From Dehalococcoidia bacterium (lineage in GTDB: Bacteria > Chloroflexota > Dehalococcoidia > GIF9 > AB-539-J10): a stretch of 43,918 bases of DNA. Positions 1 through 43,918 of the stretch are shown here, one piece after another. The stretch spans positions 1-43,918 of the forward strand of contig JAUWGZ010000001.1 in assembly GCA_030606165.1 (NCBI GenBank), in the 5' to 3' direction. Position 1 is the first letter of the stretch. Every line of letters begins with the position of its first letter. The position numbers were made by a program, and so were the translations under genes. Under the pieces are notes generated by a model. The model made no database searches, was not told the origin of the DNA, and was given only the letters and a program-made list of their open reading frames with translations.

Positions 1-62
1 TCAAAGCGTTTAGAATTTTGATATTTGGATTTGTTGGGAGACTGGATTTTGGGATTTGGAAT

Positions 63-135
63 TTAGCCAATGAGATTGCCACGCCCCGACAAGTCGGGGC
101 TCGCAATGACAGGGTGGGTGTCATTGTGCATTGAA
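63..135. repeat. REP-like palindromic intergenic element downstream of the response-regulator gene
   Basis: Perfect 7-bp GC-rich stem GCCCCGA (83-89) / TCGGGGC (94-100) with loop CAAG. The core CGACAAG..TCGGGGC recurs at 18452-18470. The two ORFs called across it (63..260, 70..303) look like artefacts of the repeat. It may double as the terminator of the minus-strand operon. Confidence 0.45.
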
Positions 136-189
136 GCCTTCATATCCCCGCGGATGACCATCAGGCACACCGCTTTGAGGGCTTCGAGC

Positions 190-1236
190 CTATTTTGTCG
201 CTGTTTTGGCTGTTTTAAGGAATGCGGTGACGACATCTGGGTCGAACTGAGTGCCAGCACAGCGCTTGATCTCTTTTATGGCTTCCGTGATGGACATTGC
301 TGACCGATACGGTCGGTCGGATGTCATGGCATCAAAGGCATCGGCTACAGCCACGATTCTGGCCCCCAGCGGTATGTCATTGCCCGCTATAACCTGATGA
401 AGCCCACTGCCATCATAATGGTCATGGTGGTGCTCAATCGTCTCGATTATTTTTCCATCAACTATCGGCTGCACAATGTCGGCGCCGATATGAGTGTGAG
501 TCATAATGTGCTCGTACTCTTCACGTGTCAGCTTGCCGGGCTTATTCTGGACAAGCTGGTCAACTGCAATCTTCCCGACATCGTGGAGTAAACTTCCCCA
601 GCGCAAGTCTTCCATATCCTCTGCCGACAGACCAAGTTCATTGCCCAAGGCTAATGCTACCTCGGTCACCCGACGGGAATGTCCACCAGTGTACTTGTCC
701 TTAGCTTCGAGGGCAGATACCAGTGCCTCAATGGCGCCGAGGGAAAGTTTTCTAATCTCTTTTGTCTGCTCCTCAACCTTGTCCTCCAGGTATTGCTGGT
801 ATTCCTTGATTTTGAGCTGCAGCCGTCTTTTCTCAAGAGCTCTTTGGACGGCCAGGGAAAGTTCCTCCAGGTTGAAAGGCTTGCAGATGTAGTCATCAGC
901 CCCCTGCTTCAGACACTGAATGGCGACATTAACATCAGTAATAGCTGTAGCCATAATAACCGCCGTGTCAGGGTAGCCTGACTTTATTTCCGGGAGGAGT
1001 TCGATTCCTGATTTACCGGGCATCTTTATATCCAGAATAACCAGAGCAATCGGACTGGTTGCCAGCATATTCAAGGCTTGCTCAGCAGTATTCGCTTCCT
1101 CGCACTGGTAGCCTTCTCTTGATAATTTCTGGCAAAGGAGCTTCCTGATTGCAGCTTCATCATCGACGATAAGCAATGTTTCCCGCTGGCTGACCATACC
1201 CTCAATGCTTTTCTCGTTGGCGTTAGCCTGTTTCAT
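190..1236 (-). CDS. Response regulator, REC domain + HD-GYP-type phosphohydrolase domain
   Basis: N-terminal receiver motifs (LLIVDDE, ILDIKMPGKSG, YICKPF). C-terminal HD domain (GGHSRRV, LLHDVGK, HHHDHYDGSG, DAFDAMTSDRPYR). It lies 18 nt downstream of the kinase gene on the same strand. Confidence 0.9.
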   Translation of the reverse strand: MKQANANEKSIEGMVSQRETLLIVDDEAAIRKLLCQKLSREGYQCEEANTAEQALNMLATSPIALVILDIKMPGKSGIELLPEIKSGYPDTAVIMATAITDVNVAIQCLKQGADDYICKPFNLEELSLAVQRALEKRRLQLKIKEYQQYLEDKVEEQTKEIRKLSLGAIEALVSALEAKDKYTGGHSRRVTEVALALGNELGLSAEDMEDLRWGSLLHDVGKIAVDQLVQNKPGKLTREEYEHIMTHTHIGADIVQPIVDGKIIETIEHHHDHYDGSGLHQVIAGNDIPLGARIVAVADAFDAMTSDRPYRSAMSITEAIKEIKRCAGTQFDPDVVTAFLKTAKTATK

Positions 1237-1254
1237 GGCGTTCCCCTGACATGG

Positions 1255-4200
1255 TCAGTGATTGTTAGTGGGCAGTTCGACAACAATAGTGGCTCCTTTA
1301 CCTGGCCGGCTCCTGGCATATATCTGCCCGCCGTGCTCGGACACTATCCCGTGGCAGATGCTCAAACCAAGCCCGGTTCCCTTGCCTGCTTCTTTGGTGG
1401 TGAAGAAGGGGTTGAATATCCGGCTCAGAGTTTCCGGTGGGATCCCCGGGCCGTCATCAGCGATTGAAATCCTCACGCTGCCGTTCCGTTTTTTGGTGGT
1501 AACGGTCAGAGTCCCCCTGTTATGCGCTTCAATCATAAAATATTCGGCGTTGATAATGATGTTGAGGAAAACCTGCTGCATTTGGGAATAGTCAACCTTG
1601 ATTTCGGGAAGGTCAGGAGCAAGCTGCCTCTGGACTTCGATACCATTTACTTTGTGCTCATAGGCACGTAATTTCAGCACGTCCTCAATAATGTTATTTA
1701 TCTGGTTAAGCTGCTTCGCGGGTGCTTGCTTTCGGGCAAATGTAAGGAGATTCTTCGTTACACTAGCGGCGCGCTGAGCTTCGTTGTGGATAAGCTTCAG
1801 GTCCTCACGGATGTCGTCAGGGATATCCTTTTCCATGACCAACTGGGAGAAACCGAGGACGCTCGTGAGCGGGTTGTTAAGTTCGTGGGCGGTGCCGGCT
1901 GCCAGTTCGCCAATGGAGGCCAGCCGGTCAGCCATCATAAGCCGCTCATTTTGTTGCTTTTGCTCAGTAATGTCTCTGGTAATATGTATAGTGCCGACGA
2001 CCTCACCTTTCTCATCGAAAATCGGTGATGTCGATTCACGGAGGTATTTTCCCAGGTTGGATTCGTAGAACTCTGCCGCCGCAGGTTTCCCAGTAGCCAG
2101 CGTCTGCTTGTGAGGACAGCCTGATATGGGTTTTTCCCCACTGTGTAGCTCATAGCAGTACCTGCCGATGATTTGCCTGGGCTTCATGTGAAAAATGTCA
2201 GCAAATGCCTTGTTTGCCCGCAGAATCTTGTATTCCCTGTCATGAATAGAGATAGCGTCGCTGATGGAATCGAAGGTGTCTCTCCATTCCTCGGCTGCGT
2301 GCTTTATCGCCTCCTCTGCCTGCTTGCGCTCGGTGATGTCGCTATATACGCCGTATGTGCCGACCAATTTGTCATTAAAACGAATGGGATAGGCGAGTAC
2401 AGAAACATCTACCAGGCTGCCATCTTTGCGTCTTCTCACCGATTCTTTCCGAACGACTTCTCCACCTGAAATCCTCTGAAGAGAATCGGACGCTTCCTGT
2501 ACATCCACTTCAGGGACGATGAGTTCGATAAGAGACCGAGCCTTGACTTCTTCATTAGAGTAGCCGAAAAGCACCTCAAATCCCCTGTTGGCTTGAATCG
2601 CCCTGTCGTTCGCGTCCATCATAATGATAGCATCGGGAGAGGTGTCAAACAGTTGCTGGAAGTAGGCTCTTTGAAGATTTATTGCTTCTTCCATCTTCTT
2701 GCGCTCGGTGATGTCCCGCTGGATGCAGAAGATCAGCTTCCGCCCCCCATACATGATCCCACTGATACTGATATCAACGTCAATGACCGAACCATCCTTG
2801 CGAGTGTGCTTCGTCTCCAGGTGGCGACCTTTCTCGTCAATCCCCCGCCCCATCTCCAGTATTTGCTCAGGTGGAAAATTTTTATCCCAGTCCCAGGTGT
2901 GCAGCTCACGGACTTCCTCAAGGGTATAGCCCAGCATCTCGGCAAAGCGCTGGTTGGCCTCCACTACCTTAGCGTCGACATCAAGGACGACTATCCCGTC
3001 TAGGGACTGGTCAACGAGGAGACGGCGCCGCGTCAATTCATCAGCCAGTGCCTGCTCCGCCTTCTTGCGCTCGGTAACGTCCCGACAGACGCAGAAGATT
3101 AGCTTCTGCCCCCCGAACATAGAGGCGTTAATACTGATATCAACGTCAATGACGGAGCCATCCTTGCGAGTGTGCGTTGTCTCCAGGAGGAAACCTTTCT
3201 CGTCAGCCTTCCTCCCCAGCTCATGTATTTTCTCGGGGGGAAAATTTTTATCCCAGTCCCAGGTATGCAGCTCATGGACTTCCTCGGGGGTATAGCCAAG
3301 CATCTCGGCAAAGCGCTGGTTGGCCTCATAAACCTTGTCGTTCTCATCGATGACAACTATCCCGTCCAGGGACTGGTCAACGAGGAGACGGCGCCGCGTC
3401 AACTCATCAGCCAGCGCCTGCTCCTGCTTCCTGCGCTCGGTGATATTCCGGCCAATCTCAAGGCAGGCAACAACCTCTCTCTTGGCGTCCCTGATGGGAT
3501 TAGACGTATTCTCCCAGAAAGAGAGCTCCCCCGAGGGCAGTACCCGCTGCCTCTCCGAGGTGTGGGGTTTACCATCCTTAAATGACTTTTCTACCGGGCA
3601 GTCTTCACAGATACTTTCTCTGCCTTCATAGACCCGGTAGCACTTCTCCCCCACGTGGTCACCGCCAGTACTTTTTCTTGAGGGCTCATTCTGAAAAATA
3701 ATGTTATATTCTGTATCCTGTATGCTGATGCCATCCTCCATGGCATCTATTAGTGATTGCAGCTTATTCCTCTCTGTTTGAAGCGCCTCCTCTGCCTGCT
3801 TACGCTCGGTGATGTCACACAGGACATCTATATGTGATGAGATTTTACCCTGCTTATCATACAAGGGAGAAATATGACACTCGCAAAGAAAAGTGCTGCC
3901 GTCCTTTCTCTTTTTTACTAGCGTCCCCACCCAGGTTTTACCGGAGGAAACGGTCTGCTCCACTTCCTGCTTGAAACTCTCTGGTGGGATTTCTACATTA
4001 AAGGCATCCACGTGTTTGCCCAGCATTTCTTGGGCAGGACAACCGAATAGCTCCTCCGCTGCCTTATTAACATAGGTAATATTATGACCAAGATTGGTAA
4101 CAAGTATGGCGTCTGATACCTGCTGGGTGACCGAGCTGAGAAGCCTCAACTCTTCCTCAGCCCGCTTGCGCTCGGTGATATTCCTAGCAATCTCAAGGCA

Positions 4201-7200
4201 GGAAACAATCTCTCCACGGGCATCTCTAATGGGATTAGCCGTATTCTCCCAGAAGACAACCTCCCCAGAGGGCGTTACCGTCCTCCTCTCCGAAGTGTGT
4301 GACTTACCATCCTTAAATGCCTTTTCTACCGGACAACCTTCACAGATACTTTCTCTGCCTTCGTAGACCCGGTAGCACTTCTCCCCCACGTGGTCACCAA
4401 AAATCGTCCTCTGCAGCCTACCCTCATAAATAATGTTATAGTCCCCATCCTGGATGGTGAGACCATCTGCCATGGCGTCTATTATTGATTGCAGCTTATT
4501 TCTCTCGGCTTGAAGCTCCTCCTCCTGCTTTTTCCGTTCGGTGATGTCTCTGGCAATGGAGATGTGACCAACGGGATTGCCCGAAGCATCCTTTAGCACA
4601 TTGGTACTTAACTCACCGGGAAATTCAGTGCCATCAGCCTTAAGCAGGGTGTATTCCACACCTCGGATTGTTCCCTCCTTTATAGCCTTCCGCATGTTGG
4701 CGGCTACTCTCTTGTGGTCACGGGGGGCAAGCAGTTCAAGGGCATCTTTCCCTCGAAGCTCATCCTTGGAGCTGAAGCCATGCATCTCTACCGTTCTTTG
4801 GTTTACCTCGGTGATGATACCTTTCAAATTAATAACTAATATCCCATCGGTGGCCGACTCAAATATTTTCCGTAGCTTTTCTTCCGAATCCCGCAGTGCT
4901 TTCTCCACCCGCTTGCGCTCCTGTTCCTGTTCTATGCTGTGCAGGGCAAAAGCGATATCTCCGGCAATCTCTTCAAACAAGCCGTGTTCTTCTTTTTCCG
5001 CAGCTCTGCCAGGCGGGATAGAAACAGTCATTAGTCCATACACCTTACCGCCGTGTTCCAGCCTGATGCTCATAGCATCTCTGCCAGTATCCTCTTTTGC
5101 TAGAGGACAACCCTCACACTCCGACGACACGTCTTTCATCACCAAAACGCCCGGTTTCTCCAGCACCTTACACCCACAAGGCGTCAACTCTCCACGCTTG
5201 AGCCTCTCCATAACTTGCAAGAAACTCTTGCCCAGGCCAGCTTCAGCAGCGGTTACCAGCTTGCCCGACTCATCCAGAAGGGCAATCCAGGCGCTGTAAT
5301 AACCTCGATTCTTGACAAAGTTATCACAGGCACCTTTGAGCAGGCTGTCGCGGTCGCTACCCCTGGCGATAAGCTTGTTGATGTTGCGTATGGCATGAAG
5401 CACCAGGTTGAAATGCTGCACTTTCTCCTCCGTCAGCTTGCGCTCGGTGATGTCCCTGGCAATAATTTGAAAGCCAACCGGAACCCTCAACCTTCTAAGT
5501 ACTTTGCCCTCTATTGCAACCCAGATCCATCGTCCGTCCTTGCATTTGAACTGAGTTTCCCAATGCTTGCTAGGCCCTCCCCTCAATCTGGCCGCCATCC
5601 GTTGTGTAAGGTACCTTATAGTACCGGCAGGAAGCCAATCCAGTTTTAAGCCGTTCTTGCCGACAATTTCTTCCCGTGAGTAACCTGACTCTGACTCGAA
5701 TCTCTTGTTGGCATAGGTGATTTTGCCCTTGAGGTCCGCACTAATTACGGCGATAGGTGCTTCCTCAAGCAAAGCGCTCTTTTCCTCCTCCGCCTCTCTC
5801 CATGCCTCCTCTGCTTGCTTACGCTCGGTGATGTCCGTAAAGGAAATTAAACCTGCTAATCTGCCCTCATGCATGATCCTTGTACCCACTGCGCTTATCC
5901 ATATTTCTCTGCCATCTTTGGTCATCACTCGAAACTCGTTAGTCTGGCGCAAGTCCTGTTCAAACATATCCTTCATAATAATCTTAAAAACTCTTTCCCT
6001 ATCCTCCGGCTGAAAGAAGTCCAGCGGATTTACTCCAATGCCTTCCTCTACAGAGCTAAACCCAAACGTTTTCGCAGCGGCTCGATTAGTCATCATTACT
6101 TTCATAGTTTCAGCGTCAATAATAAACGTGCCGACGACCGAGCTATCGAACAAAGCTCTATACTTTTCCTCGCTTTGTCGCAGCGCCTCCTCTGCTTGCT
6201 TGCGCTCGGTGATGTCCTGGTTTACCCCGTAAGTTCTGACTGTGCTTCCAGTCTCATCTTTGACGATGAAAAAGCGCACGGAAATATATCCAACCTCACC
6301 ATCTGCGTAAATAATTCGATGGTCGAGCTGCCTGCTGAAACTGGGATCATCGGCTTGAAGGGCTTTGCGGACTTCCACGCCAACAAGAGGTGCATCCTCG
6401 GGATAGACAAAACGCCTTGCGTACTCGGCGGATGACATGGTATATCCGCCAACCTCCTCAGCGGTGGTGTGGAATATCGCATAAAAGGCATCACTGAAAA
6501 TAAACAGGTCGTTTATTGCATCATATTCCCATGGTCCGAGATGCGCCATCTGCACGGCAGTGGATAGCTGGGCCTGGGTCTTACTCAGTTCCTCCTCTGC
6601 CTTCTTGCGCTCGGTGATGTTCTTGGTAAGCTCAAGACAGGAAACAACCCTTCCCTCGGCGTCTCTAATGGGGTTAGCCGTATTCTCCCAGAAAGCAACC
6701 TCCCCCGCGATTGCCGTCCTCCTCTCCGCGGTGTGTGACTTACCATCCTTAAATGCTTTTTCTACTGGGCACCCGTCACAAATCTCTTCTCTACCTTCAT
6801 AGACGCGGTAGCATTTCTCCCCCAGGTGGTCACCACCAGAAGCTATCTTCGACAGCTCATTCTGATAAATAATGTTATATTCCCTATCCTGGATGGTGAG
6901 GGTGTATTCCATGGCATCTATTAATGATTGCAGCTTATTCTTCTCGGCTTGAAGCGCCTCATCTGTTTGCTTGTGCGCGGTGATGTCTATGAAGTTCCCC
7001 AGAGTTGCCGGTCTCCCACGGTACTGGACGGAGGCAACTGACTCCATTACCCACTTAATGCTGCCGTTCTTGTGGGTCACCCTGAATTGGTATGGCAGGG
7101 TGAGTTCTCCCTTCAGCATCTTCATGGCATTTTCTCTGGCTATCACCCTGTCTTCGGGAATGATAAGCTCTAGAGAATCCTTGTCCAGCAATTCATCTTC

Positions 7201-7341
7201 CCTGTAGCCGGTGTTATGCTGGAAGGTGGGGTTGGTATAGCAAAACTTTCCATCCTGTATGATGCAAAGTCCAACTGGCGATTTGTCGGCTAGAGTCTCG
7301 AATAAGTTTTCTGCCTCCGTTTCTTTGACTGCTAATCTCAT
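1255..7341 (-). CDS. Soluble multi-PAS/GAF sensor histidine kinase (2028 aa)
   Basis: About 13 PAS/PAC modules are separated by recurrent D(I/V)TERKxAEEAL linkers, plus one GAF-like module. C-terminal HisKA H-box (AHELNNPL) and HATPase_c (DDGPGI, GTGLGLSICHGIV). No hydrophobic N-terminal segment is visible. Confidence 0.93.
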   Translation of the reverse strand: MRLAVKETEAENLFETLADKSPVGLCIIQDGKFCYTNPTFQHNTGYREDELLDKDSLELIIPEDRVIARENAMKMLKGELTLPYQFRVTHKNGSIKWVMESVASVQYRGRPATLGNFIDITAHKQTDEALQAEKNKLQSLIDAMEYTLTIQDREYNIIYQNELSKIASGGDHLGEKCYRVYEGREEICDGCPVEKAFKDGKSHTAERRTAIAGEVAFWENTANPIRDAEGRVVSCLELTKNITERKKAEEELSKTQAQLSTAVQMAHLGPWEYDAINDLFIFSDAFYAIFHTTAEEVGGYTMSSAEYARRFVYPEDAPLVGVEVRKALQADDPSFSRQLDHRIIYADGEVGYISVRFFIVKDETGSTVRTYGVNQDITERKQAEEALRQSEEKYRALFDSSVVGTFIIDAETMKVMMTNRAAAKTFGFSSVEEGIGVNPLDFFQPEDRERVFKIIMKDMFEQDLRQTNEFRVMTKDGREIWISAVGTRIMHEGRLAGLISFTDITERKQAEEAWREAEEEKSALLEEAPIAVISADLKGKITYANKRFESESGYSREEIVGKNGLKLDWLPAGTIRYLTQRMAARLRGGPSKHWETQFKCKDGRWIWVAIEGKVLRRLRVPVGFQIIARDITERKLTEEKVQHFNLVLHAIRNINKLIARGSDRDSLLKGACDNFVKNRGYYSAWIALLDESGKLVTAAEAGLGKSFLQVMERLKRGELTPCGCKVLEKPGVLVMKDVSSECEGCPLAKEDTGRDAMSIRLEHGGKVYGLMTVSIPPGRAAEKEEHGLFEEIAGDIAFALHSIEQEQERKRVEKALRDSEEKLRKIFESATDGILVINLKGIITEVNQRTVEMHGFSSKDELRGKDALELLAPRDHKRVAANMRKAIKEGTIRGVEYTLLKADGTEFPGELSTNVLKDASGNPVGHISIARDITERKKQEEELQAERNKLQSIIDAMADGLTIQDGDYNIIYEGRLQRTIFGDHVGEKCYRVYEGRESICEGCPVEKAFKDGKSHTSERRTVTPSGEVVFWENTANPIRDARGEIVSCLEIARNITERKRAEEELRLLSSVTQQVSDAILVTNLGHNITYVNKAAEELFGCPAQEMLGKHVDAFNVEIPPESFKQEVEQTVSSGKTWVGTLVKKRKDGSTFLCECHISPLYDKQGKISSHIDVLCDITERKQAEEALQTERNKLQSLIDAMEDGISIQDTEYNIIFQNEPSRKSTGGDHVGEKCYRVYEGRESICEDCPVEKSFKDGKPHTSERQRVLPSGELSFWENTSNPIRDAKREVVACLEIGRNITERRKQEQALADELTRRRLLVDQSLDGIVVIDENDKVYEANQRFAEMLGYTPEEVHELHTWDWDKNFPPEKIHELGRKADEKGFLLETTHTRKDGSVIDVDISINASMFGGQKLIFCVCRDVTERKKAEQALADELTRRRLLVDQSLDGIVVLDVDAKVVEANQRFAEMLGYTLEEVRELHTWDWDKNFPPEQILEMGRGIDEKGRHLETKHTRKDGSVIDVDISISGIMYGGRKLIFCIQRDITERKKMEEAINLQRAYFQQLFDTSPDAIIMMDANDRAIQANRGFEVLFGYSNEEVKARSLIELIVPEVDVQEASDSLQRISGGEVVRKESVRRRKDGSLVDVSVLAYPIRFNDKLVGTYGVYSDITERKQAEEAIKHAAEEWRDTFDSISDAISIHDREYKILRANKAFADIFHMKPRQIIGRYCYELHSGEKPISGCPHKQTLATGKPAAAEFYESNLGKYLRESTSPIFDEKGEVVGTIHITRDITEQKQQNERLMMADRLASIGELAAGTAHELNNPLTSVLGFSQLVMEKDIPDDIREDLKLIHNEAQRAASVTKNLLTFARKQAPAKQLNQINNIIEDVLKLRAYEHKVNGIEVQRQLAPDLPEIKVDYSQMQQVFLNIIINAEYFMIEAHNRGTLTVTTKKRNGSVRISIADDGPGIPPETLSRIFNPFFTTKEAGKGTGLGLSICHGIVSEHGGQIYARSRPGKGATIVVELPTNNH
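2680..3411 (-). repeat. Tandem in-frame duplication of one 122-aa PAS module inside the kinase gene (2 x 366 nt)
   Basis: aa 1311-1432 and 1433-1554 both read ADELTRRRLLVDQSLDGIVV...HTWDWDKNFPPE...TRKDGSVIDVDIS...ERKK. The nucleotide units 2695-3060 and 3061-3426 align without gaps and look roughly four-fifths identical by eye. Confidence 0.85.
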
Positions 7342-7353
7342 GTATCCACCTGC

Positions 7354-7572
7354 TTAGTTTTCTCGACTTATTGCCGTAACATAGCTGGTCTTCGCTCTAA
7401 TGGTATCTAACTGAGCCGGGGTGAATAGTCTCCAGCCCCGCCAGTCCCGGTACTCGACGTCGGAAAATATCCCTTCTTTTAACCACCTGAAGAGGGTATT
7501 TCTACTGATGCCGATCATCCGGCAAACCTCAGCTGTCCTGTAATAGGTCTGGTCATTAATAACAACGGGCAT
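7354..7572 (-). CDS. MerR/excisionase-type helix-turn-helix DNA-binding protein (72 aa)
   Basis: The YRTAEVCRMIGISRNTLFRWLKEG motif is typical of HTH_17/MerR-superfamily small proteins. RBS AGGAGAGG. The gene ends 12 nt before the kinase start, so co-transcription is likely. Confidence 0.7.
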   Translation of the reverse strand: MPVVINDQTYYRTAEVCRMIGISRNTLFRWLKEGIFSDVEYRDWRGWRLFTPAQLDTIRAKTSYVTAISREN

Positions 7573-7617
7573 ATCTTCCTCTCCTGAAACTACTCAGCTA
7601 TGCCATACTATATTATT

Positions 7618-7647
7618 AATATAGACTCGTGTGTTGGAAAGTGTCAA
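7618..7647 (-). promoter_or_regulatory. Putative sigma70-type promoter of the HTH-kinase-regulator operon
   Basis: On the minus strand: TTGACA (complement of 7642-7647), 18-nt spacer, TATATT (complement of 7618-7623). This sits about 45 nt upstream of the ATG at 7572. Confidence 0.45.
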
Positions 7648-7901
7648 TCACCCATTTGTACCTGTTATTCCGTTACTTTAGTCCTGGCTTGTTCAGCGGC
7701 TCCTGTTGGTCGGACACCTGATGCAAAGCACTGGCATTCCGACCGGCCGCCAGCGGAATGGGTTCGCCATATTCTGGGAGAGAGGTGTGAATTAATGGGA
7801 GGTGCTCGCGAAATTGTTGAGTTTCAGCTTCGATTTCCCCGAGCAGAAGGGCAACGGGGTAGCCTCAAGTGGACCCAACTCCTGGTGAACGACTCCCCCG
7901 A

Positions 7902-9902
7902 TTATTGTTTCAGCATGGGTGAAACTAGTTCTTCGTCTTTTCTTAATTCGATAATACGGTCGCGGATCATAGCAGCTTTTTCAAACTCCAGATTCTTGGC
8001 CGCTGCCTTCATCTGGGATTCCAGTTGTTTGATGAGTTGAGTCATTTCTCCTTTGGAAATAGGAGTAACCACATAAGGGGTCCTTGTCTCGGCTACCGCT
8101 TGAACTCTCTCAGTTATATCCTTAATTGCCTTTCGGATTCCCTGGGGAGTTATGCCGTGCTCCTTGTTGTAAGCTTCTTGAACCTGGCGGCGGCGGCCGG
8201 TTTCCTCTATCGCCTTCTGCATGGATTGAGTAATGGTATCGGCATACATTATGACATGAGCATTTAGGTGTCTGGCAGCACGCCCCATGGTTTGAATGAG
8301 CGCTTCCTCTGACCTTAGGTAGCCTTCCTTATCAGCATCGAGTATGGCTACCAGACTCACCTCAGGCAAGTCCAGCCCCTCACGAAGGAGATTGATGCCC
8401 ACTACCACATCATAGACGCCAAGGCGGAGGTCACGGAGAATCTCCACTCGCTCTAAAGTCTCTACCTCCGAATGCAAGTAATGAGTTTTAATCTCCATTT
8501 CCCTCAAGTAGTCGCTTAGTTCCTCTGCCATTCGCTTGGTCAAGGTAGTCACCAAACAGCGCTCCCCCTTGGATACCTTGCTTTTTATCTGATAAATAAG
8601 GTCATCAATTTGCCCCTTAACTGGCTTAACCTCCACGGTAGGCTCCAGTAAACCAGTGGGTCGGACTAATTGCTCCACTATTTGCTGGCTGCGCTCATAT
8701 TCATAGGGCTTGGGTGTAGCAGAGACGTAAATGACCTGGTTGACGTGCTTGTCGAACTCCTCGAAGTGCAATGGGCGGTTATCCAGGGCTGAAGGGAGGC
8801 GAAAGCCGTAATCAACCAGCGTCTGCTTTCGAGAAATATCACCATGATACATGCCCCTTATCTGCGGCAGGGTCATATGTGATTCATCGATGAACAACAA
8901 GAAGTCATCGGGAAAATAATCCAGCAAAGTCCAGGGTGTGCTTCCCGGTGCCCGCCGCTGGAGATGACGGGAGTAATTTTCCACCCCGGTGCAGTATCCC
9001 ACCTCTTGAAGCATTTCAATATCGTAATTGGTCCGCGCCTCAAGCCTCTGAGCCTCCAGTAGCTTTCCCTGGCCTCTTAACTCCGTTAATCTTTCCTCTA
9101 GCTCGACTTTAATATCCTCGATTGCCGCTATCAGCTTATCGTGGGAGGTGACAAAGTGCTTTGCGGGGTAAATATCCACTTGATCTCGATGAGCCAGTAC
9201 CTCACCAGTTAGGGGGTCAACCTCTACAATGCGCTCAATCTCGTCCCCCCAGAATCCGATTCTGAGGGCTGTTGCTTCATAAGCTGGCTGGATTTCCAGG
9301 GTGTCGCCTCGAATACGGAATCTACCTCTGATGAAATCATAGTCGTTTCTTTCGTATTGCATATCCACCAAACGGCGGACCAGTTTGTCTCGCTTGTAGT
9401 GTTTGTTCCTTTCAATATTAAGGGCAAAGCTATGATATTCCTCAGGTGCCCCCAGGCTATAAATACAGGAGACCGAAGCGACAATAACTACATCTCGGCG
9501 TGTGAAGAGAGACCTGGTAGCGGCATGCCGTAGTTTGTCAATCTCCTCATTTATATCGGTTTCCTTCTCAATATAGAGGTCGGTGCTGGGGATATAAGCT
9601 TCCGGCTGATAATAGTCATAGTAGCTGACAAAATACTCCACAGCATTTTCGGGAAGGAATTCCTTGAACTCGGTAACCAATTGAGCAGCTAAAGTCTTGT
9701 TATGACAAAGAACCAAGGTGGGTAGTTGCACCCTCTCAATAACATTAGCCATGGTGAAGGTCTTGCCGCTGCCAGTGACTCCCAGCAGTGTCTGTTCTCG
9801 GTAACCTTTGTTCAAACCCTCGACCAGTTTGTCTGCAGCCTGAGGCTGGTCGCCGGTAAGACGAAAATCGGAAACTATTTCAAACTGGGGCATAGGGTTC
9901 AC
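7902..9902 (-). CDS. uvrB: Excinuclease ABC subunit B
   Basis: Full-length 666 aa with Walker [14 protein letters not shown], helicase motifs, and a C-terminal UVR motif ([18 protein letters not shown]). Confidence 0.97.
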
Positions 9903-10078
9903 TCACCACAATAATAAAAAACAACGACCCTTAATATATAAGAAACAACGAAATTCTGCATAATCGGGTGAAGGTGCAGCACCATCTACAGATGCCGTGT
10001 CAACCCAAGGTCTTGTTTGAGGCATCAAGCCATGTTAAAATTCGGCATCCTCGATATAAAAGAAAGGAAACTGGTGAC

Positions 10079-10339
10079 ATGAAGTCCTATGAGGAACTCG
10101 CTAAAGAGCAAGCGGACAGGGAAAACACCCTCTTATCCAAATTAATGGGGGGGGCTGGGATAGAGGAACTGGCTGATTTTGAGGTCGGGCTAAGCGGGCG
10201 GCAAAGCGAAATCTTGTTCAAGATAACCACGGAGATAGAAGATACTGAAAATGCCTTGAATCAGGTTGAGCAGCTTGCGCAGAGGCTTAGGAAACATCTG
10301 GAGCGGTTAAAAAAGCTACAGCGGACTCTTTCTAAGTAA
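10079..10339 (+). CDS. Hypothetical small coiled-coil protein (86 aa)
   Basis: The ORF is open from 9968, but ATG 10079 (MKSYEEL...) follows a purine-rich AAAGGAAA stretch. The C-terminal half has heptad-like charge patterning. No recognisable family. Confidence 0.45.
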   Translation: MKSYEELAKEQADRENTLLSKLMGGAGIEELADFEVGLSGRQSEILFKITTEIEDTENALNQVEQLAQRLRKHLERLKKLQRTLSK

Positions 10340-10365
10340 GGTTAAGTCACGCAAGATATAGCGCA

Positions 10366-11829
10366 ATGCAGTCTGAGTCGGAAACATCGGTTAGACTTCG
10401 TTTTGCGCCCAGTCCTACAGGGTATCCGCATTTAGGCAACATCAGGACTGCTCTATTCAACTGGCTTTTTGCTCGCCATCACGGCGGCAAGTTTATCTTA
10501 CGAATCGAAGATACTGACGTTGCCCGTAAGGTGGAGGGTGCAGGGGAGATAATACTAGATAGCTTGCAGTGGCTGGGATTAAACTGGGATGAAGGGCCTT
10601 ACTTCCAGTCACAACGATTGCCCATTTACCATGAAATTGCCCATAGATTGATTGAAGAGGGTCATGCATATTTATGCTACTGTTCTCCAGAGCGATTAAA
10701 GACGATGCGCCAAGAGCAGGCAAAACGTAAACAGCCGCCGAAATATGACCGTCATTGTCGAGATTTAACACAACATGAAAGAACTCGGTTAGAGGCAACA
10801 GGTATTACTCCCGTGATTCGCTTTAAAACACCTCTTGAAGGCGAAACTATTTTCTACGACTTAATTCATGGCCCGGTAACTTTTAAGCACGATACCTTAG
10901 ACGACTTCATCCTGCTCAAATCCGATGGTTATCCCACATATCACCTGGCTAATGTAGTAGACGACCATTTAATGGCTATCTCACATGTCCTCAGAGCCGA
11001 TGAGTGGCTTTCCAGCACTCCTCGCCATGTTTTGCTTTACCAAGCTCTAAATTGGCAAGCTCCGCAATTTGCTCATTTACCCATGATTCTGGGACCTGAC
11101 CGTGCCAAACTGTCCAAAAGGCACGGTGCTACCACTATCACTGAATATCGAGAGCAGGGATACCTCCCGGATGCAATGGTCAATTTCTTGGTACTTTTGG
11201 GCTGGTCGCTTGATGATCGAACTGAGTTATTATCCCAGGAAGAATTGATAAAGCACTTCTCTCTGGAAAGGGTAGGCAAAACAGCGGCTATCTTTAATAA
11301 AGATAAGCTGGAATGGATGAACGGAGTTTATTTGCGCAAATTAAGCCTGGAGGAATTTATCCAGCAGGCCATGCCATTTTTAGATAGAGATTTGCCAAAG
11401 TCGGTAGAGCGCCCATTGAACAATAGTTACGTCAGCCAGGTTCTGTCTCTCATTCAAGAACGAGCCAAAACCTTAGCTGAAGTTCCTCAGCTTGCCAGCT
11501 TTTTCTTCCTCGACGAGCTGCAATATGATACAAACCTGCTTTTAAGAGGGAAACCGGATGCCAAATCGGCTGCTAAGGCTATTGCGATTGCTTCGCAAAA
11601 GTCAGAAAAAGTAATGACCTGGGATGCCACTACGCTTGAGGGTATCCTGCGCCCTCTGGCCGCAGAGCTAAACTTAGGCACAGGGGAATTGTTCGGTTTG
11701 TTAAGGGTAGCTGTTACAGGTCGTACTGCGGCACCACCATTGTTTCAGACCATGGCAGTATTGGGAAAAGAGAAATGCCTGAAACGATTCGATACAGCAT
11801 TGCAGTCGCTATCCACTTATTTTAACTAG
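10366..11829 (+). CDS. gltX: Glutamate--tRNA ligase
   Basis: RFAPSPTGYPHLGN (HIGH-type) and AKLSKRHG (KMSKS-type) motifs. 487 aa, a typical class I GluRS length. Confidence 0.95.
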   Translation: MQSESETSVRLRFAPSPTGYPHLGNIRTALFNWLFARHHGGKFILRIEDTDVARKVEGAGEIILDSLQWLGLNWDEGPYFQSQRLPIYHEIAHRLIEEGHAYLCYCSPERLKTMRQEQAKRKQPPKYDRHCRDLTQHERTRLEATGITPVIRFKTPLEGETIFYDLIHGPVTFKHDTLDDFILLKSDGYPTYHLANVVDDHLMAISHVLRADEWLSSTPRHVLLYQALNWQAPQFAHLPMILGPDRAKLSKRHGATTITEYREQGYLPDAMVNFLVLLGWSLDDRTELLSQEELIKHFSLERVGKTAAIFNKDKLEWMNGVYLRKLSLEEFIQQAMPFLDRDLPKSVERPLNNSYVSQVLSLIQERAKTLAEVPQLASFFFLDELQYDTNLLLRGKPDAKSAAKAIAIASQKSEKVMTWDATTLEGILRPLAAELNLGTGELFGLLRVAVTGRTAAPPLFQTMAVLGKEKCLKRFDTALQSLSTYFN

Positions 11830-11849
11830 AATGCCGCATGTAGCTTCGT

Positions 11850-11879
11850 AGGAGGACTCCAAATAGTCTTTTGGCTCCT
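11850..11879 (+). terminator. Possible stem-loop terminator after gltX
   Basis: AGGAG (11850-54) pairs with CTCCT (11875-79), and CCAAA (11859-63) pairs with TTTGG (11870-74). There is a 4-nt bulge and a 6-nt loop, but no clear downstream T-run. Confidence 0.25.
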
Positions 11880-11997
11880 GCCTCGTCTGCTAAAATGGTC
11901 GAAAATTTACAATCTTTGGCTTTGGAGACCTAAAAGGTATTGACAAAGCTTTGTTCTTATAGTAACAATATAGGTGCAACAAAATTAAAAGGAGGGT

Positions 11998-12144
11998 ATG
12001 ATGGCGACAGCTTATTGCATGAAGTGCAGGAAAAAGGTGGAGATAAGAAACCCAATGCGGGTTACACTCAAGAACCGCAGACCAGCGACCCGGGGTGTCT
12101 GTCCTATCTGCGGCACAAAAGTATTCAGAATAGAGAAACGCTAA
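11998..12144 (+). CDS. DUF5679-type small zinc-ribbon protein (48 aa), absent from the ORF track
   Basis: My translation is MMATAYCMKCRKKVEIRNPMRVTLKNRRPATRGVCPICGTKVFRIEKR*. The CxxC...CxxC pattern and the TLKNxRPAxxGxCPxCGTKVFRI motif match what I recall of DUF5679. RBS AAAGGAGGG lies directly upstream. Confidence 0.75.
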   Translation: MMATAYCMKCRKKVEIRNPMRVTLKNRRPATRGVCPICGTKVFRIEKR

Positions 12145-12292
12145 ATTCCTACGGCGGTCACCGGGTGTTGAGAGGGATCACGCATTGATATTACCGCTAT
12201 TTGCATTTGCGTGAAATCCACAGGCGAGCGGGCTTGAATCTTTAGGGGATATTTATTCCCGAGGGAATGCTGGTATCTTTTTGGGAATAGTC

Positions 12293-13045
12293 TCAAAAAG
12301 TAAAAACCAGAGAGCTTGTTATTTCTTTAAGAGTGTGGTTCCAGGCTTCCTTGTCTGCATATCTTAGATTCAAAGCCCTCTGGGAAATTTTCTGGGCTTC
12401 TCGCTGAAGATGTTTGCATTCCCTTAATAAGGGTGTGCGGGTTAATCTATTCCCTCCCAAAAATATATAATCCAGCGTGTAATTTTCAAATTCCTCCTCA
12501 ATTCTATTGCTAACCTTTCTCAGAAAATCTTTCTTCTGTTCTTCAGTCCTGCGGGCAAATCTTTTTTCGCTTCTTCCCCCTTTCCTATGCTCCTTATGGA
12601 TATACCCTGTGCCTGTTTTTGATTTTACCAGATTATCACGATGGAAAACTCCTATAGAGTATGTCCCCCATGTTACCACCACCACGCCGATAACATATAC
12701 TCGCTCCAGGGTTTCTAATAGGGGGGAAGCATCAAACTTACCTGATGAAATTTTATCTTCAGTGAGAGGAAGTGGCGGCAACACCATATATTTATTGCCG
12801 TTTTCTTGCCAATATATAGCTGCTCCCGTATTGTACCTTTCAACTGCTTGAGCTACAGCTTTAATGTTGACTGATTCCTTAATTTCGTGAGCATATGTAT
12901 TGTATTGGGGCCGAGGAGATAGTCCATTTATATAATGAGGAAAAGAAGAAGGTTTTATATACAGACTTGTATAGTCTCCAGGGCTGCTTTCGAGTCTGGA
13001 TAAAAGTTCATACAGACGAGTTTTGCTAAGGATTTCCTTTTCCAT
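12293..13045 (-). CDS. eRF1-fold / Vms1-like release factor (VLRF1-type) protein
   Basis: IHKEHRKGGRSEKRFARRTEEQKKDFLRKV is closely parallel to the eRF1 catalytic loop (..KKHGRGGQSALRFARLR..). 250 aa, which fits the bacterial Vms1/Ankzf1-like family. Confidence 0.6.
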   Translation of the reverse strand: MEKEILSKTRLYELLSRLESSPGDYTSLYIKPSSFPHYINGLSPRPQYNTYAHEIKESVNIKAVAQAVERYNTGAAIYWQENGNKYMVLPPLPLTEDKISSGKFDASPLLETLERVYVIGVVVVTWGTYSIGVFHRDNLVKSKTGTGYIHKEHRKGGRSEKRFARRTEEQKKDFLRKVSNRIEEEFENYTLDYIFLGGNRLTRTPLLRECKHLQREAQKISQRALNLRYADKEAWNHTLKEITSSLVFTF

Positions 13046-13109
13046 GTTGATTTCCAGCAGTAGAAACGGGCTTTTAATTCACCCTGAATTAGGTTAAACT
13101 TTAGCAAAT

Positions 13110-15560
13110 ATGGCTCAGAAATATAACCCTCGGGAAATCGAAAAAAGATGGCAACAGAGGTGGGCGGCTGACCATATTTACGAGGTAAAGGAGGATAGTA
13201 GGCGCCCGAAATTTTATGCCCTGACCATGTTCCCCTATACCTCAGGAGACCTTCACATTGGTCATTGGTACGCCATGTCGCCCTCAGATGTTTATGCCAG
13301 ATTTAAGAGGATGCGGGGCTATAATGTGCTTCATCCTATGGGCTTTGACGCCTTTGGGTTACCGGCGGAAAATGCTGCCATCAGCCATGGAATTCACCCT
13401 TATGAGTGGACAATGAGAAATATAGAGAATATGCGTCGGCAACTCAGGAGTATGGGGGCAATATATGACTGGAACCGTGAAGTAGTTACTTGCCTGCCGG
13501 ACTACTATAAATGGACGCAGTGGTTTTTCCTTAAATTTTATCACGCTGGCCTGGCCTATCGGGCTGAGGCGCCTGTTAACTGGTGTCCTAGATGTCAGAC
13601 AGTGTTGGCTAATGAACAAATAATAGGGGAAGGTTTTTGTGAGAGGTGCAGCACACCTGTGATTAAAAGAGAGCTGGAGCAATGGTTCTTCAGGATTACT
13701 AAATATGCCGAAGAACTCCTCAATCATAGTTGTCTGGACTGGCCAGAACGCATAAAGATAATGCAGAAGCATTGGGTGGGTAAGAGCGAGGGCGCTGAAA
13801 TTTCCTTCTGGCTAGAGCATGGGGGTGTAGAGCAGAAAGAGATAAGAGTGTTCACCACTCGTCCTGATACTATTTTTGGGGTGACTTTCTTCCTCCTGGC
13901 TCCGGAGCATCCTTTAGTTTCTAAATTGACTGCCCCGGAACATAAAGCTGAAGTAGATGAATATATTGCTTGGTGTCGGCGGCAAACTGAGTACGAACGG
14001 GTGGCACTGGGCAGGGAGAAAACAGGGGTCTTTCTGGGAAGCTATGTTGTCAATCCGATGAGTGGGGAGCGAGTGCCTATCTGGATTACTGATTATGTAT
14101 TGCCAACTTATGGCACCGGAGCAGTGATGGCAGTGCCTGCTCATGATGAACGAGACTTGGAATTTGCCAGGAAGTTTAAGCTACCTGTGCGAACAGTTAT
14201 TGCTCCTCCGGGTTGGACAGGCGAAGAATTGACGGAAGCATATACTGAGTCAGGTACAATGGTGAATTCTGGGGAATTTAGCGGTTTACCCAGCGAACAA
14301 GGATATGAGGCAATCTGTGCTTTATTGGAGGAAAAAGGATGGGGTAAGCGGACGGTTATTTATCGCCTTCGTGATTGGCTTATCTCCAGGCAGAGGTATT
14401 GGGGGGCACCCATACCTATAATTTATTGTGATAAATGCGGCATAGTCTCTGTGCCCGAGGAGGATTTGCCTGTTCTGCTTCCTCCCGACGCGGAATTTAA
14501 ACCTACCGGGGAATCTCCTCTGAAATATTGCCAGTCATTCGTCAATACCACCTGTCCTAAATGTTCTGGGCCAGCACGAAGGGAAACTGATACTATGGAT
14601 ACTTTTATGTGTTCCTCCTGGTATTTCTTGAGGTACACCAGTCCTGAAACCAGGGATGCCCCTTTTGATGTTGCCAAGATGAAATATTGGTTGCCTGTGG
14701 ATTTGTATACCGGGGGTGCTGAGCACGCAGTTATGCATCTCTTCTACGCTCGTTTTTTCATCAAGACATTGAGGGATATTGGCTTGGTCGACTTTGATGA
14801 ACCCTTTACTCGTCTATTCAATCAGGGGACTATAATTTATCGTGGTGATAAGATGAGCAAATCTAGGGGCAATGTAATTGCCCCCGACGAGTATGTGGCT
14901 GAGTTAGGAGCTGACGCTGTTCGTGGGTATCTCATGTTTATTGGTCCCTGGGAGCTGGGGGGGGAATGGAATGATAGGGGCATTGTGGGCGTCAGCCGCT
15001 GGCTAAACCGGGTGTGGAGCTTAGTAACAACAGACTATGCTAGCCGTGTTATTGATCCCGAGGCTGAGAAGGAATTCCTTCATTTAACTCATAAGACAAT
15101 TAAAGGGGTGACTGCTGATTTGGAAAAGTTCCGCTTCAACACCATGCTGTCTAGCCTTATGGAATTCAGCAACTACCTATCTAAGGTTAAAGAGAGCGGG
15201 GTAGTGTCAGGTTCTCTATGGGAGGAAGCTATTAGCTATTTTCTGCTTCTCCTTGCCCCCACCGCTCCTCATCTTGCCGAGGAGTTATGGAACAGGACTG
15301 GGCATCCCTACAGTATTCATAACCAACAATGGCCTGAGTATGACGCAGAGCTAGTCAAGGAGGAAGAAATTACCTTAGTCATTCAGGTAAATGGTAAACT
15401 TCGCGATAAGGTGCTTGTACCCGCTTCCATAAGTGAAGTCGAGGCCAAGGAGCTGGCGCTGGGTCGAGAGCGAGTGAAGTCTTATATTGATGGTAAGAAA
15501 CTTACCAGAGTCATTTATGTCCCCAAGCGAGTGGTGAATATTGTGGTAGCATCAGGATAG
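13110..15560 (+). CDS. leuS: Leucine--tRNA ligase
   Basis: PYTSGDLHIGHWY (HIGH) and KMSKSRGN (KMSKS) motifs, a CP1 editing-domain-sized insertion, 816 aa. Confidence 0.97.
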   Translation: MAQKYNPREIEKRWQQRWAADHIYEVKEDSRRPKFYALTMFPYTSGDLHIGHWYAMSPSDVYARFKRMRGYNVLHPMGFDAFGLPAENAAISHGIHPYEWTMRNIENMRRQLRSMGAIYDWNREVVTCLPDYYKWTQWFFLKFYHAGLAYRAEAPVNWCPRCQTVLANEQIIGEGFCERCSTPVIKRELEQWFFRITKYAEELLNHSCLDWPERIKIMQKHWVGKSEGAEISFWLEHGGVEQKEIRVFTTRPDTIFGVTFFLLAPEHPLVSKLTAPEHKAEVDEYIAWCRRQTEYERVALGREKTGVFLGSYVVNPMSGERVPIWITDYVLPTYGTGAVMAVPAHDERDLEFARKFKLPVRTVIAPPGWTGEELTEAYTESGTMVNSGEFSGLPSEQGYEAICALLEEKGWGKRTVIYRLRDWLISRQRYWGAPIPIIYCDKCGIVSVPEEDLPVLLPPDAEFKPTGESPLKYCQSFVNTTCPKCSGPARRETDTMDTFMCSSWYFLRYTSPETRDAPFDVAKMKYWLPVDLYTGGAEHAVMHLFYARFFIKTLRDIGLVDFDEPFTRLFNQGTIIYRGDKMSKSRGNVIAPDEYVAELGADAVRGYLMFIGPWELGGEWNDRGIVGVSRWLNRVWSLVTTDYASRVIDPEAEKEFLHLTHKTIKGVTADLEKFRFNTMLSSLMEFSNYLSKVKESGVVSGSLWEEAISYFLLLLAPTAPHLAEELWNRTGHPYSIHNQQWPEYDAELVKEEEITLVIQVNGKLRDKVLVPASISEVEAKELALGRERVKSYIDGKKLTRVIYVPKRVVNIVVASG

Positions 15561-15589
15561 AAGCAGGAAAAGGAAGAAATGACGGTGTC

Positions 15590-16396
15590 ATGGAAAAGAA
15601 AAAAATGAGGATAGCATTTATTGGTGGTGGGGCTATGGGGGAAGCGATGGTTAAATGTCTTTTGACTAAAAAGGTGGCTGTGCCACAAGATATGGTGGTT
15701 AGCGATATCAGTCCGGTGCGGCGTGAACTATTGAGCAAGGAATATGGAGTTAGCACTTTAGCTGATAATAGAAAGGCGGTGACAAATGCCGACTTGATTA
15801 TTCTGGCAGTGAAGCCTCAGAATCTGCCTCAGGTAATGGAAGAGATAAAGACTCCATCGCCCGAACAGCTAGTGTTATCTATAGTAGCTGGCGCTACTCT
15901 GTCCAGTTTATGCCGGGGTTTAAACCATTCTTCTATAATTCGGGCTATGCCTAATATGCCAGCGCAAATTGGCGAGGGAATGACTATCTGGGCAGCAACT
16001 GCTGAGACTGAGCAAAAGCAAAAAGAATTAGCTCGGACTGTATTGGGTGCTTTGGGTAAAGAAATTTATGTTACCGATGAGAAATATTTAGGTATGGCCA
16101 CTGCTTTAAGCGGCAGTGGTCCAGCTTATGTTTTTCTTTTTATCGAGGCACTCGTCGATGCTGGTGTGCATATTGGCTTGCCTCGGGATATGGCCCAAGA
16201 ATTGGTGATACAAACTGTACTTGGCTCTACTCGCACTGTTGAGAAGACGGGCAAACATCCTGCTGATTTGAGGAATATGGTTACTTCGCCAGGAGGAACC
16301 ACTACCGAGGCTCTTCTTCAGTTAGAAAAGGGGAGATTCCGTTCTCTCATTCTTGAGGCTGTGGCTGCTGCTTGTAAAAAAGCTGAACGTCTTTAA
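15590..16396 (+). CDS. proC: Pyrroline-5-carboxylate reductase
   Basis: IAFIGGGAMGEAM Rossmann motif and a C-terminal P5CR dimerisation region (SPGGTTTEAL). An alternative start is ATG 15605. Confidence 0.9.
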   Translation: MEKKKMRIAFIGGGAMGEAMVKCLLTKKVAVPQDMVVSDISPVRRELLSKEYGVSTLADNRKAVTNADLIILAVKPQNLPQVMEEIKTPSPEQLVLSIVAGATLSSLCRGLNHSSIIRAMPNMPAQIGEGMTIWAATAETEQKQKELARTVLGALGKEIYVTDEKYLGMATALSGSGPAYVFLFIEALVDAGVHIGLPRDMAQELVIQTVLGSTRTVEKTGKHPADLRNMVTSPGGTTTEALLQLEKGRFRSLILEAVAAACKKAERL

Positions 16397-16408
16397 GAGT
16401 TGTATAAG

Positions 16409-17365
16409 ATGGATTCACTTTTTGAATATCGCAACTGTCCCGGTTGTGGGCAAAATGATTTTGAGGTGCTCTTTGAGTCTAATATAAAGCCAGACGATTT
16501 TAATGTGCTTTTTGACTATAGTATGGAAGGACATGATTCTCAAGAAGGTATGGAGGGTTATCTGGTACCTGGAAAGGAATGGGGAAGGCATGTCAGGTGC
16601 AAGAATTGTCGTCTTATATATATGAATCCAATGGAGAAAGTAAGCAAGACCAATGAGTATTACTGCAAAGCGAAGAATACTCATGCTCCTACTATACGAG
16701 AATGCTATTTAAGGATTGCTAAATCCCAAGTACGCCTAATTCAAAAATATGCGAGCGGCACAAACCTTTTAGACATAGGTTGTGCCCAAGGTTTCTTCCT
16801 CTTTAGTGCCTCTAGAGCTGGGTATACTACTAAAGGGATTGAAATATCACAAGATGCGGCAGCATATGCGATAAGGGAATTTGGCTTAGATGTAAAAGCA
16901 AAGCCCTTTGAGGAACTGCGGTTTCCTGAAAATCATTTTGATGTAGTTACTCTATGGCAGGTTCTGGAGCATGTGCCATACCCACTTATGATGCTCAAAG
17001 AAGTTCATAGGATACTCAAGCCTGGAGGGCTGGTAGTAGCATCAACTCCAAATATTGAAGGGATACCGGCGAAAATATTAAGGAAAAGGTGGTGGGATAT
17101 AAAGAGGCTTCATCTCAACCAATTTACTACAAAAACTCTTGCGGACATTCTCCAGAATGCCGGGTTCAAAAATATGTCCGCTGTCTCTTATAGAGGATTT
17201 GTAAGCTTGTCCATATTACTTACAATGACATTAAAATATCTGGATGCATACGAGCGATTAAAGGCTTTATTCAATCCTGACCATATTTTAGGCAAGATGC
17301 TGAACAAGATAATGTTGATATACTCATCCAGGCTTAATCACTGTGTCGTGCTCGGCTTCAAGTAG
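16409..17365 (+). CDS. Class I SAM-dependent methyltransferase with N-terminal Cys4 knuckle
   Basis: LLDIGCAQGFF (motif I), and VVTLWQVLEHV / LKPGG (motifs II-III). N-terminal CPGCG...CKNC. The start could also be TTG 16400. Confidence 0.8.
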   Translation: MDSLFEYRNCPGCGQNDFEVLFESNIKPDDFNVLFDYSMEGHDSQEGMEGYLVPGKEWGRHVRCKNCRLIYMNPMEKVSKTNEYYCKAKNTHAPTIRECYLRIAKSQVRLIQKYASGTNLLDIGCAQGFFLFSASRAGYTTKGIEISQDAAAYAIREFGLDVKAKPFEELRFPENHFDVVTLWQVLEHVPYPLMMLKEVHRILKPGGLVVASTPNIEGIPAKILRKRWWDIKRLHLNQFTTKTLADILQNAGFKNMSAVSYRGFVSLSILLTMTLKYLDAYERLKALFNPDHILGKMLNKIMLIYSSRLNHCVVLGFK

Positions 17366-17388
17366 TAAATCGAGGTTATTACTAGATA

Positions 17389-18381
17389 ATGGCAAATATT
17401 TCTCTATTGCAAGGGATTGAGCTTGTCACGAAAGGAATACACAGCTATATAACTAAGCGCCCCATAGTAGTTTCTTACGAGGTAACGCTTTCTTGTAACT
17501 GTAATTGCCGTCACTGTGACCTTGGGGGATTTATAAAGGATGAAAAGCAAATTAAGCCAGAGGAGTATGGAGACTTAACTCAACGCCTGAAGCCGCTCGC
17601 AGCGCAAATTTCTGGTGGTGAACCACTTCTACGTAAGGATATAGCAGCCATAGTCAGGGCTATCAAGCAAGCTGGGGTGAAATACACGATACTTGTTACC
17701 AACGGGGTGCTACTGAATGAGAGCAATTATCTGCAATTACGTGAAGCAGGGGTGGATCAATTTTCCGTATCACTTGATTTCCCTGATGAGCGGCATGACG
17801 AATTTCGGCGACGGCCGGGTCTCTATAGACGTTTGGAGCAAAGTCTTCCCCGGCTAGCAAAGCTTGGGTTTCGGGATATTATCTTGAACACAGCTATAAC
17901 TAAAGCCAATCTGAAGGAAATCTTGCCTTTGGCAAAAAAGGCTTCTGAGTGGGGTGTAGACATATCTTATAGTGCATATACTGCACTGCGAACAGGGAAT
18001 GAGGACTATTGTCTCGACAGTGAAGATGATTTAGGAATTTTACGCCAGACCATTAACGAATTAATAATGTTAAAAAAGCAGGGTACTCATCTAGCTAACC
18101 CAGAACTCACGCTCCGAGATACTTTAAAATTCTTTGAACAAGGATATATGCCAAATTGTAAGGCAGGCATAAGATTTCTTGTTGTAATGCCTGACGGGGG
18201 CCTAGTTCCCTGTTCACTGCACCGCACTAAATACGCTACCCGCAAAGAAATGGTAGAAAAATTTTCCCGAACTAACCGGTGTGGTAATTGTTACGTCGCT
18301 ATAAGGTCATACAGTGAGATGTCATTTTTTAGTCACGTGAAAAATCTCCCTAAGTACATACAGCAAATGGTTTTTCACTGA
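17389..18381 (+). CDS. Radical SAM protein with C-terminal auxiliary Cys motif (SPASM/twitch-like)
   Basis: The CNCRHC stretch contains a CxxxCxxC triad, followed by GGEPLL. The C-terminal CKAG..VMPDGGLVPC...CGNC resembles a partial SPASM motif. Confidence 0.85.
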   Translation: MANISLLQGIELVTKGIHSYITKRPIVVSYEVTLSCNCNCRHCDLGGFIKDEKQIKPEEYGDLTQRLKPLAAQISGGEPLLRKDIAAIVRAIKQAGVKYTILVTNGVLLNESNYLQLREAGVDQFSVSLDFPDERHDEFRRRPGLYRRLEQSLPRLAKLGFRDIILNTAITKANLKEILPLAKKASEWGVDISYSAYTALRTGNEDYCLDSEDDLGILRQTINELIMLKKQGTHLANPELTLRDTLKFFEQGYMPNCKAGIRFLVVMPDGGLVPCSLHRTKYATRKEMVEKFSRTNRCGNCYVAIRSYSEMSFFSHVKNLPKYIQQMVFH

Positions 18382-18395
18382 AAGATATTGATTAA

Positions 18396-18480
18396 CCGCT
18401 CGTGGTGAGCTTGTTGAACCACGAGCGGCATTCAAGATCAGATTAGCTCGCCCTTCGACAAGCTCGGGGCGAACGAGTCA
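18396..18480. repeat. REP-like element between convergent genes; the 11-bp perfect hairpin may act as a bidirectional terminator
   Basis: CCGCTCGTGGT (18396-18406) pairs with ACCACGAGCGG (18418-18428) over an 11-nt loop. It is followed by CCTTCGACAAGCTCGGGGC (18452-18470), which shares the CGACAAG..TCGGGGC core with the element at 83-100. Confidence 0.5.
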
Positions 18481-18522
18481 CTAAACGAGCACCTTCCGCT
18501 GAAGTGTTTGATAGGCTTTATC

Positions 18523-18789
18523 CTAAGTGGCGGCCGGAGTCTCACCGGGGTGTAGCTTGCGCCACTTGTTCAACAGTTGTTCCTTTGTTTCCTTGTGATC
18601 GGGGTCAGGAATGCAACATTCTACAGGGCAAACCTCAACACACTTCTGTGTCTCGAACCAGCCGACACACTCAGTGCATTTATCGGGGTCAATAACATAA
18701 ATTTCCTCTCCCTCAGTTATGGCCTCATTTTTACATTCTGGTTCGCAGGCACCGCAACTAATGCACTCATCAGTAATTTTGTATGCCAT
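18523..18789 (-). CDS. YfhL-type 2x[4Fe-4S] ferredoxin (88 aa), paralog 1
   Basis: [11 protein letters not shown] plus CTECVGWFETQKCVEVCP cluster motifs. It has a close paralog at 43388..43654. Confidence 0.9.
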   Translation of the reverse strand: MAYKITDECISCGACEPECKNEAITEGEEIYVIDPDKCTECVGWFETQKCVEVCPVECCIPDPDHKETKEQLLNKWRKLHPGETPAAT

Positions 18790-18796
18790 CTTTCTA

Positions 18797-19336
18797 TCAC
18801 CTCCTTAATTTTTGGTTTTTAATTTTAATTTTGCCTTTACCAGTGGCAAGCTTAGTAGGCATGGGAAACCTTTCTTTTAGAGCTACAGCTACGTGCTCGG
18901 GGACCATGCCTTCAAGACAACCTCCTAACTCAGCTACTTCCTTAATCAGGGTTGAGCTAAGAAATTGATATTGAGAGCTCGTCATCAAGCAAATTACCTC
19001 GATATCTGGTGCCAGATTTCTGTTCATCAGCGCCATATCAAATTCCCGTTCGAAGTCAGAACCTGCTCTCAAACCGCGGACCATAACCTTTCCTCCTACT
19101 TGGTGTATGAAATCCACGGCCAGCCCTTTAAAAGCTTTAACCTCGACGTTGGGCAATCTACTTACCGCCTCTTTTACTAACCTTGCCCTTTGCTCCAGAG
19201 GGAAAAGCGGCCGTTTAGCAGGATTCTCATAAATGCCAATGATTAACTTATCGACCAGGGGTAATGCTCGTTCAATAATGTCCATGTGCCCGCAGGTGAG
19301 GGGGTCAAAGGTGCCTGGATAAACTGCGACGACCAT
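18797..19336 (-). CDS. coaD: Phosphopantetheine adenylyltransferase
   Basis: VYPGTFDPLTCGHMDII signature. It carries a roughly 20-aa Lys-rich C-terminal extension. Confidence 0.93.
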   Translation of the reverse strand: MVVAVYPGTFDPLTCGHMDIIERALPLVDKLIIGIYENPAKRPLFPLEQRARLVKEAVSRLPNVEVKAFKGLAVDFIHQVGGKVMVRGLRAGSDFEREFDMALMNRNLAPDIEVICLMTSSQYQFLSSTLIKEVAELGGCLEGMVPEHVAVALKERFPMPTKLATGKGKIKIKNQKLRR

Positions 19337-19338
19337 AA

Positions 19339-19887
19339 TTAAACCTCCTTTTGGTATATGAAAATAAAAGTGTCACCGTAGCGGCGTTGCTTAACAAGGT
19401 GAAGTCCATCATAGTCGGAATTTAAGGGGAAGCGGTTTGCGTGGCAAAGTACGATTGTAGAGTTTTCTCCGAGCAAATTTGACTTAGCTAGATTTATGAG
19501 TAAATTATTTGTGGAAGGGTCAGAGTAAGGTGGGTCTATGAAGATAATGTCATAACTACTGTTAAGGAAGGCAAGTGCTTTGTTCACACTACAGCAGTAA
19601 ATATGAGCTTGCTGTAGTTCTCCTATTTTTTCCAGGTTGGTTCTGATAAGGACACAGCAACTTTTTCTGTTGTCAACAAAATCGACCCATTCTGCCCCGC
19701 GGCTTAGAGCTTCAATACCCAGAGCACCGCTGCCGGCGTATAAATCAAGAACCTGACGCCAATTGGTAGGTCTGTTTTCCAAAAGAGAAAATATAGCTTG
19801 CCTTACCATACTGGTCGTGGGTCTAATGGAACGCCTCGGTGGAGTTTTTAACCGAGTTCCCTTTACTTTACCGCCAGTGACCTGCAT
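19339..19887 (-). CDS. rsmD: 16S rRNA (guanine966-N2)-methyltransferase
   Basis: LDLYAGSGALGIEALSRGA and IFIDPPY motifs, plus the conserved rsmD-coaD adjacency. Confidence 0.88.
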   Translation of the reverse strand: MQVTGGKVKGTRLKTPPRRSIRPTTSMVRQAIFSLLENRPTNWRQVLDLYAGSGALGIEALSRGAEWVDFVDNRKSCCVLIRTNLEKIGELQQAHIYCCSVNKALAFLNSSYDIIFIDPPYSDPSTNNLLINLAKSNLLGENSTIVLCHANRFPLNSDYDGLHLVKQRRYGDTFIFIYQKEV

Positions 19888-19918
19888 TTATATTAAACTT
19901 CAATAATAATTCTGTGGT

Positions 19919-19948
19919 ATTATATTATCATTCTACCACTTAGTTCAA
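19919..19948 (-). promoter_or_regulatory. Putative sigma70 promoter for rsmD-coaD-ferredoxin
   Basis: On the minus strand: TTGAAC (complement of 19943-19948), 18-nt spacer, TATAAT (complement of 19919-19924). This is 32 nt upstream of the ATG at 19887. Confidence 0.4.
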
Positions 19949-19962
19949 GTAAGGTGGGCTTG

Positions 19963-19991
19963 TTGACGGGAAGGGTAGTATGCTCTATACT
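19963..19991 (+). promoter_or_regulatory. Putative sigma70 promoter for clpC
   Basis: TTGACG (19963-19968), exact 17-nt spacer, TATACT (19986-19991). This is 28 nt upstream of the ATG at 20019. Confidence 0.5.
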
Positions 19992-20018
19992 TTGGATTAA
20001 AACTGCGATGGGGTTGAA

Positions 20019-22484
20019 ATGAGCACGGGATTTGAAAGATTTTCTGAAGGAGCTCGTAGGGTGCTGACTCGGGCTCAAGGAGAGGCACAACGCCTAGGCC
20101 ACAGTTACATCGATACTGAGCACATATTATTAGGGATAGCAGGGGAAGAGTCAGGGATTGCAGCTAAAGTTTTGAGTAATTTGGGTATCTCGATGGGTAA
20201 GATACAGGCGGCTGTAGAATTTGTAATTGGGAAGGGAGAGCGTCGAGCTACCAGTGGGGATGTTGACCTTGCTCCTCGAGCAAAAAGGGCCATCGAGTTT
20301 GCTGTGGATGAAGCACGTCGTCTTAATTCTAGCTATATAGGTGTTGAGCACCTTTTGCTTGGATTAATGCGTGAAAGCGAAGGGGTAGCTTTTAGTGTTT
20401 TAGAGAGTTTTGGTATTACCTTGGAGCGAACACGTGATGAGGTCAGTCGAGTTGTTAGGCAAGAAACTGTGCGAGCTCGTACCACAGGTCGCGTTGCCTC
20501 ACGTACACCGACCTTGGATCAACTTGGGACCGATTTAACTGCCCTAGCCCGGGCGGATAAACTTGACCCTACTATTGGGCGTCACAAGGAGATTGAACGA
20601 ATAGTTCAAATACTAAGTCGTCGTACTAAAAATAATCCTGCGCTTATAGGTGAAGCAGGTGTAGGCAAAACAGCTATTGTTGAAGGGTTAGCCCAGCGCA
20701 TAATAACTGGGGAGGTTCCTGAGGTATTACAGGGCAAGAGAATAGTCGCATTAGATATAGGTGCTCTCGTGGCGGGAACAAAATACCGTGGTGAGTTTGA
20801 GGAAAGGCTGAAGAAGGTTATTGAGGAAGAGAAAACTGCCGGTAATTGCATCTTATTTATTGATGAAATGCAGACTATTGTGGGTGCTGGAGCAGCTGAA
20901 GGTGCGGTTGACGCCTCTAACCTCCTGAAGCCTTCGTTGTCGCGTGGCGAGGTTCAATGTATTGGTGCCACTACTTTGGACGACTACCGCAAGTATGTGG
21001 AGAAAGACCCAGCTTTGGAGCGACGGTTTCAACCTGTCTTGGTGGCCGAACCTACTATGGAAGAAACCTTGGAAATATTGCGGGGCATTAAACACAGATA
21101 TGAAGAATTTCACCAATTGGATATAAGCGACGAAGCCTTGCAGACAGCGGCTACGCTGGCTACCAGATATATAGCGGATCGCTTTTTGCCCGATAAAGCT
21201 ATTGATTTGGTAGATGAAGCTAGCTCTCGAGTACGCATTAAACGGGGTAGTGCCCCCATTGGCTTAACTGAGGCAAGGCAGGCTTTGGAAAGTGTACGCA
21301 AGGAAAAAGAATCGGCTGTCGCCACTCAACAATATGAGTATTCTAGCGAGTTGCGTGATCGTGAGCTTCAACTAACGGAGAAAATCGAGGCCATGAAGAA
21401 GGAGTGGAAAGTTAAACAGGAAGAAGGCCGACCTGTAGTTACCTCAGAGGATATTGCCGAGGTAGCCAGTATGTGGACGGGCATACCTGTGGTAAAGTTG
21501 ACTATCGATGAAACCAGCCGCCTTCTACAAATGGAGGAGGCTCTACATCGCCGTATCATTGGCCAGGATGAGGCCATAAATACCGTGGCTAAGGCGGTAA
21601 GGAGGGCTCGAGCTGGGTTAAAAGACCCGAGGCGTCCCATTGGTGTCTTCATCTTTTTGGGCCCCACCGGAGTGGGTAAAACTGAATTGGTACGGGCTTT
21701 GGCCGAGTTTATGTTTGGTAGCGAAGATGCTTTGGTCAGGCTTGACATGTCGGAGTTTATGGAGCCTCACAATGTAGCTCGCTTGGTTGGAGCACCACCA
21801 GGTTATATTGGTTATGAGGAAGGTGGTCAATTAACCGAGGCAGTAAGGCGGAAGTCCTATTGTGTTATTCTTCTCGATGAGATTGAAAAGGCGCATTACA
21901 ATGTATTCAATATCCTGCTCCAGATTTTCGATGATGGTCATTTGACCGATGCCAAAGGGCGAAGAGTTGATTTTCGTAATAGCATCATAGTCATGACCAG
22001 CAATGTTGGTGGCGAGCTTATTAAGCGTCATATGACCATTGGTTTTGCTGCTCATATCGATGGCGAACGAAAACAGCAGACAGAGTATGAGAAAATGAAA
22101 GAGAATGTTCTGGGGGAGGTGAAGAAAGATCAAAGATTCCGGCCCGAGTTTCTTAACCGCATTGATGCCCAAGTCGTGTTCCATGCTTTAAGCGAGGAGC
22201 ATATCCGCCAGATTGTGGACCTGATGCTTAACCAGGTTATTGCTTCCCTCAAAGAGAAGAATGTCACTTTGGAAATAACTGATGGAGCCAGGGATTTTCT
22301 AGGCAAGAAGGGTTATGACCCTGATTTTGGAGCCCGCCCCTTGCGTCGCACTATCCAGAATTTGGTTGAGGATCAGCTCTCCGAAGCTTTGCTGCGCGGT
22401 GAATTCCTGTCTGGAGACACGGTGGTTGTGGATTGCGTCAAGGATGAGATTGTAATGAAACCATTGGTTAAGGAGACTACGTAA
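20019..22484 (+). CDS. clpC: ATP-dependent Clp protease ATP-binding subunit ClpC
   Basis: Two Clp_N repeats, Walker A motifs GEAGVGKT and GPTGVGKT, a UVR-like middle motif, 821 aa. Confidence 0.95.
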
Positions 22485-22486
22485 AT

Positions 22487-22708
22487 ATGGCTCAAGAAGT
22501 AATCGAAGCGCCGCTACCTGGAAAAGTAGTACGTGTTGAGGTAACCGTGGGTAATACAGTTGAGGAAGGTGGGGTGATTTGCATCATAGAAGCTATGAAG
22601 ATGGAAAACCCTATAATATCTCCAGTAAAAGCCTCAATTATAGAGGTGACAGTTTCACCAGGGCAGGTAGTTAGGACCGGGGAAAAGATAGCCGTTATCG
22701 AGTATTAG
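22487..22708 (+). CDS. Stand-alone biotinyl/lipoyl carrier domain protein (73 aa)
   Basis: The EAMKMEN biotinylation motif sits within a single hammerhead-domain-sized ORF. It starts 2 nt after the clpC stop. Confidence 0.8.
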   Translation: MAQEVIEAPLPGKVVRVEVTVGNTVEEGGVICIIEAMKMENPIISPVKASIIEVTVSPGQVVRTGEKIAVIEY

Positions 22709-22726
22709 GTATCTTGGCCAGGGGAC

Positions 22727-24139
22727 TTGAAATCTAACGAGCGGGGCAAATCCAAATTCAAGAATGTTTTCGTTTGTCAGCAATGCGGCAAAGAAAGTCT
22801 CAAATGGTTAGGACGCTGCCCTGATTGCCAGGCGTGGAATAGCTTCGTAGAAACTAGGGTCACTTTATCCCGCGCTCCCAGCCAGCTTTCCTCTAGAGGA
22901 AATAGGCCCCAGGAACTTTCCCAAGTAGAGAAGGGTGACTTTCCTCGCTTTCACCTTGGTTTTGCTGAAGTGAATCGAGTTCTGGGAGGTGGTTTAGTAC
23001 CAGGCTCTCTGGTGCTTGTTGGTGGCGAGCCGGGAATAGGTAAGTCTACGCTTTTACTCCAAATTTCGGCGATGATGGCTGAGAATAATAAAGTTGTCGC
23101 CTATGTCTCCGGTGAAGAATCTATTAATCAGGTTAAACTTAGAAGTGAGCGCCTCGGTATAGGGGGCAAGGGGATATACTTTCTCTCTGAGCCCGATTTA
23201 GCTGCCGTATTAGAATGCTTGGAAGGACTTTCTCCTGGATTAGCGATTATCGATTCCATTCAGACTATGTATTTAGAGGATGCAGCTGGAATGCCGGGCA
23301 GTATTTCCCAGGTGAGGGAATGTACTTGGAGGTTGGAGAGGTGGGCGAAACAGAATAATGTGCCCCTGTTAATCACTGGGCATGTGACCAAGGAAGGGGC
23401 CATCGCAGGTCCAGGAACGCTGGAACATATCGTTGATGTGGTGCTTTACTTCGAAGGCGAACCATTTAGTAGTTATCGAGTGCTACGCAGCGTAAAGAAC
23501 CGTTTCGGTTCCACTCACGAGGTGGGAATATTTGAGATGAGCGATAGGGGACTAATAGAAGTAGGTAATCCCTCTCAAGTTTTCTTATCCGCATACAAGG
23601 ATGGAACTATGGGCTCAGTGGTGGTGCCCACTCTTGAAGGGAATCGTCCTTTGTTGGTAGAGATTCAGGCTTTGACTACTCCTAATAGTTTTACTCCACC
23701 AAGGCGCATCGCTAACGGCGTTGATTTTAATCGGCTACTGTTGATAATTGCTGTGCTTACTAAGCGTGCCGGATTAAAGCTTTTCAACCAGGATATTATA
23801 GTCAACGTTACTGGTGGCTTAAGGGTCAATGAGCCAGCGGTTGATTTGGGAATTGCCTCAGCCATTGCCTCCAGTTTTCGTGATGCAAAGCCAATTTCTG
23901 GCTTGGTTGCTTTGGGAGAGGTGGGGTTGAATGGAGAGCTTAGAGGGGTATCACACGTAGAGAGAAGAATTGCTGAGGCCATCAGGTTGGGCTTTAAATC
24001 CTGCCTTATGCCCAGACTTTCCCCTATCATCGCGGGCGAAGTGAAGCAGTCCCTTCACTCTGCGGACGTTCACCTAATCGAGGTTGGCTCGGTGGCTGAA
24101 GCTCTGAGGCTGGGACTTACAAGGGGAAGTAAAATGTAA
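22727..24139 (+). CDS. radA: DNA repair protein RadA/Sms
   Basis: N-terminal zinc finger CQQCG..CPDC, Walker A GEPGIGKST, the KNRFG motif, and a Lon-like C-terminal domain. A TTG start is inferred. Confidence 0.93.
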   Translation: MKSNERGKSKFKNVFVCQQCGKESLKWLGRCPDCQAWNSFVETRVTLSRAPSQLSSRGNRPQELSQVEKGDFPRFHLGFAEVNRVLGGGLVPGSLVLVGGEPGIGKSTLLLQISAMMAENNKVVAYVSGEESINQVKLRSERLGIGGKGIYFLSEPDLAAVLECLEGLSPGLAIIDSIQTMYLEDAAGMPGSISQVRECTWRLERWAKQNNVPLLITGHVTKEGAIAGPGTLEHIVDVVLYFEGEPFSSYRVLRSVKNRFGSTHEVGIFEMSDRGLIEVGNPSQVFLSAYKDGTMGSVVVPTLEGNRPLLVEIQALTTPNSFTPPRRIANGVDFNRLLLIIAVLTKRAGLKLFNQDIIVNVTGGLRVNEPAVDLGIASAIASSFRDAKPISGLVALGEVGLNGELRGVSHVERRIAEAIRLGFKSCLMPRLSPIIAGEVKQSLHSADVHLIEVGSVAEALRLGLTRGSKM

Positions 24140-24270
24140 AATACAAAGGGCAAAAATACAGGTCAAGAATAAAAAGCTTTTTGCATTTTGATTTGTCATT
24201 TTAATTTTTTATCTTTGACTTTTTAATTTCGGGTCAAGTTTAGAAATTTTCCTCGTTGAAAAGCAAGGCA

Positions 24271-24957
24271 ATGAATAAAGGTAGTAAATTAGGCGTGGTT
24301 ATAGTCGCTGCCGGGAGTAGTCAGCGGATGGCGGGTATAAACAAGCTCTTTGCTCCTCTAAGGGGGAAACCTTTGCTGGCTTGGTCCGTGGATACTTGTC
24401 AGAGATACAGCTTGGTTCAGCAGATAGCTCTGGTATTGAACGATGAGGATCTGGCCCGGGGGCAGAAATTGAAAAAAGAGAGGGGCTGGTCTAAAGTTAC
24501 TTTATGCCTAGGTGGCGCACGGCGACAGGATTCGGTGGGGGAAGGGCTAAGACAAATAAGGGATTGTGATTTAGTTATGATTCATGATGGAGCTCGGCCT
24601 TTCTTGACTCCAGATTTGATTGAGAATGGCCTTAAGGTGGCTAGACAAGCTGGGGCTGCTGTAGCCGCAGTGCCAGTTAAAGATACTATCAAGCTTGCTG
24701 CTGATGAGAGATTGATTGGGGAAACGCTTCAGCGCGACAGGTTATGGGCAGCGCAAACCCCGCAGATATTCAGCTTTGATATGATAACCAATGCTTATGA
24801 AAACCTCGCAGCAGAGGTTACCGATGATGCCACTGTTGTGGAACTCTTGGGACACAAGGTGCATCTTTATATGGGCGATTATAAAAATATAAAGGTGACC
24901 ACAGCTGAAGATTTGGCCTTGGCAAGAATCATTGCAGGAGAATGGAAAAGGAGCTAA
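24271..24957 (+). CDS. ispD: 2-C-methyl-D-erythritol 4-phosphate cytidylyltransferase
   Basis: VIVAAGSSQRM..NKLF, GGARRQDSV and HDGARPF motifs. The ORF is open from TTG 24256. Confidence 0.9.
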   Translation: MNKGSKLGVVIVAAGSSQRMAGINKLFAPLRGKPLLAWSVDTCQRYSLVQQIALVLNDEDLARGQKLKKERGWSKVTLCLGGARRQDSVGEGLRQIRDCDLVMIHDGARPFLTPDLIENGLKVARQAGAAVAAVPVKDTIKLAADERLIGETLQRDRLWAAQTPQIFSFDMITNAYENLAAEVTDDATVVELLGHKVHLYMGDYKNIKVTTAEDLALARIIAGEWKRS

Positions 24958-25430
24958 GGGTTGGCATTGGCTGTGACAGCCATCCCCTGGTTTCGGGGCG
25001 AAGGCTAATTTTGGGGGGCGTTGATATTCCTTATGATAAAGGCTTGTCGGGCTGGAGCGATGCTGATGTGGCAACGCACGCCATAATAGATGCTTTATGC
25101 GGCGCTGCTGATTTGGGCGACATTGGCACCTTATTCCCTTCTCAGGAACCGGAATATAAAGATATTTCAAGCTTGGTTTTGTTAAGCAAAACCGGTGAAC
25201 TGCTTAAAACCAAAGGACTCAGGGTGGTCAACATTGATGTTACCATCATAGCTCAAAGCCCCAAGCTTTCCCCTTTCATCCCTGAGATGAGAAAACGCAT
25301 AGGTCAGGCCTTAGGTATAGATTCAACACAGGTGACGATCAAAGCCACCACCACCAACGGTTTGGGCTTCATCGGCAGGGGAGAAGGAATAGCTGCTCAA
25401 TCCGTAGCTTTAATCACCACCATCTCGTAA
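24942..25430 (+). CDS. ispF: 2-C-methyl-D-erythritol 2,4-cyclodiphosphate synthase
   Basis: GIGCDSHPL and SDADVATHAI motifs, 162 aa. It overlaps the ispD end by 16 nt. Confidence 0.93.
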   Translation: MEKELRVGIGCDSHPLVSGRRLILGGVDIPYDKGLSGWSDADVATHAIIDALCGAADLGDIGTLFPSQEPEYKDISSLVLLSKTGELLKTKGLRVVNIDVTIIAQSPKLSPFIPEMRKRIGQALGIDSTQVTIKATTTNGLGFIGRGEGIAAQSVALITTIS

Positions 25431-25681
25431 CTTGGCTTGCTCTCTTTCCAGGAAATTACAAATTTAACCTGCTTGCCTTCTATTAAGTGTCTTTCGCTTT
25501 GGCTGCGGAGCTTTTTAAAGTCCATTGATTCCAGGAAGGCTTTGAGCAGCTCAATTCTACCCTCAAGTTTTTTATCCTCCTGCCCACCTTCCATATATTG
25601 GTTTACTGAATTCCAGAATTCCTCCTTGGCTGTAGTTTCTATACAGTGGGAGAGGCTGGGAAAAAGCTCAACGCCATCCAT
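25397..25681 (-). CDS. Hypothetical protein (94 aa)
   Basis: Charged, helical-looking composition, unlike the opposite-strand ORF. However, there is no clear SD and it overlaps ispF convergently by 34 nt. Confidence 0.35.
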   Translation of the reverse strand: MDGVELFPSLSHCIETTAKEEFWNSVNQYMEGGQEDKKLEGRIELLKAFLESMDFKKLRSQSERHLIEGKQVKFVISWKESKPSYEMVVIKATD

Positions 25682-25694
25682 AATTTAATTTGTA

Positions 25695-25761
25695 CCACCA
25701 AGTGGTGGCTATGGTCAAAATTTGACAAATTTGACAGGATCTATTATCATTATTATTGACA
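25695..25761 (+). promoter_or_regulatory. Control region upstream of the DUF134 operon: palindrome, tandem AATTTGACA repeat and candidate promoter
   Basis: Inverted repeat CCACCA-AG-TGGTGG (25695-25708). AATTTGACA x2 in tandem (25719-25736). A third TTGACA at 25756-25761. The best promoter fit is TTGACA (25722-27), 17 nt, TATCAT (25745-50). Confidence 0.35.
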
Positions 25762-25799
25762 TATGTTCAAAATTCGTAGCGGAGATGGGGTGATTTTTA

Positions 25800-26273
25800 A
25801 TGGCTAGGCCAGAAAAGTTGCGATGTGTTGCTCAGTTGCCGAATGTAGGCTTTTTTAGGCCGGTGGGGATTCCGGCAAATGCTTTACAGGGTATTCGCCT
25901 TTCACTTGGGGAACTTGAGTCTATCCGTCTTAAGGATTTGGAGGGGCTGGAACAGGAAGAATGTGCGCAGCAAATGCATATTTCCAGGCCGACTTTCCAT
26001 CGCATATTGGGATCGGCTCGGAAAAAGCTGGCTGATGCTCTGATTAATGGCAAGGCAATCCAAATCGAAGGGGGCAACTTTGAACTCCCCCAACGTCGCT
26101 TTAGATGTGGCAACGATGGACATGAGTGGAATGTGCCTTTTGAGGCAATGGCACAGAGGCTTCCTTTGTCTTGCCCGGTGTGCTTCAGTGGGAATATCCA
26201 GCCCATACCTTTGCCTCCATTTGCTACAGGCAGAGGATATGGCAGAGGATTTCGCGGTGGCAGATGCCGGTAA
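25800..26273 (+). CDS. DUF134 (UPF0251/COG1342)-type putative DNA-binding protein with C-terminal zinc ribbon and RG-rich tail
   Basis: P-x-V-x-FFRP-x-GIP, LSLGELESIRLKDLEGLEQEECAQQMHISRPTFHRIL is the family signature as I recall it. The C-terminal CGNDGH...CPVC is followed by GRGYGRGFRGGRCR. Confidence 0.8.
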   Translation: MARPEKLRCVAQLPNVGFFRPVGIPANALQGIRLSLGELESIRLKDLEGLEQEECAQQMHISRPTFHRILGSARKKLADALINGKAIQIEGGNFELPQRRFRCGNDGHEWNVPFEAMAQRLPLSCPVCFSGNIQPIPLPPFATGRGYGRGFRGGRCR

Positions 26274-26301
26274 TAAATAAAAAAGAAAGGGGGTGATGGA
26301 G

Positions 26302-26547
26302 ATGCCGTTTGGAGATGGAACTGGACCGATGGGCCTAGGTCCAATGACCGGAAGGGGAGCTGGCTTCTGTGCTGGTTTTGCCAGGCCAGGCTTCGCCAGC
26401 CCAATGCCTGGTTACTCTTACCGCTACGGTTACGCTGGTTTAGCACCGGTGTGGCCTAGGTGGGGCTGGGGGTTCGGTCGTGGCCTTGGTCGTGGCCTTG
26501 GGCGTGGCTGGTGGAGATGGGGACCTTATGGGTACCCTCGGTGGTAA
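26302..26547 (+). CDS. DUF5320-like protein: N-terminal MPxGDGTGP motif + Gly/Trp/Arg-rich tail
   Basis: MPFGDGTGPMGLGPMTGRGAGFCAG... then GWGFGRGLGRGLGRGWWRWGPYGYPRW. ATG 26302 is preferred over GTG 26293 because all paralogs start with MP and because of RBS spacing. Confidence 0.75.
   Translation: MPFGDGTGPMGLGPMTGRGAGFCAGFARPGFASPMPGYSYRYGYAGLAPVWPRWGWGFGRGLGRGLGRGWWRWGPYGYPRW
26476..26511 (+). repeat. 12-nt tandem repeat (GGTCGTGGCCTT x2 plus a degenerate third copy) encoding GRGL repeats
   Basis: The units at 26476-26487 and 26488-26499 are identical. 26500-26511 is diverged. Confidence 0.8.
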
Positions 26548-26627
26548 GTTTTAAATTTTCTTAAGGAGGTGGTAAAATGTGACCTTGGTATGGATTTTCA
26601 TGTCCTTGGGGATGGCCTGGGTATAGA

Positions 26628-26777
26628 ATGCCTTATGGGTATCCCTATGGCGGATATGGCTATCCTTGGGGAGCTATACCCAAGGAGGAAGAGATAGTCA
26701 TGCTTGAAGAGCAGAGAAGATATCTGACTAGCGAATTGGATGGAGTGACAAAGAGGCTTGAAGAACTTCGCAAATAG
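26628..26777 (+). CDS. Small Tyr/Gly/Pro-rich + coiled-coil protein (DUF5320 C-terminal-like); start unresolved, see finding on ATG-TGA at 26577
   Basis: MPYGYPYGGYGYPWGAIPKEEEIVMLEEQRRYLTSELDGVTKRLEELRK. The C-terminal KRLEELRK is identical to that of the next gene. The strong RBS (AAGGAGGTGG) serves ATG 26577 rather than ATG 26628. Confidence 0.5.
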   Translation: MPYGYPYGGYGYPWGAIPKEEEIVMLEEQRRYLTSELDGVTKRLEELRK

Positions 26778-26791
26778 AAAGGAGGTGAGAA

Positions 26792-27187
26792 ATGCCTAAT
26801 GGATATGGTAGAGGATTTGGCAGAGGAGGAGGAGGATGGGGATTCGGTTTTAGAGGAAGCTCTCCTCCCTGGCCTTATGTTGGCAGAGGAAGGGGAGGAT
26901 TGCCTAGGGGTGGCTATTTCCTCAGTGGAGCTGCGGGGATGCCTGTCCCGCCGGGCTATCCCTCTTATGGTAGCCCTGGGGTTATGCCTTATGGAGGAAC
27001 AGCTTATCCGGGAGCTATGCCATATAGCGGTTATGCTGGGGCAGCTATGGGAGCAATGCCAGGAGCAGACCCTTATGCTCCGCAGATGACCCGGGAGCAG
27101 GAACTGGATTTCTTAAGAAACCAGGCTGGAGTGTTGGAGAGTGAGTTAGATGTAATTAGGAAGAGACTGGAGGAGCTTCGCAAGTAA
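26792..27187 (+). CDS. Gly/Pro/Tyr-rich low-complexity protein with DUF5320-type C-terminal coiled coil (131 aa)
   Basis: MPNGYGRGFGRGGGGWGFGF... then PYAPQMTREQELDFLRNQAGVLESELDVIRKRLEELRK. RBS AAAGGAGGTG. Confidence 0.75.
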   Translation: MPNGYGRGFGRGGGGWGFGFRGSSPPWPYVGRGRGGLPRGGYFLSGAAGMPVPPGYPSYGSPGVMPYGGTAYPGAMPYSGYAGAAMGAMPGADPYAPQMTREQELDFLRNQAGVLESELDVIRKRLEELRK

Positions 27188-27236
27188 AGAAGTGAGGTTT
27201 GTGTACATAATATTTAAATTGAAAAGGAGGTGAATT

Positions 27237-27572
27237 ATGCCAGGATTTGATGGAACGGGACCACGTGGAATGGGCCCAATGACGGGAGGAGGAAGAGGTT
27301 TTTGCAGCCCTTGGAGTATAGGCAGGGGATATGGTTTTGGGCGAGGATATGGCTTTGGAGGGGGATACGGGTTTGGAATGGGCATGCCTTATGCAGGGCC
27401 TGCACCATATAGTTATGCTGGGGCACCTACGGGGGCAGTGCCAGGAGCGTACCCCTATGCACCGCAGATGACCCGGGAGCAGGAGCTGAATTTCCTAAAA
27501 AGCCAGGCTGAAGCAATAAAGGGACAATCGGAGCAAATTGATGCTAGAATAAAAGAACTGGAGACAGAGTAA
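27237..27572 (+). CDS. DUF5320-like protein with all three modules (N motif, GY-rich linker, coiled coil)
   Basis: MPGFDGTGPRGMGPMTGGGRGFC..GRGYGFGRGYGFGGGYGFG..PYAPQMTREQELNFLKSQAEAIKGQSEQIDARIKELE. RBS AAAGGAGGTG. Confidence 0.8.
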   Translation: MPGFDGTGPRGMGPMTGGGRGFCSPWSIGRGYGFGRGYGFGGGYGFGMGMPYAGPAPYSYAGAPTGAVPGAYPYAPQMTREQELNFLKSQAEAIKGQSEQIDARIKELETE

Positions 27573-27590
27573 ACTAGAAAGAGGTGCATC

Positions 27591-28187
27591 ATGAAAATTG
27601 CAGTATCAGCAACAGGGCTTGACTTAGATGCTGAGGTGAACCCTCGCTTTGGAAGGTGCCAATACTTCGTCATTGTTGACCCCCAGAGCATGGAGTTTGA
27701 GGCCTTGGATAACTCTAATGCTATGGCCGCTGGTGGGGCAGGCATCAGCACAGCCCAGATGATTGCCAGCAAAGGGGCGGAGGTCGTGCTAACGGGTAAT
27801 TGTGGACCTAATGCCTATCAGACACTATCCGCCGCAGGTCTTCAGGTAATCACCGGCGTTGCCGGGAGAATAAGAGACGCTGTTGAAGCTTACAAGGCAG
27901 GGAAGTTTCAATCAACCGCTCAACCTAGTGTAGCAGCCCATTATGGAATGGGAGCTACTCCCGGCATGGGAATGGGTGGAGGTATGGGCATGGGTCGTGG
28001 CATGGGCAGAGGAATGGGCATGGGTAGAGGCATGGGAATGGGGGAAACAATGCCCATGGCAGAGCCGCCACCTCAAGCCATGAGCTCGGAGCAGGAAGTA
28101 GAGATGCTTAAAAACCAGGCTCAAGCGATGAGCCAGCAGCTAAATGAGATTCAACGTCGCATCGAAGAGCTAGAGAAAGGGAAGTAA
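27591..28187 (+). CDS. NifX/NifB-C-terminal/ORP-like (PF02579) domain fused to a Met/Gly/Arg-rich tail and coiled coil
   Basis: MKIAVSATG..VNPRFGRCQYFVIVD...GAGISTAQMIASKGAEVVLTGNCGPNAYQTLSAAGLQV is a typical Nitro_FeMo-Co fold signature. It is followed by GMGMGGGMGMGRGMGRGMGMGRGMGMG and SSEQEVEMLKNQAQAMSQQLNEIQRRIEELEK. Confidence 0.85.
   Translation: MKIAVSATGLDLDAEVNPRFGRCQYFVIVDPQSMEFEALDNSNAMAAGGAGISTAQMIASKGAEVVLTGNCGPNAYQTLSAAGLQVITGVAGRIRDAVEAYKAGKFQSTAQPSVAAHYGMGATPGMGMGGGMGMGRGMGRGMGMGRGMGMGETMPMAEPPPQAMSSEQEVEMLKNQAQAMSQQLNEIQRRIEELEKGK
27964..28043 (+). repeat. Degenerate short tandem repeats (GGCATGGG-type) encoding (G/R)MG repeats
   Basis: The run ggcatgggaatgggtggaggtatgggcatgggtcgtggcatgggcagaggaatgggcatgggtagaggcatgggaatggg read directly from the sequence. 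Confidence 0.75.
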
Positions 28188-28190
28188 GCT

Positions 28191-28415
28191 ATGCCCATCT
28201 ATGAGTATCAGTGCACTCACTGTGGGGGGAGGTTCGAAGTTCGCCAAGCTATTGGCGAGGATGGTTCCAATTTAAGTTGTCCTGAGTGTCATGCTGGAAA
28301 ACCGAGAAGGCTCCTTTCCTCATTCTTTAGCTCAAGGTCAAGCACAACTGGTCCGTCGGAAGCAAGTTGTCCTACCTGTAGCTCTGGAGTTTGCGGACTG
28401 CCACCGATGGAGTAA
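28191..28415 (+). CDS. FmdB-family zinc-ribbon protein, copy 1
   Basis: MPIYEYQCTHCGGRFEV....LSCPECHAGKPRRLLS is the CxxC_CxxC_SSSS signature. Its tail carries CPTCSSGVC. Confidence 0.85.
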   Translation: MPIYEYQCTHCGGRFEVRQAIGEDGSNLSCPECHAGKPRRLLSSFFSSRSSTTGPSEASCPTCSSGVCGLPPME

Positions 28416-28444
28416 AACAAAACCAATTCTTAGCGAGGTGAGTT

Positions 28445-28666
28445 ATGCCAAGAGGAGATGGTACAGGCCCTTATGGGCAAGGTTCAGGAACTGGCAGGGG
28501 GTTAGGCGCCAGGGGTATGGGGAGGATGGGAGGAAACCGCCCTGGCGCGGGTCCCAGTGGGAATTGCGTGTGTCCTAGTTGTGGAACAAAGATTCCTCAC
28601 CAGGCAAGCGTTCCCTGCTATAACCTGAACTGCCCCAAGTGTGGGGCAAAGATGATTCGGGAATAG
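28445..28666 (+). CDS. DUF5320 N-terminal motif fused to a C-terminal Cys-rich zinc ribbon (73 aa)
   Basis: MPRGDGTGPYGQGSGTGRGLGARGMGRMGG... then CVCPSCGTKIPHQASVPCYNLNCPKCGAKM. Confidence 0.75.
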   Translation: MPRGDGTGPYGQGSGTGRGLGARGMGRMGGNRPGAGPSGNCVCPSCGTKIPHQASVPCYNLNCPKCGAKMIRE

Positions 28667-28667
28667 A

Positions 28668-29528
28668 ATGATAGTCTCTGTTGCCAGTGGTAAAGGTGGC
28701 ACAGGAAAGACGCTGGTGGCTACCAGCTTAGCTCTTTCCCTGAGCGATAACTATAAGGTTCAACTGTTGGACTGTGATGTAGAGGAGCCAAATGCTAATA
28801 TTCTTCTGCATCTAGCTGTGAACCAAAGCCAACCCGTGTATATTCCTATCCCCAAGGTGGACGAAACGAAATGTACTTATTGTGGCAAATGCGCTGAAGT
28901 CTGCGCCTATAACGGTATTGCGGTGCTTAAGGAAAAAGTGCTTGTTTTCCCTGAACTGTGTCATGGTTGTGGAGCATGTTCTTACCTATGCCCTGAGTCT
29001 ACTATTACTGAGGAAGGAAGAGAGATGGGGGTAGTTGAAAGAGGCGATTCAGGGAATTTGGAATTAATTCAAGGGAAGATTAACGTTGGCGAAGCGATGG
29101 CTCCACCCGTAATCAGGGAGGTAAAGAAGTATATTGACCCTGCAAATATAGTAATCATCGATGTTCCTCCGGGAACTTCTTGTCCTGTAGTAGAGACGGT
29201 AAAGGGGAGCGATTTTTGTCTCCTCGTGACCGAGCCTACTCCTTTTGGGCTAAATGACCTTTCACTGGCAGTGGAGGTAGTGAGAAAACTGGGTATGCCC
29301 TGTGGGGTGGTAATTAATCGTGTTGGAATAGGAGGCGAGGAAGTTGAGCGGTATTGCCATCGGGAAGAAATAGCAATTTTAATGAGAATCCCCCTGGATA
29401 GAAAGATCGCCATGTTTTATTCGAAGGGAATTCCCTTGGTAGAAGGGATGCCTCGGTGGCGTGAGGATTTTCTCAAACTTTTTCAGGACATCAAAGATAT
29501 AATTGCTGCTAGCTGGGTAGTAAAATGA
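28668..29528 (+). CDS. MinD/ParA-superfamily P-loop ATPase with inserted 2x[4Fe-4S] ferredoxin module (COG1149-type), copy 1
   Basis: Deviant Walker A SGKGGTGKT. Insert CTYCGKCAEVC...CHGCGACSYLCP. Walker B IIDVPPG. Confidence 0.88.
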   Translation: MIVSVASGKGGTGKTLVATSLALSLSDNYKVQLLDCDVEEPNANILLHLAVNQSQPVYIPIPKVDETKCTYCGKCAEVCAYNGIAVLKEKVLVFPELCHGCGACSYLCPESTITEEGREMGVVERGDSGNLELIQGKINVGEAMAPPVIREVKKYIDPANIVIIDVPPGTSCPVVETVKGSDFCLLVTEPTPFGLNDLSLAVEVVRKLGMPCGVVINRVGIGGEEVERYCHREEIAILMRIPLDRKIAMFYSKGIPLVEGMPRWREDFLKLFQDIKDIIAASWVVK

Positions 29529-29725
29529 TGGACTGGCAAGAACTTGCCATAGATGGTGAAACACACCTCAAAAGGGTAGTGGGTATGTATCAAGAGCTAG
29601 GCTTTAAAGTTCGCCTGGAGGAAGTTAAGCCTGAAGAAGTTGAGCATTGCACTCAATGTTTGCAAGAGAAGGGGGAAAGTATATACCGAGTCTATGCCCG
29701 ACGCAAGCCAGAAAGTCAGGAGTAA
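29525..29725 (+). CDS. Small hypothetical protein (66 aa) between the two ATPase genes
   Basis: ATGA start/stop overlap with the upstream gene, and its stop directly abuts the next ATG. It contains one CTQC motif. No family recognised. Confidence 0.55.
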   Translation: MMDWQELAIDGETHLKRVVGMYQELGFKVRLEEVKPEEVEHCTQCLQEKGESIYRVYARRKPESQE

Positions 29726-30586
29726 ATGAAAGAAGTCGTGGTTCTTAGTGGCAAGGGAGGAACAGGGAAGACATCTATTGTGGCATCCTTTGCGTCCCTA
29801 GCCCAAAGTAAGGTATTAGTTGACTGTGATGTAGATGCCGCCGACCTTCATCTCCTCCTTAAACCAAAGGTTAAGGAGGAAAAGGAATTCTGGAGCGGGC
29901 GAGTCGCTTTCATAGACGAAGATAAGTGCACAGAATGTGGCTTATGTCAGGAATTGTGCCGCTTTGGAGCCATTAAGGATTTTAAAGTTGACCCTCTCTC
30001 CTGTGAAGGCTGCGGCTTCTGCTACCAGGTTTGCCCTGTTGATGCCATCGCTATGAAGGACAGCATGAGTGGGCATTCGTTTATCTCGGAAACCAAATAC
30101 GGTTATTTATGCCACGCCAGGTTGGGTATTGCCCAGGAAAACTCAGGAAAGTTGGTGGCGCTAGTGCGGCAGAACGCCAAGCTCATCGCTGAGAGGGAAA
30201 ATTTAGACTATATCATCACCGATGGTCCTCCGGGCATAGGCTGCCCGGTTATCTCCTCGCTATCGGGTGCCAGTCTGGCATTGTTGGTGACCGAGCCTAC
30301 GCTATCAGGGATTCATGACCTTGAGCGGGTCATTGGCGTTTGCCGCCACTTCGGCGTTCCTGTTTTAGTTTGCGTAAATAAATATGACCTCAATGAAGAG
30401 AATACCTGTCGAATTGAAAGCTATTGTGGCAACGAGGGAATAGAGGTGAGTGCAAGGATTCCTTTTGATAATGTAATAACTGAAGCGATTGTTCAGGGAC
30501 TGCCGGTAGTAGAATACTCCAACAACAAGGTAACGCAGCAGATAAAAGAGCTATGGCAAATTATTCCAGCCAAACTAGAAAAATAG
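29726..30586 (+). CDS. MinD/ParA-superfamily P-loop ATPase with inserted 2x[4Fe-4S] ferredoxin module (COG1149-type), copy 2
   Basis: SGKGGTGKT, CTECGLCQELC...CEGCGFCYQVCP, ITDGPPG. Same 286-aa length as copy 1. Confidence 0.88.
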   Translation: MKEVVVLSGKGGTGKTSIVASFASLAQSKVLVDCDVDAADLHLLLKPKVKEEKEFWSGRVAFIDEDKCTECGLCQELCRFGAIKDFKVDPLSCEGCGFCYQVCPVDAIAMKDSMSGHSFISETKYGYLCHARLGIAQENSGKLVALVRQNAKLIAERENLDYIITDGPPGIGCPVISSLSGASLALLVTEPTLSGIHDLERVIGVCRHFGVPVLVCVNKYDLNEENTCRIESYCGNEGIEVSARIPFDNVITEAIVQGLPVVEYSNNKVTQQIKELWQIIPAKLEK

Positions 30587-30595
30587 GAGGTAGAG

Positions 30596-30841
30596 ATGCC
30601 AATTTATGAATACAGATGCTTGGAATGCGGGAGGAATTCAGAGATATTTCTCCGTAGCCTTAACAGCCAAAATGTCCAATGTTCAGTATGCGGCAGCCGC
30701 AAGCTAGAGAGGCTTCTCTCCGCCTCGTATACTCTGAAGACTGATGCCTCTACACCTGGCACGACTTGTTGTGGCAGGACAGAACGCTGTGAGACACCTT
30801 CTTGCTCCTTGGACGACACTTGCAGGAGGGATAATAAATGA
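30596..30841 (+). CDS. FmdB-family zinc-ribbon protein, copy 2
   Basis: MPIYEYRCLECGRNSEIF....VQCSVCGSRKLERLLS, with a Cys-rich tail (TTCCGRTERCETPSCS). Confidence 0.85.
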   Translation: MPIYEYRCLECGRNSEIFLRSLNSQNVQCSVCGSRKLERLLSASYTLKTDASTPGTTCCGRTERCETPSCSLDDTCRRDNK

Positions 30842-31176
30842 GATTCGCAGTACCTATAGTAGAAGGTAAGGTGGCTGCTCACTTTGGCCATTGCAGCCAT
30901 TTCGCCTTATTTGATGTTGATGAGGCGGCTATGGCAGTTGTGAGCAAGGAGACCATACCGTCGCCAGGACATCAACCTGGGCTTCTTCCTGCATGGCTGG
31001 CTGAAGAGGGAGTTTCCGTTGTTATAGCTAGTGGCATGGGTTCCAGGGCCCAAGCGATTTTCAGCGAGAATCACATTGAAGTCGTTGTTGGCGTGCTTGG
31101 TGATGAACCTGAGAAGGCTGTTTTGGATTATATAAAAGGCGAGTTGGCAAGCGGCGGTAATATATGTGACCATTAA
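30838..31176 (+). CDS. NifX/NifB-C-terminal/ORP-like (PF02579) single-domain protein
   Basis: MRFAVPIVEGKVAAHFGHCSHFALFDV...VIASGMGSRAQAIFSENHIEVV. ATGA overlap with the upstream gene. Confidence 0.85.
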   Translation: MRFAVPIVEGKVAAHFGHCSHFALFDVDEAAMAVVSKETIPSPGHQPGLLPAWLAEEGVSVVIASGMGSRAQAIFSENHIEVVVGVLGDEPEKAVLDYIKGELASGGNICDH

Positions 31177-31265
31177 GGATAACGGCAAAAAGGGGACAAA
31201 AGCATTTTCCAACGATAGCAATTTGAACCCTGAGGAGGTGATTAAAGAGGCGAAATAGGGAACAA

Positions 31266-31883
31266 ATGATTATTGTTGGTCTGACAGGAAGTGTGGGCAC
31301 AGGCAAAAGCACGGTAACCAATTTTTTTAGAGAACTGGGGGCTTATATAATTGATTGGGATGAGCTAGCTCGGGAGGTAACCCGTCCTCACTTAAGAGCT
31401 TGGAAAGAAATAGTAGAGTATTTTGGAAAGGATTTCTTAAGTGAAGGCCTGACCATCAATCGGCAGAAGCTGGCTGAGATAGCATTTTCCGACAAAGAAA
31501 AGGTGGCAAAGCTAAATCAGATAGTTCACCCCGAGGTGTTTAAGGAAGACGAAAGAATTACAAATGAGATCAAAAGCCTTGACCCCGGTGCTCTAATTAT
31601 TAAGGACATTCCGTTACTGTTTGAACTTACTCGCCCTATATTTGTGGATAAAGTAGTCGTTGTTTCTGCCAGTGAACAAACTCAATTAAGACGATTAGAA
31701 GAAAAGGGGATGAGTCGGGAGGATGCCCAAAGCAGGATAAAGTCCCAACTTCCTCTTGAGGAAAAGATTAAATCTGCCGATTTTGTTATTAATAATGATG
31801 GTCCGCTTGAAGAGACAAAGAAGCAGGTAGAGGAAATATATTCTTTGTTAAGGAAAGGAGAGCAACATGGAAAGCAGAGGTAA
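31266..31883 (+). CDS. coaE: Dephospho-CoA kinase
   Basis: IVGLTGSVGTGKST P-loop and the family-typical ..IVHPEV.. region, 205 aa. Confidence 0.9.
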   Translation: MIIVGLTGSVGTGKSTVTNFFRELGAYIIDWDELAREVTRPHLRAWKEIVEYFGKDFLSEGLTINRQKLAEIAFSDKEKVAKLNQIVHPEVFKEDERITNEIKSLDPGALIIKDIPLLFELTRPIFVDKVVVVSASEQTQLRRLEEKGMSREDAQSRIKSQLPLEEKIKSADFVINNDGPLEETKKQVEEIYSLLRKGEQHGKQR

Positions 31884-31916
31884 GTGGGAGACCTTTTGCC
31901 AGCAGGAGGTGATTTG

Positions 31917-32927
31917 GTGAATCAAATCGATGCAAAATTAGAAGAAGCACTGAATAAAGTGCTTGTCCCCGGAACAATGCGTAGCTTGGTACAGATGAAC
32001 TTGGTTCGAAGCGCGGAAGTTAAGGAAGGCAAGGCGAAAATAAATTTGGCTTCGACTGCTATCCCTGACCAATATCATAGTGGGCTGAAGGACAAAGCAG
32101 CGGCAGCGGTTAGCGAGGTTTCCGGGGTGGAGGAAGTAACTGTTGACCTTGTCGAAGCCAAGCCCAAAGAGCTTAATCAGATTGAGAAAATAATAGCGGT
32201 CATGAGTGGCAAAGGAGGAGTGGGCAAATCTCTGGTAACTGGTTTGTTGGCTACTGCTTTTGCTCGGGAAGGCAAGGCTGTTGGCGTGCTCGACGCTGAT
32301 ATCACTGGCCCCAGTATTCCCAAGATGTTTGGTTTAGGTGCTCGCCCCAGCGGTAGCGAGACAGGTATTTTGCCCGTATTATCGAGGTCTGGAATTGAAA
32401 TTATGTCCATGAATCTGCTTTTGCCTAGTGAAGATGAAGCGGTTATCTGGAGAGGCCCCCTCATGTCTAAAGCTATCACGCAATTCTGGGAGGAAGTTCT
32501 TTGGGGCAAGCTGGATTATCTGGTAATAGACCTGCCCCCGGGCACTGGAGATGCCCCATTGACGGTGCTTCAGGCAATACCCATCTCAGGGGTAATCGAT
32601 GTTTTTACTCCTCAGGAGTTGACTGAGATGATAGTCAAGAAGGCAGTGAGGATGGCACAAAAGATGAATGTTCGAGTTTTGGGAGTAGTGGAGAACATGA
32701 GCTATCTCGTATTGCCTGACACAGGTAAGAAGATGGAAATTTTTGGCAGGAGCAAAGGGGAAGAAATGGCTAAGGCCTCCGGAGCTCCTCTTTTGGGGCA
32801 ATTGCCTATTGATCCCGAGCTAGCCAGGTTGTGCGACCAGGGAGAAATTGAGAGGTATAGCTCAGATGCTGTGTCTGAACTTTTTACCAATGTGGTCGCA
32901 GTTCTAAATGGGAAGAATGAAGGGTAG
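31917..32927 (+). CDS. Mrp/NBP35/ApbC-family P-loop ATPase with N-terminal DUF59-like domain, lacking the CxxC cluster-binding motif
   Basis: MSGKGGVGKS, WGKLDYLVIDLPPGTGD, VVENMSY. GTG 31917 lies 5 nt after AGGAGGTG, although the ORF is open from 31884. There is only one Cys in the whole protein. Confidence 0.85.
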   Translation: MNQIDAKLEEALNKVLVPGTMRSLVQMNLVRSAEVKEGKAKINLASTAIPDQYHSGLKDKAAAAVSEVSGVEEVTVDLVEAKPKELNQIEKIIAVMSGKGGVGKSLVTGLLATAFAREGKAVGVLDADITGPSIPKMFGLGARPSGSETGILPVLSRSGIEIMSMNLLLPSEDEAVIWRGPLMSKAITQFWEEVLWGKLDYLVIDLPPGTGDAPLTVLQAIPISGVIDVFTPQELTEMIVKKAVRMAQKMNVRVLGVVENMSYLVLPDTGKKMEIFGRSKGEEMAKASGAPLLGQLPIDPELARLCDQGEIERYSSDAVSELFTNVVAVLNGKNEG

Positions 32928-32988
32928 CTATGCGCAGTCAGGCAAGTTGGTTCAGCCCGTGAAATCTTTTTCTAGAGAAGTAAAGAAA

Positions 32989-33450
32989 ATGGCACAAGAA
33001 TTTGATGACTCGTTCAAAGAAGTGGAGCAATCCGTTATGGAGGATATGGAAAGGGTCTACTCGGAAAAAACGATTGACCATTTTCTGAACCCCAGAAATC
33101 TGGGTGAAATTTCTGCCCCCGATGGATTTGGCAGGGTCACTGGTCCTTGTGGGGATACCATGGAAATATATCTCAGGGTAAATAGTGACAAGATTGTCAA
33201 TACTACCTTCTGGACCGATGGCTGTGGTACTAGCATTGCCTCGGGCAGTATGGTTACCGAGATGGCTAAGGGAAGGAACGTCAGCGAAGCTCAGAGGATT
33301 AGCCAGCATGATGTCTTAGCTGCTCTAGGTGGGCTGCCTGAGGAAAGCGAGCATTGTGCTCTTTTGGCGGCAAATACGCTGAAGGAAGCGATTAGAGACT
33401 ACCTAGGTATAAAAAGAGAGCCTTGGAAAAGAGCTTACCGCAGATATTGA
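32989..33450 (+). CDS. IscU/NifU-N-terminal-type Fe-S cluster scaffold protein
   Basis: DHFLNPRNLG, GPCGDTM, TDGCGTSIASGS and EHCALLAANTLKEAI carry the three conserved scaffold cysteines. The start is uncertain: the ORF is open from 32908, with other in-frame ATGs at 32917 and 33037. Confidence 0.8.
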   Translation: MAQEFDDSFKEVEQSVMEDMERVYSEKTIDHFLNPRNLGEISAPDGFGRVTGPCGDTMEIYLRVNSDKIVNTTFWTDGCGTSIASGSMVTEMAKGRNVSEAQRISQHDVLAALGGLPEESEHCALLAANTLKEAIRDYLGIKREPWKRAYRRY

Positions 33451-33464
33451 GGAGTGAATATAAA

Positions 33465-34106
33465 GTGCCTCCTGTAGTTTCTATTGTGGGTAAATCAAAA
33501 TCTGGTAAAACAACTGTCATTGAAAGGCTGGTTCAGGAACTGAAATCCAGAGGTTACCGGGTGGCTACAATCAAACATGCTCCCCTAGGCGCTAGCTTTG
33601 ATGAACCGGGTAAGGATAGCTGGTATCACATTGAGGCAGGAAGCGAGGCCACGGTAGTTAGCTCACCGGATAATCTCGTGCTGGTAAAGCCTGTTTCCCA
33701 GGATTCTCCCCTTGAAGAGATAGTACGTCTCTTAGGTGAGGATTACGATATCATCCTTACAGAAGGTTTCAAACAAGAGGGCACTCCAAAGATAGAGGCA
33801 CATCGCAGAGATACTGGCCCACCGTTGAAAGATATCAAAAAGCGTATAGCCATAGTCACCAATGAACCGTTGGAAACCAAGGCTAGGCAGTTTTCATTTG
33901 AAGATAATAAGAGCCTGGCTGACCTGTTGGAGAGAGGCTTCATCAAGCCACAGAAGGAGCGAATCTCTCTTTACGTAAATAATACTCCTATACCTTTGAC
34001 CAGTTTTCCCAAGCAGATTATCACGGATATGCTTGTGGCTATGGCCTCGTGCCTGAAGGGAGTAAAGGAAATCAGTAGTCTCCAGATTTTCCTGAGGAAG
34101 GAATAA
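33465..34106 (+). CDS. mobB: Molybdopterin-guanine dinucleotide biosynthesis adapter MobB-like GTPase with C-terminal extension
   Basis: [32 protein letters not shown] 33465 is preceded by GAGGAG. About 50 extra C-terminal residues compared with a typical MobB. Confidence 0.8.
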
Positions 34107-34114
34107 GCACGGAA

Positions 34115-34528
34115 GTGAAGGACTATTATCAGATTCTTGGTGTAAGCACAGACGCCGGTTCTGAAGATACCAAGAAAGCCTTCCGCCGACTGGCTCTACG
34201 TTATCATCCTGACCGCAACCCTGGAAATACCAAAGAAGCTGAGGCCAGGTTCAAGGAGATAAATGAGGCTTATGAAGTGCTTGGCAATGAACAAAAGAGA
34301 CGCGAGTATGATTATTTGACTGGACATAGGCAAAGCCAGACTGAAAGGGTGAGAGTGAATACGGTTTTCAGGGGCAGCCTGGACGATTTTACTTATCACA
34401 GTCTTGAAGAGCTTTTAAGGATTCTGGCGGCATTGAATTTCGACGGTACTGAATTATTCATGGAGCAGCGTAAAGGTTGTCGTAAATTCCGTCGGGGGCA
34501 TCAATGTCGGCGTGGATATTGGCGTTGA
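34115..34528 (+). CDS. Stand-alone J-domain protein (137 aa) with basic Cys-containing tail
   Basis: DYYQILGV...[16 protein letters not shown]...[21 protein letters not shown] contains the HPD motif. No Gly/Phe or zinc-finger DnaJ regions are present. Confidence 0.85.
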
Positions 34529-34581
34529 ATCTTGTAGTGCATTTATGGACTTTAATTTAAGTCTAAAGGTTAGGTTCTGAG

Positions 34582-35382
34582 ATGGCAATTATTTATGGCC
34601 CTGTTGCTTCATGGCGCTTGGGCAGCTCGCTGGGTATAGACCTTCTAAATACGAGAAGGAAGGTCTGCTCCTTTAATTGCGTCTATTGCCAGTTGGGTGA
34701 GACCAGCCAATTTGTCGTCGAGCCAAAGGAATTCATCAGCCTGGAACAACTAACCAGTGAAATCGAGTTGCTCAGGCCGGTAGAGGCTGATTACGCCACT
34801 TTTTCTGGCATGGGTGAGCCTACACTGGCCAGTAATCTTGGCGAGGCGATTGAGCTTGCAAGGTCAATTTTGGATTTACCCATAGCTGTGCTCACCAATT
34901 CTTCGCTCATGTTCCGCCAAGATGTAAGGCAGCGGCTTGCCCGGGCCAACGTGGTAGTGGCTAAGCTAGATGTGCCCAATGCGAATTTGTTTGCCAAGGT
35001 TAATAAACCGGCTTCAGGCTTGCGTTTTGACCTCATAGTGGATGGCATGAAGCGGTTCAGAGACACATATCGGGGCAAATTAGCCCTGCAGGTAATGTTT
35101 ATTGCCGCTAACAAGGATTATGCCTCGGAGATGGCAGCGCTGGCTCGTCAGATTTCGCCTGACGAGGTGCAAATAAATACACCTTTACGCCCCTGTGCTG
35201 TGAGACCACTACCGCCTAAAAGCATAGCTGAGGTACAGAGAGAATTTACCAATTTCGAAAATGTTGTCACTGTATACGAGGCACGAAAGTACAAAGTTCT
35301 GCCGCTTGATTTGGCGGAGACATTGCGACGTCGCCCTGAACTTGATGACAGCGTTGGTTCTTTCAAGTTGCATGGAAGCTAA
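34582..35382 (+). CDS. Radical SAM protein (266 aa)
   Basis: CSFNCVYCQLG is a CxxxCxxC triad, preceded by YGPVASWRLGSSLGIDL and followed by GMGEPTL. Confidence 0.8.
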   Translation: MAIIYGPVASWRLGSSLGIDLLNTRRKVCSFNCVYCQLGETSQFVVEPKEFISLEQLTSEIELLRPVEADYATFSGMGEPTLASNLGEAIELARSILDLPIAVLTNSSLMFRQDVRQRLARANVVVAKLDVPNANLFAKVNKPASGLRFDLIVDGMKRFRDTYRGKLALQVMFIAANKDYASEMAALARQISPDEVQINTPLRPCAVRPLPPKSIAEVQREFTNFENVVTVYEARKYKVLPLDLAETLRRRPELDDSVGSFKLHGS

Positions 35383-36142
35383 GCCGAAAGGCGAACTGAC
35401 CTCAGAAAAGGAGGAAATCAAGCCTGGTGTTGAGGCAACAATTACTATCGTCTACGACAATAACAACTATGATAGTCGCCTCACGCTGGCCGGGGGCTTC
35501 TCCTGCGTGGTCAAACTCCCAGAGAAGACTATCCTTTTTGATACTGGAGGTGATGGCACAATACTGCTCAGCAACGTGGCGAAGGTAGATATCGACCCTG
35601 AGGAGATAGATACAGTGGTGTTATCACATATACATGGCGATCATACCGGAGGATTGGACAAGTTTCTGAAACAAAATAGTCAAGTGACGGTTTATATGCC
35701 GCTATCTTTCCCCCAATCAATGAAGCAAAATGTCAAGTCTTCTGGGGCAATCGTTGTAGAGGTGCATGAACCTCGACAGTTGACTGATGGTGTATTTACT
35801 ACCGGGGAGCTCGATGGCGGAGTGAGAGAGCAATCGCTGCTGGTAAGAACATCGAGAGGATTGGTGGTGATAACTGGCTGCGCTCATCCGGGAATAGTAA
35901 ACATGGTGAAAAAGGCAAAAGAAGTTACTGGGGATAAAGTATATCTGGTCATGGGTGGCTTTCACCTTCGTCGAGCGTTCCCATCTCAGCTTAGCTACGT
36001 AGCGGAAAACTTGCTGCACTTGGGGGTAGAAAGAGTGGCACCGTGCCATTGCAGTGGCGATGACGCTAGGAAGCTGTTCAAAGATTACTTCGGCGAGAAC
36101 TACATTGACTGCGGAGTAGGCAAAGAGATAGTAATAAGATAG
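35372..36142 (+). CDS. MBL-fold metallo-hydrolase (COG1237-like), copy 1
   Basis: HIHGDHTGG, then TGCAHPG and APCHCSGD. The start is ambiguous: ATG 35372 or ATG 35345, and the ORF is open from 35261, overlapping the upstream gene. Confidence 0.8.
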   Translation: MEAKPKGELTSEKEEIKPGVEATITIVYDNNNYDSRLTLAGGFSCVVKLPEKTILFDTGGDGTILLSNVAKVDIDPEEIDTVVLSHIHGDHTGGLDKFLKQNSQVTVYMPLSFPQSMKQNVKSSGAIVVEVHEPRQLTDGVFTTGELDGGVREQSLLVRTSRGLVVITGCAHPGIVNMVKKAKEVTGDKVYLVMGGFHLRRAFPSQLSYVAENLLHLGVERVAPCHCSGDDARKLFKDYFGENYIDCGVGKEIVIR

Positions 36143-36150
36143 GGGGAAGC

Positions 36151-36984
36151 ATGAATATCATCACTTTAATTGAGAACACTGCGGGCAGAACAGGCGTACT
36201 GGCTGAATGGGGACTAAGCATCCTTGTGGAGCTAGACGGCTTGACAGTTCTTCTTGATAGTGGGGAGAGTGGCTCAGTAGTCCACAACGCCTCCGAATTA
36301 AGTGTAGATCTCTGCACTATAGACAAGATTGTCCTGAGCCATAGTCACTGCGACCACACGGGAGGACTCCGTGAGCTGCTCATGGCGATGAGGAAGCGAG
36401 TAGAAATAATCGCCCACCCTGATATCTGGGATGCCAAGTATGTCAAACGCCCAGGAGAAGCAGAATATAGGTACATTGGTATACCATTCCAGAGGGAGGA
36501 ATTAGAGAGCCTTGGAGCTTCGTTTATACTCAGTTCTAAACCCGTATGGATAAGCGACTGCATCGTGACCACAGGCGAAATTCCTCTGCTCACTGATTAT
36601 GAAAAAGTAGACCCTAACCTCTATGTTAAAAAAGAGGACACTTTTCAGTCTGACCCTGTTAGAGATGATATGGCGTTGGTGATTAAGACTGGCCATGGCT
36701 TAGCAATAGTTACTGGCTGTGCTCACCGGGGCATCGTTAACACTTTGCGCCACGCCCGGAAACTAACCGGGGTGGAAGTTATTGATACCGTGGTTGGTGG
36801 CACACACTTGATCCGTGCCACGGAGGAACAAACTGAGTCAACCATTGCTGAGCTGAAGAAATTTGGTATCAAAAGGCTGGGAGCCTGCCACTGTACTGGC
36901 TTTCCTGCCACAATAAGGCTAGCTCAGGAATTTAGCGAGGTCTTTTTCCCTAACAATGCCGGCACCCGCCTTGAAATAAGCTAG
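36151..36984 (+). CDS. MBL-fold metallo-hydrolase (COG1237-like), copy 2
   Basis: HSHCDHTGG, TGCAHRG and GACHCTG. It is a tandem paralog of the preceding gene. Confidence 0.85.
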   Translation: MNIITLIENTAGRTGVLAEWGLSILVELDGLTVLLDSGESGSVVHNASELSVDLCTIDKIVLSHSHCDHTGGLRELLMAMRKRVEIIAHPDIWDAKYVKRPGEAEYRYIGIPFQREELESLGASFILSSKPVWISDCIVTTGEIPLLTDYEKVDPNLYVKKEDTFQSDPVRDDMALVIKTGHGLAIVTGCAHRGIVNTLRHARKLTGVEVIDTVVGGTHLIRATEEQTESTIAELKKFGIKRLGACHCTGFPATIRLAQEFSEVFFPNNAGTRLEIS

Positions 36985-36999
36985 CCAAGTATTTCTATG

Positions 37000-38325
37000 T
37001 CAGCTAAGCTCGTCTATCAAACGGTGTATCGGAACCGCTACTTGATCCGCTTGAACGTGAGGTGAGTAGCAGCTATCAATCTGAACCAGTTTTTGGAGCG
37101 GCATTCTGTTGGCTATAGCAACGGCAAGTTTGTCAATTGTTCCGGATACTATCTCTTCGGAGATCAGCTGAGCTCCTATCAACGTCTGGGTTTTATGCTC
37201 AGCGATAAGCTTATACCAGGCAGGCTTGCCACCTCTTGGCTCTCTCAGATAAGGGGTGTTAACCATGGTAGACGTTGTTTCTATCCCTTTCTCCCGAGCC
37301 TCTCTCTCAGTAAAACCCACTGCACCCACCTGGTAGTCAAATATCTTGGTGATGAAGGGCATGACCGTGCCTCCGTAGGAAATTTTATTGCCCAAAACTG
37401 CGTTCCTTCCTGCTATATATCCAGTTCGAACCGCATTGGTAGCTAATTGATGACGCCGTTTGGAGCCTATGATCATGTCCCAATTCTCCATACAATCCCC
37501 AGCGGCATAAATAGCAGGATCGCTTGTTTGGAGCTGTTGGTTTACAACTATACCTCCTGTCTCTCCTATCTCGAGCCCCACCTTTTGAGCTAACTTTACA
37601 TTGGGTTCTGCCCCGGTGCCAAAGAAGATAAAATCTATCTCTAGCTCTCGGCCAGAAAGGATCACACACTTCTTCCCGTTTTTGCTGCTTATTCTCTCAA
37701 TCCTAGCAGGCAAAATTAACTCTACACCCCTTTCCACGAGAATTTGCTTTAACTTCTCGGCTATATCTTCGTCCAAATGGGCACGCATGATATCCCGCCT
37801 GACCAGCAAGTAAACCTTCCTATATCCCCTTGCTTTTAGAGCCGCAGCTATCTCAAGTGCAATAAACCCTCCCCCGATGATAGCCGCGCTAGTATACCTT
37901 AGGGTGGCATCCCCTAAGGTTCTGCCGTCCGCTATATCTGTGCTTAGGGAAAACTCGTTTCTGCCATTCAATCCAGAAAAGGAAGGAAGAGACGGGATAG
38001 CACCCAAGGCTAGGATTAATTTGTCATAGTCATATCTTTGACCTTTGGCGACGATGTACTTTTCCTGCCTGAGAATATCAGTAACCTCGGTGCCCAAGTA
38101 GATATTTATATTCCTCTTCTCATAAAACGATTTAGCGCGAAGGCCGCGAGACAACTCTTCCCAACTGCCGACAGTCCCACTGAGCACTAACGGTATTTCA
38201 CAGGGTGGGCATCCGAGCTCCGCCCTTTTACTGAATATATTGATCTCTGCCTCCCTGTCCAAACGGCGAATCTGCAGTGCTGCTATTGCTCCGGCATCTC
38301 CGGCACCGATAATACAGACTTTCAT
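37000..38325 (-). CDS. FAD-dependent pyridine nucleotide-disulfide oxidoreductase (NADH oxidase / CoA-disulfide reductase family)
   Basis: KVCIIGAGDAG and IIGGGFIALE dinucleotide folds, AAGDC, and an N-terminal redox Cys region GCPPCEIP. 441 aa. RBS AGGAGGAAC. Confidence 0.88.
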   Translation of the reverse strand: MKVCIIGAGDAGAIAALQIRRLDREAEINIFSKRAELGCPPCEIPLVLSGTVGSWEELSRGLRAKSFYEKRNINIYLGTEVTDILRQEKYIVAKGQRYDYDKLILALGAIPSLPSFSGLNGRNEFSLSTDIADGRTLGDATLRYTSAAIIGGGFIALEIAAALKARGYRKVYLLVRRDIMRAHLDEDIAEKLKQILVERGVELILPARIERISSKNGKKCVILSGRELEIDFIFFGTGAEPNVKLAQKVGLEIGETGGIVVNQQLQTSDPAIYAAGDCMENWDMIIGSKRRHQLATNAVRTGYIAGRNAVLGNKISYGGTVMPFITKIFDYQVGAVGFTEREAREKGIETTSTMVNTPYLREPRGGKPAWYKLIAEHKTQTLIGAQLISEEIVSGTIDKLAVAIANRMPLQKLVQIDSCYSPHVQADQVAVPIHRLIDELS

Positions 38326-38500
38326 AGTTCCTCCTCTATTTTGTTTCTTCTAATCGACTTCTCGTCTGCCTCCGTGTAATTCAATCAATAGTTGAGATAG
38401 CCTTCTCATTAATTCTTTCATCTCTCAGGCTGCCCGCGGTAGGATGAACCTTGATAAGCCCATCCTCTATTTAATCCTCTTCCTCGGCATAGACCTCTCC

Positions 38501-38641
38501 CTACACCCATTTCTCTACCCATCTCTCTGTTTTTTCGTTGCCACAATTGGGGCACTTCACCTGTTCATCCATCTCTGAGAAACGACGAAAAACTTCGAAC
38601 ACCTTTCCACATTCTCTGCATTTATAATCATAGGCAGGCAT
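38501..38641 (-). CDS. FmdB-family zinc-ribbon protein, copy 3 (46 aa), absent from the ORF track
   Basis: My translation is MPAYDYKCRECGKVFEVFRRFSEMDEQVKCPNCGNEKTERWVEKWV*. RBS GGAGAAAC. It overlaps the end of the upstream methyltransferase gene by 14 nt. Confidence 0.75.
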   Translation of the reverse strand: MPAYDYKCRECGKVFEVFRRFSEMDEQVKCPNCGNEKTERWVEKWV

Positions 38642-39350
38642 AGTTTCTCCTTTTATTCAGGTTGTGAGCATAAACATAGTCGCACTTTTCAAAATTATTC
38701 CCCACCTCTAGATCATCCAAAGAAACGCTTTGCACCTGAAATTCCAATCCTTGAAGATATTGGACAAGTTCCTGAACCGATTGACCTAGTTGTTTCAAGA
38801 AATCGTGGTGGATCTCACAAAATATCTTGACTTTATTTTTTCGCAAGGTTTCCTTAGCTCCCTTAAGGACCAATAGCTCGCTCCCTTCACAGTCCATATT
38901 AATCAAATCTATTCTTTCTATCTTCTCCCCAATTAAGAATCTGTCTATAGTAGTAGTGGACACTTCAAACCTTTTGGCTCCTTCTTCAAAAACGATCCCA
39001 CTGGAGAGCCCCTTTTGGTAAAAAGGGGCTCTCCCCACCTGATCAGTCACTGCTAGTTCATAAGCCTCAACATTTTCTAGTCTGTTAGAGGATATATTCT
39101 TGTTCAGGGTGTCGAAATACTGAGGAAGCGGCTCAAAGGAGTAAAGCTTGCCTCTCCTTCCTATTTTCTTTGCTACGGCCACAGTAGTGATACCTATATT
39201 GGCGCCAATATTGATGACGTTCATCCCTTCTTCGACGATTGACCCCAAGAATTTTATCTCTCCTCGTTCATGAGGATTATCTTTTAGAAAATTCTTGAGG
39301 CCAGGTGAATCATAAAGAAAAAGCTCTATTTCCATTCCTAAATACCTCAA
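38628..39350 (-). CDS. FkbM-family methyltransferase
   Basis: NVINIGANIGITTVAVAKKIG..GKLYSFEP and INMDCEGSELLVLKG are typical of the FkbM family. Confidence 0.8.
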   Translation of the reverse strand: MRYLGMEIELFLYDSPGLKNFLKDNPHERGEIKFLGSIVEEGMNVINIGANIGITTVAVAKKIGRRGKLYSFEPLPQYFDTLNKNISSNRLENVEAYELAVTDQVGRAPFYQKGLSSGIVFEEGAKRFEVSTTTIDRFLIGEKIERIDLINMDCEGSELLVLKGAKETLRKNKVKIFCEIHHDFLKQLGQSVQELVQYLQGLEFQVQSVSLDDLEVGNNFEKCDYVYAHNLNKRRNYACL

Positions 39351-39709
39351 GTCCGCTTGTTGCTTCTTACAACAGAAACACCTCCCGGCGTTAGATCAAC
39401 CTTGTTACCTTCTATTTCTATGAAATATGAACTCTTAAGGAAGTTAAGGTGGAATCTTAGTGCAGGTCCTGTTATTCCTACTCTTTCAGAAATTTCATTT
39501 ATTGCCAAAGCTCTTTCCTTTAAAACATTTAGAATGCGTCTACGAACGGGATTTTTTATGGCTTCGAGAGAACATGCACCTCCCGCAGAGCCTTTCTCTT
39601 CCACTAACTTGCTAACTAATTCTTGCATCCACCTCATTGCTTCCTCATCAGTCATTTCTCTAGGGTCTCGTCGAGTAGAATCCATTTCAACCTCCCGCTC
39701 AATAAGCAT
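39347..39709 (-). CDS. ArsR-type winged-helix transcriptional regulator
   Basis: IKNPVRRRILNVLKERALAINEISERVGITGPALRFHLNFLKSSYFI. It overlaps the downstream gene by 4 nt. Confidence 0.7.
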   Translation of the reverse strand: MLIEREVEMDSTRRDPREMTDEEAMRWMQELVSKLVEEKGSAGGACSLEAIKNPVRRRILNVLKERALAINEISERVGITGPALRFHLNFLKSSYFIEIEGNKVDLTPGGVSVVRSNKRT

Positions 39710-39726
39710 TGTCTAGACACATCGTT

Positions 39727-40491
39727 CTATCCATTTCTTTTTGTTGCTTTGACTTCTGCCTTCTTTTTAGATTCCAGCATATCGGCAATTTCCTTGATAC
39801 CCTCAACATCCATGTTAAATTCGTTGCCAGCTAAAGCAGAGATAAATATCTCTTTATTTTCCGGAATAATAGCTATCACCTTCTCTCTGTCTATTGAATT
39901 CAAGAGGAACTCTTTCGTTTCTTGGTCAGCAATCCGATTCAATATGTAATAGACAGGCTTATCAACTTGCCGGCCTAGTTCAGATATCTTCTTCGCTAGA
40001 AGGATCGATTCCTGAGAAGGATCGATAATAACAAAGAGTATATCCACGCCTGTCTCTATCCCTCTTCCGAAGTGCTCTATTCCAGCGTCGGTATCTGCAA
40101 TCAAGAATTCTTCGTCCCCTAAATCGACGATTTCCAAAAACTTTGAGGAAAGAGCATTGATTGGACAGGCGCATCCTTCACCGAATTCGTATATTTTGCC
40201 CATTGATAAGAGTTGAATATTTCCTTTTCTGGTTAAATAATCTCCGGGCAAGTCACCTAATCTCCATTTATTTTTCATCTCCTTAGTTTTTTCAAATAGA
40301 AGTTTTTTGCCCCCAAAGTAGTTCATAAAATCTTCAGGTTTTTCCATTCCTAAACGGCTATGAAGACCAATGTTCGACTCATCGCTGTCAATCACCAATA
40401 TCTTGTTTTTTCTTAGCGCCATCTCTTTGGCTAAAAGGGCCACAACCGTGCTTTTTCCACAGCCCCCTTTACCACAGACTAATATTTTCAT
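39727..40491 (-). CDS. CooC-type (MinD/ParA class) metallocentre-maturation ATPase
   Basis: Deviant Walker A CGKGGCGKST. CxC metal-binding motif GEGCACPINA. Walker B ADTDAGIEHF. RBS GGAGGAAAG. Confidence 0.8.
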   Translation of the reverse strand: MKILVCGKGGCGKSTVVALLAKEMALRKNKILVIDSDESNIGLHSRLGMEKPEDFMNYFGGKKLLFEKTKEMKNKWRLGDLPGDYLTRKGNIQLLSMGKIYEFGEGCACPINALSSKFLEIVDLGDEEFLIADTDAGIEHFGRGIETGVDILFVIIDPSQESILLAKKISELGRQVDKPVYYILNRIADQETKEFLLNSIDREKVIAIIPENKEIFISALAGNEFNMDVEGIKEIADMLESKKKAEVKATKRNG

Positions 40492-40566
40492 TCACTTTCC
40501 TCCGTTCATCAATGTCCTTCCTCGAACCTCCGGCAGTTAGAAAATCTGCTGCACGTTCCTCTCTTT

Positions 40567-40956
40567 TCATCTTCCACGCCGACCTCCGCCAAAACCCCGG
40601 CCCATGCCACGACTGGGACCCATACCTCGGCCTCCACCCATGCGCCGACCTCTACCTAGACCTTGGCCCATACCTCTTCCCATGCCTCTGCCTCCGCTTA
40701 ATCCAGGCTGGTGAAGTCCAGGGCTGGGGCCAAATTGCGGAATCGCTTCTTCAGGGACTCTGGCTCCCATAATTTCACACACTTTGGCAGCCACCTCCGG
40801 TCCGCCACTAACACATCCATAACATGGTGCCTTTCCTTCAGCTACTGCCCGGGCAAACTCTCCACAGGTCTTATATCCACATCGCTGATCATCCAATTTA
40901 GGCAAGACCTCATAGATTTTCCTTATCTTTTCTTTGATATCCTTTTTATCTAGCAC
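40567..40956 (-). CDS. Putative Fe-S domain (PF04060, RnfB/CdhE-N-terminal type) fused to a Gly/Arg/Met-rich tail
   Basis: RCGYKTCGEFARAVAEGKAPCYGCVSGG, followed by GGRGMGRGMGQGLGRGRRMGGGRGMGPSRGMGRGFGGGRRGR. GTG start with RBS AAAGGAG. Confidence 0.75.
   Translation of the reverse strand: MLDKKDIKEKIRKIYEVLPKLDDQRCGYKTCGEFARAVAEGKAPCYGCVSGGPEVAAKVCEIMGARVPEEAIPQFGPSPGLHQPGLSGGRGMGRGMGQGLGRGRRMGGGRGMGPSRGMGRGFGGGRRGR
40570..40704 (-). repeat. Low-complexity coding repeats (RGMG-type) in the tail of the Fe-S domain protein
   Basis: Same repeat class as 27964-28043, read from the translation and the nucleotide pattern. Confidence 0.7.
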
Positions 40957-40999
40957 TGTCTGGCTCCTTTCGATTGTTAAGGTTTAAAACCCCACTAAT

Positions 41000-41209
41000 T
41001 CATATCATTCGTATCGCTCTTAAAGGACATGCAGCCGAACAAGAGCCACAGCCTACACACATAGATGCATTATGCATGGGAAAGTCATACGGTTGTTCTT
41101 GGAAGAATGCCCTATGTGGGCAAGCATGACCAGCAGCGCAAATGCCGTGGTCGCATCTCTCTGGGTGGCACTCATTAAAATCTATTGATGGGACTGGCTT
41201 TAGAAACAT
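41000..41209 (-). CDS. Small 4Fe-4S ferredoxin-like protein (69 aa) with one atypical Cys motif
   Basis: One canonical CVGCGSCSAACP motif, plus an atypical CHPERCDHGICAAGHACP (C-x4-C-x4-C-x5-CP). Confidence 0.7.
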   Translation of the reverse strand: MFLKPVPSIDFNECHPERCDHGICAAGHACPHRAFFQEQPYDFPMHNASMCVGCGSCSAACPLRAIRMI

Positions 41210-41218
41210 CTTTCTGTC

Positions 41219-41332
41219 CTATTGGCAAAAAAGGATGGATTGAGCTAATTCTGACTGGTAGGCAAATCTATTCTTTTCAAACCAGTTTTCGTGCTCTATA
41301 TAGTGCCGCTCAAAAGGCTTGATTATCGCCAT
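41219..41332 (-). pseudogene. 37-aa ORF resembling only the N-terminus of a class I methyltransferase (possible gene remnant)
   Basis: My translation is MAIIKPFERHYIEHENWFEKNRFAYQSELAQSILFCQ*. The ..Y..WFEKN.FAY.SEL pattern resembles N-termini of Methyltransf_11-type proteins as I recall them. No SAM-binding region follows. Confidence 0.25.
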
Positions 41333-41334
41333 TC

Positions 41335-41871
41335 TTAATGTTGTAATTCGATCAATAACTGGGATAACCTGTCATTTGCCTTTTCCATCTCTTGCGCTGC
41401 TTGTAATACACCATTGTAAGTGGGGTCATCTCCTACACTCTTGGCTTTCTCCGCCCATTTCCTGAATTTCCCACTATCCAGTTTGTTATGCTCCACCCAG
41501 GACGTTAGAAGCACATTAAGCCTGCCCATTTCATCACTTGGAAACCTTACGATAATTTCCTCAACCTTTGACCGGATCACCTGCTCAGGAACTGCACCGA
41601 GGATTTCGTCAACTTGCTGGCCATCAACGAAATACTTCTGCATGGGTATGCTCATAATCTGGTATTTCATTGCCGCCTGTTGATTTTCATCCACATTAAT
41701 CATGCAGAATTTAAATTTACCTTCATATTCCTCTGAGAGCTTCTCGTATATAGGTATAACCATCTTGCATGGGCCACACCAGGGAGCCCAGAAATCGACC
41801 TCTGTAGGAAGGTCTGAATTCAGGACCTCCTCCTCAAAATTTCGATCCGTGATGTCTATTATTTTACTCAT
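41335..41871 (-). CDS. Thioredoxin with about 70-aa helical C-terminal extension
   Basis: FWAPWCGPCK active site. 178 aa versus about 105-110 for a plain thioredoxin. RBS AGGAGG. Confidence 0.88.
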   Translation of the reverse strand: MSKIIDITDRNFEEEVLNSDLPTEVDFWAPWCGPCKMVIPIYEKLSEEYEGKFKFCMINVDENQQAAMKYQIMSIPMQKYFVDGQQVDEILGAVPEQVIRSKVEEIIVRFPSDEMGRLNVLLTSWVEHNKLDSGKFRKWAEKAKSVGDDPTYNGVLQAAQEMEKANDRLSQLLIELQH

Positions 41872-41893
41872 GCTACCTCCTTCTGATTGATCA

Positions 41894-42451
41894 TTAAGCT
41901 GTAACTATAGTACGGACATATCGCGCTTTCCTGAACTTTAGAATGCTGCGCTTTTCAAGATTCTTGGCATCATGATTAAGCGTCTGGGAAATCTCCTTTT
42001 CCAAGCGAAAGTCTGCATTTTTTATCTCATCCTCAGCCCCTGGCTTTATCAGGTTTGGCCAGACTGAAATAGAGATAAAGGCGGCGGGTTTCATGATTCT
42101 GTAAATCTCACCCAGCAGTCTTCTTCTATCCTCTGCCTGCGGGAAATAAAAAGAATGAAAGACATCGAACAGGAGAACCACATCTACAGACTCATCAGCT
42201 AAGTCGATTTCTAGTTTCCCCGATGTCTCCATTCTTTTTATATTTTTCAAACCCGCTGACTCCGCTTTTTGCATCAGTTCATCCAGAGCTTCATTATCCT
42301 TATCCAAGGCGTACACTCTTCCTTGTGCATCGACTATTTTGGCAACCGCAATAGTATATGTTCCCGAGCCACAGCCAAAATCCAGTACAGTTTGTCTTCT
42401 CCTAATCCCTATCTGTTGCAACATTTCAAGGGCTCGTGATTCTAGTTCCAT
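41894..42451 (-). CDS. Class I SAM-dependent methyltransferase
   Basis: VLDFGCGSGTYT motif I and VVLLFDVFH. The start is uncertain: ATG 42451 overlaps trxB by 26 nt and ATG 42424 abuts the trxB stop. The ORF is open to 42619 inside trxB. Confidence 0.75.
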   Translation of the reverse strand: MELESRALEMLQQIGIRRRQTVLDFGCGSGTYTIAVAKIVDAQGRVYALDKDNEALDELMQKAESAGLKNIKRMETSGKLEIDLADESVDVVLLFDVFHSFYFPQAEDRRRLLGEIYRIMKPAAFISISVWPNLIKPGAEDEIKNADFRLEKEISQTLNHDAKNLEKRSILKFRKARYVRTIVTA

Positions 42452-43367
42452 TTCCAACTTCTTGAATATACTTAAAAGCGGACATGGCAGCAGTGACGCC
42501 ATCTCCAACAGCAGCGGAGACCTGGCGAGGTGAGTTCCTGCGTATGTCTCCGGCAGCGAAGACGCCGGGAGCCGAGGTAGCCATCGTCTCATCAGTGATG
42601 ATATATCCAGCATCATCAAGGTCTACAATTTTGAAAAAGCTCTGGCTATTGGGCATGAGCCCTACGGCAACAAAGACACCAGCAACCTCCAAAATGGAGT
42701 GCTGCCCTGTTTTAACATTGCGTAGTTCGAGCCCGCTTAGCAATTTCTCTCCCAGGATTTCTTCTACCACAGTGGTCCAAATGAACTCCAGCTTGGGCTG
42801 GGCAAATGCCCGCTCTCGAAGCACTTTTGCTGCCCTGAGCTGGTCTCGCCGATGTATTACATAGACTTTACTGACATGGCGAGTCAACTCCAAGGCATCA
42901 GTGATAGCAGTGTCACCTCCCCCAACCACTGCTACCTCCCGGTCGCGAAAGAGGAAGCCATCACAGGTGGCGCAGTAAGAAACGCCGTGACCTGAGAGCC
43001 TTTCCTCACCAAGAACTTCCAGCTTGCGATATTCCGAACCAGCAGCAATGATTATAGCTGCAGCTTCAAAGCTTCCCTCGGTGGTCGAGACGCTATAAGG
43101 TTGTTCTTGGGCAATGCCTGTAACCTCAGCAGTTACAATCTCTAGGCCATATTTGGTGGCTTGTTGGTACATGAGCGAACCCAGCTCTAAGCCCGAGATG
43201 CCTTGGGGAAAACCAGGGTAGTTCTCCACCAGGGCAGCATTCACTATTTGACCTCCAAATACGCCCCGTTCGACCAACAGGCTCTTGAGGCCTGCCCGCG
43301 AGGTATAGAGACCGGCAGTAAGCCCGGCAGGACCGCCTCCGATGATGATTACTTCATATTTTGCCAT
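42426..43367 (-). CDS. trxB: Thioredoxin-disulfide reductase
   Basis: VIIIGGGPAGLTA, the redox-active CATCDG motif, VVGGGDTA and AAGD. The start at MAKYEV (43367) has RBS GAGGG. The ORF is open from 43430. Confidence 0.92.
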   Translation of the reverse strand: MAKYEVIIIGGGPAGLTAGLYTSRAGLKSLLVERGVFGGQIVNAALVENYPGFPQGISGLELGSLMYQQATKYGLEIVTAEVTGIAQEQPYSVSTTEGSFEAAAIIIAAGSEYRKLEVLGEERLSGHGVSYCATCDGFLFRDREVAVVGGGDTAITDALELTRHVSKVYVIHRRDQLRAAKVLRERAFAQPKLEFIWTTVVEEILGEKLLSGLELRNVKTGQHSILEVAGVFVAVGLMPNSQSFFKIVDLDDAGYIITDETMATSAPGVFAAGDIRRNSPRQVSAAVGDGVTAAMSAFKYIQEVGNGTRITSP

Positions 43368-43387
43368 TGGCCCTCTTTCCCCGTAGT

Positions 43388-43654
<267 letters not shown>

Positions 43655-43681
43655 TTATTGACCTCCTTAATTTATTGTTAT

Positions 43682-43918
43682 TTATGCTAAACCTTTCCAG
43701 CTCTCTTGCTCCATAGCCAAGAAAGCCAGACGCTCCTCCTGATTCATCTCCGCTACCCTGATTTGGACTTTCGCACCCAGTTTCATTACTGTTTGGTGCA
43801 GGCTGTTTACGAGATAGTCCTTGATGGAGACCGGAATAGCTAAGAAAGGGAGCGTGGGCGTAAGCGTGACCTCATCGTCCTTCAAAACTATATCCTTGAC
43901 CATTCCCAGCTCAACTAG
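43682..43918 (-). CDS. DUF59 (SufT/PaaD-like Fe-S assembly) domain protein, N-terminus beyond the window edge
   Basis: The reading frame stays open to the window end (..LVELGMVKDIVLKDDEVTLTPTLP..), which is typical DUF59 core sequence. The ATG at 43903 is probably internal. Confidence 0.6.
   Translation of the reverse strand, partial: LVELGMVKDIVLKDDEVTLTPTLPFLAIPVSIKDYLVNSLHQTVMKLGAKVQIRVAEMNQEERLAFLAMEQESWKGLA

Follow-up and report, generated by a model that had tools for sequence, protein, structure and literature searches.

Positions 25800-32927 of the window, the whole 43,918-nt stretch of Dehalococcoidia DNA that was analysed, form, as judged by gene content, an ORP-type (orange protein complex) locus, a metal-cluster gene set known from anaerobes. 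It is probable that the genes make up a single operon-like array encoding an ORP-type system, whose task, as we infer it, would be to handle sulfide-bridged metal clusters at the expense of ATP. We have identified genes for a DUF134 regulator, for four stand-alone DUF5320-type proteins and for an ORP-type PF02579 protein that ends in a DUF5320 tail; the others encode two FmdB ribbons, the small proteins p73 and p66, two paralogous MinD-type ATPases, a second PF02579 protein, CoaE and an Mrp ATPase (Table 1). All open reading frames listed in the preceding sequence-only reading were recovered on the + strand with unchanged coordinates, and Pfam and NCBIfam profile searches upheld its gene and domain calls.

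Table 1 Features of the ORP-type locus and its immediate flanks (window coordinates)
Feature	Position	Strand	Evidence
Sigma70-type promoter TTGACA-17-TATCAT	25722..25750	+	11/12 consensus matches
20-bp palindrome TTATTGACATATGTTCAAAA, candidate DUF134 operator	25753..25772		PWM 29.2 bits
DUF134/UPF0251 HTH protein, putative regulator	25800..26273	+	PF02001 E 2.8e-24
DUF5320, N-half-only	26293..26547 (likely start ATG 26302)	+	PF17253 51.3 bits, profile positions 1-56
DUF5320, C-half-only (Y/G/P-rich start and helix)	26628..26777	+	own profile E 8e-10
DUF5320 type B	26792..27187	+	own profile E 2e-22; strong SD
DUF5320 type A, full length	27237..27572	+	PF17253 78.7 bits, positions 1-99 of 99
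ORP-type PF02579 carrier (Orp8-like)::DUF5320	27591..28187	+	PF02579 E 3.1e-24, PF17253 E 4e-11
FmdB-family zinc ribbon type 1, Cys-containing tail	28191..28415	+	PF09723 E 5e-17
p73, 73 aa	28445..28666	+	DUF5320-like N motif, RG-rich segment, Cys6His ribbon
MinD-type ATPase 1, inserted 2x[4Fe-4S] ferredoxin module (Orp3/Orp4 class)	28668..29528	+	CbiA/ParA and Fer4 x2
p66, orphan 66 aa, one CxxC	29525..29725	+	homologues at equivalent place
MinD-type ATPase 2, inserted 2x[4Fe-4S] module	29726..30586	+	Pfam
FmdB-family ribbon type 2	30596..30841	+	PF09723 (Zn_ribbon_8) E 1.6e-12; TIGR02605
Second PF02579 protein	30838..31176	+	PF02579 E 2e-21
CoaE	31266..31883	+	PF01121 E 5e-51
Mrp/NBP35 Fe-S carrier ATPase, N-terminal DUF59	31917..32927 (ORF opens 31884)	+	PF10609 E 7.6e-91, PF01883
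NifU/IscU-type Fe-S scaffold	32908..33450	+	PF01592 E 9e-35

The tight same-strand run described earlier holds, with gaps between consecutive genes of -4 to 89 nt in place of the 'about 1-50 nt' first given; the widest are 89 nt (31176 to 31266) and 80 nt (26547 to 26628). Both ATGA stop/start overlaps claimed, at 29525 and 30838, are real. GGAGG-type ribosome-binding sites are located 5-9 nt upstream of the majority of the small genes; those of the 49-aa gene (26628), p66 and ATPase 1 are weak, and the latter two genes each abut the preceding one.

The PF02579 domain of 27591 has the D. gigas orange protein 2WFB as its best PDB match (E 4e-21 to 1.6e-20), and the protein is 44-47% identical to the ORPs of D. 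gigas and relatives. Its assignment to PF02579, confirmed by Pfam as was that of 30838, had to be extended to an ORP::DUF5320 fusion, the domain being followed by a disordered linker rich in Met, Gly and Arg and then by a DUF5320 helix. In the AF2 model the fold reaches a pLDDT of about 90, residues 110-162 fall below 50 and the helix (166-197) stands at 85-90; both domains are present in 119 of the 120 top relatives. The MinD-ferredoxin nature of the ATPases was likewise borne out by Pfam, and ATPase 1 has as invariant features SGKGGTGKT, eight ferredoxin Cys and DxPPGxxCP. With the first ATPase of L090 and L091 (the loci of Desulfovibrio sp. JY and Fundidesulfovibrio) it shares 43% and 40% identity; ATPase 2 shares 48% and 45% with the second, vs 31-33% with the first. 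Identities between orthologues of 40-48%, against cross-identities of 27-33%, pair the two ATPases one to one, as orthologues, with the neighbouring ATPases of ORP loci in cultured Desulfovibrionaceae. By homology and gene context, the paralogous pair are the counterparts of Orp3 and Orp4. These matches bear out the earlier naming of the locus as ORP-type. Searches of Pfam, NCBIfam and PDB gave no match for p66, which has homologues at the same place in L004, L011, L013 and L020 and, after ATPase 2, in L065.

The second PF02579 protein and Mrp together correspond, by profile coverage, to a split MrpORP (Orp9). The former, whose best PDB match is TM1290, covers positions 265-365 of the MrpORP model NF041136 (116 bits, E 2e-33) and the latter positions 1-245 of 365 (314.8 bits; ApbC 224 bits); the cut-off of the model is 450 bits, a value exceeded by the true fusions (498-518 bits) of six Desulfobacterales/Syntrophobacterales loci. 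Mrp as a two-domain MrpORP was rejected: Pfam finds FeS_assembly_P and PF10609 and no PF02579 domain in it, and it represents the P-loop half, 30838 fitting the other. Mrp is 41% identical to its counterparts in L090 and L091, and its likely start remains the GTG at 31917 proposed earlier, preceded by AGGAGGTG. The Mrp gene lies directly 3' of the PF02579 gene in other Chloroflexota loci (L011, L012, L015, L018, L019, L021); CoaE, found between the two also in L002 and L004, is a housekeeping gene intercalated in the present sub-lineage. The adjoining NifU-type protein is likely an Fe-S supplier. Its linkage is conserved: an Mrp-NifU pair adjoins ORP in Desulfovibrio sp. JY and in L004. Downstream of the array are MobB (33423) and a radical SAM protein (34582) with weak similarity to MoaA and W-cofactor maturases.

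The promoter is the top sigma70-type site within 25300-34200 and stands 50 nt ahead of the DUF134 ATG. The reported absence of sigma54 elements was sustained by a site search, which found no -24/-12 site with up to two mismatches in 25431-25799, and by a domain scan, which found no Sigma54_activat domain among the ORFs scanned. Beginning 3 nt past the strong -10 is a 20-bp palindrome of TTATGAACATATGTTCATAA-like consensus form, the single PWM match in the whole window. The PWM, trained on DUF134 upstream regions, gave 51 matches scoring 18 bits or more across 1.69 Mb of locus sequence, vs 0.4 in shuffles, and 47 of the 51 are found where an ORP-system gene begins; loci that lack an adjacent DUF134 (L006, L036, L044, L045, L052, L077, L084) likewise have the palindrome ahead of ORP-system genes. 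Newly found here, it marks ORP-type operon starts, and the copy at hand is the likely DUF134 operator. In the DUF134 protein a sigma70 region-4-like HTH is combined with a ribbon-like Cys/His segment at the C terminus and a Cys tail rich in RG. The protein is 46-47% identical to Fundidesulfovibrio DUF134 proteins, among them a DUF134::ORP fusion.

At the gathering cut-off of 27 bits for DUF5320 (PF17253), 27237, 26293 (N half only) and the tail of 27591 (44.3 bits) are recognised; 26628 (22.8 bits), 26792 (22.2) and 28445 (19.1) score below it and are clear members by a profile made from relatives. The 26293 protein has a MPFGDGTGPMGLGPMTGRGAGFC motif followed by a G/R/W/Y-rich tail with terminal Trp. 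A frameshift reading of 26293/26628 was rejected, as both forms recur in other lineages: N-half-only in L065, L027, L086 and L068, C-half-only in L010 (68 aa) and archaeal L039 and L072. The type B protein (MPNGYGRGFG...FRGSSPPWPYVGRGRGGLPR and a C-terminal helix) has orthologues in L002, L004, L010 and L015-L017, and its gene has a 102-nt stretch in common with the following 27237 at 86% identity. The N-terminal motif of type A is invariant across 12 lineages. DUF5320 regions contain 20-28% Gly (free forms 13-22% aromatic residues), with acidic residues scarce outside the helix and disorder predicted; Fer4::DUF5320 fusions exist in L021 and L109. The locus is indeed heavily expanded, as had been remarked, but this is typical of Dehalococcoidia relatives, which have up to four free DUF5320 genes and the ORP::DUF5320 fusion.

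No Pfam or NCBIfam model matched p73 above cut-off, and its relatives fill 1,452 representative clusters at E <=1e-3; fusions are ORP::p73 in L028 and PF02579::p73 in L076. One small gene here is probably the Orp5 counterpart, Orp5/Orp7 equivalence being a matter of gene position, and we favour p73 for its place on the 5' side of the ATPases, which matches the D. vulgaris order orp5-orp4-orp3 (PMC8359166). FmdB type 1, a Zn_ribbon_8 protein (NCBIfam TIGR02605 FmdB 66.4 bits, cut-off 31.3), is kept after ORP in Dehalococcoidia loci, and the type 2 tail TCCGRxERCxTPPCS is conserved between phyla. FmdB relatives sharing the Cys-rich tail are also found apart from ORP genes (L172, L173).

We compared about 170 related loci, among them a metagenome set biased to Chloroflexota-like sequences and a genome survey of 80 ATPase-anchored loci, the best 80 of more than 541 relatives. 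Co-linear ORP loci are spread over 25 or more lineages of Bacteria and Archaea, including cultured Desulfovibrionaceae, and are headed by DUF134 where it is present. The sequence-only reading had seen a different architecture in the single co-directional array without sigma54; the array stands, but it is the common form, found in most of these best 80 loci, which come from many phyla, in L006-L009 (whose ORP shares 68-74% identity with that of D. gigas) and in L090 and L091. Within the same best 80, the ATPases are linked to any PF02579 gene in 73, DUF5320 in 46, Mrp in 36, p73 in 31 (invariably 5' of the ATPases), FmdB in 30 and DUF134 in 21 loci, and 19 carry the ORP::DUF5320 fusion. Of the 29 metagenome loci of 5 kb or more that were anchored on DUF5320, 28 also contain ATPase, PF02579 or DUF134 genes. 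The linkage is conserved, and DUF5320 and FmdB, previously placed outside the described complex, recur together with p73 beside the ATPase pair in Bacteria and Archaea.

In the proposed mechanism, transcription would proceed from the sigma70-type promoter, and DUF134, the first gene product, would bind the palindrome covering the transcription start and control its own operon, most simply as repressor, in place of the OrpR/sigma54 control of D. vulgaris. NifU and Mrp would make Fe-S clusters and pass them on, with the two ATPases and the small Cys-rich proteins as recipients. By ATP binding/hydrolysis and with the help of its ferredoxin modules, the ATPase heterodimer would build, reduce or transfer a sulfide-bridged metal cluster, which would be Fe-S, possibly Mo/W-Cu-S as on purified ORP, with the PF02579 proteins as cluster carriers. 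DUF5320 proteins and tails, with a conserved one-Cys N motif, a disordered RG/aromatic- or Met-rich stretch and a portable C-terminal helix, may be adaptors linking ORP, ferredoxin and ribbon modules to one another or to the ATPases via helix-helix association, a role that we purely infer.

The MinD/ParA-class ATPases could instead organise a scaffold or condensate of RG/aromatic-rich, coiled-coil DUF5320 proteins and p73, with ORP and the ferredoxin modules as cargo, by analogy to McdA/McdB, a ParA-type ATPase with a disordered coiled-coil partner protein. Such a positioning or compartment system would fit the disordered, Gly/aromatic-rich and acid-poor DUF5320 regions, the portable helix and N motif joined to varied cargo domains, the several paralogues per locus with signs of gene conversion, archaeal MinD as nearest solved structure to the ATPase body, and the cell-shape and division phenotype and polar MrpORP reported for D. 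vulgaris (PMC6345978, PMC8359166). We nevertheless hold it to be quite unlikely and prefer chemistry, because the ATPases contain redox modules and have metal-cluster proteins as partners; moreover, about 40% of the ATPase loci among the best 80 of more than 541 relatives have no nearby DUF5320. That Mrp and NifU are linked to the cluster, both in this locus and in that of Desulfovibrio sp. JY, would also suit a general Fe-S maturation branch running from NifU via Mrp to ferredoxin-type ATPases, with ordinary Fe-S clients, no Mo, W or Cu, and PF02579 proteins as simple carriers. This is unlikely given that the ORP system is dispensable in many anaerobes already equipped with ISC/SUF, and given the Mo-related neighbours MobB, the radical SAM protein and, in L004, a TOBE gene. 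Desulfovibrio ORP as purified is also described as holding a Mo-Cu-sulfide cluster (PMC6345978), a cluster known from that purified protein only.

An accessory set for nitrogenase cofactor, with NifX/NafY-like carriers and a NifH-like ATPase tied to nitrogen fixation, is very improbable: PF02579 is the NifX/NafY/NifB-C family, NifU_N adjoins the array and the ATPases are of the NifH P-loop class (weak NifH match), but ORP and TM1290, not NifX, are the best relatives, the cluster also resides in many lineages not known as nitrogen fixers, and domain scans of the 44-kb window found no nifHDK, nifEN or nifB. There is next to no likelihood that the ORFs of the DUF5320 forms, p73 and p66 are due to chance in GC-skewed spacer DNA. 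Their small size and biased composition would fit this reading, as would the scores of three of them below the Pfam cut-off and the lack of a clear ribosome-binding site for the 49-aa ORF and p66; against this stand protein-level conservation between phyla with invariant motifs, in-frame fusions to ORP, Fer4 and PF02579 domains in other loci, strong SD sequences for most small genes and the many p73 clusters. For DUF5320 and p73, conservation refutes the idea.

Relative to the ORP-type system proposed here, it is D. vulgaris, with its sigma54/OrpR arrangement, that seems to be the special case. Control there is by OrpR and sigma54, whereas the Dehalococcoidia locus has a sigma70-type promoter and a candidate DUF134 operator; MrpORP is fused in the six Desulfobacterales/Syntrophobacterales loci, whereas the PF02579 protein and Mrp are separate here. 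D. vulgaris MrpORP delivers Fe-S clusters to Orp3-Orp4-Orp8 in vitro (PMC6345978). The DUF134 gene, the palindrome and the small genes are regular parts of the ORP system in Bacteria and Archaea.

The gene series that opens with the DUF134 gene continues on the + strand, as judged from the ORFs of the window, without interruption from 25800 to past 33450; it is preceded by radA, ispD and ispF and a gap of 370 nt, within which the divergent 94-aa gene of the - strand is also located. Intergenic distances within the run are -4 to 89 nt, and GGAGG-type ribosome-binding sites stand before the majority of small genes. For the Mrp gene, the ORF of which opens at 31884, the most likely start is the GTG at 31917, located downstream of AGGAGGTG. 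The coupled run, with its ATGA overlaps at 29525 and 30838, had been described in the sequence-only reading and was confirmed, as were all its domain calls, which Pfam and NCBIfam profile searches upheld, including the placement of 27591 and 30838 in PF02579. No Rfam family was matched across the entire window.

Features of the ORP-type locus and of its surroundings in the window (single positions are gene starts; bits are profile scores)
Feature	Position	Strand	Assignment
Histidine kinase gene and response regulator gene	190-7341	-	
acVLRF1-type protein	12293-13045	-	
Divergent 94-aa gene	25397-25681	-	no significant Pfam match
Sigma70-type promoter	25722-25750		TTGACA-17-TATCAT
Palindrome	25753-25772		
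DUF134 (PF02001)	25800	+	86 bits vs gathering cut-off 27; E 2.8e-24; profile positions 5-96 of 98
DUF5320 (PF17253), above 27-bit cut-off	26293; 27237; tail of 27591	+	Pfam, 51.3; 78.7; 44.3 bits
DUF5320, below cut-off	26628; 26792; 28445 (p73)	+	19-23 bits; members by locus-derived profile only
PF02579	27591 (ORP::DUF5320 fusion); 30838	+	Pfam
FmdB zinc ribbon, CxxC...CxxC	28191; 30596	+	TIGR02605, 66.4; 48.1 bits vs cut-off 31.3; PF09723, 62; 47.7 vs 34.4
CbiA/ParA with two Fer4 motifs each (ATPase1; ATPase2)	28668; 29726	+	Pfam
p66 (66 aa)	29525	+	no Pfam, NCBIfam or PDB family match
CoaE	31266	+	Pfam
Mrp, DUF59 + ParA	31917	+	Pfam
NifU-type	32908	+	
102-nt stretch shared by DUF5320 genes	27030-27131; 27412-27513		
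Weaker third copy of this stretch	28080-28130		
Genes 3' of the run	33423-36984	+	
Second small cluster	38501-40956	-	

The core of the run is that of an orange protein (ORP) system. Among PDB entries, the D. gigas orange protein is the top match for the PF02579 domain of 27591 (2WFB, E 4.1e-21); the N-domain of 27591 is 44% identical in alignment A1 and 47% identical to the ORPs of Desulfovibrio sp. JY and Fundidesulfovibrio butyratiphilus. ATPase1 and ATPase2 are orthologous one-to-one to the first and second ATPase of the same two organisms, with identities of 40-48% to the matching partner versus 27-33% to the non-matching one; the deviant Walker A, the eight ferredoxin cysteines and the cysteine of DxPPGxxCP are invariant in their alignment. 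The earlier designation as an ORP-type locus therefore stands for the core, but two hallmarks of the D. vulgaris system, a fused MrpORP and sigma54/OrpR control, were not found. The two-domain MrpORP (Mrp P-loop plus PF02579 Di-Nase) is absent at the locus, where the PF02579 domain is encoded apart by 30838. The latter belongs to a subtype of PF02579 other than that of 27591, with TM1290 as top PDB match. In the MrpORP model NF041136 (Orp9/Dde_3202), Mrp 31917 covers positions 1-245, the P-loop part, with 314.8 bits, above its ApbC match of 224 bits, and 30838 covers positions 265-365, the Di-Nase part, with E 2e-33; neither attains the cut-off of 450 bits, versus 498-518 bits for the fused MrpORP of six Desulfobacterales/Syntrophobacterales loci. 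Because the two products match complementary parts of the model, Orp9 corresponds to two genes here, unfused and with an extra N-terminal DUF59 in the Mrp. Mrp and PF02579 genes adjoin in several other Chloroflexota loci; in the window CoaE stands between them.

The ORP complex of D. vulgaris Hildenborough is encoded by the operons orp5-orp4-orp3 and orp7-orp8-orp9, controlled by OrpR, sigma54 and IHF. Common to both systems are adjacent paralogous MinD-type ATPases with 2x[4Fe-4S], an ORP-type PF02579 protein, an Mrp-class Fe-S carrier along with the PF02579 domain that is fused to it in Orp9, and restriction to anaerobes. A small Cys-rich protein encoded immediately 5' of the ATPases is a further, putative correspondence. 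Unlike the divergent D. vulgaris operons, the window locus is one co-directional array, in which a sigma70-type promoter, the DUF134 gene and a palindrome replace OrpR, sigma54 and IHF, the ORP carries a DUF5320 tail, and four DUF5320 genes, two FmdB ribbons and p66 are added.

This 'different architecture' had been read as unusual; the co-linear array turned out to be the common form of the system, and the locus is ordinary for its lineage. For the exact 27591 fusion protein, a 1.6-kb Logan contig is the sole record; the relatives of this protein are Dehalococcoidia/Chloroflexota MAG proteins, with PF02579 and PF17253 found together in 119 of the 120 best. The nearest genome locus among the matches listed is from a Dehalococcoidia MAG, with an ATPase 85% identical. 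Long relative contigs retain the full neighbourhood, starting with ClpC, RadA, IspD, IspF, a divergent AF_2379-like gene and DUF134, continuing with DUF5320 genes, ORP::DUF5320, FmdB, p73, ATPase, (p66) and ATPase, and ending with FmdB, PF02579, CoaE, Mrp and NifU. Co-linearity extends to loci in which the ORP shares 68-74% identity with that of D. gigas. In L008 and L009, DUF134 and a small RG/GQ-rich protein are followed by ORP, the two ATPases, PF02579, FmdB and a receiver-like protein, an arrangement that L006 and L007 resemble. In Desulfovibrio sp. JY, Mrp and NifU stand before ORP, the ATPase pair, PF02579 and FmdB; in Fundidesulfovibrio, DUF134 and a 76-aa RG-rich protein come before a DUF134::ORP fusion, both ATPases, FmdB and Mrp. 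The single-array form, with DUF134 adjacent or not, is therefore widespread. Such a distribution points to a far wider bacterial and archaeal system, of which the D. vulgaris arrangement would be a derived form; OrpR is apparently limited to delta-Proteobacteria, and the ORP system may be of archaeal origin (PMC8359166). The receiver-like protein, of ~120 aa and with a weak Response_reg match, is conserved at the end of Desulfobacterota ORP loci (L006 11089-11460, L007 10705-11079, L008 10955-11317 and, in Desulfovibrio sp. JY, L090 9261-9620) and is not found in the window.

Conserved linkage of these genes was borne out by neighbourhood comparison. With the ATPase alignment as anchor, a genome scan gave at least 541 relatives (541 of 600 stretches examined), and the best 80 loci were analysed, spanning at least 25 lineages that include Omnitrophota, Ignavibacteria, Zixibacteria, Clostridia, Desulfobacterota, Bathyarchaeia, methanogens and Thorarchaeota. 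Genes within 6 kb of the ATPase pair were counted by profiles built from the loci; contig ends truncate many loci, so the counts are lower bounds. Any PF02579 gene was present in 73 of these 80 loci, an ORP-type one in 65, DUF5320 in free or fused form in 46, and the ORP::DUF5320 fusion in 19. Mrp was found in 36/80, the MrpORP fusion in 6/80, p73 in 31/80, FmdB in 30/80, DUF134 in 21/80 and p66 in 4/80. Conversely anchored, on the DUF5320 N motif, a metagenome scan yielded ATPase, PF02579 or DUF134 genes in 28 of the 29 loci with a length of 5 kb or more, within a set skewed to Chloroflexota-like sequences; in the sole exception DUF5320 lies at the contig end.

The promoter in front of the run matches the sigma70 consensus at 11 of 12 positions. 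Sigma54 (-24/-12) sites with up to two mismatches number zero in the region upstream of the run, and the 21 sigma54-like sites at the same stringency window-wide, against 23.7 expected, are at chance level. No Sigma54_activat domain was detected among the window ORFs scanned. The absence of a sigma54 activator and of a -24/-12 promoter, noted previously, thus holds, and sigma54 control is ruled out by the upstream region devoid of such a site.

Alignment of the DNA 5' of DUF134 genes revealed a 20-bp palindrome with the consensus TTATGAACATATGTTCATAA; in 36 of the 38 non-redundant cases it lies 7-80 nt 5' of the initiation codon. With a symmetric PWM trained on DNA upstream of DUF134 genes, 51 sites of at least 18 bits were identified in 1.69 Mb (all loci plus the window), one of them in the window and 50 in the comparison loci L002-L167, whereas block shuffles gave 0.4 on average and 2 at most. 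Altogether, 47 of the 51 lie at -60 to +250 nt from the start of an ORP-system gene. In loci without an adjacent DUF134 (L006, L036, L044, L045, L052, L077 and L084), palindromes stand in front of ORP, ATPase, FmdB, PF02579, Mrp or DUF5320 genes as well, and these sites are therefore to some extent independent of the training set. Archaeal loci have weaker variants. The single palindrome of the window starts 3 nt 3' of the -10 element and hence covers the expected transcription start. We consider the palindrome a candidate DUF134 operator, and in the simplest reading of these sequences the HTH protein encoded by the first gene would autorepress the operon. A 230-aa protein of F. butyratiphilus (L091 6486-7178), encoded beside a second, free DUF134 gene, fuses the DUF134 HTH to an ORP-type PF02579 domain, which suggests that the regulator may sense the state of the cluster carrier. 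Another observation is a conserved gene for a 94-aa protein, divergent from DUF134 and sharing with it a 118-nt control region; its orthologues in L002 and L004 carry PF27306 (AF_2379).

The DUF5320 proteins are modular and begin with the motif MPxxDGTGPxGxGPMTGRGxGxC, in which D, T, G, P, M and C residues are invariant. The middle is of low complexity with 20-28% Gly, the free forms having 13-22% aromatic residues and the ORP tail 17% Met, and the C-terminal end is a helix of ~32 residues. In the AlphaFold model of 27591 the ORP fold has a pLDDT of about 90, residues 110-162 are disordered (pLDDT <50), and a single helix spans 166-197 (pLDDT 85-90). Forms with only the N or only the C part, as in 26293 and 26628, were seen repeatedly in other phyla, and this recurrence rules out that the pair of 84 and 49 aa is one frameshifted gene. 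The 102-nt stretch shared by neighbouring DUF5320 genes is 86% identical and suggests recent duplication or gene conversion among these paralogues; a weaker third copy lies inside the ORP fusion. Two comparison loci (L021 884-1363; L109 about 9393) have a 2x[4Fe-4S] ferredoxin fused to a DUF5320 type-B segment and helix, and the helix is therefore joined to several kinds of redox module. The DUF134/UPF0251 and DUF5320 families have window members that exceed the Pfam cut-offs; their link to ORP and the operator come from this analysis. No function is described in the searchable literature for DUF5320 (PF17253), DUF134/UPF0251 (PF02001), COG1149, COG1342 or COG1433.

The small protein p73 combines a DUF5320-like N motif, an RG-rich stretch and a ribbon, GxCxCPxCG...PH...GxPC....CPxCG..M.R, with six Cys and one His. 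It is covered by no Pfam or NCBIfam model, and its relatives form 1,452 representative clusters at E <=1e-3. Fusions of p73 to ORP (Clostridia locus L028) and to the other PF02579 type (L076) were identified. Its gene always shares the strand of the ATPases and lies 5' of them, directly adjacent in about two-thirds of cases, and adjoins them in MrpORP-bearing loci too (L032, L034, L076). Orp5 is a small, Cys-rich protein of [2Fe-2S] type, and in D. vulgaris its gene heads the transcription order orp5-orp4-orp3 (PMC8359166); p73, equally 5' of the ATPases, is thus by gene position the best candidate for the Orp5 family. An alternative candidate is the FmdB ribbon, relatives of which, sharing its Cys-rich tail, are also encoded at two loci that lack ORP genes (L172 and L173). 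Large proteins of ~985-1430 aa with 4-10 stretches resembling the p73 ribbon were also seen (P0362, P0364, P0372, P0395).

In D. vulgaris, MrpORP carries Fe-S clusters and passes them to the Orp3-Orp4-Orp8 complex, and ORP holds a Mo-Cu-sulfide cluster non-covalently (PMC6345978). By analogy, NifU and Mrp would supply Fe-S clusters to the system of the window, and the putative ATPase heterodimer, with its deviant Walker A, ferredoxin inserts and DxPPGxxCP cysteine, could use ATP turnover and electron transfer to assemble or hand over a sulfide-bridged cluster. The PF02579 proteins would carry this cluster, and DUF5320 and p73 might act as adaptors. Genes for MobB and a radical SAM protein in the window and a TOBE gene in a relative hint at a possible involvement of Mo or W. 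Nitrogenase cofactor maturation (NifH, NifX/NafY, NifU) likewise uses a dimeric Fe-S P-loop ATPase, small PF02579 carriers and a NifU-type scaffold; the locus differs from it in its MinD-like ATPases with inserted ferredoxin, its ORP/TM1290-type carriers and the lack of nitrogenase and NifB/NifEN. A link to nitrogen fixation is ruled out, as nifHDK, nifEN and nifB are absent among the scanned window ORFs. The idea that the invariant Cys of DxPPGxxCP might hold a NifH-like bridging cluster was set aside, since the ATPase body is MinD-like by comparison with solved structures and the family itself is without one.

ParA/MinD ATPases also operate with disordered coiled-coil partner proteins, as in McdA/McdB of carboxysomes. 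There, as in the window, a MinD/ParA-class ATPase gene lies beside genes for small proteins with a disordered region and a coiled-coil helix, but sequence kinship and a known cargo body are lacking and the window ATPases carry redox modules. A bolder reading, which we regard as improbable, is that the DUF5320 proteins, the DUF5320 tail of ORP and p73 form a hitherto unrecognised disordered-chain scaffold, organised by both MinD-class ATPases into a metal-cluster assembly body and switched by the DUF134 repressor. The RG/aromatic- or Met-rich chains, cross-linked by the common C-terminal helix, would concentrate ORP, ferredoxin and ribbon modules; the same reading includes an anaerobe-wide spread and an operator kept from Dehalococcoidia to Desulfobacterota, with a variant form in Archaea.

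The genes 3' of the run encode MobB, a DnaJ-domain protein, a radical SAM protein weakly similar to MoaA and tungsten-cofactor maturases, and two metallo-beta-lactamase-fold (MBL) proteins, and may belong to the same functional neighbourhood as the ORP run. The close relative L004 also has radical SAM and MBL genes 3' of NifU; its 69-aa TOBE gene of molybdate-binding type (7694-7903, in the ispD-ispF interval) and its DUF1847 gene 3' of the second PF02579 gene (13549-14259) are not in the window. The second small cluster encodes a tail-less third FmdB ribbon (46 aa), an FkbM methyltransferase, an ArsR-type HTH protein, a CbiA/ParA-class ATPase without ferredoxin insert and a PF04060 'FeS' protein. 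Elsewhere in the window we identified an eRF1-like member of the acVLRF1 family (Actinobacteria/Chloroflexi VLRF1-type release factors) and a histidine kinase of 2,028 aa that contains a GAF domain and no fewer than nine PAS domains; a receiver-HD response regulator comes after the kinase.

To our knowledge, the ORP complex has so far been studied in one genus only. The value of the present analysis lies in what the comparison shows on DUF134, DUF5320 and p73 rather than in the locus itself. Several parts are not tied to ORP in the searchable literature, namely the DUF134 gene (21 of the best 80 loci), the DUF5320 proteins and tails, the Cys6His ribbon family that lacks a database model, and the split MrpORP. 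Likewise unconnected with ORP in that literature is the 20-bp palindrome, which marks the operon start even without an adjacent DUF134 and is a simple means to locate the regulon in any genome. With these parts of the common form newly connected, three families without an assigned function therefore gain a concrete context.

Follow-up and report, generated by a model that had tools for sequence, protein, structure and literature searches.

Why does an iron–sulfur handling operon open with a run of small proteins rich in Gly, Arg and aromatic residues? The question arises in a 43.9-kb stretch of DNA from an uncultured, anaerobic Dehalococcoidia bacterium (hereafter the window, meaning the whole stretch analysed), in which genes A–E and G (26302–28666, + strand) encode small, mostly disordered proteins made from a few reshuffled modules. 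A first-pass annotation had described these ORFs, all of which are present, as six consecutive genes with shared modules. The shared modules were confirmed but strict adjacency was not, as gene F (28191–28415, +), which encodes an FmdB-type zinc ribbon without array modules (Zn_ribbon_8 62 bits, TIGR02605 66 bits), sits between E and G. Sequence tools established the architecture, conservation, purifying selection, operon membership and module exchange of the array, whose genes supply an ORP/IssA-type operon for iron–sulfur handling with accessory proteins.

Modular composition of the array proteins

Up to four short modules are combined in each array protein. The first is an invariant N-terminal Gly/Pro peptide with one Cys (the N-motif), which does not fold on its own, and the second is a tail free of acidic residues and Lys that consists of GRGΦG-type repeats (Φ = Tyr, Phe, Trp, Leu or Met) and Pro/Tyr/Ala runs. 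The third, found in gene C, is the motif SPPWPYVGxGRGGLPRC, and the last is an amphipathic heptad helix of ~30 residues. The gene C module, in its longer form GFGFRGSSPPWPYVGxGRGGLPR[C]GYF, is conserved and comes in addition to the three modules of the first-pass annotation, which lacked it. In all six frames of the window, Gly/Arg stretches without acids and Lys occur solely in the tail-bearing proteins described here and one small ORF. Each array gene is preceded by a Shine–Dalgarno site. Alternative frames over the same array DNA also yield long ORFs, and the public gene calls picked wrong frames at the related locus L005.

Gene A (26302..26547, +) encodes the N-motif (MPFGDGTGPMGLGPMTGRGAGFC) and a Trp/Arg/Gly tail ending in ...YGYPRW, with no helix; the tail contains 26% G, 14% R and 28% FYW, has no D, E or K and has a pI of 11.3. 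Gene C (26792..27187, +) starts with MPNGYGRGFGRGG and continues with the conserved motif GFGFRGSSPPWPYVGRGRGGLPRGGYF, a Pro/Tyr/Ala/Gly linker and a coiled-coil helix. Its family counts 1664 relatives, most of them without any Pfam annotation, and the SPPWPYVGxGRGGLPRC-type motif was found in 35 loci, where the residue after LPR is Cys in 26 of the 35 and Gly in the window. The archetypal full-length DUF5320 protein is the product of gene D (27237..27572, +), with N-motif, GYGFGRG/PY linker and coiled-coil helix, for which 2058 relatives were found. Residues M1, P2, G3, G8, P9, G13, T16, G17, G18, G21, C23 and L87 are invariant, and the linker spans 5–92 aa among the orthologues, in frame every time. 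Gene E (27591..28187, +) places a NifX/ORP-like domain before a GMG/RGMG tail and a coiled-coil helix; the domain scores 85.5 bits against Nitro_FeMo-Co (PF02579), has ORP (2WFB, 76.9 bits) and MTH1175 (1EO1, 73.6 bits) as its best PDB matches and groups with ORP, MTH1175 and IssA. Gene G (28445..28666, +) joins a short N-motif, MPRGDGTGP, to a Gly/Arg tail and a six-Cys ribbon (CxCPxCG...CPKCG), and no relative of it was found in the PDB.

Gene B (26577..26777, +) encodes a Trp/Tyr/Gly/Pro tail with a short coiled-coil helix. Its ATG at 26577 has the Shine–Dalgarno site AAGGAGGTG 5 nt upstream. Codon 2 (26580–26582) reads TGA, and position 26628 holds the next in-frame ATG. In the window TGA acts as a normal stop, terminating 10 of the 32 long ORFs, and codon 2 of gene B is TGG in the related loci L002, L012 and L013. 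A frameshift affects the gene in L012, L014 has a broken copy and L010 has lost it by deletion; intact copies are present in L013, L022, L028, L029 and L043. These comparisons indicate that gene B is decaying in this clade.

The DUF5320 identity that the first-pass annotation proposed was borne out by Pfam (PF17253; gathering threshold 27 bits, whole-protein score). Gene D scores 78.7 bits over model positions 1–99 and is thereby a full-length member, gene A exceeds the threshold over the N half only (51.4 bits, model positions 1–56), and gene E exceeds it over part of the model (44.3 bits). Genes B (22.8 bits), C (22.2) and G (19.1) have modules in common with DUF5320, yet they are not members by the curated cut-off. 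No function is assigned in the Pfam entry or given in two papers that refer to the family.

The disorder and coiled coils ascribed to these proteins at first reading are reproduced by AlphaFold2, which gives disordered tails and one confident C-terminal helix, and the helices of B, C, D and E (4/4) show a heptad a/d pattern. In gene D, residues 1–75 have pLDDT <50 and the helix at 80–110 has about 86; in gene E, pLDDT is about 90 in the domain, below 50 in the tail (119–162) and about 90 in the helix (166–196). The coiled-coil consensus proposed earlier fits in full in C and E, whereas D deviates from it at two positions and B matches its second half only.

Conservation of the array and exchange of its modules

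The gene order of the array is kept in about 80 Dehalococcoidia and Bipolaricaulota species. Among the 54 complete species loci, an N-motif plus helix gene is present in 53, G in 47, a NifX plus helix gene in 40, a helix-only gene in 36 and an N-motif-only gene in 17. The tails keep their reading frames and, with dN/dS of 0.10–0.34 (0.18–0.34 in gene A), evolve under purifying selection. The earlier concern that the low-complexity regions might not be conserved as coding sequence is answered by these kept frames and by tail dN/dS of about 0.1–0.3.

Module shuffling, also suggested at first reading, can be followed in gene C. A 102-nt stretch of C (27030–27131, +) is 86% identical to 27412–27513 in D and holds an exact 23-mer that occurs exactly twice, at 27080–27102 and 27462–27484, with 0 occurrences expected by chance. 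The 5' half of the gene C helix is 88% identical to D, whereas its 3' half is 64% identical to B and 41% to D. The helix of C is thus chimeric, with a D-like 5' half and a B-like 3' half, which is direct evidence of module exchange. Fusions in relatives (ferredoxin with N-motif, ferredoxin with C-type, N-motif with C-motif) also support shuffling. The first-pass annotation had taken the repeated 23-mer as a sign of recent duplication or gene conversion. Recent duplication covers part of this history only: the paralogues are old and conserved across many species, and local conversion or recombination has acted on them.

The array stands at the head of an ORP-type operon

A terminator-like hairpin (25492–25511) follows ispF, and a promoter-like site, TTGACA-17-TATCAT (11/12; 25722..25750, +), lies upstream of the DUF134 gene and is the likely start of the operon; no strong terminator was found inside the array. 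The DUF134 (HTH) regulator (25800..26273, +; Pfam DUF134 86 bits) is the first cluster gene in most of the 80 species loci and has a Cys-rich C-terminal region and a Gly/Arg tail, GRGYGRGFRGGRCR, with a net charge of +5 and a pI of 11.8. The array comes next, followed by a MinD/ParA-like P-loop ATPase with an inserted 2x[4Fe-4S] ferredoxin domain (28668..29528, +; CbiA, ParA and Fer4 matches) and a second MinD-like ATPase with a ferredoxin insert (29726..30586, +; CbiA/ParA and Fer4 domains), both Orp3/Orp4-like. Gene G shows translational coupling to the first of these ATPase genes, and in most of 59 loci its stop lies –4 to +9 nt from the start of the MinD-like ORF. Further downstream are a second FmdB zinc ribbon (30596–30841, +; Zn_ribbon_8 47.6 bits), a tail-less NifX/ORP-like protein (30838..31176, +; 116 bits to the NifX-domain region of NCBIfam MrpORP), an Mrp/NBP35-type Fe–S carrier ATPase (31884–32927, +; ParA/NUBPL 304 bits and FeS_assembly_P) and a NifU_N scaffold (32908–33450, +; NifU_N 120 bits). 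With the array at the head of these regulator, NifX-like, MinD-like [4Fe-4S], Mrp and NifU genes, and the order seen in 54 complete loci, the link to ORP-type machinery drawn by the first-pass annotation is upheld.

The same tail type had been noticed elsewhere, and it does end both the DUF134 protein and an unlinked 'putative Fe-S cluster' domain protein (PF04060; 40567..40956, –), whose 54-residue RGMG tail contains 44% G and 20% R and has a net charge of +11. This gene adjoins a MinD/CbiA-like ATPase (39727–40491) and an ArsR regulator.

The ORP system of Desulfovibrio vulgaris Hildenborough is arranged as orp5-4-3 / orpR / orp7-8-9 (PMC6345978, PMC8359166), and its purified complex is reported to contain Orp3, 4, 5, 8 and 9 without Orp7 (PMC6345978). 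The two systems have in common two paralogous MinD-like ATPases with 2x[4Fe-4S], NifX/ORP-like proteins, an Mrp/NBP35 carrier and small Cys-rich proteins; in the window, the Orp3/Orp4-type ATPases are those at 28668–29528 and 29726–30586, and the Orp8-like NifX proteins are E and 30838–31176. They differ in the regulator, which is OrpR with sigma54 in the ORP system and DUF134 in the window, where the PAS–sigma54 trait is lacking. MrpORP is a fusion of Mrp to a NifX domain, whereas the Mrp at 31884–32927 has no NifX domain, and NCBIfam MrpORP scores in the window are far below the cut-off of 450. Moreover, DUF5320 is expanded here to five or six modular paralogues and is also fused to an ORP-like domain. 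DUF5320 members of other lineages also stand first in ORP-type operons: the neighbours of distant members include FUR, DUF134 or an OrpR-like PAS–sigma54 activator, then NifX and MinD-Fer4 genes. At L100 and L103, the DUF5320 gene follows the OrpR-like PAS–sigma54 activator and precedes a NifX gene, which is the position that orp7 (DVU2107) has in D. vulgaris.

McdB, which acts in carboxysome positioning, is a small protein that joins a disordered region to a coiled coil, has a terminal Trp and is encoded beside its partner, a ParA/MinD-family ATPase. The array has no sequence relation to McdB, the ATPases here bear Fe–S domains and are part of an Fe–S operon, and McdB-type features are split over the paralogues: B–E have the helix, and the terminal Trp is found in A.

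Likeness of the tails to that of IssA

IssA (PF2025), which forms iron–sulfide nanoparticles, is the iron–sulfur storage protein that Vaccaro et al. (2017, PMC5524996) described from Pyrococcus furiosus. It consists of a NifX-type domain (IPR003731/PF02579) and a disordered cationic Gly/Arg/aromatic/Pro tail with one Cys, features that have partial counterparts in the array. The tail is proposed to bind anionic thioferrate (PMC5524996), and the role of IssA is debated, as thioferrate-like iron forms in ΔIssA cells too (PMC8219758). The tails in the window contain 24–44% G, 0 K and about 0 D/E, with 16–38% FYW in A–D, compared to a background of 7% G and 7% FYW; Thermococcales IssA tails contain 20–27% G, 10–11% R, 20–22% FYW and 13–18% P. 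Thermococcales IssA homologues have GWGRG-type repeats and a C-terminal Trp, both of which also occur among the array tails, and a C-terminal Trp ends 18 of 25 A-type proteins vs 0 of 206 helix-bearing proteins. A Cys–PW–RR–W motif occurs both in IssA and in the arrays' ferredoxin–tail proteins, but the pattern was drawn up with the two sets already in view. Gene E is 33% identical to Thermococcales IssA (E = 1e-11) and 34% identical to a neighbour of IssA, a NifX protein with a GRGMGRGMG tail like that of E; DUF134 genes also lie nearby, and Thermococcales DUF134 proteins begin with MPRGMGQGWGRGRGRRR. No homology of the array tails to IssA tails was found with the Pfam DUF5320 model (no match) or BLASTP (not significant), and the likeness is one of composition and short motifs (GRGΦG repeats, single Cys, C-terminal Trp).

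The tails of A (pI 11.3, 28% FYW, terminal Trp), C and DUF134 fit the IssA type, and those of D, B and E are weakly cationic (+2, +1 and +1). Gene E, the only array protein with the IPR003731/Nitro_FeMo-Co globular domain of IssA, has a tail that is Gly/Met/Arg-rich rather than aromatic (2% aromatic residues, net charge +1). Vaccaro et al. define IssA by a pI of at least 9 (IssX at least 8), few Cys and at least 20% Gly (IssX at least 10%) in the last 40 residues; gene E falls outside both classes with a pI of 5.3 and 3% Gly, the latter because its last 40 residues form the helix. Unlike IssA, array proteins carry the N-terminal motif and the coiled-coil helix, most of their tails either make up small proteins of their own or come after a ferredoxin or Cys-ribbon domain, and gene E is acidic overall. 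IssA is a better and more specific precedent for the array than a condensate.

A possible matrix for iron–sulfide species

We propose, with a probability of about 45%, that coiled coils assemble the array proteins into a cationic and aromatic matrix which, like IssA, would hold iron–sulfide species. Helices from B, C, D and E would pair with one another, and several tails and N-motifs would therefore be gathered around the NifX-like carrier domain of E. The tails may act like the IssA tail and hold anionic iron–sulfide (thioferrate-like chains or clusters) via Arg charge, aromatic stacking and the single Cys, and this iron–sulfide could be passed to, or taken from, the downstream NifX, MinD-like [4Fe-4S], Mrp and NifU proteins. 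Where no helix follows a tail, its last residue would be Trp, as is the case for IssA. New module combinations may have arisen by duplication, in-frame fusion of neighbours and recombination between paralogues. Counting against the proposal are the negative homology searches with IssA tails, the low charge of the D, B and E tails, the acidic pI and Met-rich tail of E, the debate over IssA itself and the reported absence of Orp7 from the purified ORP complex.

Disordered tails rich in Arg, Tyr, Phe, Trp and Gly, and the multivalency that shared helices allow, would also suit a ligand-independent scaffold or condensate, the idea put forward in the first-pass annotation, in which Arg/Tyr/Gly tails phase-separate, coiled coils add valency and ORP-type machinery is concentrated with no iron sulfide bound; MrpORP does form polar foci in D. 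vulgaris (PMC6345978). We consider this reading unlikely, as the tail type is found specifically on Fe–S/metal-cluster domains (NifX, ferredoxin, PF04060, Cys ribbon) and on IssA, where its partner is an inorganic polyanion, and as the one conserved Cys per tail module suggests ligand contact. It is a rather long shot that the array proteins are instead ATPase adaptors, whose N-motif would dock onto both MinD-like [4Fe-4S] ATPases and regulate them like the N-peptides of McdB, MinE and ParB, with dimerising coiled coils and tails as spacers. The N-motif is near-invariant yet unstructured in AlphaFold2, as expected for a docking peptide, G bears it and is coupled in translation to the first ATPase in most loci, the second tail protein (40567) adjoins another MinD-like ATPase, and a disordered region, coiled coil and terminal Trp recall McdB. 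However, no single array protein has all three of these McdB features, the N-motif is absent from B, C and E, and purifying selection on the tails, together with their specific chemistry, goes beyond what spacers would require.

RG-rich tails bind nucleic acids in many systems, and the DUF134 HTH protein carries such a tail here and an N-terminal one in Thermococcales, so the small proteins might modulate DNA or RNA binding together with this regulator. This is very improbable, since most tails are attached either to Fe–S domains or to proteins that lack a DNA-binding domain, several are barely charged (B +1, D +2, E +1), and aromatic/Pro-rich and Met-rich stretches are atypical of nucleic-acid binders. 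Scarcely credible is an artefact of low complexity, that is, spurious or decaying functionless frames in G-rich DNA. The long ORFs in alternative frames, the wrong frames in public calls and the decay of gene B would agree with it, whereas the Shine–Dalgarno sites, dN/dS well below 1, thousands of relatives and the retention of frames, termini and gene order across about 80 species speak against it. Comparative data refute the artefact reading for A, C, D, E and G and leave it possible for B in this genome only.

A bolder form of the matrix proposal, which we regard as improbable, is that the DUF5320 paralogues together with NifX–tail–helix and ferredoxin–tail proteins make a combinatorial matrix, linked by coiled coils, that templates an iron–sulfide (thioferrate-like) storage body inside bacterial cells, with the two MinD-like Fe–S ATPases loading, unloading or positioning it. 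If this were true, bacteria would have their own equivalent of the IssA nanoparticle, made up of tail subunits that are separate and can be exchanged. For the unstudied DUF5320 family, IssA-like tails would provide a testable function.

A compact array of genes encoding shared short modules

Eight tightly packed plus-strand genes, each preceded by a Shine–Dalgarno site, occupy positions 25800–28666. The first encodes a DUF134 regulator (25800–26273), and the following seven are referred to as A to G; all of these but F draw on three modules: an N-terminal Gly/Pro peptide (N-motif), a Gly/Arg/aromatic or Met linker (tail) and a heptad coiled coil of about 30 residues (helix). Pfam matched DUF5320 (PF17253) to D (27237–27572) over its full length (78.7 bits), to A (26302–26547) with the N half of the family (51.4 bits), and to E (27591–28187) with the C part (44.3 bits) beside a Nitro_FeMo-Co domain (85.5 bits), which confirms the family identity that the first-pass annotation had proposed. 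B (26577/26628–26777), C (26792–27187) and G (28445–28666) scored 19–23 bits against the 27-bit DUF5320 threshold of Pfam. No NCBIfam family matched A, C or G, and no relative of G was found in the PDB. The module genes that had been described as six consecutive genes are all present, but F (28191–28415), which encodes an FmdB-type zinc ribbon, interrupts the series.

The invariant residues of the N-motif are M1, P2, G3, G8, P9, G13, T16, G17, G18, G21 and C23. C carries a fourth module, overlooked earlier, with the pattern GFGFRGSSPPWPYVGxGRGGLPR[C]GYF; it is kept in 35 loci, in 26 of which the bracketed Cys is present, and the window has Gly at this position. Gly/Arg tails are found, as claimed, on the DUF134 protein and on the product of a distant minus-strand gene (40567–40956), and across six frames of the whole window, Gly/Arg stretches free of acidic residues and Lys occur only in array proteins, the other tail proteins and one small ORF. 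An identity of the array proteins as RiPP precursors was ruled out because both termini are conserved and the middle is variable, and because a maturation protease, a transporter and an adjacent modifying enzyme are all missing.

Several other window loci were noted. At an unlinked second tail locus (39347–40956, minus strand), an RGMG tail of 54 residues and net charge +11 is attached to a PF04060 'putative Fe-S cluster' domain; genes for a MinD/CbiA-like ATPase and an ArsR-type regulator come next, and a thioredoxin gene lies upstream (41335–41871). At 38418–38641 (minus strand), a 46-aa FmdB-type zinc-ribbon ORF (38501–38641) overlaps in a different frame a 45-aa RG-tail ORF (38418–38555, …GVGRGLCRGRGLNRGW…), and shifting the frame once at the run GAAAAAAC would yield a zinc ribbon plus RG-tail protein; programmed slippage, a pseudogene or a sequencing error could each account for the split. 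At its left end, the window carries one 6-kb ORF of 2028 aa (1255–7341, minus strand).

Conservation and purifying selection

Relatives of D place the source in Dehalococcoidia/Chloroflexota. A D-type gene was found in 410 species genomes, and the best 80 loci of these were analysed, using HMMs of the N-motif and helix together with phmmer searches with the window's neighbouring proteins. The recurrent order in these 80 loci is DUF134 – [N-only] – [short helix-only] – [C type] – D – NifX+tail+helix – zinc ribbon – G – two MinD-like ferredoxin ATPases – zinc ribbon – NifX – Mrp. Among the 54 loci that are complete from DUF134 to the first ATPase, the N+helix gene (D type) is present in 53, G in 47, NifX+helix in 40, a helix-only gene in 36, an N-only gene in 17 and a ferredoxin fusion in 7; in a further 13 the helix of the NifX protein is absent or under the HMM threshold. 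All but one of these loci contain three to six module genes, and the linker of D varies from 5 to 92 residues with the helix in frame throughout.

Codon comparisons of the window genes with three relatives (L002, L012 and L013) gave dN/dS of 0–0.15 for the N-motifs, 0.06–0.10 for the NifX domain and 0.10–0.34 for the tails, except for a single tail value of 0.72, obtained over a segment where changes are very few. Since frames are preserved and purifying selection is seen, tails included, the array genes are real coding regions, and the earlier treatment of the low-complexity stretches as coding stands. dS was unusually low, about 0.09 in all three comparisons, in the C helix (27073–27187) versus 0.25–0.47 in the C tail, and in the D N-motif (27237–27305) it was 0.06 against L002 and 0.13 against L013 but 0.37 against L012, which hints at gene conversion or nucleotide-level constraint. 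In Chloroflexi bacterium RBG_13_51_36 (L005, 5361–5850), the A and C orthologues are publicly called in wrong frames, giving products such as MDMVEDSGGEGGG; their proper reading frames are intact (L010, 7030–7948).

Predicted structure of tails and helices

D and E were modelled by AlphaFold2 with family alignments. In E, the NifX domain has a pLDDT of about 90, residues 119–162 fall below 50 and a confident helix spans 166–196, while D shows no structure over residues 1–75, invariant N-motif included, and a helix at 80–110. The N-motif behaves like a short linear motif in need of a partner or ligand. In each of the four helices, six or seven of the a/d positions, which number nine to eleven, hold Leu, Ile, Val, Met or Phe, a pattern that suffices for about four heptads. 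The disordered linkers and coiled coils that had been proposed are consistent with both the models and this heptad pattern.

Exchange of modules between neighbouring genes

The 23-mer reported as identical in C and D occurs in two exact copies, with 0 expected by chance, and sits within a 102-nt C/D stretch of 86% identity. The first 48 aligned nt of the C helix region are 88% identical to D, and the last 59 nt are 64% identical to B versus 41% to D. This B-like helix end of C (…SELDVIxKRLEELRK) is restricted to the window's close clade, and other species have a D-like end; it is a product of recombination between paralogues. Relatives also carry further combinations, in which a 2x[4Fe-4S] ferredoxin domain is linked with an A-type N-motif plus tail (L026, L034), with a tail only (L031, L035, L074, L085) or with a C-type protein (L057), or an N-motif is joined to the C motif and a helix (L029, L053, L085). 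Together with the chimeric helix, they bear out the proposed module shuffling. A DUF5320 profile search of 1.84 billion representatives yielded 3483 clusters at 50% identity, some with a tandem pair of N-motifs.

Many longer ORFs have 'KEV..MP', a translated Shine–Dalgarno site AAGGAGGTG, just ahead of the second N-motif (for example L026 3886–4368, L034 4312–4806 and the representative proteins P0364, P0382, P0396 and others). Because translated AAGGAGGTG precedes the internal N-motif, these ORFs are neighbouring genes joined in frame, so that plain domain fusion has to be qualified for several of them. The word 'fusion' is thereby qualified, yet the 'KEV..MP' sequence shows the mechanism, and separate translation from the internal start may still take place. 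Public gene calls possibly over-extend some of these ORFs.

In the B ORF from ATG 26577, the second codon is TGA (26580–26582). Recoding of this codon as Sec or Trp was ruled out, since TGA is a normal stop in the window's genome, terminating 10 of 32 long ORFs, and codon 2 is TGG in the orthologues of L002, L012 and L013. B is intact in L002, L013, L022, L028, L029 and L043, and is damaged by a frameshift in L012 (7388–7565), many stops in L014 (2643–2876) and a deletion in L010 (7540–7571). Because of these lesions in relatives and the nonsense codon in the window, B is a paralogue under loss in the window's clade; the window copy either has recently become a pseudogene or makes its product solely from ATG 26628. 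The clade losing B is also the one whose gene C gained the B-like helix end.

The array belongs to an ORP-type operon

The operon of the array encodes NifX/ORP-like proteins, Mrp, NifU_N and two MinD-like ATPases that carry ferredoxin inserts, and is of the ORP type, as the first-pass annotation had suggested in linking the array to that machinery. The closest solved structure to E is orange protein 2WFB. In Desulfovibrio vulgaris, the ORP complex consists of Orp3, 4, 5, 8 and 9, and MrpORP, which localises at a pole, acts in the maturation of its Fe–S proteins (PMC6345978). The genes downstream of NifU_N (33423–35382, plus strand) encode MobB, which belongs to molybdopterin-guanine dinucleotide synthesis, a protein with a DnaJ domain and one of the radical SAM type; MobB followed by radical SAM is also seen in L007 and L008, and L002 ends within MobB.

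Distant DUF5320 genes head ORP-type operons as well. One locus (L099) has the order DUF134, FUR, DUF5320, two NifX genes, MinD-Fer4, NifU and MinD-Fer4, and two others (L100, 2815–5960; L103, 5542–11730) have an OrpR-like PAS–sigma54 activator followed by DUF5320 and NifX, and in L103 by two MinD-Fer4 genes. The DUF5320 gene of L100 and L103 has two tandem N-motifs. Its position is the one that orp7 occupies in the orp7-8-9 operon of D. vulgaris; by this analogy Orp7 (DVU2107), whose family is not given in the literature searched, may be a DUF5320 protein.

Resemblance to IssA and possible roles of the array

The MrpORP study cites IssA (PMC6345978), the archaeal iron–sulfur storage protein of Pyrococcus furiosus (PF2025), in which a NifX-type domain carries a disordered tail of 70 residues that is rich in Gly, Arg, aromatics and Pro and contains one Cys, a tail proposed to wrap around the anionic thioferrate of iron–sulfide nanoparticles (PMC5524996). 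Nine Thermococcales-type genes, retrieved with a degenerate pattern from the published cloning primer, stood in for PF2025. Their tails (…PAYPAYGYGPGWGRGWGRGGGWGRGRGWGRGGGRGWGAQLGYCPWTGQPSRRTWLARFFGWW) match those of the array in composition, and next to IssA lies a NifX protein with the ending …GRGMGRGMGRGMG…GRGGW, which resembles the tail of E. Among proteins ending in a tail, a C-terminal Trp is found in 18/25 A-type and 3/4 ferredoxin–tail proteins, compared with 0/206 helix-bearing proteins; IssA likewise ends in GWW and its NifX neighbour in GGW. The ferredoxin–tail sequence GRGNPYxFCRFxPWLPRRWW also resembles LGYCPWTGxPxRRxW of IssA. DUF134 genes near Thermococcales IssA start with MPRGMGQGWGRGRGRRR. 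The Gly/Arg tail of these Thermococcales DUF134 regulators is N-terminal (MPRGMGQGWGRGRGRRRK…; L093 5635–6123, L094 752–1108), and that of Dehalococcoidia is at the C-terminus instead.

No homology between the IssA tail and DUF5320 was detected by Pfam, which matched only Nitro_FeMo-Co in two Thermococcales IssA proteins, and BLASTP of the IssA tail against one ferredoxin–tail protein gave no significant match. By its pI and Gly content, E falls outside the published delimitation of IssA and IssX, and several array tails are only weakly cationic; these points count against the likeness. Weighing likeness and difference, we put at roughly 45% the probability that the array forms an iron–sulfide-holding matrix. 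It would contribute IssA-like tails in the form of separate subunits, tied to each other and to the NifX carrier E by the shared helix. The cationic, aromatic matrix formed in this way would hold anionic iron–sulfide species, to be handed over to the ORP-type machinery.

The same architecture might instead be a condensate scaffold without any ligand, which we regard as unlikely. Slightly less likely still, the proteins could act through the N-motif as adaptors for the MinD-like ATPases, a role favoured by how tightly G is coupled to the first of these ATPases, whose start lies –4 to +9 nt from the G stop in most of 59 loci. Nucleic-acid binding by the tails seems quite improbable, and an artefact, viable for B alone, more improbable again. 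The matrix, scaffold, adaptor and other readings are not mutually exclusive. The array's architecture, conservation, operon membership and recombination are observed, and helix pairing, ligand binding and hand-over, like every function proposed here, are inferred from them. We describe the array as an ORP/IssA-type system that would divide the tail function among exchangeable small proteins.

Significance

The array reported by the first-pass annotation is real and richer than it described. No functional study of DUF5320, a family with thousands of members, was found in the literature searched, and the array offers this large uncharacterised family a putative function that is concrete and testable. 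The chimeric helix, the in-frame fusions with a translated ribosome-binding site and the decaying paralogue make it an unusually clear bacterial case of evolution by swapping very short modules. With DUF5320 as the regular first gene of ORP-type operons and its tails tied to IssA, whose tail is the sole characterised one of such chemistry, testable questions arise for both the family and the ORP system, namely whether DUF5320 proteins hold iron sulfide and whether their helices bring about assembly. Should the storage-matrix reading be true, iron–sulfide storage would span from hyperthermophilic archaea to widespread subsurface bacteria.
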